Sequence record: SRR9188676_3688
Length of the DNA: 50,460 nucleotides
Reading direction: 5' to 3' (one strand)
Shown in pieces: positions 1-50,460 of this stretch; the first letter of the stretch is position 1; every line of letters begins with the position of its first letter. The notes beneath the pieces are model-generated. The model did not search any database. It was not told where the DNA came from and saw only the letters and a list, made by a program, of their open reading frames with translations. A program made the translations under genes and the position numbers.

Positions 1-77
1 GTCATCCCAGCGAAGGCTGGGATCTCAGGCATCGTAGCGCGTCATCGCCGGCGACCCCAGCCTTCGCTGGGGTGACG
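1..77. repeat. REP-like palindromic doublet (CGTC-type), possibly truncated by the window edge
   Basis: gtcatcccagcgaaggctgggatc (1-24) and gaccccagccttcgctggggtgac (53-76) are reverse complements with 2 mismatches. Each arm is itself a hairpin, and the right end is ...gacg (CGTC on the minus strand). Confidence 0.75.
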
Positions 78-104
78 AGTGATTTATATCCAGTCAGTCG
101 GCAC

Positions 105-1058
105 TCAGGCGGCCGCGCGCCGCAACCTGTCGTTGATCGCCGCGCCGATGCCGTCCGACGGGATCGGCGCCACTGCGATCCGGCTCGAAGCGGCAGCGTC
201 TGCGATATGTAGCGCTGCAAATAGCTGCGCCGCCGCCTCGCGCAGATCCGCCTCCTGGCTGAGGTTGATGTGGCAGGGCATCAGGCCGAAACCGATCAGA
301 TATTCGTCTTTGTCCGCGCGCAAAGCATTGAGCCGCACCGGCTTGGACGGCGCATAATGGCTTTCCAACTGGCCGGGCGCCTCGATCTTCGCATCGCCGC
401 CAATCACCACCGGCAGGCTGGTCGCTTCTTCGAGCATGGCCGCCGTCACAGGGCCGGGGCGCAGCAGGCGAATGCGGTCTTGCTCCGGCGCGGCGATCGT
501 GGATTCCAGCCCCTCGCTGGTCGGCCCTTCGTCCAGGATCATGCGGATCTTGCCGTCCAGGCTGGCCAGCACATGGTCGGCGCGCGTGGGGCTGATGGAC
601 CCGCTGCGATTGGCGGACGGGGCGGCCAGCGGACAGCCGCTCTCGCGGATCAGCGCGCGCATCGCCGGATGGGCGGGCAGGCGCAGCGCCACGGTCGGCA
701 GCCCCGCCGTCACCAGTGGCGACAGGCCACTGTCGGCCCGCACCGGCAGCACCAGCGTCAACGGCCCCGGCCAGAAACGATCGGCAAGCAGCGCTGCGGA
801 TGGCGAAATGTCGGCCAGTCGTTCCGCCATCGCCCGGTCGGCGACATGGACGATCAGCGGATTGAAGCTGGGGCGTCCCTTGGCGCTGTAGATGGCCGCG
901 ACGGCGTTGGTGTCGGTGGCATCGGCGGCCAGGCCATAGACCGTCTCGGTCGGCACGGCCACCGGTTCCCCCGCCCGGATCAACAGCGCAGCCTCCCGCA
1001 GGGCCTCACTGCCATAGCGGACGGACTTGGTGGAAAAGACTGGATGAGCGATGGTCAC
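105..1058 (-). CDS. sua5: L-threonylcarbamoyladenylate synthase (Sua5/TsaC, with C-terminal SUA5 domain)
   Basis: Motifs PTETVYGLAADA, KGRPSFNPLIVH, FWPGPLTLV, APSANRSG and PGQLESHYAP; GTG start. Confidence 0.95.
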   Translation of the reverse strand: MTIAHPVFSTKSVRYGSEALREAALLIRAGEPVAVPTETVYGLAADATDTNAVAAIYSAKGRPSFNPLIVHVADRAMAERLADISPSAALLADRFWPGPLTLVLPVRADSGLSPLVTAGLPTVALRLPAHPAMRALIRESGCPLAAPSANRSGSISPTRADHVLASLDGKIRMILDEGPTSEGLESTIAAPEQDRIRLLRPGPVTAAMLEEATSLPVVIGGDAKIEAPGQLESHYAPSKPVRLNALRADKDEYLIGFGLMPCHINLSQEADLREAAAQLFAALHIADAAASSRIAVAPIPSDGIGAAINDRLRRAAA

Positions 1059-1194
1059 AACCCCCGCGATATAGATCGCGGTTCAAGCGATTAAAAGGCC
1101 ATTGCGTCAGCGCCATGACAAGCGGGCCATGACAGGATAGCGATTGCCATCCATATGCTTGCGGCTGGCAACAAGCAGGGTTAAGCCCGCCGCC

Positions 1195-2013
1195 ATGAAC
1201 GACGCCCTTCTGACCCGCATTGCCGACGCGCTGGAGCGGCTGGCACCACCGCTTGCCTTGTCCGCCGATCTGACCGCGCATTCCGCTTATGTGTGGGATG
1301 GCCGCGCGATCCGCGCGGTGGAGGCGTTTGCGCCGGTGGATTATGATTTGCTGACCGGCATCGACGCGCAAAAGGGGCAGTTGCTCGACAATAGCCGGCG
1401 TCATGCGGCTGGCCATGCGGCCCATGACGCGCTGCTGTGGGGCGCGCGTGGTACCGGCAAGTCGGCGGTGGTCGCCGCCGTCGTCGGCCAGCTTCAGCAG
1501 GAAGGTCAGGATATCGCCCTGCTGCAATGCGCGATCGACGAACTGGCCAGCCTGCCGACGCTCTTCTCTCTGCTGCGCGGCACCAACCGGCCCTTCATCC
1601 TTTTCCTAGACGATCTGGGCTTTGACGAGGGCGGGGTGGGCGACGCCCGCACGCTGCGCTCGCTGCTTCAGGGTGGCACTGCCGCGCGCCCGGCCAATGT
1701 CCGCCTCTACGTCACCTCTAACCGCCGCCACATCGTGCCGCGCCATCTGTCGGAACAGGACGACCCCATCAATCCGCGCGACGTGGTGGACGACCGGATG
1801 GCCTTGTCCGACCGTTTCGGCCTCAGCCTGGGCTTCCATGCGCTCGATCAGGACGCCTATGTCGCGATCGTGGGCGGCTATGCGGCAAAGCTTGGCGTCA
1901 GTTTCGATCCGCTGGACGCGATCCAGTGGGCCACCCAGCGCGGCAGCCGGTCGGGCCGTGTCGCCTGGCAATATGTGGTCGAACTGGCCGGCCGAAACGG
2001 GCTGACGGTTTAA
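1195..2013 (+). CDS. DUF815-family AAA+ ATPase
   Basis: Walker A GARGTGKS, Walker B FILFLDD, YVTSNRRH, LSDRFGL and RSGRVAWQ. Confidence 0.9.
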   Translation: MNDALLTRIADALERLAPPLALSADLTAHSAYVWDGRAIRAVEAFAPVDYDLLTGIDAQKGQLLDNSRRHAAGHAAHDALLWGARGTGKSAVVAAVVGQLQQEGQDIALLQCAIDELASLPTLFSLLRGTNRPFILFLDDLGFDEGGVGDARTLRSLLQGGTAARPANVRLYVTSNRRHIVPRHLSEQDDPINPRDVVDDRMALSDRFGLSLGFHALDQDAYVAIVGGYAAKLGVSFDPLDAIQWATQRGSRSGRVAWQYVVELAGRNGLTV

Positions 2014-2019
2014 TCTTCC

Positions 2020-2086
2020 AACGTCCGTTCGTTTCTCGACCCTTCGACAGGCTCAGGACAGGCTTCGCTCGAAACGAACGGATGTT
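2020..2086. repeat. Palindromic intergenic element carrying a nested second repeat
   Basis: Arms are aacgtccgttcgtttc and gaaacgaacggatgtt. The interior is the family half-unit tttctcga|cttcgctcgaaacgaacgg, interrupted by cccttcgacaggctcaggacagg. It lies between convergent genes. Confidence 0.75.
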
Positions 2087-2091
2087 AGTTT

Positions 2092-3417
2092 TTACTGCGC
2101 CTTCGTCACGCGCCACACCACGCCGCCGACATCGTCACTGACCAGCAATGCGCCCTTGGCGTCGGCAGTGACGTCGACCGGGCGGCCATGGGCAGCGCCA
2201 TCCTTGTCCAGGAAGCCGGTCAGCACATCGACCGGCTTGGCCTTGCCCGCTTCGCCATCGGCAAAACCGACATAGACGACCTTGTACCCGGCGGCCGGCT
2301 TGCGGTTCCAACTGCCGTGCAGGCCGACGATCGCGCCGTCCGTAAAGGGCGCGCCCAGTTGCAGCTTGTCAACGAAGGTCAGGCCCAGCGGCGCGACATG
2401 GTTGCCCAGCGCATAGTCGGGCCGTTTGGTATATTCGCGGATTTCCGGACGCTGCGGCTGCACCCGGCGATCTTCATAGCCGCCCCAGTAATTCCAAGGC
2501 CAGCCATAGAAAGCGCCGAACTCCACCCGCGTCAGATAGTCGGGGACCAGGTCGCCGCCCAGCATGTCGCGCTCATTCACCACGCCCCACAATTCGCCGC
2601 TCTTGGGTTCGAACGCCAGACCGACCGGATTGCGCAGGCCCGACGCGAAGATGCGCTTGTAGCCGGTCTTGGGGTTGACCTCGAACACCAGCGCGCGGTT
2701 CTTTTCCACGTCCAGCCCATTGTCGCCGATATTGCTGTTGGACCCGACGCCGACATAGAGCAGCCCTTCGGGGCTCGCGGCTAGGCTCTTGGTCCAATGC
2801 TGATTGGGCGCTTGCGCTGGCAGGTCGATGATCTTGCGGCCCTTGTCCGTGATCTTCGTGTCGCCTTCCTTGTAGGGGAAGGCCATCAGCGCGTCGGTAT
2901 TGGCGACATAGAGCGTGTCGCCGATCAGGGCCATGCCATAGGGCGAATTGAGGCCGGTCAGGAACGCCGTCTTCGTCTCCGCCTTACCATCGCCATCGGT
3001 GTCGCGCAGCAGGGTGATGCGGTTGGCGGACGGCACGCCGGCGCCCGCCTTGTTCATCAGGAAATTCATCACCTTGTTGACGATGCCGCCCTGCGGACGC
3101 GGCGGGCTATTGGTTTCGGCCACCAATATGTCGCCATTGGGCAGGCGCAGCAGCGATCGCGGATGCGCCAGCCCTTCGGCATAGCGCGCGACGGTCAGCC
3201 CCTTGGCCGCCACCGGCTTTTCGTTCGCGGTCCATGGCTTTACCTCGGCGATGTTCACCGTCGGCAACATCTCGTTCTTCGCGGTGGTGAAGACCGGCTC
3301 CTTGCCCGTGTCCGCGCCCGGCGGCAGCTGTGCCGTGTTGCCTTGCGCCAGATAAAGGAACGTGCCGCCGCCAATCAGCAGCAGGATTGCGGGGATGGCG
3401 ATGATATGTTTTTTCAT
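2092..3417 (-). CDS. PQQ-dependent sugar / L-sorbosone dehydrogenase family protein (exported)
   Basis: N-terminal hydrophobic segment; motifs GLAHPR, GVGSNSN, FASGLRNPVG, VNERDMLG, HGSWNR and GRPVDV. Confidence 0.9.
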   Translation of the reverse strand: MKKHIIAIPAILLLIGGGTFLYLAQGNTAQLPPGADTGKEPVFTTAKNEMLPTVNIAEVKPWTANEKPVAAKGLTVARYAEGLAHPRSLLRLPNGDILVAETNSPPRPQGGIVNKVMNFLMNKAGAGVPSANRITLLRDTDGDGKAETKTAFLTGLNSPYGMALIGDTLYVANTDALMAFPYKEGDTKITDKGRKIIDLPAQAPNQHWTKSLAASPEGLLYVGVGSNSNIGDNGLDVEKNRALVFEVNPKTGYKRIFASGLRNPVGLAFEPKSGELWGVVNERDMLGGDLVPDYLTRVEFGAFYGWPWNYWGGYEDRRVQPQRPEIREYTKRPDYALGNHVAPLGLTFVDKLQLGAPFTDGAIVGLHGSWNRKPAAGYKVVYVGFADGEAGKAKPVDVLTGFLDKDGAAHGRPVDVTADAKGALLVSDDVGGVVWRVTKAQ

Positions 3418-3479
3418 GACGCCACATCTATGCGGACGCATGACCGTGGGCAAGAGGGCGGTGATGGGCGCGTTGCGCC

Positions 3480-3653
3480 TTATTTGCCCCGTTCGCGCAG
3501 CCACAGCAGCAGCGCGATCAATATGCCCGCGGCGGTGCCTGCCAGCAGGCCGATGCTCGGCTGGCCCATCAACCCGCCACCGATCGTCCCGGCAAGGATC
3601 AGGAATGCGATGATCGCGCCGGCGCCGGTCGGTTCTTTTTTGCGCTTGGTCAT
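3480..3653 (-). CDS. Small two-TM membrane protein (57 aa)
   Basis: MTKRKKEPTGAGAIIAFLILAGTIGGGLMGQPSIGLLAGTAAGILIALLLWLRERGK; ggcaagga-like RBS upstream. Confidence 0.7.
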   Translation of the reverse strand: MTKRKKEPTGAGAIIAFLILAGTIGGGLMGQPSIGLLAGTAAGILIALLLWLRERGK

Positions 3654-3894
3654 TCTTGCCCCTTGCCATGATAGGGGGATCAAGGCCAGATGCTTTGGTC
3701 GCAGGTGCGCGGCTAGGATGCAGTGGCTCGTTTTGGGATCATCCATCCCGTTTCGGGAAATATGTCCCACCATGGGACTTCCCTAATGATGCATTGACTC
3801 TCGTAAGGCGCCTGCGCCACCAAAGCGTTGAAATGGCACGGTGATTGATAGGCCTGTTCCCGTATAAGTCGCCAAGAATATATCGGGGGTTGCA

Positions 3895-4104
3895 ATGCAG
3901 GTTCCATATCTTTCGGATCGAAAGAGCTATGATGACGCGGCCGAACTGATGGCCATGTTCGGCGCCAATGCCGGCTATGAAGCCGCTGCGCGCGCTGACC
4001 GCAGCCTGGACATGGGCAACCACATCCATTTCTGCCACTGGCGCCAGATCGAGCGACTGATCGTGTTGCTCACCTACGACCAGCCGCTCGGCACCATCCA
4101 TTAA
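3895..4104 (+). CDS. Hypothetical protein (69 aa)
   Basis: Typical GC3-rich codon use, fills an intergenic gap, gggg upstream of the ATG. Confidence 0.75.
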   Translation: MQVPYLSDRKSYDDAAELMAMFGANAGYEAAARADRSLDMGNHIHFCHWRQIERLIVLLTYDQPLGTIH

Positions 4105-4113
4105 ACTCGATCG

Positions 4114-5058
4114 TTAGAGGCGCAGGCCCGCTGTTTCTGGCAGGCCCGCCAGGATATTGAGATTCTGGACTGCGGCACCCGCCGCGCCCTTGCCCAGATT
4201 GTCGAGCGCCGCGACCAGTCGCGCCTGACCGCTTGCCGCGCTGCCAAACACGAACAGCGCCAGCCGATCGGTCGCCCCGACATGTTCGATCGCGACATTG
4301 CCCAGCGCCGCGCTCTCGTCCAGCGAAGCGACGCTGACGATCTGCGATCCGGCATAGGCGCCAGCCAGCGCGGCGTGAATGTCGCCCAGCGCCGGTGCGC
4401 CCGGCATGGCGCGCAACTGCAACGGCACTTCCACGATCATGCCGCGATAGGCATTGGCCACCGCTGGCGCGAAGAGCGGCGGATGGGCAAGGCCCGAATA
4501 GCGGGTCATTTCCGGCACATGTTTGTGGCCCAGCGCCAGCCCATACGGGCGGAACGCGCTCGGTGCGCCTGTGTTGCCCTCATATTCGGCGATCATCGCC
4601 TTGCCGCCGCCCGAATAGCCCGACGCGCCTGACACGGTGACCGGCCAATCGGCAGGCAGCAACCCAGCCAGCACCAGCGGACGCACCAGCGCCAGAAAGC
4701 CGGTGGGCCAGCAGCCGGGATTGGCGACGAAGCGGCTGTCGGCCAACACGTCGCGATGCCCAGGCTCCAGTTCGGGGAAGCCGTAGGTCCAGCCGTCCGC
4801 CACGCGATGCGCGGTCGATGCGTCGATGACGCGCGTATGGCTATTGTCGATCAGCGACACGGCCTCCCGCGCGGCATCGTCCGGCAGGCAGAGAATGACC
4901 ACATCGGCCGCGTTCAGCGCGTCCCGGCGCGCACTGGCGTCGCGGCGCAGCTCTTCGGGCACCGTGATCAGCGACAGTTCCGGGCGACCGGCCAGCCGAT
5001 CGGCGATTTCGATGCCGGTGGTGCCATGCCCACCGTCGATAAAGACCTTCGTGCTCAT
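4114..5058 (-). CDS. argC: N-acetyl-gamma-glutamyl-phosphate reductase (type 2)
   Basis: MSTKVFIDGGHGTTG, DASTAHR, ANPGCWPT, SGYSGGG and DNLGKGAAG. Confidence 0.95.
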   Translation of the reverse strand: MSTKVFIDGGHGTTGIEIADRLAGRPELSLITVPEELRRDASARRDALNAADVVILCLPDDAAREAVSLIDNSHTRVIDASTAHRVADGWTYGFPELEPGHRDVLADSRFVANPGCWPTGFLALVRPLVLAGLLPADWPVTVSGASGYSGGGKAMIAEYEGNTGAPSAFRPYGLALGHKHVPEMTRYSGLAHPPLFAPAVANAYRGMIVEVPLQLRAMPGAPALGDIHAALAGAYAGSQIVSVASLDESAALGNVAIEHVGATDRLALFVFGSAASGQARLVAALDNLGKGAAGAAVQNLNILAGLPETAGLRL

Positions 5059-5963
5059 GCGCTGATTCTCCGCCGGGCGATAATGGGCTGCGGATGGGCG
5101 TCGGCAAGGCGCGCGACGACGTCTGCCAGCGGTTCCTGCACTACCGCCATCCAATGGGCATTGGCATGCAGCAGGGTCTTGGCGTCGCTCATGATGCCGA
5201 CATGACCGGGAAAGAAGATCAGGTCGCCACGCTGCAATGCCGCATCGCTGTCGATCGGCGCTCCGATTCCTTCGCATTGCAGATCGGTGTCGCGCGGTAC
5301 GGCGATCCCCACCTGGCCCAGTGCAACCTGCACCAGTCCCGAACAGTCGATCCCGCGATGGCCGCGCCCGCCCCAGATATAGGGCTGCCCCAGATAGCGC
5401 TGCGCCGTCGCAACCCAGTCGGCCGGTTTTGTATCGGCCGGCTCCGCATGGCGGACGTGGATATAGCCTTCGGCACAGGCGATGAAGCTGCCCTGCGCCT
5501 CGCCCGAAAACAACGCGCCGCCCGGCCAGTGATCGGCGATCGACGATTTGATGTCCGGCGCGCTGAACAGCGGCGCGCTTTCCACCTTGATGCGGTGAGT
5601 CGGCGTTTCCAGCAGGTCCAGTGCATCGCGGCGAATATAGCCGACATAGCCGTCATGGCCGCAAAAGCCCCAGGCCCAGTCGGTCATCACATCCAGCGCA
5701 TGAAAGGTTTCGCCGCGCAGCAATTCGCTCACGGCTTCGGCCGTCGGCGATGCGGCCGACACGATCGCCGCGCCGGGGGCCACGCAAGTCAGTGGAACGG
5801 CCTTGGCATAATGGGCGGAGAAGAGAACGCCGGCCAGCGAGAGATCGGCCAGGTCGCCACGCGCGGCATGGATGCGGCGGTCGAGCGCTACCGAACGCCC
5901 GTCGAGCTTGAAACGGGTTCTTTCAGGCGGTGCGTTCCGCGCGGAGTTGATCGTGCCTGTCAT
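5055..5963 (-). CDS. SH3 + NlpC/P60 (C40) cell-wall peptidase
   Basis: YIWGGRGHRGIDCSGLVQ, FFPGHVGI and LLHAN catalytic motifs; N-terminal SH3-like WAWG...DGYVGY. Confidence 0.9.
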   Translation of the reverse strand: MTGTINSARNAPPERTRFKLDGRSVALDRRIHAARGDLADLSLAGVLFSAHYAKAVPLTCVAPGAAIVSAASPTAEAVSELLRGETFHALDVMTDWAWGFCGHDGYVGYIRRDALDLLETPTHRIKVESAPLFSAPDIKSSIADHWPGGALFSGEAQGSFIACAEGYIHVRHAEPADTKPADWVATAQRYLGQPYIWGGRGHRGIDCSGLVQVALGQVGIAVPRDTDLQCEGIGAPIDSDAALQRGDLIFFPGHVGIMSDAKTLLHANAHWMAVVQEPLADVVARLADAHPQPIIARRRISA

Positions 5964-6318
5964 CGCGGCCGGTTCCTGCGATGAAATGGTGAAAGGCGTC
6001 AAGGAATTCCGCCCCTTTTGACGTCCGAGTGATGAAAATATTGCGACGATCGGCGACATCGCGCTCTCGGCGGAGGTAACCGAGCGCCGAAAGCTTGTTC
6101 AGCGCGCGAGTGATGACGGGTTTGGAAACATGTAGCGCCTCCGCCAGGCCGCGCACCGTATGCGGGCCAGACCCGATATATACGGTCATCATCAGGGCCA
6201 TCTGGCGGTTGGTCAGGTCGGGTTTCCCCGACCGGACATAATCGACCAGCGTGCGCATCCACTGTCCCAGGGGTTGAAGGGCGGGGCGCTCGGTTTCGGT
6301 GAGGCTATGCGCGTTCAT
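5923..6318 (-). CDS. MarR-family transcriptional regulator
   Basis: DLTNRQMALMM...TVRGLAEALHVSKPVITRALNKL...DRRN winged helix-turn-helix. Confidence 0.9.
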   Translation of the reverse strand: MNAHSLTETERPALQPLGQWMRTLVDYVRSGKPDLTNRQMALMMTVYIGSGPHTVRGLAEALHVSKPVITRALNKLSALGYLRRERDVADRRNIFITRTSKGAEFLDAFHHFIAGTGRDDRHDQLRAERTA

Positions 6319-6378
6319 GCCCCTTTAACGCACGATTCCCAATCCGGTTGCGTAACGGAATGAGAACCGGTCGCAGCT

Positions 6379-7776
6379 TTAATGGCTTCTGCCGTAGCGG
6401 CTCTGAAGAAGGTGGAAAACCGCGCGCAGGCCCAGCGCCTCGCCGCCCTTGGGCCGACCGGGTTTCGATGCAGGGCGCCAGGCAAATGTATCCAGATGGA
6501 GCCAGGGTGTCCCCTCCGGCACGAAGCGCTTGAGGAACAGCGCGGCGGTAATCGCGCCGGCAAAGCCGCCGTCCCCCGCATTGTTGATGTCCGCCACGTC
6601 GGACTTCAACATGTCGGCATATCCGTCCCACAGCGGCAGGCGCCAAGTGGGATCTTCGACCTGCGTGCCTGCCGCTGCGATGTCGGTCGCCAGAGCCTCG
6701 TCATTGGCGAACAAAGCCGGCAGGTCGGGGCCGACCGCGACCCGCGCCGCGCCGGTCAGCGTGGCGAAATCGACGATCAGATCGGGCTTCTCCTCGCCCG
6801 CGCGGGTCAGCGCATCTCCCAGCACCAGCCGCCCTTCCGCATCGGTATTGCCGATTTCGACGGATAGGCCCTTGCGCGTGCGCAAAATGTCGCCGGGGCG
6901 GAAGGCATTGCCGGCAATCGCATTTTCCGCAGCCGGGATCAGCAGGTGCAGCCGCACCGGCAGCCGCGCGCCCATGATCAGTTGGGCCAGCGCCAAGGCA
7001 TGTGCCGCGCCGCCCATATCCTTTTTCATGATACGCATGCCCGCCGACGGCTTGATGTCCAGGCCGCCGCTGTCGAAACAGATGCCCTTGCCGACGATGG
7101 CGATGCGCGGAAGCGCGGCATCGCCCCAATGAAGCTCGATCAGGCGTGGCGCGAAGCTCTTGTCCGCCGCCTTGCCCACGGCATGGATCATCGGGAAACC
7201 CTGCTCCAGCGCGTCGCCCCGGATGGTCGACACGCTTGCGCCGAACGCCGCGCCGACCTTCTCCACGGCCGCTTCCAGATCGGGCGGTCCCATGTCGGCG
7301 GCCGGTGTATTGACCAGGTCGCGGACCAGCGTCACCGCCTGCGCCAGCTGCACGGTTTGGCCGATCCGCGCCACATCGCCCGTCAGCAATATGCGCGCGC
7401 CGGCCTGCGCCTCATCCTTGCGATAACGGTCGAACCGATATTGTGCCGTCAGCCAGCCCAGCGCTGCCGCACCGGCCGACCCCTCGGCCAGGCGATAGCT
7501 ACCCTCCGGCAGAGTCTCGGCCAGCCGGGCAAGGCACCAGCTGCCCAGGGCTTCGCGATTGGCGACCCCGGCAACCACTGACCAATCATTGTCATGCTCG
7601 CCCGGCAGGATGGCGTGCTCATGCGGAAGCCCCTTGAACTTCTGCGCCGCTACCAAGGCGCGAACGGGCGCGGGGCGGCTGGCCAGCCAATTGTCGAAAC
7701 TCTTCGCGTCGATCAGGTGGATCGAACGGGCGGGCTGTTGATTGTCGGCTTTGAGCAGGTCTGAAAAATCGGTCAT
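6379..7776 (-). CDS. Leucyl aminopeptidase family (M17)
   Basis: VGKGICFDSGG, MKKDMGGAA, AAEN, NTDAEGRL and DFATLTGA. Confidence 0.95.
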   Translation of the reverse strand: MTDFSDLLKADNQQPARSIHLIDAKSFDNWLASRPAPVRALVAAQKFKGLPHEHAILPGEHDNDWSVVAGVANREALGSWCLARLAETLPEGSYRLAEGSAGAAALGWLTAQYRFDRYRKDEAQAGARILLTGDVARIGQTVQLAQAVTLVRDLVNTPAADMGPPDLEAAVEKVGAAFGASVSTIRGDALEQGFPMIHAVGKAADKSFAPRLIELHWGDAALPRIAIVGKGICFDSGGLDIKPSAGMRIMKKDMGGAAHALALAQLIMGARLPVRLHLLIPAAENAIAGNAFRPGDILRTRKGLSVEIGNTDAEGRLVLGDALTRAGEEKPDLIVDFATLTGAARVAVGPDLPALFANDEALATDIAAAGTQVEDPTWRLPLWDGYADMLKSDVADINNAGDGGFAGAITAALFLKRFVPEGTPWLHLDTFAWRPASKPGRPKGGEALGLRAVFHLLQSRYGRSH

Positions 7777-7867
7777 CCTGGCGATGTAAGGGAAAGGCGT
7801 CGGCGAAGGGAAGCGCAATTTTTTCATCGCTGCGCCGCCACGCTCGGCCCTTTCTTCATTTGCGATG

Positions 7868-7892
7868 TGAACCGGCTGAGCCTAGCTTCGTT
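7868..7892 (+). promoter_or_regulatory. Putative EcfG (general stress sigma) promoter
   Basis: tGAAC-N16-CGTT, against the consensus GGAAC-N16/17-CGTT, about 25 bp upstream of the ATG at 7917. Confidence 0.5.
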
Positions 7893-7916
7893 GCATAAGC
7901 AAGAAGGAGACGGACG

Positions 7917-8120
7917 ATGATTCATGGTGATGACCGCAGCTTGCAAGCTGTCAGGGCAAGGGCCTATGCGCTGGCCGAAACCGGTCAGTTCGACAACAGC
8001 AACGCCGTTCAGCAGGCGTTGATTGCAGAGGGCTGGTCCAATGCCGGCCGTGCGCTCGGCAGCGACTATGCGCGCCAGGCGATCGGCGAACGTTGTCGCG
8101 CCGCTGCAAAGGCGCATTGA
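7917..8120 (+). CDS. Hypothetical protein (67 aa)
   Basis: Strong RBS aaggag; the stop overlaps the next start (TGATG). Confidence 0.75.
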   Translation: MIHGDDRSLQAVRARAYALAETGQFDNSNAVQQALIAEGWSNAGRALGSDYARQAIGERCRAAAKAH

Positions 8121-8938
8121 TGCGGACAGGGTTTTTTGTTCCGGCGGCGGTCCTGCTGATCGCCGCCTGCGCGCCGTCGCAGGACAAGCAGAATGCGAGC
8201 GTCGCCGACAACGAGGCGGCGGCGCGTTTTGCCGACAAGATGGCGGGTACGCCGCAGCCATCGCCGCCCGCAAAACCGTTTGCGCAGGCGGACAAGAGCG
8301 AGTTTCTCGAATTTTCCTATGCCTATCCGGCGCAAGCGGCGGCAATTCCTTTTCTGGTCGAAAAATTCGGCAAGGATGTGGCGTCGTCAAAGGCCAATGC
8401 GTTGAAAATGGCGAAGGAAGACAGCGTTTCGGCCAAGGAGTCGGGCTACCCCTTCCGCCCGCACAGCATCGAAACCAAATGGCAGGTGGAGGCGGACACG
8501 CCACGCTTCCTGTCGCTGGAGTCGGAATCCTACGTCTATACCGGCGGCGCACATGGCATGACCGGCTATGACGTGGTTCTGTGGGATAAGGCACGGCGCC
8601 GCGAAACCAGCGTCAAGGCGGTGATGACCTCGCCGGCAGCTTTCGCCGCAGCGATCCGCGATCCCTTCTGCAAGGAACTGGACCGTCAACGTGCGGAAAA
8701 GCGCGGCGAGCCGGTCGTACGCGGTGACGACGACTTCACCCAATGTATCAATCCGATGGAGCAGGTGCTGGTCCCGACTTCCAGCAACGGCAAGCTGATC
8801 GACAGCATGACCGTGGTGGTCGGCCCCTATAATGCCGGCCCTTATGCGGAAGGCAGCTATGACGTGAAGCTGCCGGTCGACGCCGCCATGCGCAAGGCGA
8901 TCAAGACCGAATATCAGGACGGATTTGCAAGCCCCTGA
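8120..8938 (+). CDS. DUF4163/DUF3298 (PdaC/RsiV-like) lipoprotein
   Basis: Lipobox IAAC; YTGGAHG and PYNAGPYAEG motifs. Confidence 0.85.
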   Translation: MRTGFFVPAAVLLIAACAPSQDKQNASVADNEAAARFADKMAGTPQPSPPAKPFAQADKSEFLEFSYAYPAQAAAIPFLVEKFGKDVASSKANALKMAKEDSVSAKESGYPFRPHSIETKWQVEADTPRFLSLESESYVYTGGAHGMTGYDVVLWDKARRRETSVKAVMTSPAAFAAAIRDPFCKELDRQRAEKRGEPVVRGDDDFTQCINPMEQVLVPTSSNGKLIDSMTVVVGPYNAGPYAEGSYDVKLPVDAAMRKAIKTEYQDGFASP

Positions 8939-8971
8939 TATCTAAAAGCAATGATGTGAACTATGGCTCCG

Positions 8972-8997
8972 CGTTCCCCGGCTTGCGCCGGGGAACG
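8972..8997. terminator. Perfect 11-bp hairpin between convergent genes (terminator or solitary REP-like unit)
   Basis: cgttccccggc-ttgc-gccggggaacg. Confidence 0.55.
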
Positions 8998-9043
8998 ATA
9001 CACATGAGTCAACCTAATCGCATCGAGCAGCGACGAGGTATGT

Positions 9044-10411
9044 TTAAGCCGGCACGCCGTATAGGTCGTGATCGTCGGCGTCCTCGATCAGCACGTCGAA
9101 CATGTCGCCGGCTTTCCGCCCTTCGCCCACATCGCGCAGGAAGACATTACCGTCGATTTCCGGCGCGTCGGCTTGGGATCGCGCGGTGGCGCCGATGCTG
9201 CCATCGTCCTCGTCCGCCTCGCCCACTTCGTCGAGGATGACGGGCAGGACGCGACCGACTTTCGCCTGCAATTTGGCGGCGCTGATCGCGGCGGTCTTTT
9301 CCATGATCCGTTGATAGCGTTCTTCCTTGACCTCTTCGGGCACGGCGCCCGGCAGGTCATTGGCCGCAGCCCCCTCGACCGGTTCGAAGCGGAAGGCGCC
9401 GACGCGGTCCAGTTGCGCTTCGTCCAGCCAGTCGAGCAGATATTGGAAATCCGCCTCCGTCTCGCCGGGGAAGCCGACCACGAAGCTGGAACGGATCGCG
9501 ATGTCCGGGCAGATGTCGCGCCATTTGGCGATACGGCTCAGCACCTTGGCTTCGTTGGCGGGGCGCTTCATCGCCTTCAGCACGCTCGGCGACGCATGCT
9601 GGAACGGAATGTCCAGATAGGGCGTCAGCAGCCCCTCGGCCATCAGCGGAATGACCTGATCGACATGGGGGTAGGGGTAGACATAGTGCAACCGCACCCA
9701 TGGCGCCTTGCCCTCGGCCGTGCGCAACTGGCCGAGTTCGCGCGCCATGTCGGTCATGTGCGCGCGGACCTCGCGGCCCTTCCACATGCGCGGATCGTGG
9801 CGCGTGTCGACGCCATAGGCCGACGTATCCTGGCTGATGACCAGCAATTCCTTGGTGCCGGCCGCGACCAGCTTCTCCGCTTCACGCAGCACCGCGTCGA
9901 TGCGCCGCGACACCAGATCGCCACGGATCGAGGGGATGATGCAGAAGGAGCAGCGATGGTTGCAGCCTTCCGAAATCTTCAGATAGCTGTAATGGCGTGG
10001 CGTCAGCTTCAGCCCGCCTTCGGGGACCAGATCGACGAAGGCGTTGGGGATGGGCGGCGACGCGTCATGCACCGCATTGACCACCTGCTCATATTGATGC
10101 GCGCCGGTGATGGCCAGCACTTGCGGGAATTTGGCGCGGATCACATCCGCTTCGTCGCCCATGCAGCCTGTCACGATGACCCGGCCATTTTCCGCCATCG
10201 CCTCGCCGATCGCCTCCAGCGATTCCTCCTTGGCGGAATCCAGGAAGCCGCAGGTGTTGACCAGCACGACGTCGGCGCCGGCATAGTCGGCGGACATCTG
10301 ATAGCCGTCGGAGCGCAGCTTGGTCAGGATACGTTCGGAGTCCACAAGGTTCTTGGGACAGCCGAGCGAAACCATGCCGATTTTCGGCGCGTCTGGGATT
10401 TTGGTTGCCAT
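9044..10411 (-). CDS. rimO: Ribosomal protein S12 methylthiotransferase
   Basis: [17 protein letters not shown], radical [11 protein letters not shown], and a TRAM domain with DAPEIDG. Confidence 0.97.
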
Positions 10412-10461
10412 GATCGCCGCGCACATAGGGATTTTTACGGCAAATGTCACGGGGGGCCGCG

Positions 10462-10506
10462 AAAATGAGCAGAGGCGCGCCTTTGCCGACGCGCCTCCGC
10501 TGTTTT
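10462..10506. terminator. Hairpin downstream of the TonB receptor gene
   Basis: gcagaggcgcg ... cgcgcctccgc, flanked by A/T runs. Confidence 0.55.
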
Positions 10507-10522
10507 CAAGCGACTGGATCGC

Positions 10523-13348
10523 TTACATTTTATAGGACAGGCGCAGATAGCCGAACTGGCCGGGCACGTCATAGCTGGTCGTGTCGAAATTCGCCCCGTC
10601 GCAGGTGCCGCACAGTGGCGGATCGCGATCGAACAGATTGTTCACGCCGATCGTGAAGCGCGCGCGGTGATCCATCCAGCCGGGCGAGAAATAGGCCTGG
10701 ATGTCGCCGTAGAAGGTCGCCTTCATGACGTTGCCGTCGCTTTCGGTCACCTTGCTCAGATACCGGCCGGTGAAGGACAGGCCATAGGCTTCGGTCGAAT
10801 AGTCCAGCGTGGCATTCGCCTTGAAGTGCGGATAGGCCTGATCGCTCGACCCGCAGCGTTCCGTACCGGCGCATTTGATCGTCGGTGCGCCCAGATCGGC
10901 TGGCGGCTTGATGTTATACTTCAACAGATAGGCGGCGTTGACGTTCAGGCCGATCGATCCGTTGCCGACCATCTTCGATCGATAGTTGAGCGTGCCGTCG
11001 ATCCCGTCCGTCTCGATCGCATTGAGGTTCTGGAGCACGCCGTTGATGCCTGCAACCGCGCCGCTGCCGGTGCGACTGATGGCGGCGCAGCTGATCGGAT
11101 CGGCCTCGAACGCACAGCGTTGGAGCGTCAATGTCGCGGGGACCGAGTCGATCGCATTCTTCAGCGTGATCGTGTAATAATTGACCTCGATGCTGAACTG
11201 GCTGGCGAAGCTGTCGCGCGCCCAGGCGGGGCTATAGACGCCACCTGCCGTCCAGGTCTTGGACGTTTCCGGCTTCAGGCCGATAAAGCCTTGGGAGAAG
11301 ACGCCCAACTGGCCGCCCTGCGGTTCCGCATAGCTGCCGCTGGCCGGCACGCCATTGGCGATGCAGTTGGCCCGCACGGTGGCATTGGTCTGCCATGCGC
11401 TGCCCGCCACATTGGTGCAGGGGTCGTTGATCGTTGCGTCGGTGCGCGACCGGCCGGCATAGAGTTCGCCGATGCTGGGCGCGCGCAGGCTTTCGGCATA
11501 GCCGCCGCGTAGCAGCAGGTCGCGCGTCGGCTTCCACAGCCCCGACACGGTATAGGTCGTGTTGCTGCCAAAGCTGCTGTAATTGGAATGACGCACCGCG
11601 CCGTCCAGCTCCAGCTTGTGGAAGAAGGGCGTGTTGGCCAGGATCGGGATGCGCAGCTCGCCGTAAAATTCATCGACGTTGAAACCGCCCCGTGCCGGAC
11701 TGGTCGGCACGTCCGCGCCCAGACCTGCGGTGATGATCGGGTCGGGCGTGTAGGACGCCTGCTGATCGCGATGTTCGTAACCGATGGCAAAGCCCACCGG
11801 CCCGCCCGGCAGGTCGAACAGGTCGCCCGAAAGGTTAGCGGTCACGTCCCACAATTCCTGTTCGCTGCGGTCCCGCTGGTCGAACGTCACATAGTCTAGC
11901 ATCGCCTGCGTGATCGACCCTGCGCCGCCGAAAATGTTGAACGGTACGCAGGCACCTGTGCAGCCCGCTACCGGACCCAGCGCCTGGGCCAGCTTGGCGG
12001 CATTCAGGTTGCCGGTAAAGGTCTGATGCGCATTGTTGGTGCCGTAACTGCCATTGACGTCCCAATACCATTTGCGGTCGCCGGCATCGAACGTGCCTTC
12101 CAGCGTCGCCGCCATGGTCAGCGTATCGACTTCCTGGCTGAAGATGCGGGGGCCACCCTCCACGAAGCGGCGGCGGATGGTCGAATAATTGGCCGGCGTA
12201 CCGTTCGCGCCGGAAGACAAGGTCACGCCGAACGGGTTGAACGGGTTGCTGGCATCGACCGAAATGGTGTCGAGCAAATTGCCGTTGCCTGCATCCGGCC
12301 CGATGAACAGCGGCAGGAACGCCGCCTGCGTGGTGGATTCGCGATGCTGATAGACCAGCCGCGTGCGAAGGCTGACGGCATCGGAAAATTCGAACTTGCC
12401 GTTCAGGAAGGCGCCGTAGCGTTCCGACGGGGTCAGCAGATAATTATAGGGCGAAAAATTGAAGGAGTCGGTCGACGAATTATAGGCGCGATAGTCGCTC
12501 CGCACCGGCGCGCGGCCGATGATCGGGCTGCCGAGCGTCAGGCTTTGCCCCAGCACGTCGTAGCGACCGTTTGGCGTGGCGCTGGAACAGCCGCCATCGG
12601 CGCAACTGCTGCCACCTGCCGCGGGCCATTGCGATATGGAGCGATCGGCGGTGCTGACCCCCTCCTGCTTCACATAATTGCCACCGACGACGACGGAGAC
12701 GCGGTCGCCCTGGAAACCATAGCTGGCATTGATATCATAGGTATGCCCGTCGCCCTGGCGATAGGTGCCGAACTGGGCCGACATGTCGAGGCCCTTTTGC
12801 GACTGGCGGGTGATGATGTTCACTACACCTGCGACCGCATCCGACCCGTAAAGCGGGGAGGCGCCCGATTGCAGCACTTCCACCCGCTCGATCATGCTTT
12901 GCGGAATGGTGTTGAGGTCGACCGAGGCCGGGATGCCGCCTGCTGCCGATCCGTTGACGTAACGCATGCCATCGACCAGCACCAGCGTGCGCTTGGCGCC
13001 CAGATAGCGCAGGTCGATTTCGGCCGAACCCGAAGACACGCCGGTGCCGTCGGGCGGTCCGCCGATATTGCCGGCATTGTTGGTCTTGGTATTGAGGCCA
13101 CCCGCTGCGCTGGGGATGCGTTGCAGCACGTCGGCAACGGAGGTCAGGCCGGTGCGGGCGATCGCCTGCTGGTCGACCGTGACGATCGGCTTGTCCTGGT
13201 CCAGGGGATCTCTGCGGATGCGCGATCCGGTGACGATGATCGCGGCGCCATCTTCGGCTTGCGGTTCGACGGATTGGGCGAAGGCGGGAACGGTCCAGGC
13301 GACGACGGACAGCATGACGCCGCATTGCAAGGCACTTTTAAAGCGCAT
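10523..13348 (-). CDS. TonB-dependent receptor (Cys-rich loops)
   Basis: Signal peptide, IIVTGSRI TonB-box region, plug motifs RTLVLVDG and [21 protein letters not shown]-terminal beta-strand. Confidence 0.95.
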
Positions 13349-13472
13349 GTTACACCCCTTTTTTCAGCGACCTGTCTGGCACAGGTTCTGGGAAGGAGTG
13401 TTTGCGCTTTACAACAGTATAGCAATCGGGCTGGTGAACGACGTAAAAAAGTGTAGCGCTAATATTGCAAGC

Positions 13473-13490
13473 TGTTGCCGCGCTGCAACA
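13473..13490. promoter_or_regulatory. Palindromic operator-like site upstream of the TonB receptor
   Basis: TGTTGC-N6-GCAACA. Confidence 0.4.
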
Positions 13491-13519
13491 AAAGTAAACG
13501 CTTCGTCTCTGTTAAGGCT

Positions 13520-14569
13520 CTATTTGTCGGACTTGCCGTCATCGCCTTCCGTCACCTCGATGATGAGGTCGCCGGTCTGGAGCCGCGCCGCGCCCTCCTC
13601 CCAGAAACCGATCGGCCGATCCTCACGATAGATGCGCAGGCCGATGCCGGTCTTGATCGCCGATAGAGGCCCGCCAATCTCCTGTGGCAGTACGGCGCGT
13701 TCGTTGAGTTTGATACGCCCGCCGGTCGCGGCAAGGTCGGTCATATAATCCGCGATATGCCGCCCGCTCGTGCTGCCTGCCAGCAGCAGGCCGGCAAAGC
13801 TGACCGGGTTGATCACGGTGGTGGCGCCCGCCTGCCGCGCGGGCAGTTCGTTATCCTCGTTCCGCACCACGATGCTGATCGGCAGGCGCGGCGCCAGATG
13901 CCGCGCCGTCAGGGTTATCAGGATGGACGTATCGTCCCGCCCCGCCGATACGATCATATTGCGCGCTCGATGGATGGCGACGTCCTTCAACGTCTTGTCC
14001 CGCGTGGAATCGCCGCACAGGATATTGCATCCCTGCGCCTCCGCCAGCGCTAGCGCCTTTTCATTGCCGTCGATGACGACGATCTCGCGCGGGTCGGTGC
14101 CGCGGGCGAGCAGTTCGTTCACCGCTTCCTGCCCGCTGGTGCCGAAGCCGGTGACGATGATATGATTGTGCAGATCGGCCTGAATACGTGCCATGCGCCA
14201 CCTGTAGAGGATGTTGCGGAGGAAGAGATTATAGGCCGTGCCTAGGAAGATCAGCCAGACGAACAATCGGATCGGCGTCACGAAGATGGATTCGAACAGC
14301 CTCGCTTCCGGCGTCACGGGCACGATGTCGCCATAGCCCACCGTCGTGACGGTCACGGTGGTGAAGTAGAGGACGTCGATGAAGCTGATCTGATTGTCGT
14401 AATTGTCCTTCAGCCCGTCCCGCCCGACCCAGTGGAGCAGCAGCACCAGCGCGATCAGGCCGAAGACCAGCCCAAGCCGCCAGACCAGATCGGCCCAGAG
14501 CGGCAGGGACGATCGCCGTCGCAGGAAGCCCGCTGTGGCTGAGGACGCGATCGGCTGGCTGATCCTCAT
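13520..14569 (-). CDS. Potassium channel protein with TrkA-N (RCK) domain
   Basis: Selectivity filter TTVGYGD; Rossmann-like IIVTGFGTSG. Confidence 0.95.
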   Translation of the reverse strand: MRISQPIASSATAGFLRRRSSLPLWADLVWRLGLVFGLIALVLLLHWVGRDGLKDNYDNQISFIDVLYFTTVTVTTVGYGDIVPVTPEARLFESIFVTPIRLFVWLIFLGTAYNLFLRNILYRWRMARIQADLHNHIIVTGFGTSGQEAVNELLARGTDPREIVVIDGNEKALALAEAQGCNILCGDSTRDKTLKDVAIHRARNMIVSAGRDDTSILITLTARHLAPRLPISIVVRNEDNELPARQAGATTVINPVSFAGLLLAGSTSGRHIADYMTDLAATGGRIKLNERAVLPQEIGGPLSAIKTGIGLRIYREDRPIGFWEEGAARLQTGDLIIEVTEGDDGKSDK

Positions 14570-15612
14570 GCTGGGGGCAACTGAGGAATCGGGTTCACCG
14601 GCACACGGTCCTTGCGCAGTTCGAAATGCAGCTTGGGCTTGCTGGCATAGCCGGTATCGCCGGTCAGGCCGATAATCTGCCCTTTGGTGACCTTCTGTCC
14701 GCGCACCACGTCGACGCGGCTGGCATGGCCATAGGCGCTGACCCAGCTGCTGCCATGATTGATCAGCACCAGCCCGCCAAATACCGCCACCTTGTCCCCC
14801 GCATAGGCGACGACGCCGTCGGCGCTGGCACGGATCGGCGTCGCCATCGGCGTGGCGATGTCGATGCCATTATTCTTTGCGCCGCTTTCGCCGGGGCCGA
14901 AGCGAGACAGGATGGTGCCCTTAACCGGCCAGGCAAAGCTGCCGGCGAAGCGTGCGGGCTGCGCCGCCGGCACGTTGGAGGGCAGGGGCTTTGGCGTGCT
15001 GGATGCGACTGTTCTGGGCGCCTTGTCGGTCGTGGCGGGCTGGCCGCCGGTCAGCACGTCGTCAATGTCGATACGGAAGGCGGCCGCCCGCTGCTCGATG
15101 CTGCTGGGCGCGCGGGTGGGCGTGCTGCCGGGCAGCAGGAGCCGTTGGCCCCGGCGCAGGATATAGGGTTCCTCCAGCCCGTTGACGTCGACGATCTGCC
15201 GCCATGGCACGCCATAGGCCCCCGCGATGGCGATCCCCGTCTCTCCCTCCGCCACCAGATGATATCGTCCGCCGGGAATTTGCAGCCGTTGCCCGGCGCG
15301 CACGCCATAGGGCGGGGTCAGGCCATTGGCCTGCGCGATCGCTTCCGACCCGGCACCGGTCCGGTTGCCGATCCCGCGCAACGTATCGCCCGGCTGGACG
15401 ACATAGGTGGATGCGGCGACCGTGCGCGCGCTGGCCACCACCTGCTGCGCGGTCCAGACCGGCTGCGTTTCGGCCAGCTCCACACTGGACGCGTCCGCAT
15501 CCATGCGCGGCGGCGGTGTAGGGGCAGGATCGGCGCGATCCGCCTGATTGGGAATACAAGCCGCCAGCAAGAGCGGACCAAGGGGCAGGATCAGGAGAGA
15601 CGGGCGCTGCAT
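14566..15612 (-). CDS. LysM + M23 peptidase lipoprotein (NlpD/DipM-like)
   Basis: Lipobox LAAC, two LysM repeats, NNGIDI (degenerate HxxxD), SAYGH and LHFE. Confidence 0.92.
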   Translation of the reverse strand: MQRPSLLILPLGPLLLAACIPNQADRADPAPTPPPRMDADASSVELAETQPVWTAQQVVASARTVAASTYVVQPGDTLRGIGNRTGAGSEAIAQANGLTPPYGVRAGQRLQIPGGRYHLVAEGETGIAIAGAYGVPWRQIVDVNGLEEPYILRRGQRLLLPGSTPTRAPSSIEQRAAAFRIDIDDVLTGGQPATTDKAPRTVASSTPKPLPSNVPAAQPARFAGSFAWPVKGTILSRFGPGESGAKNNGIDIATPMATPIRASADGVVAYAGDKVAVFGGLVLINHGSSWVSAYGHASRVDVVRGQKVTKGQIIGLTGDTGYASKPKLHFELRKDRVPVNPIPQLPPA

Positions 15613-15691
15613 CGCGCTCTGTTTATCTAATCCTGCCATGGTTTCCAGCCTTTTAGGGAAGGGCCAGGGGGGAGGTTGATTTTTACCTCAC

Positions 15692-15766
15692 CCGCTCGTT
15701 TCGAGCGAAGTCGAGAAACTGGAAGCGCGGCGCCAGACACTTCTCGACTTCGCTCGAAGCGAACGG
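15692..15766. repeat. Intergenic palindromic repeat doublet (same family as 2020-2086 and 30282-30354)
   Basis: ccgctcgtttcgagcgaagtcgagaaac ... ttctcgacttcgctcgaagcgaacgg. Confidence 0.8.
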
Positions 15767-15847
15767 AAATGGTTGGCAAGATAACGAACTTGGCGCCGCG
15801 CTTTTTACCTGTGCAACTCGCTGTCGCACATCGCGCAGACTATCGCC

Positions 15848-17134
<1,287 letters not shown>

Positions 17135-17158
17135 CTATGCCGCCGTGCGACGAACCGC

Positions 17159-17183
17159 GCAACCCTGTGCGCCGCCGTCCGTT
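17159..17183 (+). promoter_or_regulatory. Putative EcfG promoter
   Basis: GCAAC-N16-CGTT, about 35 bp upstream of the ATG at 17219. Confidence 0.55.
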
Positions 17184-17218
17184 GGTTCTGCATCGACGAA
17201 AAAGCAAAGGAGACGGCG

Positions 17219-17656
17219 ATGCAGATCGATCATGACGCGATGATATTGGTGGCGGACGGCCGCAAGCTGCTCTTTTTCCGCAACAAGGGCGATAGCGCCT
17301 ATCCCCAGTTGGAGGCGGAAACGGTCGAGGTGCAGGATAATCCGTCTCATCTGGAACAGGCGTCGGACAGGGCCGGTCAATCTTCCTCCACCGGCACCGC
17401 GTCCGGCACGATGGGTGAGAATAATTTCCATGAACTGGAGGAGCAGCGCTTCGCCGCCCATGCGGCCGACCTTTTGAAGCGTCGCGCCTTCGCGCAGGAT
17501 TATGAAAAGCTGATCATCGTCGCGCCGCCATCGGCGCTCGGCGAAATGCGCAAGCATCTGCATAAGGAAGTGCAGGGCCGACTGGTGGGAGAGATCGCCA
17601 AGGATCTGACCAATCACCCAGTGGGCGAGATCGAAAAGCTGATCGCGGCCAGTTAA
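17219..17656 (+). CDS. Host-attachment family protein (AtsE/baeRF12-like, eRF1 domain-2-like)
   Basis: ILVADGRK..FRNKG, E-x-RFA, LIIVAPP..LG.MR and KDLTNHP; RBS aaggag. Confidence 0.88.
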   Translation: MQIDHDAMILVADGRKLLFFRNKGDSAYPQLEAETVEVQDNPSHLEQASDRAGQSSSTGTASGTMGENNFHELEEQRFAAHAADLLKRRAFAQDYEKLIIVAPPSALGEMRKHLHKEVQGRLVGEIAKDLTNHPVGEIEKLIAAS

Positions 17657-17680
17657 AAGGGCATTTGCTTTGTACAGATG

Positions 17681-17720
17681 AAAAAGGGGCGGCCCCGATA
17701 GACGGAGCCGCCCCTTTTTT
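17681..17720. terminator. Bidirectional intrinsic terminator
   Basis: aaaaaggggcggc...gccgcccctttttt between convergent genes. Confidence 0.85.
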
Positions 17721-17737
17721 CACGCGCCGTTCCGCTG

Positions 17738-19030
17738 TCAGGCGGCGGCTTGCGCCTTGCGTTCGGCAAAGCGGCGCCGGGCGATAAGTGCCACGGCGGC
17801 CGCACCAAACAGGAGCACCATGGGCGGCGCCGGAACATCCGTGCCCCCTGTGCTACCACCCGAGCCCCCGCTCGAGCCGCTGGACGACGAGCTGCTGCTC
17901 GAAGAGGAAGAGGAGGAGCCGCTAGACCCGGAGCTGCCGCTGGAGCCGCTCGATCCGCTGCTGCCCGAACTGCCGTTGCTGCCGCCCGTGCTGCCGAAGC
18001 TGGACGATCCGCCCGACGAGGAGCTGCTGGACGAGGAGGAGCCGGACGACGAAGAGCTGGACGACCCGCCATCGGACGACGACCCGCCGCTGGAACCCGA
18101 ACTGCCCGAAGACCCGCTGCTGCCGCTCGATCCGGAAGAACCGCTGGAGCCAGAGGAGCCGCTCGACCCGGAAGAGCCGCTGCTGCTGGACGATCCGCTA
18201 GATCCGCTCGACCCACTGGAACCGCTCGATCCCGACGACCCGCTGGACCCTGAAGATCCAGACGAACCGCTGCTGCCGCTGGAGCCCGACCCGCCGCTCG
18301 ACGTGCCATGGCCGGGCTTTCCAGGCTTGCCGCCGCTCGATCCACCCGAGCTGCTCGAAGAGGAGCTGGAGGATGAAGAGGACGAGCTGGAGCTGGACGA
18401 GGAAGAACTGCTGCTGACGCCCGAAGAGGTCGAGACGTTCCCCGAAGAGGTGGAGACGTTGCCGGACGAGGTGGACACATTGCCCGACGACGTCGAGACG
18501 CCACCGGTCGAGGTCGACACGCCGCCCGTCGAAGTGGAGACGCCACCCGTCGAGGTCGAAACGCCGCCGGTTGTCGAGCTGGTCGAACTGCTGATGCCGC
18601 CGGTCGAGCTGCTGGTCGAGGAGATGACGACCGATCCGCCACCGCTGCCACCACCGCCGCCGCCGAAGAAGCCGCCGATGAACCCGCCGCCGCCAAAGCC
18701 GCCGCCACCGCCCATCACGACCGGCACGGCCCCACCGCCGCCCGACATCATCGGCATTTCCGCCATCGGCATCGCCGCAGGCAGAGGAATGGGGGCAGGC
18801 TGGGTCGTGACGGTCACGACCTGCGGCGCTGCTGCCATGCGAACGGTCTTGACGACCTTGCGCTTCACGGTGCGGACGGCCAGCCTTTTCTTGGGCGCGG
18901 CCTTCACGCTCTTGTAGCTGTGCACCACGGCAGGGCGCGCGTTCTCCGCGACATGGACGGCACCGCCGCCAATGATCGCCCCGCCACAGGTGCAGGCGCA
19001 TAATTTCGCCAAAGCCATCCGAACCGACAT
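17738..19030 (-). CDS. Ser/Gly/Thr-rich low-complexity surface protein with a PEP-CTERM-like sorting signal
   Basis: C-terminal TDVPAPPMVLLFGAAAVALIARRR (VPxP + TM + basic cluster); N-terminal CACTC; heptad and SSG repeats. Confidence 0.85.
   Translation of the reverse strand: MSVRMALAKLCACTCGGAIIGGGAVHVAENARPAVVHSYKSVKAAPKKRLAVRTVKRKVVKTVRMAAAPQVVTVTTQPAPIPLPAAMPMAEMPMMSGGGGAVPVVMGGGGGFGGGGFIGGFFGGGGGGSGGGSVVISSTSSSTGGISSSTSSTTGGVSTSTGGVSTSTGGVSTSTGGVSTSSGNVSTSSGNVSTSSGNVSTSSGVSSSSSSSSSSSSSSSSSSSSSSSGGSSGGKPGKPGHGTSSGGSGSSGSSGSSGSSGSSGSSGSSGSSGSSGSSGSSSSSGSSGSSGSSGSSGSSGSSGSSGSSGSSGSSGGSSSDGGSSSSSSSGSSSSSSSSSGGSSSFGSTGGSNGSSGSSGSSGSSGSSGSSGSSSSSSSSSSSSSGSSGGSGGSTGGTDVPAPPMVLLFGAAAVALIARRRFAERKAQAAA
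18417..18580 (-). repeat. About 7-8 tandem 21-bp coding repeats (STS[T/S]G[G/N]V)
   Basis: Translation STSTGGV x3, STSSGNV x3 plus flanking variants, with synonymous divergence between units. Confidence 0.85.
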
Positions 19031-19456
19031 AGGATCTACTCTTTTCTCGTTACCCCCGTACCCTTTGCCGAATCCCCTTCAGCGCCAGGTTCACGGGAAC
19101 TTCCTATGCGTATAGAACGCAAAAGAAAGGGTTAACTGCAATCCCGTTAACCCTCAATATAGGGTTCGGGGCGCAGGAAAAGCTACTGTTTGCTGAAAGT
19201 AAATGGTTAACGTCCCACTATGAAACGGCCGGCGGTCAAGGTCTGAACGTGAGCGTGGGGCGCCTCGCCGCATATGTGCCGCACGCGCCAGTCGATGACA
19301 ACTCCTGTCATTTGTTGGAGAAAATCGCCTAAACCATGTTCCGAACCCTGGATTGCCCGCTTGTGTCGGCCTGCGCCGATGGCTATGAGGCCCGCACAAT
19401 CAATATTTGGGCGCCCGGAACATCAAGCGCCGGGGCCTGACGAGTCGGAGAGCCAG

Positions 19457-19921
19457 ATGGCATCGGTCCTGAATCCCGATAAAGACGGTGAAAAGCCGCC
19501 CAAATCGACTGTGACGCTTCCCGCCGATTACCGCCCGTCGGCTGACGAAGAATTTATGAATCCGCTTCAGCAGGAATATTTCCGCCAGCGCCTTTGGGAC
19601 TGGAAGAAGCAGATCCTGACCGAAGCGGAAGGCACGCTGGCCGTGCTGCAGAATGAACCGCTTCGCGAGCCCGACCTTAACGACCGTGCGTCGAGCGAGA
19701 CGGACTGGTCGATCGAACTGCGCACCCGCGATCGTCAGCGCAAACTCATCTCCAAGATCGACGCAGCTTTGCGCCGCATCGACGACGGCGAATATGGTTA
19801 TTGCGAAGTGACCGGCGAACCCATTTCGCTGGGCCGGCTGGAAGCCCGTCCGATCGCGACCATGACCGTAGAGGCGCAGGAGCGTCATGAGCGGCAGGAA
19901 AAGATATCGCGCGACGATTAA
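19457..19921 (+). CDS. dksA: RNA polymerase-binding protein DksA (single-Cys alphaproteobacterial type)
   Basis: EEFMNPLQQEYFR, coiled-coil tip PDLNDRASSE, YGYCEVTGEPI..RLEARP. Confidence 0.96.
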   Translation: MASVLNPDKDGEKPPKSTVTLPADYRPSADEEFMNPLQQEYFRQRLWDWKKQILTEAEGTLAVLQNEPLREPDLNDRASSETDWSIELRTRDRQRKLISKIDAALRRIDDGEYGYCEVTGEPISLGRLEARPIATMTVEAQERHERQEKISRDD

Positions 19922-19986
19922 CGGTTTTTCCATCAACCCATGGTTATAATGGCGCTATTACTGCTTTCTTGACCATGGGTTGCTGC

Positions 19987-20355
19987 ATGAACGACGAACG
20001 GGATATTTCGGGCCGGGGGCCGGCGCGCGCTGCGCCGCGTGATAGCCTGTTCCTGCTCACCACCCTCAGCACGCCGGATGGCGTTCAACTGGGCAAGGCG
20101 CGCGTTCGTAATCTGTCCTCCACCGGCCTGATGGCCGACTGCGAACGGGCCGTGCCCGCCAGCATCCAGATCATCTGCGAATTGCGGGGTGTCGGTCAGG
20201 TTACCGGTACGGTCGCCTGGTCACGCGAAGAAAAGATCGGTATCGCTTTTGACGAGCCGATCGACCCGCAACTGGCGCGCAAACCTGTTGGCACCGGCGC
20301 GCAGAAGATGCCCGATTATTTGCGTGTCCCTCAGCACGGTGCACCCCGCCGCTAA
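19987..20355 (+). CDS. PilZ-domain protein
   Basis: RxxxR (RAAPR) and NxSxxG (NLSSTG) c-di-GMP motifs; G.VAW....IGIAF. Confidence 0.88.
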   Translation: MNDERDISGRGPARAAPRDSLFLLTTLSTPDGVQLGKARVRNLSSTGLMADCERAVPASIQIICELRGVGQVTGTVAWSREEKIGIAFDEPIDPQLARKPVGTGAQKMPDYLRVPQHGAPRR

Positions 20356-20521
20356 CCGCGCGGTTAATCCATCCATGTAATGCGGTCCAGGCTTTGCAGC
20401 GTGTGCTTTGCGGCGGCGGAGTCTTTATCGACCTGCGGCCGCCTCACCCCATCAGTTTGAAGGGAGGGCCGACGATCTGCATCGCCCAGCCCTTACCTCC
20501 TTTATCGACTGTCGCTGCTTC

Positions 20522-20680
20522 TCAATGCTGCGCCGCCAACTCTTCCTTCAACCGCAATTTCTGCTTCTTGAGCGAGGCCACGAGGATGGCGTCGGGCATG
20601 GGCCGACTCGACTCCGCCTTGATTCGTGCTTCAAGGCCGGCATGCTTGGCTGAAAGGGCTGAGATGTGGCTATTTTCCAT
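20522..20680 (-). CDS. DUF465/YdcH family protein (52 aa, absent from the ORF track)
   Basis: Translated by hand: MENSHISALSAKHAGLEARIKAESSRPMPDAILVASLKKQKLRLKEELAAQH; RBS aaggag. Confidence 0.85.
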   Translation of the reverse strand: MENSHISALSAKHAGLEARIKAESSRPMPDAILVASLKKQKLRLKEELAAQH

Positions 20681-20855
20681 GACATTCTCCTTACGGGTGG
20701 CGATGGATGATCAAATAAATCATGATTCGCCCCGCTTGTCTCGCGGTGTTTCGTCCTTTGCGACGGGCCGCCCAAAAATTTGCGATGGCCCGCGCCGCCC
20801 GCTCGCGTTATCAGGCCTTGTTCGAGCCAAGTAAGAGAAGGGGCAGCAAGGCGTC

Positions 20856-21053
20856 GTGAGCCGGGAAGACATCATGCGCCGACTGGAACTGCTGCGCGTC
20901 GAGCATCGCGATCTCGACAGCGCGATCGCCGCCTTGGTCGATGCCGGCGGTGGCGACCAGATGCAGATCGCGCGCCTCAAGAAGCGCAAGCTCCGTCTGC
21001 GTGACGAAATTTCCACGCTGGAAGATGCGCTCGTACCCGACATCATCGCCTGA
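20856..21053 (+). CDS. DUF465/YdcH family protein
   Basis: EHRDLD..I, RLKKRKLRLRDEI and PDIIA. Confidence 0.9.
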   Translation: MSREDIMRRLELLRVEHRDLDSAIAALVDAGGGDQMQIARLKKRKLRLRDEISTLEDALVPDIIA

Positions 21054-21068
21054 GCCAGGATTTTTCGG

Positions 21069-21084
21069 TTAACGCCGCACTAAC
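21069..21084 (+). promoter_or_regulatory. Putative CtrA box upstream of rcdA
   Basis: TTAA-cgccgca-CTAAC, one mismatch to TTAA-N7-TTAAC. Confidence 0.55.
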
Positions 21085-21163
21085 CGATCATAAATGGGAC
21101 AAAGGGCTGTTCAGGCCCGGCAATAGGCCTGACAAGGTTGCGAAAATATGGCAGCAACGGGCG

Positions 21164-21643
21164 ATGCAAAACCCTGCTTTCCTTGATCCCGGCCTCCATC
21201 GCCGGCTGGTCGACGGACTATATTTGGAAGCCATGGTGATGGCGGATGAAGCGCGCGCCTATTTCGACGGCAGCGCCTCGCTGGACGATGGGGTGGAGGA
21301 TCCGATGCGCCGGGTCGCCTTCGCGTGCGAATCGTTGAAGGTCACGACCCGGTTGATGCACATCATCGCCTGGTTACTGAGCCAGCGCGCCTGGCAACGG
21401 GGTGAAATCGAGCAGGTCGATCTGACGGATGAGAAATATCGGCTGGGGCGCGCGTCGCATACGGACGTTGATCTTGCCGCCAGCTTTCCCTTTGCCGCCC
21501 GCGCGTTGATTGATGCCAGCCAGGAATTATATGAGCGCGTCGCCCGTCTTCAGGAGCGGCTGGATGCGATGAGCAACGCGGCGACGACTGCGCTTGCCAG
21601 CCCCGCTCGGGCGCTGCTGGACCGGTTGAACACCGCATTCTGA
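21164..21643 (+). CDS. rcdA: Regulator of CtrA degradation (DUF1465)
   Basis: LY.EAM..ADEARAYFD, ESLKVTTRLMHIIAWLL.QRA...GE and S..LY.RV.RL. Confidence 0.85.
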   Translation: MQNPAFLDPGLHRRLVDGLYLEAMVMADEARAYFDGSASLDDGVEDPMRRVAFACESLKVTTRLMHIIAWLLSQRAWQRGEIEQVDLTDEKYRLGRASHTDVDLAASFPFAARALIDASQELYERVARLQERLDAMSNAATTALASPARALLDRLNTAF

Positions 21644-21720
21644 CAATTACCCTATAAATGAAGGCGATTCCCACCTTCTGGGGCTGGCCTTCACGCCCGG
21701 TTCTGGTCTAGACCGACCCC

Positions 21721-23841
21721 ATGACCGAAGGTTTGCGGACCCAACGCCGCTTTTCAGGCCGCCCGCATACCGCCCGGCTCCTGCTTGCGCCGCTTCTGCT
21801 GGCCGCGCCCGCATCGCTGCGCGCGCAGGAAACGCCGCCATCTGTCTCGACCGACCCCGCCCAGAGCGCCGATCCTGCGCCCAGCCAGGCGCTGGATGCC
21901 ATGCCCGATATCGGCGTCGATTGGCCGGACATGGGCCAGCCGGACAGCATCACGCCGCTGCCCGATGATCCACTGGAATCACAGGCGACCGTTCCGCCAT
22001 CTGCCGACCCGACCGCTCCGGCGCAGCCGGCCTCGCCTGTGCTCGCCTTTCCGACCGATGATGCCGATGCGACCGCCGAGCCGGTCGACGGCAATGCCAG
22101 CTTCGCCGACGCCAGCGAGGAACGGCGCTATACCGTGCAACTCACTGGCCTGGACGCCATAGCCGACGATCAATTCACCCTGCGCTTCGACGAACTTTCG
22201 GTGCTGCGCCAGGGGCAGGGCAAGCCCGCCAACCTGGCTCAGATCAATCGCCGCATGAAGGAAGATGGCGAACTGCTCGACCGCCTGTTGCGGGCGAAGG
22301 GCTATTATGCCGCCCGTATCCGCAGCGCGGTGGTCGCGCCGCCGCCCGGCAGCGATCGCCTGTCCGTCACCTTCGATATCGTGCCGGGCACCCAATATCT
22401 GCTGGAATCGGTCGATGTCACCGGCCTTGTCGAAACCGCCGGGCAAGAGGCGCGGCTGCGCGCCGCCTTCCCGCCCAAGGCCGGCGATCCGGTCGATGCG
22501 GACGCGATCCTGGCGGGTCGCGACGCGCTCAGCACCGCGCTGACCGAAAGCGGCTTCCCCTTCGCCCGGGTCGATGAACCGGAAGTGCGGATCGACCATG
22601 AAGAGCGTAAGGGCGATTTGGACATCATCGTCGCGCCGGGCGGATTTCGCCGCTTCGGCGCGATCCGGATGGACGATACGAAGCTGTTCGACGCCCATCA
22701 TGCGCAGGAAATCGCCCGCTTCGATCCGGGCGATACCTATATGGCATCGGATGTCGAGGATCTGCGCCGCGCGATCGTCGCTACGGGCCTCGTCTCCTCG
22801 GTCAGCCTGAAGCCTGTTGATGCTGGCGATGGCGAGCATGTCGATCTGGACGTCGATATGCGCCCCGCGCCGTTACGCACCATTGCCGGCGAACTGGGTT
22901 ATGGCACGGGCGAAGGTTATCGCGCCGAAGTCAGCTGGCAGCATCGCAACCTCTTCCCGCCCGAAGGCGCGGTGACGTTGCGCGGTGTGCTCGGTACGCA
23001 GGAGCAGACGGCGTCCTTCACCTACCGCCGCAACAATTTCCATCGACGCGACAATGTGCTGACCGGGCTTGTATCGATCAGCAATATCCGACGCGACGCC
23101 TATGATGCCCGCACCATTAATCTGTCCGGCGCGATAGAGCGGCAGAGCAATATATTGTTCCAGAAGAAATGGGTCTGGCGTTTCGGCGGTGAATTGATCG
23201 CATCGGATGAAGCCGACGCCTTCAGCGGCGGTGCTCGCCGTACCTTCCTGATCGCCGCCGTGCCGGTCAGCCTGACCTATGACGGCAGCGACGATCTGCT
23301 CAACCCGTCGAAGGGCTTCCGCCTAGGCGCGCGCGTCAGCCCCGAACTCTCCTTCCAGAACACGACCTTCGGCTATGCCCGCGTGCAAGTGGACGGCAGC
23401 GTCTATCAGCCGATGAGCGACCGTGTGGTCGTTGCCGCGCGCGCCCGCTTCGGCACCATCTTTGGATCGACGGTCGAACAGATCGCGCCGTCCCGCCGCT
23501 TCTATGCCGGCGGCGGCGCATCGGTGCGCGGCTATGGCTATCAGGCGATCGGCCCGCGCTATGGCGATGACAATGATCCGGTCGGCGGCAAGAGCCTCGC
23601 CGAATTTTCGCTCGAAAGCCGCATCCGCTTCGGCAATTTCGGCGTCGTGCCCTTTGTCGATGCCGGCAATATCTCCACCAGCTTCCTGCCGCGCTTCCGC
23701 GACCTGCGCATCGGTGCGGGCATGGGCCTGCGCTATTACAGCAATTTCGGCCCCATCCGCGTCGATGTGGGCACGCCGCTCAATCCGCAGTCGGGCGATC
23801 CCAAGATCGCGGTCTATGTTTCGCTGGGGCAGGCCTTCTGA
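21721..23841 (+). CDS. tamA: TamA (Omp85-family translocation/assembly module outer-membrane subunit)
   Basis: POTRA-like repeats, RFYAGGGASVRGY, GLRYYSNFGPIRVDVG, C-terminal SLGQAF; followed by tamB. Start is uncertain. Confidence 0.9.
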   Translation: MTEGLRTQRRFSGRPHTARLLLAPLLLAAPASLRAQETPPSVSTDPAQSADPAPSQALDAMPDIGVDWPDMGQPDSITPLPDDPLESQATVPPSADPTAPAQPASPVLAFPTDDADATAEPVDGNASFADASEERRYTVQLTGLDAIADDQFTLRFDELSVLRQGQGKPANLAQINRRMKEDGELLDRLLRAKGYYAARIRSAVVAPPPGSDRLSVTFDIVPGTQYLLESVDVTGLVETAGQEARLRAAFPPKAGDPVDADAILAGRDALSTALTESGFPFARVDEPEVRIDHEERKGDLDIIVAPGGFRRFGAIRMDDTKLFDAHHAQEIARFDPGDTYMASDVEDLRRAIVATGLVSSVSLKPVDAGDGEHVDLDVDMRPAPLRTIAGELGYGTGEGYRAEVSWQHRNLFPPEGAVTLRGVLGTQEQTASFTYRRNNFHRRDNVLTGLVSISNIRRDAYDARTINLSGAIERQSNILFQKKWVWRFGGELIASDEADAFSGGARRTFLIAAVPVSLTYDGSDDLLNPSKGFRLGARVSPELSFQNTTFGYARVQVDGSVYQPMSDRVVVAARARFGTIFGSTVEQIAPSRRFYAGGGASVRGYGYQAIGPRYGDDNDPVGGKSLAEFSLESRIRFGNFGVVPFVDAGNISTSFLPRFRDLRIGAGMGLRYYSNFGPIRVDVGTPLNPQSGDPKIAVYVSLGQAF

Positions 23842-26800
23842 TGGCCGACGACGCAGCGCCTCCGGTCATGCCGCCAACGCCGGCACCTGTGCCGCGCCGC
23901 CGCGCCTGGGACGGTCGTTGGCAACGCTGGCTGGCCGGGCTGATCGTCACGATCCTGCTGATCGTCGCGGCGGCGGTGGCGTGGCTGGACACGAGCGGCG
24001 GCCATCGCTTCCTCGCCACCCGCATCGCCACCATCAAATCTTCCTCTGGCCTGCGCATTCATGTCGGTGCGATCGAGGGTAGCATCTATCGCAAGGCAGT
24101 TCTGCGCGACCTGATCCTGTCCGATCCCAAGGGGAAGTTTCTGGAGGCGCCCCGCGTCGAACTGGACTGGTGGCCCTTTGCCTGGCTCTCCAACCGGCTG
24201 GATATCGACCGGCTGGTGATCCCGCACGCGACCCTGCACAAATTGCCCAAGCTGAACCCGACCGAGCGGCGCGGACCGATCCTGCCCAGCTTCGACATCC
24301 GGCTGATGCAATTTTCGGTCGGCCAGCTCGATATCACCCCCGGCGTCACCGGCCGGGTGCAGCGCGCCACCATGTCCGGCGACGCGGACATTCGCGGCGG
24401 CCGTGCGATTATCGATCTGTCCGCCCGCACGCTGGACGGCAGCGACGCGCTGACCATCGCGCTCGACAGCCGGCCGGACAAGGATCGCTTCGCCCTCGAC
24501 GTCACCGTCAATGCGCCCAAGACCGGCGTGCTGGCGGCGATGGCAGGCCTGAAGCAGGACGCCAACCTGCGCATCGGCGGCAAGGGCAGCTGGAGCCAAT
24601 GGGATGGCCGCCTCGCAGCCACGCTCGATGCTGCGCCGGTCGCCGACTTCACTCTCGCCGCCCGCAGCGGCGCCTATTCGGCGCGCGGCACGGTGGAGGG
24701 GAACGCGATCGCCGGCAACGGCCTGCTCCGTCGCATCGCCGCGCCGCGCCTGACCGTGCGAGCCGACGGCACGATGGTCGAGCGGGTAATCGACGGCCGC
24801 CTCTCGCTCCGGTCCGCCGCTTTGGATATGACCGCCGATGGCGCCATAGACCTGCGCAACAATGCGCTCGACAATATGCGTGTGGACCTGAAGCTGGCCC
24901 GGCCCGAAGCGCTGATCAAGACCATGCGCGGCAAGGATATCGCGGCTAAGGTCCGGCTGGATGGAGCCTTCACCGCGCTCGGCTACGAATATCTGCTCAC
25001 CGCGCGGCAGATCGCCATCGAAAAGGCGATCATCAACGACGTCCGGGCCGAGGGCAAGGGCCGCGCCACCGGCAAGGGGCCGGTGCTGATTCCATTGCGG
25101 TTGCGTGCGCGCAGTCTGGACGGGCAGGGCGATCTGGTCGGCGGGATCGTTCGCAATTTCCAGCTGGATGGTGTGCTCCAACTGGACGGCCAGACAATCG
25201 TCAGCAATCCCATGCAGTTGCGATCCGACAAGCTGCGCGGCAAGCTGACGGTGATCGCCGATCTGGCGACCGGCCGCTATGATGCGGGTCTGGACGGCGC
25301 GATCAACGGACTGTTCATTCGTGGCTTGGGCGTGGTCGATCTGACCTCCAAATTGCGCGCCGTGCCACGCAGCGATGGCGGCTTCGGCCTCAGCGGTAAT
25401 GCGCTGGCGCGGGTACGGCGGCTGGACAATGATTTCCTGCGGACGCTGGGCGGTGGCCTGCCGACCTTGCGCAGTCGGCTTGAGCTTATGAAGGATGGCC
25501 AGTTCGCGCTGTCCGACATGCAACTGACGTCGCCCCTGCTCAATCTGACGGCGCGCGGCATACGCCATCGCGACGGGTCGCTCCATCTGGAAGGTAGCGG
25601 CCGGCACGGGCGTTACGGGCCGGTCACGCTGACGCTGGACGGCATGATAGAGCGGCCGACCGTCGACCTGCTGCTCGCCCGGCCGATGGATGCGCTGGGC
25701 CTGCGCGATGTGCGGGCGAAGCTGATCCCGGACGCCAATGGCTATAGCTACACCGCCAATGGCGGTTCGACGCTCGGCCCCTTCACCGCTCGGGGCGTGA
25801 TCCTGCTGCCGCAGGGCGGGCAGGCGGTTGTGCGGGTCGCCAATCTGGCCGTGTCGGGCGTCACCGCCAGCGGCGATATTCGCCCGATCGCCGGCGGGCT
25901 CGACGGTCAGCTCAGCGTCATGGGGCCGGTCACCGGCTATATCAATTTCAAGCCGATCGACGCGAACCAGCAGGTCCAGCTGAAGCTGACGGCCAGCGAT
26001 GCCGCGTTCGAAGGGCCGACGATCATAGAGGTTCGGCGCGGCACGCTGGACGGCACGATCCTGCTCGACCCAACGGGCACCACCGTTACCGCCACGGCGC
26101 AGGCGCGGGGCCTACGCGTCGGGGGTGTGCTGCTCGGCCGCTTCGCCGCCAATGCCGAACTGGTCGATGGCAAGGGCAAGATACGCGGCAGCCTGTCGGG
26201 CCAGCGCGGTCGCCTGTTCGACCTTCAGGGGGAGGCGCAGGTCGAACCCGACCGCATCCGCCTCACCGCCGCCGGCACGATCGACAAGCGCCCCATTCGC
26301 CTGACCCGCGCCGCGCTGCTGACGCGGGCGGAGGATGGCTGGCGTCTGTCGCCCGCCACGATCAGCTATGCCGGCGGATCCCTGCAACTGGCCGGCGAAC
26401 TGGGTGGAGAATCGACCCATATCGAAGCGCGGATGCAGAAGCTGCCGCTGGCGCTGCTCGACATCGCCTATGATAATCTGGGTCTTGGTGGCATGGCGAC
26501 CGGGTCGCTCAGCTATGTTCAGCCGCGCGGTGGGTTGCCCACCGGCAAGGCGGAGCTGCGTATCCGGGGCCTGTCCCGCTCCGGCCTCTCGCTCAGCAGT
26601 CGACCAGTCGATGTCGGCGTCAATGCCGTGTTGACCGGCGAACGGCTGGCGACCCGCATGGTCTTCGTCGCCGATGGCAAGACGATCGGCCAGGCGCAGG
26701 CGCTGCTCAACCCGCTGGGCACGGAAGGGGGACTCGTCACTCGCCTCAACAGCGCGCCCTTCTTCGGCCAGTTGCGCTTCAACGGTACGGCGGACACGCT

Positions 26801-28037
26801 CTGGCGCCTGACCGGGGTGGAGATCGTCGATATTGCCGGCATGGTCGGCGTGTCTGCGGATATGCGCGGCACGCTGGGCGCGCCGGTCATCACCGGTAAT
26901 TTCACGACCGACAATGCCGCCATCAACAGCCCCGTCACGGGCATGCGGCTGAAGGGCGTCAAGGCGCGGGGCCGCTTCTCCGGTGCGCAACTGGTCATTT
27001 CCAGCTTCGCCGCGACCGCGCAAAATGGCGGCACCGTCAACGGCACCGGCCGCTTCACCTTCAACGGTATTGCCGGGGTCGGCATGGACCTCAGCCTGCA
27101 AGCCGACAATGCCGCACTATTGGAGCGGGACGATATCGCCGCAACCGTTACCGGCCCCATCACCCTCAAATCCGACGGTGTGGGCGGCACGATCGGCGGT
27201 GACCTGGTCCTCAACAAGAGCCGCTTCACCATGGGCCGCGCCGCCGCCGTGGCGCAGATCCCCGAACTCAAGGTGGTCGAGGTCAACCGGCGCGGCGACG
27301 AGATCGAACGTCCTCGCACCAACGTCCCCTGGGCGCTGGCGATCAAGGCGCGGGCGCGCAACCGTCTGACCGTCACCGGCCTCGGCCTTGACAGCGAATG
27401 GCGCGCGGACCTGGATATCGGCGGTACCGTCACCAACCCCGCCATTGCGGGCCGGGCGCAACTGGTGCGCGGCGGCTATGAATTTGCCGGCCGTCGCTTC
27501 GAGCTGCGCGAAGGCAATATCCAGTTCGACGGCAAGGTACCGGTCAACCCGACGCTGGACATCAGCGCCGAAGCCGATGTGAGTGACCTGAGCGCCACCA
27601 TCCATGTCGGCGGCACGGGCCTGAAACCCGACATCACCTTCACCAGCGTCCCCGCGCTGCCGCAGGACGAACTGCTTTCGCGCATCCTGTTCGGCACCTC
27701 CATCACCAACCTGTCCGCGCCCGAAGCGCTGCAACTCGCCTCTGCCGTCGGATCGTTGCAGGGCAATGGCGGCCTTGATCCGATCAACGCGGTGCGCAAG
27801 GCAGCGGGCCTCGACCGGCTGCGCATCATCGCCGCCGACCCGACGCAGGGGCAGGGTACGTCGATCGCGGCTGGCAAATATCTTACCCGCAAAACCTATG
27901 TCGAACTGATCACCGACGGTCAGGGCTACAGCGCCACCCGCATGGAATATCAGGTCACGCGCTGGCTATCCCTGCTGGCGGCCATCTCCACCCTCGGGCG
28001 CGAAAGCGCCAACGTACGTATTTCCAAGGATTATTGA
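23841..28037 (+). CDS. tamB: TamB (DUF490)
   Basis: N-terminal TM anchor, long beta-rich body, [14 protein letters not shown] and GKYLT. Confidence 0.92.
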
Positions 28038-28038
28038 T

Positions 28039-29433
28039 GTGACGAAGAGCGCGATCGACGCGGCCACCGCGATCAGCGTGATGGACCTGTTCACCATCGG
28101 CATCGGCCCGTCCAGTTCGCATACGGTGGGGCCGATGCGCGCCGCGCTGATGTTCATGGACACGCTGCCGCAGACGCCGGTTCGGGTGCAGTGCGAATTG
28201 TTCGGATCGCTGGCGCTGACCGGACGGGGCCATGCGACGGATAGCGCCATCCTGCTCGGCCTGTCGGGCTATCGTCCCGAAAGCGTCGATCCCGATGCGA
28301 TCGGGTCCATCCTGGCGGCGATCCGCACCGATGGCCGCATTCGGGCGGGCAGCGCCGTGGATCACTGGCTGCCGTTCGAGGAAGCGCGTGATCTCCTCTT
28401 CCACATGGGTGATTTTCTGGAAGCGCACAGCAACGGCATGCGCTTCACCGCCTGGCTGGACGGGCGTGACGATCCGATCGTACGCGACTATTATTCCATC
28501 GGCGGCGGCGCGGTGCTGCCGGGTGTAGTGCCGGTCAGCGATGACGCGCCGCTCGGCCATAATGTCGTCCAGCCCTGGCCCTTCTCCTCCGGCGCGGAAA
28601 TGCTGGCGCAGGGCGACGTCAGCGGCCTGTCGATCGCGACGCTGGTGCTGCGCAACGAAGGCGCCTGGCGGGTGCAGGCGGAAACCGAAGCCTTCCTGGA
28701 CAATGTCATCGACGCCATGAGCGCGTCGATCGACCGGGGCCTGATGCAGGAGGGGCTGCTGCCCGGCGGCCTCAAGGTCCGCCGTCGCGCTCGCGCCATT
28801 CATCAGCGGCTGCGCTTGCAGCAGGACGCGCTCGGTCCCGCCCAGATTTTCGAATGGGTCAGCCTGTTCGCGCTCGCCGTGAATGAGGAGAATGCGGCCG
28901 GCGGTCGCGTCGTCACCGCCCCCACCAACGGCGCGGCGGGCGTCATCCCGGCGGTGCTGCATTATTATCGCCGCTTCGTGCCCGGCGCCGACCGGGACGG
29001 AGAGCGTCGCTTCCTGCTGACTGCCGCTGCGATCGGCTTCCTCTACAAGAAGCGCGCTTCCATCTCCGCTGCCGAAATGGGCTGTCAGGGCGAAGTCGGC
29101 GTGGCCTGCTCCATGGCCGCTGCCGGTCTTGCCGCCGTCCTGGGGGGCACCAACACGCAAGTCGAAAATGCCGCGGAAATCGGCATGGAACATAATCTCG
29201 GCCTCACCTGCGACCCGATCGGCGGCCTCGTGCAGATCCCCTGTATCGAGCGCAACACGATGGGCGCGGTAAAAGCGATCAACGCCGCCTATCTCGCGCT
29301 CCAGGGTGACGGGCGCCACATCGTCAGCCTGGACGCGGTGATCGAAACCATGCGCCAGACAGGTGAAGACATGGCCAGCCGCTACAAGGAGACATCGCTG
29401 GGCGGATTGGCCGTCAATGTCGTGGAATGTTGA
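28039..29433 (+). CDS. sdaA: L-serine ammonia-lyase (Fe-S dependent)
   Basis: [34 protein letters not shown] and [20 protein letters not shown]. Confidence 0.96.
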
Positions 29434-29494
29434 AAATCGTTCCGTCGCTTCATCGTCCGTTCGGCACGGTCGCACGGCGAATGGAGCCAATTTC

Positions 29495-29510
29495 GTGACA
29501 TTAATGGCAC
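29495..29510. promoter_or_regulatory. Near-perfect palindrome upstream of the porin gene
   Basis: GTGACATT-AATGGCAC (1 mismatch). Confidence 0.4.
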
Positions 29511-29616
29511 AGAAGCAAGCGTTTATCTGAGGTTCATGAAACAAAGGCGGCCGCTCCCGGCTTGAGCGTCTCACCCCCTGAGAGAGGGGAGAGAATGTTT
29601 GAACGGAGTATCTGTT

Positions 29617-30270
29617 ATGCGTAAGTTGATGGTCGCAACCCTCTTGGCCGGCGCCACCGTGGCCACTCCCGCTTTGGCGCAGGATGTCGGCCCGACCTTC
29701 ACCGGCCCGCGTGTCGAAGCCATCCTTGGCTATGACCGCACGGGTGCTGGCAGCGACGTGGACAATGATAATGGCAATGACGATCAGAAGATCGACGGCC
29801 TGCTCTACGGCGTCGGCGCCGGCTATGACGTCAATCTCGGCAGCGCGGTCGTCGGCGTTGAAGGCGAATGGACTAACTCGACCTCCAAGAGCAGCCGCCG
29901 CGACTATACCGACCAATTCGGCTTCGGCCGCGTAAAGCAGGGTCGCGACCTCTATGTCGGTGCGCGTGCCGGTATCCTGGCCGATCCCGCCACGCTCGTC
30001 TATGTGAAGGGCGGCTATACCAACACGAAGCTGAACGTGTTGGCCGGCAACACCAATGAAAGCACCGACGAGGCCTTCAAGCTGAACGGCTGGCGGATCG
30101 GCGCGGGCGTGGAGCGCGCGATCAACGCCAACACCTTCGCCAAGGTCGAATATCGCTATTCCAAATATGAAGATGCCAAGCTGCGCTTCGCAGACGGGGC
30201 GACGACCAGCGAATTCGGCATCGACACCGACCGTCATCAGGTGGTCGGCAGCGTCGGCTGGCGCTTCTAA
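29617..30270 (+). CDS. Outer-membrane 8-stranded beta-barrel (Omp25/RopB-like)
   Basis: Signal peptide ending PALA; FTGPR..A..G, LVYVKGGY, KVEYRYS; C-terminal GWRF. Confidence 0.9.
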   Translation: MRKLMVATLLAGATVATPALAQDVGPTFTGPRVEAILGYDRTGAGSDVDNDNGNDDQKIDGLLYGVGAGYDVNLGSAVVGVEGEWTNSTSKSSRRDYTDQFGFGRVKQGRDLYVGARAGILADPATLVYVKGGYTNTKLNVLAGNTNESTDEAFKLNGWRIGAGVERAINANTFAKVEYRYSKYEDAKLRFADGATTSEFGIDTDRHQVVGSVGWRF

Positions 30271-30281
30271 ACCGCCAAGAT

Positions 30282-30354
30282 CCGTTCGTTTCGAGCGCAG
30301 TCGAGAAACGGGAAGCGCTGTTTTGGCCGCTTCTTGACAGGCTCGCAACGAACG
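30282..30354. repeat. Intergenic palindromic repeat doublet (degenerate right arm)
   Basis: ccgttcgtttcgagcgcagtcgagaaac ... ttcttgacaggctcgcaacgaacg; the spacer begins ggaagcgc, as in the 15692 copy. Confidence 0.75.
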
Positions 30355-30365
30355 AAGCTGTTGGT

Positions 30366-30398
30366 AAAAGGGGTCGGTCTTCGGATCGGCCCCTTTTT
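30366..30398 (+). terminator. Intrinsic terminator
   Basis: aaaaggggtcggtc-ttcg-gatcggcccctttt with a UUCG tetraloop. Confidence 0.85.
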
Positions 30399-30456
30399 CC
30401 GTTCATCCGCCTATCCCCTCTATCAGTACGCGTGCAGGCCTGTTATTGACATTCAT

Positions 30457-30873
30457 GTGAGTAACGCGATTCCCCACCGCTTCCCGATCGGCATCGATCC
30501 GACCGACATCGACTTCATGGGTCATGTCAACAATGCCAGCTACCTGAAATGGGTGCAGGAGGCGGTGCTGGACCATTGGCGCGCGCTGGCCCCATCCGAA
30601 GCGGTCGCCCAGCATCTCTGGGTCGCGCTCAAGCATGAAATCACCTATCGCAAGCCTACCTTTCTGGACGACGATGTCATCGCCACCGTGCTGCTGGAAA
30701 AGGTCCAGGGCGCCCGCGCTTTCTACGAAACGGTCATCCGCCGTGGCGAGGAAGTACTGGCCGAAGTCAAATCCAGCTGGTGCTGCATCGACGCGAGCAG
30801 CCTGCGTCCCGCTCGTCTGACGCGAGAGGTGATCGACCGGTTCTTCGTCGGCGATGGCAACGCGAACGCCTGA
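30457..30873 (+). CDS. Acyl-CoA thioesterase (4HBT hot-dog fold)
   Basis: DIDFMGHVNNASYL motif; GTG start. Confidence 0.92.
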   Translation: MSNAIPHRFPIGIDPTDIDFMGHVNNASYLKWVQEAVLDHWRALAPSEAVAQHLWVALKHEITYRKPTFLDDDVIATVLLEKVQGARAFYETVIRRGEEVLAEVKSSWCCIDASSLRPARLTREVIDRFFVGDGNANA

Positions 30874-30905
30874 TGGGCGTCGGTTTTTAGACACGGCGAG
30901 GGTTA

Positions 30906-31817
30906 CTAGAGGATCGACGGTGGTGAAAGCGCGCTGACAAGTGCGTCGACCGTCGCACGTACGCGCGGTGTCATGTCTCTCGTTTCCAGCCATATGACAT
31001 GGATCGGCAATCTGGGCTGTTGCAAATGGGGGAAGATCGAGATGAGCTCTCCGGAGCGCAGCTGATCTGCAACCAGCCAGGCGGGCAGTTGGGCAATCCC
31101 CATTCCGGCAACCGTTGCAGAGGCGATGGCGTCGAAACTCGCAAATCGATGCGATCCTCTCACCACGGTCCGTTTGACCGCTCCGTCCCCATCCAGGAAT
31201 AGCCAGGGATCTTCACGCCCCTCACGCAGATGCGTGATCGCGCGATGATTGCCAAGTTCGTCGGCCTCGGTCGGAATATCCCGGGCCGCACAATAAGATG
31301 CCGCAGCGCAGATAAGCAGGTCCTGCTCGCCCAATTTCCTGGCGATCAACCCGCTGCTGTCTGGCAAGTGGCCGATACGAACGGAGAGATCATATCCTTC
31401 TTCCGCCAGATCGACGATCCGATTGTCGAAACTGACGTCCAGGTTGAGCAACGGATATCGGTTCGCCAAATCCAGGAGGGCAGGTATCACCCTTTTGCGA
31501 CCGAACAATTCGGGCAAGTTGATGCGCAGCGTGCCTGACGGCGATGCTTTTCGATCCGCAAGCGCGGCCTCGGCACTGGCCAGTTCGGCCAACGCGCGCA
31601 GGCAGCTTTGATAATAAGCACGGCCTTCATCCGTCAGGCTGAGATGCCGGGTGGTCCGGAAGAAAAGTTTTACGCCCAGCCTATATTCCAGCCGCGCGAT
31701 CGCCTTGCTGACAGCCGATTGGGACAGTCCCAGCCGCTCGGACGCCTTGGCGAAACTGCCGGACTGTTCCGCCTGCACGAAGGCCCGAATACCATTTAGC
31801 CGTTCGCTGGAGATCAT
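30906..31817 (-). CDS. LysR-family regulator (CrgA-like)
   Basis: GSFAKASERLGLSQSAVSKAIARLE.RLGVKLF.RTTR.LSLTDEG. Confidence 0.95.
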   Translation of the reverse strand: MISSERLNGIRAFVQAEQSGSFAKASERLGLSQSAVSKAIARLEYRLGVKLFFRTTRHLSLTDEGRAYYQSCLRALAELASAEAALADRKASPSGTLRINLPELFGRKRVIPALLDLANRYPLLNLDVSFDNRIVDLAEEGYDLSVRIGHLPDSSGLIARKLGEQDLLICAAASYCAARDIPTEADELGNHRAITHLREGREDPWLFLDGDGAVKRTVVRGSHRFASFDAIASATVAGMGIAQLPAWLVADQLRSGELISIFPHLQQPRLPIHVIWLETRDMTPRVRATVDALVSALSPPSIL

Positions 31818-31935
31818 CGTATTCTCGAAATTATGTCCTGATGATCGGGAATTGATACCCGAAACCAGACGAAATTTCCATGCTATCTGAAGGTCCATAT
31901 TCCGGGTCAAAACCCGCCTATTTGGAGCCTATGCC

Positions 31936-32652
31936 ATGCCACTTGCAAACAAACGCGCGATCATTATCGGTGGTGGCAGCGGCATCGGCCTGGAGGTAGC
32001 GCGCCAGGCGATTGCTCAGGACGCCCATGTGGTGATCGGTGGCCGCAACGAGGCGCGCCTCGCTACAGCGCTCTCCGAACTGGGAAGCTGCGCTAGTGCG
32101 CACCCCGTCGATACGTCGGACAAGCCGTCCATCCGCGCCTTTTTCGATCGGGTGGGTGCGTTCGATCACCTCTTCATATCCGCAGCCAGCTACACGCTCG
32201 GGCCGATCGACCAGATCAGCGATGAAGACGCCGAAAGCCCGTTTCGCTCGAAATTCTGGGGCCAATATTGGACCGTGCGCGATGCGCTCCCCTATCTCGC
32301 GCCTGACGGGTCGATCACGTTGATGGCAGGTGCGGCAGGCGCGCGGCCGATCAAGGGCATTCCAGCCTATGTCGCCTGCAACAGCGCGATCGAGGGGCTG
32401 GCGCGCGCATTGGCGGTCGACCTGTCGCCCATCCGCGTGAACTGCATATCGCCAGGCACCATCGACGGCCATTTATGGAGGCAGCGCCCTGCCGAAATCC
32501 GTGAAGCAGCCTTTGACAGCTACCGGGACATGTCCGTTGTAGGACGCCCCGGAACCGAAAAGGAAGTGGCTTCAACCGTTCTATTTTTGATGCAGAACGG
32601 CTTCGTCACGGGCTCGACCCTGTATCCCGACGGTGGCTTCGTGTTGCGATGA
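31936..32652 (+). CDS. Short-chain dehydrogenase/reductase
   Basis: IGGGSGIG, IRVNCISPG and FVTGS.LY.DGG; the YxxxK motif appears as YVACN. Confidence 0.92.
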   Translation: MPLANKRAIIIGGGSGIGLEVARQAIAQDAHVVIGGRNEARLATALSELGSCASAHPVDTSDKPSIRAFFDRVGAFDHLFISAASYTLGPIDQISDEDAESPFRSKFWGQYWTVRDALPYLAPDGSITLMAGAAGARPIKGIPAYVACNSAIEGLARALAVDLSPIRVNCISPGTIDGHLWRQRPAEIREAAFDSYRDMSVVGRPGTEKEVASTVLFLMQNGFVTGSTLYPDGGFVLR

Positions 32653-32657
32653 TGATC

Positions 32658-32686
32658 TGCCCGGACCATCTGCGCAGGTCCGGGCA
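32658..32686. terminator. Hairpin between convergent genes
   Basis: tgcccggacc-N9-ggtccgggca. Confidence 0.5.
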
Positions 32687-32802
32687 TGGCAGAGGCGATG
32701 AGAGCAGGGCTACCCTCGCGATCCAGCCGGCTTTGCGATCGGGCATCGATATCCGCCCCCAGCTGCCGGCGTCTGGGGGCCGAACTTGTATGCCCGCGGC
32801 TG

Positions 32803-34173
32803 TTAGCGCCTGATGGCGGGGCTATGGTCGATCCGCGCAGCGGAAAAGCGATTGCGCGGTCGCGCAAGGCCCAGATTGTCCCGCAATGTCGGCCCCTCAT
32901 AATCGGTGCGAAACAGCCCGCGCCGCTGCAATTCGGGTATGACTTGCTCGACGAACCGGTCCACTGATCCGTGCAGGTCCGGGAACATGATATTGAACCC
33001 ATCGGCCGCCCCGGCACGGAACCAATGTTCGAAATCGTCCGCAATATCCTGCGCGCTGCCAAAGAGGATACGATGGCCTCCTGCCACCATCTTGCGCAGC
33101 AATTGACGAACCGTCGGCTGCTCGCGTCGGATCAGATCTATTACTAATTGCTGTCGGCTTTTATGCGTGTTCGTCACCGGGATGACGGAGGGCAGGACGA
33201 TCGGTTCGTCCAGATCCAGCGTCCACAGGTCGATGCCGATATTGACGAAATGCGAAATTCCCTTGAGCGTCGATATCGGGTCGAGTAAATCCTGTAATGC
33301 CTCATAACGGGCACGGGCGTCCGGCGCGCTGTCGCCGACATAGACGGATACGCCCGGCAATATTCGCACATCCGCGCGTTTGCGCCCATATCTGGCCAGC
33401 CGCGCGGTGACGTCTGCGTCGAAAGCCTCCGCCTCTTCGATCGTCTGCGCGGCGGTAAAGATCAGTTCCGCTGTACGCGCGGCCAGTTCGCGGCCGTCGT
33501 TGGAGGAGCCGGCTTGGGCGATTACCGGATAGCCTTGCACCGGCCGTGCGGAATTGAGTGGTCCCTGGACCGAAAAATGGGCGCCCTTGTGGTTCAGCAA
33601 GTGCATCTTGTCCGGGTTGGACCAGATGCCGTTCGCCTTGTCCTGAACGAACGCATCGTCTTCCCAACTATCCCACAGGCCGGTGATGACGTCGAAAAAT
33701 TCCTCCGCTCGTTCATAGCGTTTGGCATGAAGCAAATGATCGTCCCGGTTGAAATTTTCGCCGCCGCCCAGCGACGTGACGAGGTTCCAACCGGCACGCC
33801 CTTCGCTGAGATGATCGAGCGAGGCGAGCCGCCGGGCGAGCGTATAGGGTTCGTTATAGGTGGTATTGGCGGTGCTGATGAGGCCGATCCGGCGCGTCAC
33901 CACCGCCAAGGCGGGAAGAAGGGTCAACGGATCCCAGCGCATTCCCTGCGCGCTTCGTGCCAGCGATTTCGGGTCCAGTTCGGGCACGGCAACGCTGTCG
34001 TTGAGGAAAATCGCATCGAACAATCCTTCCTCCAATTTCTGCGCTACCCGCGCGTAAGGAGCAAAACTGCGGGATGCGTCTTCGTCCACCTCCGGCAGGC
34101 GCCAACTGGCATTGTGCGAGCCATGGCCCGACAGGAAAGCGCCGAGTTTGAGCGTGCCGGAGTGGTGGGCCAT
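32803..34173 (-). CDS. LLM-class FMNH2-dependent monooxygenase, NtaA/SnaA/DszA family
   Basis: FDAIFLND, DPLTLL.AL, NEPY.LARRLASLDHLS.GRAGWNLVTS, WDSWEDDA, QAGSS..G and DGFNI. Confidence 0.93.
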   Translation of the reverse strand: MAHHSGTLKLGAFLSGHGSHNASWRLPEVDEDASRSFAPYARVAQKLEEGLFDAIFLNDSVAVPELDPKSLARSAQGMRWDPLTLLPALAVVTRRIGLISTANTTYNEPYTLARRLASLDHLSEGRAGWNLVTSLGGGENFNRDDHLLHAKRYERAEEFFDVITGLWDSWEDDAFVQDKANGIWSNPDKMHLLNHKGAHFSVQGPLNSARPVQGYPVIAQAGSSNDGRELAARTAELIFTAAQTIEEAEAFDADVTARLARYGRKRADVRILPGVSVYVGDSAPDARARYEALQDLLDPISTLKGISHFVNIGIDLWTLDLDEPIVLPSVIPVTNTHKSRQQLVIDLIRREQPTVRQLLRKMVAGGHRILFGSAQDIADDFEHWFRAGAADGFNIMFPDLHGSVDRFVEQVIPELQRRGLFRTDYEGPTLRDNLGLARPRNRFSAARIDHSPAIRR

Positions 34174-34187
34174 GCCTGTTTCTCCTT

Positions 34188-36662
34188 TTAAAAGCTGAAC
34201 GACAGGCGGCCATAATAATAGCCGCCGTAAAAGCCGAAGGGGGACTGCGCCGGATAAGGCGGGAAGCCATTTGTATCGGGCAACGTATTTTTGTCCGGAT
34301 AGGTGTCGAAGAAATTGTTCGCGCCGATTGCGACGTTCACATTCTTCGTCGCCTGGAAGGACAGGTCGATGTCCGCGATCCACTTGGCGCCGTAAAACTG
34401 GTCGCTCGCCGCCGCCGTGCCCAGGAAAGCGACCTTGCCATAGCGTGTCTCTCGCAGGTTCAGCTTCAGATTGCCAAGCGCCAGATCCTGCCCAAGGATC
34501 AGCTTGGTGCGCGGCAGGTTGCGGTCGATATAGCCCTGCGCTTGCCGATCGAAGAGAGTCAGATTGAGCGCGGCCAGTTCCGCGGGATTGGCGGCAACAC
34601 TTGTGATCTTGGTCTTGTTGTAATTATAGCCTGCGGTCAGGCGCAACGACTTGTCCACGCCCAATGGCTGGAGATAGTTCAGCACGGCCTCCACGCCGCG
34701 CGTGCGGGTGTCGATCGCGTTTGCGAAATAGCGGACCGAATAGTTGGGATCGAACCCGTTGGCGACCAGGATCGCGCTGACCCCCGCACCGGTCAAATAG
34801 CCGGTCTGGGCGATGCGATCGTCCAGCTTGATCTGATAAGCATCGACCGACAAGTTGAGGCGCGATCCCAGCTTGTAGGTGAAGCCAGCCGACAGGTTGA
34901 AGGATTTCTCCGGCGTCAGTGCCTTTGCGCTCAGCGCGTCGCCGATCGGCGTGCCGGGCCGTACCGATTTGGCGGTGATGAAGGTCTGTACGCCGTTCAC
35001 CGTGGTATATTGGTTGGATGTCTGCGCGAAGGCCGACTGTGCCAGCGCGGGCGCATGGAAGCCGTTGCTCACAGTGCCTCGGATCGCGAAATTATCGGTA
35101 AAGTCGAAACGGGTCGTGAATTTGCCGTTCAGCGTGTCACCCGCGCTGTCGTCATAATGTTCGGCCCGCCCTGCCACCGCGACGAACCATTGGGGGATCG
35201 GGTTGAAGCCGATGTCGACATAGGCGGCATAGCTGTTGCGGCTCAGTTTGGCGGCATCCTCGGGCGTCAGTACGATCGCACCCTGCGCGCCGATCGTGGC
35301 GTAGCGCCCCGCAAGCGGCGTCCCGGCGGGATAGCGATAGAGGCCATTGGCATAGGAGGCCGGATCCCCTGCAATAGTCTGGAACTGCTCATAGCGATGT
35401 TCCGCGCCGAAAGAGATTTTCAGTGGCTCGGCAAGACCGATGTCGACCCCCTTTGAGACATCCACATTGTTCGTCCACTGTTTGAATTTTGCGGTAAAGG
35501 TCCAGAACTTGGTGGGGCTTGCGCTGCCCAGCGAGGCGTTCAAACTGTTGGTCGAACCGTTTTTCGACCGGTTTTCGCCATAGGTGCTGGAAATGTCCCA
35601 GTTCCAGCCGCCACTTTCCCCTTTGACGCCGCCCAGTGCCTGAAAGTCGCGCTCATCTAGCGTGTAATTGGGCGCATAGCCGTCCGGGAAAATGGACAGC
35701 ACGGCATTGGTCGAATTGGGCCGGCGGAAATTCTGGCCGATGACGGCCTCTCGGGTGGACCAGGTCGACGAAGAATAGACTGTAGCGCCGGGCGATAAGG
35801 GCAACTCGGCATTATACAGGATGGTCAGCGCGCGCAGATCGGGCAGGCCGCCGGTGAAGGCGGTCTTGTCGCGATTTTCGCGCGGGTCCGGTTGGCCGTT
35901 GGCGGGATAATAGAAGGCGCCGGTCGCCGGGATAGCGCGTCGGGCATGATTATTGTCCCTGGCATTGGCAGCGATGTTCAGGAAGCCGCCTTCGCCCAGC
36001 CTGAAGCCGATATTGCCGCCGGCCTCGATATTGCGACCGTCGCTATTGCCCAGATAGCTGTAGCGCTTGCCCGCGTTCAGGCTGAGCGTCCCGCCCTGCG
36101 CATCGTCTTTCAGCACGATGTTGATCACGCCGGCGATCGCGTCCGATCCATATTGCGCGGCCGCGCCGTCGCGCAGCACTTCGATTCGCTTGATCGCGGC
36201 GGCGGGGATCAGGTCGATATCGACCGAATTGGCGCCCTGATCGACGCTGCCGGTCGACAGGTTGAGCAATGAACTATTGTGTCGCCGCTTGCCATTCACC
36301 AGCACCAGTACATGCGATCCGCCAAGGCCGCGCAGACCCGCAGGTCGCGCCACGCTGTTCCAGGACGATGAACTGACCGTCAGCGAATTGAAGCTGGGCA
36401 ACAACACGCCCAACGCATCGCGCAGCGAACTATTGGCGCCCAGCGTGGCCAACTGGCTCTCGTCGATCACGTCGATCGGCGCGGGGCTGTCGATAACAGT
36501 GGTGGCGCGGCTGCGATTGCCGATGACGACGATGGTTGAATCCGTCTCCGCTTCGGTTGCGGCCGGTGCCCCTTGAGCAATGGCCTGCGATGCTGTCCCC
36601 ACACCGGCGCTCAGAGCCGACGAGAGCAAAGCGACGCGTAGCATTGTCTTGGTATCGAACAT
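34188..36662 (-). CDS. TonB-dependent receptor (mature chain free of Cys and Met)
   Basis: Signal peptide, LVLVNGKRRH, RDGAAAQYGSDAIAGVINI, GANNFFD.YP and C-terminal SF; alternative start at 36677. Confidence 0.95.
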   Translation of the reverse strand: MFDTKTMLRVALLSSALSAGVGTASQAIAQGAPAATEAETDSTIVVIGNRSRATTVIDSPAPIDVIDESQLATLGANSSLRDALGVLLPSFNSLTVSSSSWNSVARPAGLRGLGGSHVLVLVNGKRRHNSSLLNLSTGSVDQGANSVDIDLIPAAAIKRIEVLRDGAAAQYGSDAIAGVINIVLKDDAQGGTLSLNAGKRYSYLGNSDGRNIEAGGNIGFRLGEGGFLNIAANARDNNHARRAIPATGAFYYPANGQPDPRENRDKTAFTGGLPDLRALTILYNAELPLSPGATVYSSSTWSTREAVIGQNFRRPNSTNAVLSIFPDGYAPNYTLDERDFQALGGVKGESGGWNWDISSTYGENRSKNGSTNSLNASLGSASPTKFWTFTAKFKQWTNNVDVSKGVDIGLAEPLKISFGAEHRYEQFQTIAGDPASYANGLYRYPAGTPLAGRYATIGAQGAIVLTPEDAAKLSRNSYAAYVDIGFNPIPQWFVAVAGRAEHYDDSAGDTLNGKFTTRFDFTDNFAIRGTVSNGFHAPALAQSAFAQTSNQYTTVNGVQTFITAKSVRPGTPIGDALSAKALTPEKSFNLSAGFTYKLGSRLNLSVDAYQIKLDDRIAQTGYLTGAGVSAILVANGFDPNYSVRYFANAIDTRTRGVEAVLNYLQPLGVDKSLRLTAGYNYNKTKITSVAANPAELAALNLTLFDRQAQGYIDRNLPRTKLILGQDLALGNLKLNLRETRYGKVAFLGTAAASDQFYGAKWIADIDLSFQATKNVNVAIGANNFFDTYPDKNTLPDTNGFPPYPAQSPFGFYGGYYYGRLSFSF

Positions 36663-36713
36663 TGAAATTTCCCCCATTTTAACGTTATTCCGTCTTGAAT
36701 GCCTGACCCGGAA

Positions 36714-37682
36714 TCAGATCAGCCCGGCTTCCCACAATCCCGACATGTCGTATTCGCCGCGCACCAACCCGAATGCGAAAAGGTCGCTGGTCACTTGTTG
36801 AAGGCTGGCGATGGCATCGGCCGCCGGCGGCACGATCAGCGCGGGCCGGCTGGCTTCGCGCGCCAGCCGCTCGAACAGGGCCGGCGATTGATCACTCAAC
36901 TGACCCGACAGCGCGGCCCAGCGCGCGGGGTTATGGCCGATCCATTGCCATGTGGTCTGTTCACGGCGCAGATAATCCCGGATCGCGGCGCGTTTGAGCG
37001 GATCGCCCAGCGCGTCGGGATGCGCGGAGATGCAGAAATTGCCCGAATATATGCCTTTGACGTTGGATATGATCCACCGCCCGCCCAGCAGCTTTTCCGT
37101 CAGCAGCGCCGATATGCCGCTCGCTACGGTCGCCTCCACATGGCCACGGGTAAAGGCGGCGTTGGCGTCGCTTACCGGCAGGCCCACTGCCTTGACGTCC
37201 TTCAACGTCATGCCGTGCGCTTCCAGCAATTTCAGCAGATAATAATAATTGTTGGTGTTGGGCGTGTAGGCGATGGTCCGCCCGCGTAAATCCTCGAACC
37301 GGCGCGCGGGTGAGGACTTGCCCACCAACACGCCACTATTGTTCACATCGCCCTGGTGCGTCGCGATCAATTTTATCGGCGTGCCTGACTGGATGGCGAA
37401 AGCCGGCGGAATTTCGCTCATATAACTATAATCGAGTTCGCCGGCCGCATAGGCATTGAGCACCAGCGACCCACCCGGCAGATCGACATAGCGAACCTTG
37501 TACGGCATGTCCGCCAGGCCTGCGGCGGCCATGAAATTGCCCGCAGTATTCTTGTATCGCCACACGCGCAGGGTAACGTCCGAAAGCCTCTGCGCCTTGG
37601 CGGATGGCCTGCACCCGGCAAGCGCCAAGGCACCGGCGCTGGACAGCAGACCGCGCCGCGAAAAGGATGAAGGAGCGGGCAT
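36714..37682 (-). CDS. SsuA/TauA-like substrate-binding lipoprotein (Tat)
   Basis: SRRGLL Tat motif, LAGC lipobox, SEIPP, SP...EDLRGR.IAY. Confidence 0.85.
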   Translation of the reverse strand: MPAPSSFSRRGLLSSAGALALAGCRPSAKAQRLSDVTLRVWRYKNTAGNFMAAAGLADMPYKVRYVDLPGGSLVLNAYAAGELDYSYMSEIPPAFAIQSGTPIKLIATHQGDVNNSGVLVGKSSPARRFEDLRGRTIAYTPNTNNYYYLLKLLEAHGMTLKDVKAVGLPVSDANAAFTRGHVEATVASGISALLTEKLLGGRWIISNVKGIYSGNFCISAHPDALGDPLKRAAIRDYLRREQTTWQWIGHNPARWAALSGQLSDQSPALFERLAREASRPALIVPPAADAIASLQQVTSDLFAFGLVRGEYDMSGLWEAGLI

Positions 37683-38527
37683 CAATCGAGCAGATCTGGC
37701 TCGGCGCGGACGATCTCATCCCAATAGGGCAGGAAGCTGAGCCAGGCCCATGCTTCGCGCTGTTCGTGCGAAGGTGCGCGCTTCGGCGGATCGGTTAATG
37801 GTGTCCCCGCTGCGAGGGCAGCCAATTGGACTCGCGCGGCGCTTTCATAGGCGATGAAGCGCCAGGCAGCGGCTTCGACGCTGTCACCGACGGTCCAATG
37901 ACCATGGTTGCGCCACAGCAGGATGTTGCGATCGCTCAGTTCGCGGGCAAACTGCCCCGCTATCTGTGCCCATGTCTCCGCCTGGCTTTTTCCCTCCGGG
38001 CGATCGGGTAAGAAAACGACCTGATCGTCATGGAAAATGGCAACGTCGGCTATGATCGGTTCGATCGGCTGGCCAAAGGCGGACCATGTCTTGGCGTGGA
38101 AACTATGCGCATGCACGATTCCCACGACACCGGGCCGCGCGCGCTGGACGGCATGATGATAGGGAATGCCGGACAGGTTTACGGGGCCATCGCCCTCCAC
38201 CACGCGGCCGTCGCTGTCGATGCGCAGCAGGTCGGATACCCGGATGTGGGAAAAGGGCACACCCACCGGATTGACCCAGAAATGATCCGTATGTTCCGGG
38301 TCGCGGGCGCTCAAATGCCCTGCCAGTCCCGGCTCCACGCCATGATGGGCGAGCAGGCGCAGCGATGCGGCGAGTTGCTGCTGGCGATGCAGCCTTTCCT
38401 CGCTAAAGGATGCGCGGTTGGTAGGTGCCGCAACGCGCGGCCCATCTCCATCGCGCGCCACGCCATAGATGCGCGGCGCCAGCCTCGACGGCGCGGCACG
38501 GCGGATAGCAGGAGATAGATTCGTCAT
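37682..38527 (-). CDS. Class II aldolase/adducin family protein
   Basis: GHLSARDPE..DHFWVNP, HAHS and NHG metal ligands. Confidence 0.92.
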   Translation of the reverse strand: MTNLSPAIRRAAPSRLAPRIYGVARDGDGPRVAAPTNRASFSEERLHRQQQLAASLRLLAHHGVEPGLAGHLSARDPEHTDHFWVNPVGVPFSHIRVSDLLRIDSDGRVVEGDGPVNLSGIPYHHAVQRARPGVVGIVHAHSFHAKTWSAFGQPIEPIIADVAIFHDDQVVFLPDRPEGKSQAETWAQIAGQFARELSDRNILLWRNHGHWTVGDSVEAAAWRFIAYESAARVQLAALAAGTPLTDPPKRAPSHEQREAWAWLSFLPYWDEIVRAEPDLLD

Positions 38528-39018
38528 TTACGCCATCAATCCTCAAAACTTGTCGATGGCGATGCATAGGAAGCGGAAGGTGGCGCTGGGAAATGAGAAG
38601 CGCAGTTCCCAGCTTTGGAATTTCACATATTATTTGCATCGCTTCAGGATGCGAAAGATCCAATATTCGCTATAATGGCGTGTTTCCTTTTCGTTCAATC
38701 ACATAGGTCGTCGCCATGATTGATGTTCGACTTCGGTTTCCTCATGTCATTGTCCAGCGTCTCTAAAATCCCGCTTCGGTGCGGGCAGCGGTGCTTGATC
38801 GACCAATCCGCTCCATCCCGTTCTTCCTACGAAGAAATGCCGAATATCAGAAGCGTTATAAGTTCTGCTAAATAATCTGGTCACGAACTCATTTGTTGGT
38901 GCAAGCGTTGGAGCATAGCGTTCCAATGATCAATCTGCGGCTCCGACGGATCGACAATCATCATGTCGTCACGACGGATATTCAGTGCTGCACCGGTCAT
39001 TGGAATGGATGAATTTTT

Positions 39019-40359
39019 ATGACAGCCAGTCGACAACTTCACCTCGGCGCTATCTTGAGCGGCGTCGGCACCACGCAAAATGGCTGGCTGCATCCGGATC
39101 TGCCTGGCGATGCCAGCGTCAACATTGACTGGTATATCGACAACGCCCGCAAGGCGGAGGCGGCCAAGTTCGACCTCGTCTTCATCGTCGATTCTCCTTA
39201 CATCACGCCAGATACGGCGCCGCATTTCCTCAACCGCCTGGAACCGCTGACGCTGCTCTCAGCCGTCGCGACCGCAACCAGCAGGATCGGCCTCGCCGGC
39301 ACCTTGACCACCTCCTATTGGGAACCCTTCAATGTCGCGCGCCAGTTCGCCTCGCTCGACCTGATCAGCCGGGGGCGCGCCGCCTGGAATGTCGTGACTA
39401 CGGGCCTGGAAGGAGCCGCGCGCAACTATGGCCGTGAGGAGCATTTCGATCACAAGCTACGCTATGCCCGCGCCCGCGAATTTGTCGACGTCGTGCAAGG
39501 CTTGTGGGACAGTTATGAGGACGACGCTTTTCCGCGCGACAAGGCCAATGCGGTCTTTCTGGACAAGGGCAAGCAGCATCCGCTCAACCATCAGGGCGCC
39601 TTTTTTTCCGTGGCCGGTCCGCTCAACATCCAGCGTTCGCCGCAGGGGCAGCCGGTCATCTTCCAGGCTGGCGAATCCGAACAGGGCAGGGCGCTGGGCG
39701 CCGCGATCGCCGAAGGCATCTATGCCAATGCCGAAAGCTTCGATCAGGCGCAGGAATATTATGCGGATGTGAAGCGCCGTGCGACGGCGCTCGGCCGCAA
39801 CCCCGATCATATTCTGATCCTGCCCGGGCTGATCCCGATCATCGCTGACACAGATGAGGAAGCGCGCGCGATCGAGGAGGAGCAGAATGGCAAGCTGGAC
39901 CTGAACAAGGCGCTGGTGCAGCTGGGCCGGCCGTTCAACTATCATGATTTTACGCAATATGATCTGGACGCCCCCTTCCCGGACGTCAGCCATCTGTCGC
40001 TCAACAGCTATAAGGGCCGGGCCGAACGCATCATTCGCACGGCGCAGCGGGACAATCTGACGCTGCGCGAAACCGCCTGGCGTTTTGCCGCGCGCGCCAA
40101 CCCCTTCGTGGGTTCGCCCAAAACCGTGGCGGACGAAATCGAGCGCTGGTTTCTGGATGGCGCATCGGACGGGTTCAACCTGCGCGTCACCAATCCGGCG
40201 GACTTCGCGATCTTCGTCGACCGCGTGGTGCCGTTGTTGCAGGCACGGGGGCTGTTCCGGACCGAATATGCGCATGACACGCTGCGTGGCCATCTTGGCC
40301 TGCCGTTCGTCCAAAACCGCCACGCCCGTGCCGCACCGGCCGCGATCGCAGCCGAATGA
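39019..40359 (+). CDS. LLM-class FMNH2-dependent monooxygenase, NtaA/DszA family (reminiscent of the YtnJ/CmoJ type)
   Basis: FDLVFIVDS, HFLNRLEPLTLLSA, ARQFASLDLISRGRAAWNVVT, PVIFQAG and HDFTQYDLDAPFPD. Confidence 0.93.
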   Translation: MTASRQLHLGAILSGVGTTQNGWLHPDLPGDASVNIDWYIDNARKAEAAKFDLVFIVDSPYITPDTAPHFLNRLEPLTLLSAVATATSRIGLAGTLTTSYWEPFNVARQFASLDLISRGRAAWNVVTTGLEGAARNYGREEHFDHKLRYARAREFVDVVQGLWDSYEDDAFPRDKANAVFLDKGKQHPLNHQGAFFSVAGPLNIQRSPQGQPVIFQAGESEQGRALGAAIAEGIYANAESFDQAQEYYADVKRRATALGRNPDHILILPGLIPIIADTDEEARAIEEEQNGKLDLNKALVQLGRPFNYHDFTQYDLDAPFPDVSHLSLNSYKGRAERIIRTAQRDNLTLRETAWRFAARANPFVGSPKTVADEIERWFLDGASDGFNLRVTNPADFAIFVDRVVPLLQARGLFRTEYAHDTLRGHLGLPFVQNRHARAAPAAIAAE

Positions 40360-40424
40360 CGCGGTGATCGCCGGCGTCCGCGCCATCAATCTTTGCAGGC
40401 GCTGTCCAATATAAAGGATCATGT

Positions 40425-41404
40425 GTGACCGATAGACGGCATGACCGCCGAACCTTGCTTGGTGCCGTGGGTGCCGGTCTGGCCTTCACCATGTTGGGTG
40501 GCTGCGGTGCTTCGCCCGGTGCTGGCGGGGGGAAGCTGCGTTCGTCGTACAGCAAGGGCGGTTATGAACTCATCCTGCGCACGGCCGGGCTGAAACCAAA
40601 AGACTTCGGCGTCGACTACAGCCTCTTCCAGTCTGGGCATCTCGTGATCGAAGCGCTGAACGGCGGTTCGCTGGATTTCGGCACGATGAGCGAAATTCCG
40701 CCTGTCTTTGCCGCCGCTTCGTCGATTCAGAGCTTTCGGCAGGTCGCAACCATCGTTGGCGACGTCAATAATCAGGTGATTTTGGTCCCTCGCCATTCGC
40801 CCATCCGCGATTTGGCCGATCTTAAAGGGCGCCGCATCGCCTATGTCCGTGCGACGACGTCGCAATATTTCCTCATTCGCATGCTGCAGTCGGTGGGGCT
40901 TGGCTGGCAGGATATCCATCCCGTCGCCATGTCGCCTACGGACGGGATGGCCGCCTTTTCCAACGGCGCCATCGACGCCTGGGCCATTTACGGTTTCCAG
41001 ATCCAGCGGGCGGTCGCAACCCAGGGCGCGCATGTTCTCAAAACCGCGCTGGGCTTCCTGTCGGGCAACTATACGCTTCGGCCCATGTCGATGCGTTGGC
41101 CGATCCGGTCAAGGCGGCGCAGGTCGGCGCCTATTTGCAATTGCTCAAACAGGGCTTTGCCTGGAAGGCGAAGAATGAAGAGCGTTTCGCCCAAGCACTG
41201 GCGAAAGAAATAGAAGTGCCGCTGTCCTATGTGCTGGACCAGTTACGCAGCGCCAGCCAGCCGACGGACCTGTTGCCGGTGACCAAAGAGGCGGTCGCGT
41301 CGCAACAGGCCGTGGCCGACACATTCCATGACGCGGGCTTCCTGCCGCAGAAAATCAAGGTCGGTTCGCTTTGGGACGACCGTTACAACGCGCTTCTAGG
41401 GTGA
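40425..41404 (+). pseudogene. SsuA-like Tat lipoprotein split by a 1-nt frameshift near 41077
   Basis: ORFs 40425-41213 and 41096-41404 join into SGNYTLSAHVDALADPVK if one T is restored, matching paralog SGNFCISAHPDALGDPLK. Confidence 0.85.
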
Positions 41405-41612
41405 AAGCGTCGCATCGTTGGCGGCCATTCGTCATCCGATCATGATGTTGGCACAGACCATCATCACCGCGAACCGAAGCGTGCGCAGAGGATAAAATGG
41501 CGATTCCGACGAATTCGCGCTCGATCAGATCGGGCGCATCCGTAAAATGAACGCATCCTGTGCAAGGGCGATCGGGCGCGACAAGCGCACGAATGGCAGA
41601 GATGAAGCTCAT
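41355..41612 (-). CDS. Small Cys-rich protein (85 aa; C-x2-C-x33-C-x12-C)
   Basis: The ATG overlaps the upstream stop (ATGA at 41609-41612); MSFISAIRALVAPDRPCTGCVHF...GLCQHH...RCDAF. Confidence 0.7.
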   Translation of the reverse strand: MSFISAIRALVAPDRPCTGCVHFTDAPDLIEREFVGIAILSSAHASVRGDDGLCQHHDRMTNGRQRCDAFTLEARCNGRPKANRP

Positions 41613-43000
41613 TGGCCCAATCGTGCCCAATAATCGCCGAATATATGGACCGACAGGATGAAGCCAAGGATCAGGTTGACGGCGACGCCGATCGCAAAGG
41701 CGCCAAATGGCTTTCGGCCGCCGGCTGACAGAGTCGAAAATCGGGTCGTCAGGCCGATACTGAGAAAGCAGAAGATAAAGGCCCAACTGCGCAGATCCTT
41801 GATCGGCGCGATCAGGCCGGGCACGGCCACCTTGTTATAGTCTGTCAGGCTGTAGCTGGCGGTCAGGGCCGTGATGAGCGCTGACGCAAGAAAGAAGCCC
41901 AGGATGAACTTGGGAAAGCGGCGCCATATCTCTCGCACGTCAGGGTGCGATCCGCTTGTGCGCTCCTCCCACCGCGTCGTCGCGACGATGGCCAGCACCA
42001 CCGCCCAGATACCGATCCAGACGTCGCGGCCCACGACCTTCATCAGCGTGAAGGCTTGCAGCGCCTGATCGCTCGTGCCCTCTATGCCCGCGACCTTGCC
42101 TGCAAAGCCGCCATAGGCCTGCGCTGCCGCAATGCCGGCCGCATCGGCAAATTCCGATGTGCCTATCCACGCGCCTGCGATGCCCGTCGGCAACGACAAT
42201 GCGCGCGCCACGAAGGGCAGGGCAAAGATCATCACGATCGCCCAGACGATGACGATCGTGATCGTGACCGATGTGTCTTCCTTCTTCGCACCGACAGCGC
42301 CTGCGACCGCGATCGCCGCCGACACGCCGCATACGGCGCCGCCCACGCCCAAAGTCGCGGCGAACCGGCGGTCCAGACCGAATTTGACGGCTGCCAGAAA
42401 GATGACGCTGAAGGTGACGACGGATACGATCGACGCTTGCAGGATGGCTATCGGACCGGCCAGGGCGATCAGGGAGAAGGGCACGGTCGCGCCCAGCAGG
42501 ACGATCCCGGTCTTCACGTACAATTCCCCGCGCAAGGCCGATGTCAGCCATGCCGGCAGTCGCACACTATTGGCAATGACAAGGCCGGCAAACAACGCGA
42601 CCAGCGGCGGTTCCAGATTGTAACGCACCGCCCCTTCCCACTGGCCAAGGACGAATATGCCATAGGCGGCGAGGTAGAGCAGAGAGAAGGCCGGCACGAA
42701 GCGGCGCACCTGCTGCCCCAGCGCAACGAGAGTAAGGGAAAAGGCAGCAAGCCAGAACAGGAACTGGGCACCATAGCGCGGCCAGTTTTGCGCCAGATCG
42801 GCGATAACCTGCCAGATATCGGACCATTTGGGGGGCAGGACCGCCAGCCATCGCAAACTGCCACCGGCAGAAAAAAGCGCGGCGCTGGCCAGAACGATGG
42901 AAAGGCCGATCCAGATGGCCCAGCTATCCTCCTTCCCACCCAAGATGCGCAGGATCTTCGCTGCCCCGCGATCCTGTTCGCCTGTAACCGCCTCAGCCAT
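41609..43000 (-). CDS. YeiH-family (putative sulfate exporter, PSE) membrane protein, long type
   Basis: About 11-13 hydrophobic segments; E.YVKTGIVLLGA, GGAVCGVSAAIA, GAWIGTSE and FLSIGLTT. Confidence 0.88.
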   Translation of the reverse strand: MAEAVTGEQDRGAAKILRILGGKEDSWAIWIGLSIVLASAALFSAGGSLRWLAVLPPKWSDIWQVIADLAQNWPRYGAQFLFWLAAFSLTLVALGQQVRRFVPAFSLLYLAAYGIFVLGQWEGAVRYNLEPPLVALFAGLVIANSVRLPAWLTSALRGELYVKTGIVLLGATVPFSLIALAGPIAILQASIVSVVTFSVIFLAAVKFGLDRRFAATLGVGGAVCGVSAAIAVAGAVGAKKEDTSVTITIVIVWAIVMIFALPFVARALSLPTGIAGAWIGTSEFADAAGIAAAQAYGGFAGKVAGIEGTSDQALQAFTLMKVVGRDVWIGIWAVVLAIVATTRWEERTSGSHPDVREIWRRFPKFILGFFLASALITALTASYSLTDYNKVAVPGLIAPIKDLRSWAFIFCFLSIGLTTRFSTLSAGGRKPFGAFAIGVAVNLILGFILSVHIFGDYWARLGQ

Positions 43001-43048
43001 TGTCCTGCCCCCTCATACCCTTAGTCGGCGTGGATCACCGTCTTGCCA

Positions 43049-43696
43049 TCATGATGGATAGTGCAGCGATCCGTCGCCAATTCCCCGATCCGAAACATAT
43101 GCGTCCCCCTTGCCATGGCGGGCCGATGCCTGTCCCTTTGCAAGCCGCGTCAGAAGGAACCGCCCGAACGTCCAATCACCCAATCCGGATTGCGCATTGA
43201 TATGACCCGTTTCGCCCGCATCGGCAAACTGGCTTCCCCATGCCTGCGCCAATTCGCGCGATCGCTCGAACGGCATATAGGGGTCGTTATGGCTGGCGAC
43301 GAGGATGGAAGGAAAGGGCAACAGTCTTTGCGGCAGCGGTGCGAAGCCGTGCAAACGGCTGTCTGCTGCCCGCGCATCGACTTCGGGCGGAGCCACCAAC
43401 AAGGCTCCCTGTATCTTGTCGCTCCAGTTCGGGCAGGCCAGAGCGGCCCACCATGCGACGGCATGGCAGCCAAGACTATGTGCCGCGAGCAATATGGGGC
43501 CGTCCAATGCATTGATGGTCTGGTCGAGCCGGTTGACCCAACTGTTGCGATGGGGGCGGTCCCAACTGCCCAGGTCGACGCGATGACAGGCCGGGAACAG
43601 GGTTTCCCACTGACTTTGCCAATGGCCAGGGCCGCTGTTCATCAATCCGGGGACAGTCAGAATATGGGGTGTTTGGGCATTGCCTGGCCGGCCCAT
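43049..43696 (-). CDS. RBBP9/YdeN-family alpha/beta serine hydrolase
   Basis: VPGL.NSGP.HWQ, AHSLG nucleophile elbow, LLVAPP, S.NDPY and GHIN. Confidence 0.92.
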   Translation of the reverse strand: MGRPGNAQTPHILTVPGLMNSGPGHWQSQWETLFPACHRVDLGSWDRPHRNSWVNRLDQTINALDGPILLAAHSLGCHAVAWWAALACPNWSDKIQGALLVAPPEVDARAADSRLHGFAPLPQRLLPFPSILVASHNDPYMPFERSRELAQAWGSQFADAGETGHINAQSGLGDWTFGRFLLTRLAKGQASARHGKGDAYVSDRGIGDGSLHYPS

Positions 43697-43723
43697 GGCG
43701 AAATCTCCTTCAGTCGATCCCTA

Positions 43724-43748
43724 TATCTCAATTGACATGGTAGAGATA
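43724..43748. promoter_or_regulatory. 25-bp AT-rich palindromic operator (Rrf2-like)
   Basis: TATCTCaA-N9-TaGAGATA, just upstream of the RBS of the hydrolase operon. Confidence 0.55.
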
Positions 43749-43833
43749 AAGCGAGAAAAACTTGCCTGCCGGAGAAAAAGGCTTTCGAGCGGTTCTCATA
43801 TTTTTGGACCGCCGGCGTGCGCGATCACGGCAT

Positions 43834-45297
43834 TTACCGCACGATGGCTAAAGCGGCCGATCGTTGCTTGATAAAGGCCCTCGTCATGCTGGTCACAATG
43901 ATCAGGGCCACGCCGACGTCGATGATCAGGATCGCCGGATCGTCCGCGCTGCGCAACGCGGCATGAACGACAAGCGTGGCCGCCGTGGCGATGCCCAGGC
44001 TGGTGCGGAAGCGGGCCGTGGTCGATAGCGCAGGCATGGCAAGTGCGGCGGTCCAGCATAGGGTGGTCATGGCCCAGTAGCTGGCAACGGCCGGGACCGG
44101 CCCCAGCAGTGTCAGCAGCGCGACCGTCACGATCACCAGCGGCTGGCCCCATATCAGCGCGATCCACAGGCGTTCCAGGCGCGACGTGGCGCGGCCCTGC
44201 TCGCGCCGTCTGGCCAGCCACACATTGCCCCCGGTCGCGACGATCAAGGTCAGCCCCATGCCGAGCAGCGCGTAGATGATCTTGAGCGCTATCCCGCCAT
44301 AGGTGCCGTAATGCAGCGGCGTGATCATGCCATAGATGCGCATACCCGCATTGCCGTCGGTCAGCCCCGCCCGCCATTTGAAACCGCCATCCGCGCTGAA
44401 CAGAAAGGCTTCGTTCCGTGCCAGATGGCGCGGCGCCGCGACCATGATGCGCACTTGTTGCCCGACGGTGCCAGCATGTTCGATCGCCAATTGAGTCACG
44501 GCCGCGCCGGGCGCGCGCCGCTGGATATCGCGCAGCATCCGCGCCACGTCCGGCGGTGGCGCAGCGCGCATATCTATGCCGGCCTGCGGGCCGAGCAACG
44601 AAGCGATCGCTTTCTCCTGATCGCCCTTATACGCGACCATGGCCAGAATGATGGTGATAAGGCCGGCCAGGCCGAGCAGCGATCCGGTCAGCGCCACGAT
44701 CAGATGAAAGGGCAAGGCCCAGACCCCGACGCGATTATGCAGGTCGGCATTGGTCAGCCGCCGCGACCCGCCCCAGCGCAGGCGAAAGGCGTCCTTCAGG
44801 ATCCGCCGATGCGCCAGCAGGCCTGTGACGATACTGGCGAGCAGGATCGTGCCGAAAATACCGACGATGTAACGGCCGATTGCGCCGGGCAAGGTCAGGT
44901 TGAAATGCAGCAATTGCATGAATTCCAGCCAGGGCGTCTCGGCATGCGGCACCAACTGTCCCGTCGCATCGACATTCCAGTCGCGATGATCGCCTTTTTC
45001 GTCATAGCCGTAGACGGTCATGCGCGGCAGTTCGTCCGTCGGCATCTGCATATAGATGTCGTGGGCCACGCCCGCTTGTTGCGCCTTTGCCAGCGCGCGG
45101 GCGGATATGGCGGCGATATCCGCGTCCGACAGACTGGTGATGGCCGGCGCGTCCGGTCGTTCCCAGATGCTGATCTGATCCACCAGGACCAGGATCGACC
45201 CCGTCAGGCACAGGACATAAATGACCGCACCGAACAGGACGCCCAGCAGGCCATGGCCCTCCATGGCGGCGCGGGTCAGACTTTTGGGTATTTGCAT
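43834..45297 (-). CDS. PepSY-associated TM helix protein (FoxB/FpvG-like siderophore reductase)
   Basis: Four His in TM context (GHGLLG, LLHFNL, DLHNRVG, PLHYG); CLTGS. Confidence 0.88.
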   Translation of the reverse strand: MQIPKSLTRAAMEGHGLLGVLFGAVIYVLCLTGSILVLVDQISIWERPDAPAITSLSDADIAAISARALAKAQQAGVAHDIYMQMPTDELPRMTVYGYDEKGDHRDWNVDATGQLVPHAETPWLEFMQLLHFNLTLPGAIGRYIVGIFGTILLASIVTGLLAHRRILKDAFRLRWGGSRRLTNADLHNRVGVWALPFHLIVALTGSLLGLAGLITIILAMVAYKGDQEKAIASLLGPQAGIDMRAAPPPDVARMLRDIQRRAPGAAVTQLAIEHAGTVGQQVRIMVAAPRHLARNEAFLFSADGGFKWRAGLTDGNAGMRIYGMITPLHYGTYGGIALKIIYALLGMGLTLIVATGGNVWLARRREQGRATSRLERLWIALIWGQPLVIVTVALLTLLGPVPAVASYWAMTTLCWTAALAMPALSTTARFRTSLGIATAATLVVHAALRSADDPAILIIDVGVALIIVTSMTRAFIKQRSAALAIVR

Positions 45298-45300
45298 GGA

Positions 45301-45849
45301 TCAGGCCGTGATGAAAGTGATGCCGGCGCTGGTCGCCGCCAGGCCAAGGAAGACGCCGACCTGAAGCAGCAGGCGTCGATCGCAGACCGTCCAGGCGATC
45401 GCTCCACACCAGAGCGAGGGCATGGCCAGCGCCGCGAGGATGAGGCGCGTCTGCTCCGCCAGCGGTGCGCGGGTGGCGAACAGCACTGCCAGGCCGATGG
45501 CGGCGGCAAAGCCGAGCAGCCCCGCCGTCAGCGCGCGCGCGATCCCCCTGCCATAGCGGCGGCGGGGAAGGGGTGGTGCCGTCCGGTCCCGCACGGTCTG
45601 GACAGGACGTATCTCGATCCGGGTCAGGATGAAGGCGAAGGCCAGCAAAGCTGCCGTCTCCAGCGCAAGCGCAATACCGATTTCCGCGCCAAAGCCGATG
45701 GTCCAGGCACCGGTCGAAAGGCTCCATAAGAGCGCCGCCCCAACACCGGCGCGCCAGTTCAACGCATGGCGCGTCCACGCCCGCCAGCATAGCAATATGC
45801 CGGCCAGCGACGCCATCAGCGCCGTGACAATAAGAAGAGCCGCCCCCAT
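45301..45849 (-). CDS. Multi-TM membrane protein of iron-uptake loci (possible DUF3325/DUF3649-like fusion)
   Basis: Two hydrophobic blocks joined by a basic Pro-rich linker; RBS aggagg; 3 bp from the PepSY gene. Confidence 0.7.
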   Translation of the reverse strand: MGAALLIVTALMASLAGILLCWRAWTRHALNWRAGVGAALLWSLSTGAWTIGFGAEIGIALALETAALLAFAFILTRIEIRPVQTVRDRTAPPLPRRRYGRGIARALTAGLLGFAAAIGLAVLFATRAPLAEQTRLILAALAMPSLWCGAIAWTVCDRRLLLQVGVFLGLAATSAGITFITA

Positions 45850-45881
45850 TTTTCCAATCCTCCTGTTGCGCCTATATTGCT

Positions 45882-45900
45882 ACTGATATTGACTCGCAAC
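45882..45900. promoter_or_regulatory. Putative Fur box (alphaproteobacterial type) in the divergent promoter
   Basis: Minus strand gTTGCGAGTCAATATCAgt resembles TGCGA-N5-TCGCA boxes of Caulobacter-type Fur regulons. Confidence 0.6.
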
Positions 45901-45943
45901 ATATATGTTTCTAGGGGGCCCTCATCTTGTGGGGGGATATATT

Positions 45944-48229
45944 ATGCTTTCTCGTTTTCTCGGTTCAGCCTTGCTGCTCGCGGGCACCGCACCTCTGGCC
46001 TATTCGCAGACGCCTGCAGCCACCAATCCGGCCGCTTCATCGGCGGACAGTGGCGACATCATCGTCACTGGACAAAAGACCAACCGCACGTTGCAGGAAA
46101 CCCCGGCCAGCGTCGCAGTTGTCACCAGCGAATCCATCAGCAACCAGAATCTGATCAGTGTCTATGACATATTGGAGCGGACGCCCAATCTGGCGGTGGA
46201 CGGTAACAAGACGACCTTCTCGATTCGCGGCATCGACGCCTTCAGCGTGTCGGGCGGCGGTGATGGCGCCTTGGCCAGCGTCTATCTGGACGGCGCGGTC
46301 ATGCCGCGCACGGCGCTCACGGCCGGGCCGCTCGACCTGTACGATATCGCGCAGGTGGAAGTGTTTCGTGGCCCGCAATCGACCGTGCAGGGTCGCAATG
46401 CACTGGCCGGCGCGGTCATCATTCGGACCACGGATCCCAGCTATGAATGGACCGGCCGTTTTCGCGCGCTGATGACGGACAAGGATGGGCAGCGCCGCGT
46501 CGGCGCCGCCATCGGCGGCCCGCTGGTCGATGGACAGCTGGCTTTCCGCCTGGCCGGCGAAATTGCGCGAGCCGATGGCCTGATCCACAATGTCACGACC
46601 CATCGGGACGCCGATCGCCGTGAATCGGAGACGTTGCGGGCCAAGTTGCTGCTCACACCCGATTTCCTGCCAGCTTTGCGCGTCGTCGCAACCTTCATGC
46701 ATGACCGTCATCAACGCGGCACCTTCTACAGCGAATTCCAGGCGCCCTATGACGGCCGCGACCGGATCGCCACGGAGGATGTGATGGATCGGCAGACGGT
46801 GAAGAGCGATATCGGCACGGTGGAAATCGGCTATGATCTGGGCGGCGGCCTCAGTCTCACGTCCGTCACCAATTATAGCGATATCCGCTTCCGCTCGATC
46901 GCGGACCCCGATCGGGGTCCGACGCCGGGGCAGACCAGCCGCGTCTACGATCCGGTCAAAACGTTCCAGCAGGAATTGCGGTTCAACATCGACAAAAGCT
47001 GGGTTCATGGTCTGATCGGCGGCTATTATCTGCGCGACGACAATCGCGGCTATCAGTTCGAGGCGACGCAGAGCCTAAACCTCACGCGACTGGGCGTGGA
47101 CCGGCAGTTGCTAGCGATGGGCTTGCCGCAGGCCACCGTCAACGCCGTGCTCAATCTCTATGGCGGCGTGGTTCCGATCCGCAACAGCCTGTCGCAGCCG
47201 CGCCTGACTGAAAATTACGCCGGTTTCGCCGACCTGACCTTTCCCGTCACTGATCGCTTCAGGATCAATGCCGGCTTGCGCTACGATCATGAAACGCAGG
47301 AACGTGGCGCCACCCAGACCGTCGTGATCGACCGGGCGCTGCCCGATCCTGCCAACCTCTCGATCCCGGCGCTGGCACCGATCATCACGCAACTCAACGC
47401 GATATTGCGGGCGACGGCGGCAAACGCCAATAGCGTCGAGCCGGTGCGCCCCGTCACCTATACCGCCTGGCTGCCAAAGATCGGTCTGACCTATGATCTG
47501 GCGCAGGACGTATCACTCAGCTTCACCGCCCAGCGCGGCTATCGTGCAGGCGGCGCGGGCCTGAACCAGCAACGTGCGCAAGCCTATGATTTCAATCCGG
47601 AATATACGTGGAACTATGAATTTGCGCTGCGGTCCGAATGGTTCGATCGTCGCCTGACGCTTAACGCCAATGCCTATTGGATCGACTGGAAGGATCAGCA
47701 GGTGTCGGTCCAGCTGACCCCCGGCGCGGTGTTCGACACACAGGTGGTCAATGCCGGCAAGTCGCGCCTCTACGGTGTCGAAGTGGAGCTCAGCGGTCGG
47801 CCGACCCCGACGCTCAACCTCTATGCCGGTGCCGGTTACAGCAATACGAAGTTTCAGGAATTCAACGTCATGATCGGATCATTGTCGGCGGCCGCGCAGG
47901 GCAATGAATTTGCCCGTGCGCCGCATTGGACGATATCCGGTGGCGCGACATTCCATCATCCAAACGGTCTGTTCGCCAATCTCAACGCCAATTATCGCAG
48001 CGCCTATTATCAGGATACGGTCGATCAGGCGTTTCGTGACATTCCCGGCCGCACGCTGGTCAACGCCAAAATCGGTTGGCAAGGCGAGCATGTCGGCGCC
48101 TTCCTGACTGCGACGAATATCTTCGACGTGCAAAAGCCCAGCCAGTTCTTCACCGATTTCGACAGGCGCGTGCGCGGCACATTTATCGAGCCGCGCATAT
48201 TGGGGCTGAGCTTCGAAGGGCGTTTCTAA
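45944..48229 (+). CDS. TonB-dependent receptor, probably siderophore/iron
   Basis: DIIVTGQK, VEVFRGPQSTVQGRNALAG, TN.FD and C-terminal GRF; divergent from the PepSY operon. Confidence 0.93.
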   Translation: MLSRFLGSALLLAGTAPLAYSQTPAATNPAASSADSGDIIVTGQKTNRTLQETPASVAVVTSESISNQNLISVYDILERTPNLAVDGNKTTFSIRGIDAFSVSGGGDGALASVYLDGAVMPRTALTAGPLDLYDIAQVEVFRGPQSTVQGRNALAGAVIIRTTDPSYEWTGRFRALMTDKDGQRRVGAAIGGPLVDGQLAFRLAGEIARADGLIHNVTTHRDADRRESETLRAKLLLTPDFLPALRVVATFMHDRHQRGTFYSEFQAPYDGRDRIATEDVMDRQTVKSDIGTVEIGYDLGGGLSLTSVTNYSDIRFRSIADPDRGPTPGQTSRVYDPVKTFQQELRFNIDKSWVHGLIGGYYLRDDNRGYQFEATQSLNLTRLGVDRQLLAMGLPQATVNAVLNLYGGVVPIRNSLSQPRLTENYAGFADLTFPVTDRFRINAGLRYDHETQERGATQTVVIDRALPDPANLSIPALAPIITQLNAILRATAANANSVEPVRPVTYTAWLPKIGLTYDLAQDVSLSFTAQRGYRAGGAGLNQQRAQAYDFNPEYTWNYEFALRSEWFDRRLTLNANAYWIDWKDQQVSVQLTPGAVFDTQVVNAGKSRLYGVEVELSGRPTPTLNLYAGAGYSNTKFQEFNVMIGSLSAAAQGNEFARAPHWTISGGATFHHPNGLFANLNANYRSAYYQDTVDQAFRDIPGRTLVNAKIGWQGEHVGAFLTATNIFDVQKPSQFFTDFDRRVRGTFIEPRILGLSFEGRF

Positions 48230-48236
48230 AACTGGC

Positions 48237-48269
48237 GGGGTGATAGTGCCTATCGCAGGCCATCACCCC
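48237..48269. terminator. Hairpin between convergent genes
   Basis: ggggtgat...atcacccc. Confidence 0.5.
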
Positions 48270-48288
48270 TTCCGTTGCCAAGTCGTCG

Positions 48289-49764
48289 TCACCCCAGCCA
48301 TCCGCCGGTAAAGCCGGCTCGTTGCAGGCCGCGTTTGACATGCGGATTTTTCTTCATCGTGTTCCAGACCAGGCCGGAGCGATAATTTTCGATCATCGCT
48401 ACGATCGGCCCTTGGTCGATGCCCAGATAATCCTTGTCGACCCAGCCGACGCCCAGGCGAAATTCGCCATGGCGGAAGGGTTGGGCCGGCCGGCGGATGA
48501 TGGTCGGGTTGAAACTGTCGAGGAAGCCATATTTGTCGTAAAGCTGCTCGCCATAGCGGAAATACATGGCCTGGATGGTCGGCTCGACGATTTCCGGCGC
48601 AAAGGGGAGGGAGCCGAGCAGCGCCGTCGGTGCCAGCGTCCCGTCATCCCGTTCGCCGGGTCCGCGCGCGGAATAGCTGTAGAATTCCCGTTCCTTGCCG
48701 GCCAGCGTCATCTTGAAATCGCCAGGCCCGTCGCAGGCCGTCAGCCCCCAACAGTCCGCGCCATAGCCGGCCCAGCCGCCCGGATTCTCCATCGCATAGT
48801 TGCGTTGGGCATAGGTGGCGCGGCGGCTGTTTTCGAAATAGTCGATGCCCTTGCCGGCCATGTAGCGGTCGCGAATATCCCGGAAATCGACCCAGACATG
48901 GCTATATTGATGGCCGAACATCGGCGCGAAATGCAGATGCGGATCGCCCCAGCGCGACGACCAGCTGGTTTCGAACTGGGTGCTCCACACATTCCATGTG
49001 TCGTCGCGCAGGGGGAAGGTGGGTGACCCCATGCCCAATATGTATAGGATCATACCCTCATTATAAATTTCCCAGTCCGAGCGGATGAAGCCGCTTTCAG
49101 GATGCCAGCCCATGGATACGAACGGCGCACGCGGCGTGATCCAGGTCCATTCCACCGCGCGATAGAGCCTCTCCGCCAGATCGCGGATCTTCACCTCATC
49201 GGGATGCAGCGGATCGTCGAACCAGCTTTGCGCGAACAGCACGCCGGCCATCAGCAGTGCCGTGTCGATCGTCGAGAGTTCGGACAGAGCGAAACGATAG
49301 CCCTTGGTAGAGCCGAGGAAATGATAGAAGAAGCCGTGATTGCCGCTGACCTGCGTGCGCTTGTCGCCCATCGGCGCGGCGACCAGGAATTGCAGCGTCG
49401 TCAACGTCCGCTGCCGCGCTTCGTCACGGCTGATCCAGCCATGGGTGACGCCGATCGGATAAGCGGTCAGCGCAAAGCCGACGGCGGCAATCGACACGAA
49501 GGACGGGGTGGGCCAGCGATCGGGCGCCATACCCGTCTTTTCGTCGGTGACTTCCCAGAAATAACGAAAGGCCAGCTTCTGGATATCGTCGATCAGCGGG
49601 CTGACCTCTACATCCAGCGCGGGGCGATGGTCCAGCTTGGTCCATCCATCCACCGCGATCGGTCCCGCAGCAACCGGCACCTCCGGCGCGCGCGTGGTGC
49701 AACCCGACAATAGCCCGGCCAAACCCATTCCCGCCGTGCCAACGAACGTCCGTCTGTCCAGCAA
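48289..49764 (-). CDS. GH144 / DUF3131 endo-beta-1,2-glucanase-like Tat lipoprotein
   Basis: DRRTF Tat motif + LSGC lipobox; GFFYHF, ELSTIDTA, YNE, HQYSH, WGLTACDGP and YLGIDQGPI. Confidence 0.88.
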   Translation of the reverse strand: MLDRRTFVGTAGMGLAGLLSGCTTRAPEVPVAAGPIAVDGWTKLDHRPALDVEVSPLIDDIQKLAFRYFWEVTDEKTGMAPDRWPTPSFVSIAAVGFALTAYPIGVTHGWISRDEARQRTLTTLQFLVAAPMGDKRTQVSGNHGFFYHFLGSTKGYRFALSELSTIDTALLMAGVLFAQSWFDDPLHPDEVKIRDLAERLYRAVEWTWITPRAPFVSMGWHPESGFIRSDWEIYNEGMILYILGMGSPTFPLRDDTWNVWSTQFETSWSSRWGDPHLHFAPMFGHQYSHVWVDFRDIRDRYMAGKGIDYFENSRRATYAQRNYAMENPGGWAGYGADCWGLTACDGPGDFKMTLAGKEREFYSYSARGPGERDDGTLAPTALLGSLPFAPEIVEPTIQAMYFRYGEQLYDKYGFLDSFNPTIIRRPAQPFRHGEFRLGVGWVDKDYLGIDQGPIVAMIENYRSGLVWNTMKKNPHVKRGLQRAGFTGGWLG

Positions 49765-49836
49765 TAGTTTACTCCAGTTGCAGAACCGCAGCGGACCAGA
49801 CCGTGCAGAACCGGTCCGCTGCGGGATGCGCAGCCA

Positions 49837-50460
49837 TCAGAAGCGATAGCCGACGCGGAATTGAATACGGCGCGGTAGGGTCATCAGATTGGCTGCATAA
49901 CGGCCATCGGCCGGGTCCAGCGGATCGATGATCTGCCCTGTCGCAGGATTGATGCTGTTGTTGAAGAAGCCGTCGAACCCGCTGAAATTCTTGTTGTTGA
50001 AGACGTTGAGCACATCGACGGCGAAATTGACTTGGTCGTTTTTGCCGAAGAGGGGGAAGGTCTTCGCCAGCGTCATGTTCACTTCGCAGAAGGCGAAGAC
50101 GCCCTTGATGCAATTCTTCTTGGGATAGCGGGCGGTGAAATCATTCAGGCCGGAAGATGCGCCGTTCGTTCCGTCGGTAACGGCATAGGCTTCACCCGAA
50201 CCCAGGGTGGTCAGGGTCGAGAATTGGAAGCCGAGCGGTAGATCGACGATGCCCGATAGCACCAGGCGATGACGTTCGTCGCCCGGCGAAGCGCGCCAGC
50301 CATAGGAATCCGGTGTCGGCGCATCCAGGCTGAACAGGTCGCCGCCATTCTTCTCCGACTTGCTGAGCGTGTAGGCGACGTTCAGCCCCCATCCCGACTG
50401 TTTGGTGTAATTTTTGTCGAGCGTGAAATAGAGCGCCTTGTAGCGGGTATCGAGCCCGTC
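49837..50460 (-). CDS. TonB-dependent receptor (Oar-like), C-terminal part only
   Basis: The frame is open to the window edge (DGLDTRYKALYFTLDK...YTLSKS...DERHR...NVFN...PRRIQFRVGYRF). Confidence 0.88.
   Translation of the reverse strand, partial: DGLDTRYKALYFTLDKNYTKQSGWGLNVAYTLSKSEKNGGDLFSLDAPTPDSYGWRASPGDERHRLVLSGIVDLPLGFQFSTLTTLGSGEAYAVTDGTNGASSGLNDFTARYPKKNCIKGVFAFCEVNMTLAKTFPLFGKNDQVNFAVDVLNVFNNKNFSGFDGFFNNSINPATGQIIDPLDPADGRYAANLMTLPRRIQFRVGYRF

Follow-up and report, generated by a model that had tools for sequence, protein, structure and literature searches.

Classic examples of sulfur sparing come from cyanobacteria and yeast, and Scott et al. reportedly described, in 2007, low-sulfur-content proteins of Pseudomonas putida that are sulfate-starvation-induced (SSI). 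The locus examined here, on a 50,460-nt stretch of DNA (the window) from Sphingobium limneticum, resembles these SSI proteins, and elemental sparing in P. putida and Rhodococcus IGTS8, in that putative sulfur-acquisition proteins are poor in Cys and Met; SSI proteins are induced by sulfate starvation, whereas induction of the S. limneticum operon is a prediction. Sulfur sparing in sulfate-starvation enzymes, and Cys/Met counting as a regulon marker, are also set out in PMC8557817. The TonB-dependent receptor (TBDR) SftP is described as serving sulfate-ester use in P. putida S-313 (PMC7711191), and a tonB2-exbB-exbD locus as being up in sulfate-starved P. aeruginosa (PMC3377617, citing Tralau 2007). 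The ats-sft system of P. putida S-313 relies on sulfatases together with a dioxygenase to use sulfate esters, whereas the S. limneticum locus encodes NtaA-family monooxygenases and an aldolase-fold protein.

With ssuEADCB, msuEDC and sfnFG, the locus shares an SsuA-type binding protein and luciferase-like FMNH2-dependent monooxygenases of the kind that free sulfur from C-S compounds, but its monooxygenases are of the larger NtaA/DmoA type, it adds a TBDR and an aldolase-fold enzyme, and it encodes neither the SsuBC permease/ATPase nor the SsuE/MsuE reductase, nor any flavin reductase or inner-membrane importer. There is also a likeness to S-alkylcysteine salvage in Bacillus subtilis, since CmoJ (YtnJ) is the top or second structure match of both monooxygenases; according to PMC10863075, CmoJ, YxeK (S-(2-succino)cysteine breakdown in B. 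subtilis) and DszA are homologous C-S-cleaving flavoenzymes. The likeness to the CmoJ and YxeK systems goes no further than family level, and CmoO, acetyltransferase and deacetylase partners are all missing from the Sphingobium locus. The closest solved structures of the aldolase are class II aldolase-fold enzymes of the NovR/CloR/TqaM type, which have oxidative-decarboxylase chemistry and belong to antibiotic or fungal natural-product biosynthesis, whereas the Sphingobium protein belongs to a putative sulfur-scavenging operon. Neither the operon nor its aldolase-fold member was found in the papers searched. The sulfur-economy principle is already known; here, sulfur-free composition flags a conserved, so far uncharacterised operon whose most probable role is uptake and degradation of an organic sulfur compound. 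The features are as follows, LLM1 and LLM2 being the first and second NtaA/DmoA-family monooxygenase.

37682..38527, minus strand: class II aldolase/adducin-fold metalloprotein, PRK06208 subfamily, 281 aa; operon gene 1; no Cys, no internal Met
36714..37685, minus strand: SsuA-like (NMT1 family) periplasmic binding protein, 323 aa; 2 Cys, 6 Met
34188..36677, minus strand: TBDR, plug and 22-strand barrel type; mature form of about 794 aa with no Cys and no Met
32803..34173, minus strand: LLM1, NtaA/DmoA-family FMNH2-dependent monooxygenase, 456 aa; last operon gene; no Cys, 4 internal Met
38528..39018, no strand: divergent intergenic region, 491 bp, AT-richer; separates the operon from LLM2
39019..40359, plus strand: LLM2, NtaA/DmoA-family monooxygenase, 446 aa; no Cys, no internal Met
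40425..41404, plus strand: second SsuA-like binding-protein gene, frameshifted; not sulfur-depleted
41609..43000, minus strand: YeiH/"putative sulfate exporter" family membrane protein, 463 aa; 2 Cys, 2 internal Met

The operon thus reads aldolase, SsuA-like protein, TBDR, LLM1 on the minus strand, with LLM2 divergent on the plus strand. The original prediction was that three co-located proteins lack Cys and Met, and both counts and coordinates were reproduced for the mature TBDR, the aldolase and LLM2; recounting LLM1 also gave the values claimed for it. The receptors named as controls are as originally stated: the one at 10523-13348 carries 10 internal Met and 13 Cys, of which one lies within the signal peptide, and the one at 45905/45944-48229 has no Cys and 6-7 internal Met. 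Sulfur depletion holds for the TBDR, aldolase and LLM2 but not for the SsuA-like operon member, so the signature is not locus-wide.

The TBDR starts at 36677 or 36662, and in its 829-aa form, which has no Cys, Met occurs solely at residues 1, 6 and 12, all within a signal peptide that ends in SQAIA before QG. Its sequence matches an S. limneticum protein at NCBI with 100% identity, and a profile search found domains PF07715 and PF00593. The aldolase matched PF00596 (E = 2e-40) and NF004855 (267 bits, cutoff 255), and its closest PDB entries were "Decarboxylase NovR" 9ryg (E = 2.4e-37), 4xxf and TqaM. Its H-x-H...H pattern is invariant (H139, H141 and H208, which we take to be metal ligands), and Met was absent from 14 of 14 orthologues of at least 64% identity. 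LLM1, which starts 14 nt past the TBDR stop, and LLM2 scored 523 and 511 bits against TIGR03860 (cutoff 279.7); the SsuD and SfnG models gave only 50-90 bits, well under their cutoffs. The PDB matches of LLM1 were B. subtilis YtnJ (E = 1e-102), the FMN-dependent oxidoreductase 7e36, NTA monooxygenase and DszA, and those of LLM2 were the NTA monooxygenase 3sdo (E = 2e-140) and YtnJ (E = 2e-125).

The SsuA-like gene of the operon, whose start overlaps the aldolase stop, encodes a leader with an RR motif and a lipobox-like Cys. Its product belongs to PF09084, scores 86.8 bits against TIGR01728 (SsuA_fam), under the cutoff of 163.5, and is closest in the PDB to E. coli SsuA (2x26, E = 1.7e-17). 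The YeiH-family protein, which probably belongs to the system, matched PF03601 (127 bits) and TIGR00698 (60.5 bits, under the cutoff of 232.6); its sulfur content is low for a membrane protein, and its orthologue at the S. scionense locus L002 has one Cys and one Met. The intergenic region presumably holds the promoter and regulatory sites; searches there returned no Rfam matches and weak sigma-70-like matches only, and no conserved element across genera and no regulatory motif was recognised.

The fixed order aldolase–SsuA-like–TBDR–LLM1 was found at 39 loci, namely in the window's genome and 38 others (3 Sphingobium/Sphingomonas, 2 Nitrospirillum and 33 Pseudomonadaceae or related gammaproteobacteria), all collected via the aldolase, so that TBDR contexts are not sampled without bias. 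The aldolase is sulfur-free at 37 of these 39 loci and the TBDR at 13, with at most 2 sulfur residues per ~790 aligned TBDR residues in all 39. For LLM1 the medians are 0 Cys and 2 Met, no orthologue exceeds 4 sulfur residues, and the depletion appears to reach a functional minimum, as M396 of LLM1 is invariant (40/40). In many Pseudomonas loci, the gene immediately upstream of the aldolase encodes an LLM2 orthologue of 62-72% identity, with 0-2 sulfur residues. The SsuA-like protein averages 1.67% Cys+Met over the 39 loci, and one of its Met residues is likewise invariant (40/40). At 11 Acetobacteraceae/Roseomonas loci, a homologous LLM1–aldolase pair lies behind an Opp/Dpp-type ABC system, without a TBDR, and sulfur is ordinary there (aldolase 1.5%, LLM1 2.0%); alignment columns with Met in these pairs hold Leu or Val in operon-type proteins. 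These aldolases of normal sulfur content branch with the sulfur-free alphaproteobacterial ones. The depletion is thus kept in the 38 further genomes but not in homologous pairs of other genomic context. Set against context, composition counts were 39 sulfur-free and 2 not for the operon type, and 4 sulfur-free and 26 not for other contexts, an association that is strong in raw counts but cannot reach significance, since just 3 of its contrasts are phylogenetically independent and fall on supported branches.

Among the neighbours in related loci we found TauD, SfnB-like acyl-CoA-dehydrogenase-fold proteins, MetNIQ-type transporter components, rhodanese and cysteine-dioxygenase-like proteins. 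Several of the sulfur-gene neighbours are themselves sulfur-free or sulfur-poor; a CysE-like acetyltransferase, a Cys/Met-metabolism PLP enzyme and a sulfate-binding-type SBP_bac_11 protein have neither Cys nor Met. The depleted proteins of related loci also include GroEL/GroES. As a separate observation, the operon in Nitrospirillum adjoins GroEL paralogues of a clade that wholly lacks Cys and Met, and 66 of the 120 nearest GroEL homologues are sulfur-free.

We consider it likely that the S. limneticum cluster serves organosulfur scavenging under sulfur limitation, and that selection for sulfur economy has removed Cys and Met from the proteins it makes in greatest amount: under sulfur limitation, the proteins that obtain sulfur would have to avoid using it up. 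Observed are the protein composition and its sharing by orthologues, the layout of the operon, the families of its products and the sulfur genes near related loci; we infer that sulfur limitation induces the operon and that expression is high, as well as the reaction order, the substrate class and the inner-membrane step. The TBDR would bring a scarce organosulfur compound through the outer membrane, and the SsuA-like lipoprotein would capture it in the periplasm. Inner-membrane uptake would fall in Pseudomonadaceae to a NikA/Dpp/Gsi-type ABC system, encoded immediately downstream, and may fall in Sphingobium to the YeiH-family protein as candidate importer, or to genes elsewhere. The two FMNH2-dependent monooxygenases would then cut C-S bonds, as CmoJ, YxeK and DszA do, the aldolase-fold metalloenzyme would act on the remaining carbon skeleton through decarboxylation or a reaction of the retro-aldol type, and the freed sulfur would enter cysteine synthesis. 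Import and cleavage of an organosulfur compound, as originally proposed, is supported by the NtaA/DmoA, SsuA-like and YeiH families, the conserved depletion and the sulfur-gene neighbours. That composition alone assigns the role was overstated, since family and neighbourhood agree on it and one operon member is undepleted; neither SsuA-like protein fits a simple model in which the whole operon is spared.

That the pattern arose by chance, from base-composition bias or from a property intrinsic to the families is extremely improbable. Cys is rare in outer-membrane barrels (the TBDR at 45905 and a 706-aa outer-membrane control at 21721-23841 both have none), ATG and TGY codons are few in high-GC genomes, small proteins can be sulfur-free by accident, and of the 668 proteins of at least 250 aa outside the three depleted families in related loci, 9 are also sulfur-free, those identified being sulfur-related or binding proteins. 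Yet neighbouring genes of the same genome average 2.26% Cys+Met (Cys 0.61%, Met 1.66%; 29 window genes outside 30.9-43.7 kb, 11,038 aa). Against this background, the binomial probability of zero sulfur was 1.3e-8 for the mature TBDR and 3.8e-5 for LLM2, which excludes chance for these two, and 1.7e-3 for the aldolase, which by itself fails correction for ~36 genes; the low sulfur of LLM1 and of the YeiH-family transporter gave P = 0.023 and 0.021. With the window's 4 other outer-membrane proteins as background, zero sulfur in the mature TBDR had P = 7.3e-6 for Cys+Met and even for Met only P = 3.8e-4. Because the binomial model ignores over-dispersion, conservation of the depletion among orthologues is the stronger argument: the sulfur-poor genes are adjacent, and the depletion spans three bacterial families and is missing in other-context homologues. 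Nor, judging from the homologues, is it a family constant. The 120 nearest TBDR homologues include 26 sulfur-free ones (median 2, range 0-16), with 0-16 Met at ~50% identity, and of 137 representatives of the wider LLM (NtaA) family 8 are sulfur-free (median 8 sulfur residues, range 0-25). These ranges and the conservation at operon loci effectively refute a chance or family-intrinsic reading.

Selection for oxidation-proof proteins, in place of sulfur economy, is quite unlikely. Cys and Met oxidise more readily than any other residue, peroxide escapes from two-component flavin monooxygenases, oxidants reach the outer membrane and periplasm, and PMC12581299 notes co-induction of antioxidant defences and sulfur scavenging. 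However, the Acetobacteraceae/Roseomonas pairs, with presumably the same chemistry, are normal in Cys and Met, and depletion extends to proteins without oxidative chemistry (TBDR, GroEL/GroES, CysE-like, binding proteins, PLP enzyme). AhpC/TSA peroxiredoxin genes in several related loci could speak for oxidation avoidance, but the peroxiredoxin retains 2 Cys and has no Met, matching the prediction from sulfur economy. It is unlikely, too, that the locus serves import and degradation of a chelator, opine, aminopolycarboxylate-like or peptide-like source of metal, carbon or nitrogen. This would suit the NtaA and EmoA relatives that degrade NTA and EDTA, the name of the top LLM2 match (nitrilotriacetate monooxygenase), metal chelates as classic TBDR cargo, the M19 dipeptidase, amine oxidase and RidA of variant loci, and the NikA/CntA resemblance of the Pseudomonas ABC binding protein (TIGR04028, nickel NikA and opine CntA models match, all under cutoff). 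But it leaves the conserved sulfur depletion without explanation, and the SsuA-like binding protein, the YeiH "sulfate export" family protein and the recurrent TauD, SfnB-like, CysE-like, MetNIQ-like and sulfate-binding-type neighbours unaccounted for, and a peptide- or amino-acid-like substrate, such as S-conjugates or sulfonated amino acids, would still fit a sulfur role.

Downstream of LLM2, the second SsuA-like gene scored 118.9 bits against TIGR01728 on its 5' part and is frameshifted near 41051-41072, suggesting a pseudogene or an assembly error; its two frames match residues 19-226 and 220-335 of an intact homologue (L004:5305-6318), to which they are 77% identical.

Pfam and NCBIfam searches of the locus genes resolved a tight four-gene minus-strand operon encoding, in order, a class II aldolase-fold protein (the aldolase), an SsuA-like binding protein (SBP1), a TonB-dependent receptor (TBDR) and an NtaA/DmoA-family monooxygenase (LLM1), with a second monooxygenase of this family (LLM2) divergent from it. 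We refer to Cys and Met together as sulfur residues, and to proteins with neither as sulfur-free.

Genes of the locus and its flanks
37682-38527, minus: aldolase-fold protein, operon gene 1; PF00596 139 bits (cutoff 22.2), PRK06208 subfamily model NF004855 267.2 bits (cutoff 255)
36714-37685, minus: SBP1, NMT1-family, SsuA-like, operon gene 2; overlaps the end of the aldolase gene at its start
34188-36662 (36677 if a slightly longer leader is assumed), minus: TBDR, plug and barrel, operon gene 3; PF07715 70 bits (cutoff 23.9), PF00593 97.5 bits (cutoff 27)
32803-34173, minus: LLM1, operon gene 4, beginning 14 nt past the TBDR stop; TIGR03860 523.1 bits (cutoff 279.7)
39019-40359, plus: LLM2, divergent across a 491-bp intergenic region; TIGR03860 511.3 bits (cutoff 279.7)
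40425-41404, plus: SBP2, second SsuA-like gene, after LLM2; frameshift near 41051-41072
41609-43000, minus: YeiH "putative sulfate export" family membrane protein, 463 aa, convergent with SBP2; 2 Cys, 2 Met
30906-31817: LysR regulator flanking the operon; ordinary sulfur content
31936-32652: SDR flanking the operon; ordinary sulfur content

Both monooxygenases covered positions 1-422 of the TIGR03860 model. TBDR, which was 100% identical to an NCBI Sphingobium limneticum protein, displayed a putative signal-peptide leader (MFDTKTMLRVALLSSALSAGVGTASQAIA, followed by QG) and a candidate TonB-box-like segment, DSTIVVIGNR, before the plug, both picked out by eye; the GC content of the window was ~58-67%. 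Because SBP1 scored 86.8 bits against TIGR01728 (the SsuA family), below the cutoff of 163.5, we term it only "SsuA-like", even though its nearest solved structure was E. coli SsuA (PDB 2x26). The YeiH-family protein passed PF03601 (127 bits, cutoff 24.5) and missed TIGR00698 (60.5 bits, cutoff 232.6). SBP2 was split over two reading frames, to both of which an intact 337-aa homologue (L004:5305-6318; 77% identical) could be aligned; the gene is a pseudogene unless the break stems from an assembly error. The locus genes included no SsuBC-type permease or ATPase, and those searched against Pfam or NCBIfam included no flavin reductase; it is possible that a housekeeping reductase encoded elsewhere supplies FMNH2 to LLM1 and LLM2.

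The original prediction was that three co-located proteins encoded at 34188-40359 carry a sulfur-sparing signature. ORF listing and translation recovered all of its coordinates, and the compositions agreed: mature TBDR was sulfur-free, with no Cys and with Met only at positions 1, 6 and 12, all inside the signal peptide; the aldolase and LLM2 had no Cys and only the initiator Met; LLM1 had no Cys and 4 internal Met; and a recount gave the same composition for the receptors used as internal controls. The signature thus held for TBDR, the aldolase and LLM2, but not for SBP1, which lies in the middle of the operon, had been overlooked, and contains 2 Cys and 6 Met. Against a background of 2.26% (0.61% Cys, 1.66% Met), computed over 11,038 residues in 29 genes from the rest of the window, the Cys+Met content of TBDR, the aldolase, LLM2, LLM1 and the YeiH-family protein was 0-0.9%, while that of SBP1 was 2.5%, which does not qualify as low sulfur. 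The binomial test proposed with the prediction gave zero-sulfur probabilities of 1.3e-8 for mature TBDR, 3.8e-5 for LLM2 and 1.7e-3 for the aldolase on the window background, the last of these being lost after correction for ~36 genes. When the background was restricted to Met and drawn from the four remaining outer-membrane proteins of the window, TBDR still gave 3.8e-4. Since the binomial model ignores over-dispersion and the aldolase alone fails correction, we placed the weight on comparative evidence. Elsewhere in the window, two plus-strand genes at 21721-23841 (706 aa) and 23841-28037 (1398 aa) encode proteins with no Cys and normal Met (8 and 23, respectively), which shows that lacking Cys is not by itself unusual in this window.

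Comparison with orthologues, which had also been called for, showed that aldolase homologues at least 64% identical had no Met in 14/14 cases, with a single Cys in 3 of these. Among the 120 best aldolase homologues, 17 were sulfur-free and the median was 3.5 sulfur residues. The 120 best TBDR homologues (49-100% identity, counted after the first 40 residues), from Sphingomonadaceae, Caulobacter/Phenylobacterium, Roseateles, Pseudomonas and Stenotrophomonas, comprised 26 that were sulfur-free and 50 with 1-2 sulfur residues (median 2, up to 16). For LLM2, the full-length representatives of the best 150 homologues at 50% clustering had a median of 8 sulfur residues, with 8/137 sulfur-free. This variation within the aldolase, TBDR and LLM2 families means that low sulfur is not a structural property of any of them; as judged from these sequences, it is a recurrent state in a subset of each family.

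To place the locus in genomic context, we collected 75 loci with flanks of up to 10 kb from a one-genome-per-species scan with an aldolase alignment, so that every related locus was found via the aldolase; L001 is the window's own region (S. limneticum DSM 25076, contig NZ_VYPZ01000001.1). Genes were called with a home-made codon-log-odds caller with start trimming and labelled by BLASTP to the window proteins. A GC3-GC2 caller and an untrimmed codon log-odds caller were dropped, as a spurious N-terminal extension hid LLM1. Because the start-trimming caller misses 43049-43696 and the 5′ half of SBP2, homologue Cys and Met were counted in the BLAST-aligned region only. Spurious antisense or over-extended ORFs typical of high-GC DNA were present in the window at 27955-30348 (minus), 32803-34383 (minus) and 33514-34191 (plus); one spurious ORF of 797 aa lies opposite a serine dehydratase gene (28039-29433), and such ORFs mislead gene calling by ORF length.

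Arrangements at the aldolase loci
Aldolase–SBP1–TBDR–LLM1 in order: 39/75
Operon cut off or without a called SBP1: 2/75
LLM1–aldolase, no TBDR: 11/75
Aldolase–SBP1, then other genes: 9/75
Aldolase–LLM: 2/75
Other arrangements: 8/75
Aldolase missed by the gene caller: 4/75

Of the 39 operon-type loci, one is that of the window's genome, 3 belong to other Sphingobium/Sphingomonas, 2 to Nitrospirillum and 33 to gammaproteobacteria (Pseudomonas, Stutzerimonas, Phytopseudomonas or relatives). In these loci the aldolase was sulfur-free in 37/39 cases, TBDR had no sulfur residues in 13/39 and at most 2 per ~790 aligned residues, and LLM1, whose median counts were 0 Cys and 2 Met, never exceeded 4 sulfur residues. 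SBP1 was not depleted in any of the 39 (mean Cys+Met 1.67%). Downstream, the Pseudomonadaceae operon also encodes an SBP_bac_5 binding protein (medians of 3 Cys and 2 Met over ~530 aa), two permeases and a Dpp/Nik/Gsi-type fused double ATPase; the gene immediately before the aldolase is often an LLM2 orthologue (62-72% identical) with 0-2 sulfur residues. M396 of LLM1 (window numbering) was invariant in 40 operon-type sequences and essentially all other Met were lost, the pattern that would be expected from selection against dispensable sulfur residues. In SBP1, one Met was invariant in 40/40 operon-type sequences and several others were half-conserved; its escape from depletion could possibly reflect lower abundance or functional Met residues.

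In eleven Acetobacteraceae/Roseomonas loci (L006-L009, L011-L013, L015, L016, L018 and L073), LLM1 and the aldolase form a pair preceded by genes for an Opp/Dpp-type ABC system, with no TBDR or SsuA-like gene. Here Cys+Met was ordinary (aldolase 1.5%, LLM1 2.0%), and the pair therefore exists beyond the sulfur-sparing regime. In a quick maximum-likelihood tree, these non-depleted aldolases clustered with the sulfur-free Sphingomonad and Nitrospirillum aldolases (SH-aLRT 83), while the sulfur-free Pseudomonas clade stood apart from the alphaproteobacterial group, and columns at which non-depleted sequences carry Met held Leu or Val in the operon type. As the tree places depleted with non-depleted aldolases, composition tracks genomic context rather than descent. 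The raw counts were 39 sulfur-free and 2 not for the operon type, versus 4 and 26 for the others, which do not amount to a usable test since only 3 phylogenetically independent contrasts fall on supported branches.

The related loci were also populated by sulfur genes, including TauD, SfnB-like acyl-CoA-dehydrogenase-fold proteins, NlpA/NIL-type methionine-transporter components, a 2OG oxygenase, rhodanese, cysteine-dioxygenase-like proteins and an AhpC/TSA peroxiredoxin that retained 2 Cys and had no Met. Outside the LLM, aldolase and TBDR clusters, 9/668 proteins of at least 250 aa across all loci were sulfur-free, and those identified among the 9 were sulfur-related proteins, binding proteins and two GroELs.

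Sulfur-free neighbours and the variant cluster
L002:17832-18761, plus: CysE-like serine O-acetyltransferase, 309 aa; 0 Cys, 0 Met
L060:11865-13169, minus: Cys/Met-metabolism PLP enzyme, 434 aa; 0 Cys, 0 Met
L058:1024-2046, plus: SBP_bac_11 sulfate-binding-type protein, 340 aa; 0 Cys, 0 Met
L046:5127-6050, plus: SBP_bac_3 amino-acid-type binding protein, 307 aa; sulfur-free
L056, L057, L062, L063, L068 and L070, around 7,000-20,800 in each: variant Pseudomonas cluster

The variant cluster replaces part of the operon in ~7 Pseudomonas loci. It encodes SfnB-like, 2-hydroxyacid dehydrogenase, aldolase, M19 dipeptidase, amine oxidase, RidA and WelO5/2OG-oxygenase-like proteins, together with two SsuA-like proteins and a TBDR paralogue (44-45% identical); genes for FecR, a presumed ECF sigma factor, a four-domain rhodanese and a cysteine-dioxygenase-like protein are found in the vicinity. 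This content hints at an amino-acid-, peptide- or dipeptide-like organosulfur substrate, and a compound derived from a peptide or amino acid is likewise suggested by the importer of Dpp/Nik type and by the neighbouring dipeptidase, amine oxidase and RidA.

The operon of both Nitrospirillum loci has a groES-groEL pair as its immediate upstream neighbour, in divergent orientation.

Sulfur-free chaperonin genes
L005:7681-9306, minus, and L010:7676-9301, minus: GroEL, 541 aa; 0 Cys, 0 Met
L005:9327-9617, minus, and L010:9329-9619, minus: GroES, 96 aa; 0 Cys, 0 Met

The 120 nearest GroEL homologues were sharply bimodal, with 66 lacking Cys and internal Met, 2 having a single Cys, and 52 having 13-24 sulfur residues. 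Hosts of the sulfur-free form were Nitrospirillum, Niveispirillum, Azospirillum (including plasmid-borne copies), Inquilinus and Zavarzinia, and the literature searched yielded nothing relevant on a sulfur-free GroEL. If this GroEL/GroES clade is induced by sulfur limitation, sparing would reach core housekeeping machinery, beyond acquisition enzymes.

Regulatory signals were sparse. No sigma-54 promoter was found upstream of the aldolase, with 0/41 upstream regions matching a degenerate -24/-12 pattern, and SfnR-type control is accordingly not indicated. Rfam gave no matches at the gathering threshold across the whole window, and thus no SAM riboswitch. A sigma-70 and terminator scan of 32.4-43.2 kb returned 7 promoter-like sites versus 3.8 expected, none convincingly placed, and inspection by eye of the AT-rich upstream regions of six alphaproteobacterial loci revealed no element shared across genera.

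The nearest solved structures to the aldolase were "Decarboxylase NovR" (9ryg), 4xxf and TqaM, and it scored far under the cutoffs of the FucA, AraD and MtnB equivalog models. Its H139, H141 and H208, probable equivalents of the FucA Zn ligands, were invariant in 44 sequences. Structure matches to TBDR (CirA, PfeA, BtuB) were confined to the plug domain, so that no substrate can be assigned from homology. LLM1 and LLM2 were nearest to B. subtilis YtnJ, the enzyme called CmoJ in the literature, and to nitrilotriacetate monooxygenase (3sdo), DszA and DmoA. CmoJ, YxeK and DszA are described as homologous flavoenzymes that cleave C-S bonds (PMC10863075).

Family membership and gene order suggest a route in which a compound would be taken up via TBDR, captured by the SsuA-like protein and imported over the inner membrane; the two FMNH2-dependent monooxygenases would then cleave its C-S bond, the aldolase-fold metalloenzyme would process the carbon skeleton, and the freed sulfur would enter cysteine synthesis. 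SftP offers a precedent for a TonB-dependent receptor in an organosulfur cluster (PMC7711191). In P. aeruginosa, sulfate starvation is reported to cause strong up-regulation of a tonB2-exbB-exbD locus (PMC3377617, citing Tralau 2007).

The simplest account of the composition is sulfur economy in proteins made under sulfur limitation, a known principle; the concept and the approach of counting Cys and Met are presented in PMC8557817, which cites Scott et al. 2007. Chance, or a composition intrinsic to the families, is excluded, as it is contradicted by the homologue counts for TBDR, the aldolase and the LLM family and by those for the operon-type loci. Loss of Cys and Met to avoid oxidation is weakened both by orthologues of presumably identical chemistry that are not depleted and by the depletion of non-redox proteins. 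A role unrelated to sulfur, namely catabolism of a chelator, opine or aminopolycarboxylate, is supported to some extent by the matches to NTA monooxygenase and to NikA/CntA-like proteins, but leaves both the composition and the sulfur-gene neighbourhood unexplained.

Tentatively, and with our doubt outweighing our confidence, we propose under sulfur economy a joint reading in which the aldolase–SsuA-like–TBDR–monooxygenase operon would be a widespread new pathway for the TonB-dependent salvage of a class of organosulfur compound, with a NovR/TqaM-like aldolase-fold metalloenzyme and CmoJ-like flavoenzymes carrying out undescribed C-S chemistry, and in which total absence of Cys and Met would delimit a "sulfur-starvation shadow proteome" that includes the sulfur-free GroEL/GroES paralogues, a copy of core proteostasis machinery kept for sulfur famine. 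The sulfur-sparing principle is established, and the finding is not categorically new. The literature searched yielded no description of the operon, the sulfur-poor TBDR family or the aldolase-fold member, and nothing relevant that linked a class II aldolase and a luciferase-like monooxygenase with sulfur or TonB; since it covered few subscription-journal papers, with key Pseudomonas sulfur-starvation studies outside it, absence from print is not established.

Near-zero Cys+Met in long proteins would point to a sulfur-limitation response, a cheap candidate regulon predictor that needs only sequence and is backed by 39 genomes. An anonymous TBDR family and an aldolase-fold enzyme also gain a testable physiological role. 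The depleted and non-depleted orthologues also provide a clean natural experiment in elemental sparing. Organically bound sulfur is described as the main sulfur pool in soils (PMC7711191) and is presumably so in fresh waters too, and an unrecognised uptake route would therefore matter for rhizosphere and freshwater sulfur cycling; conservation of both the TBDR family and the aldolase-fold enzyme extends from sphingomonads to many Pseudomonas associated with plants and soil.
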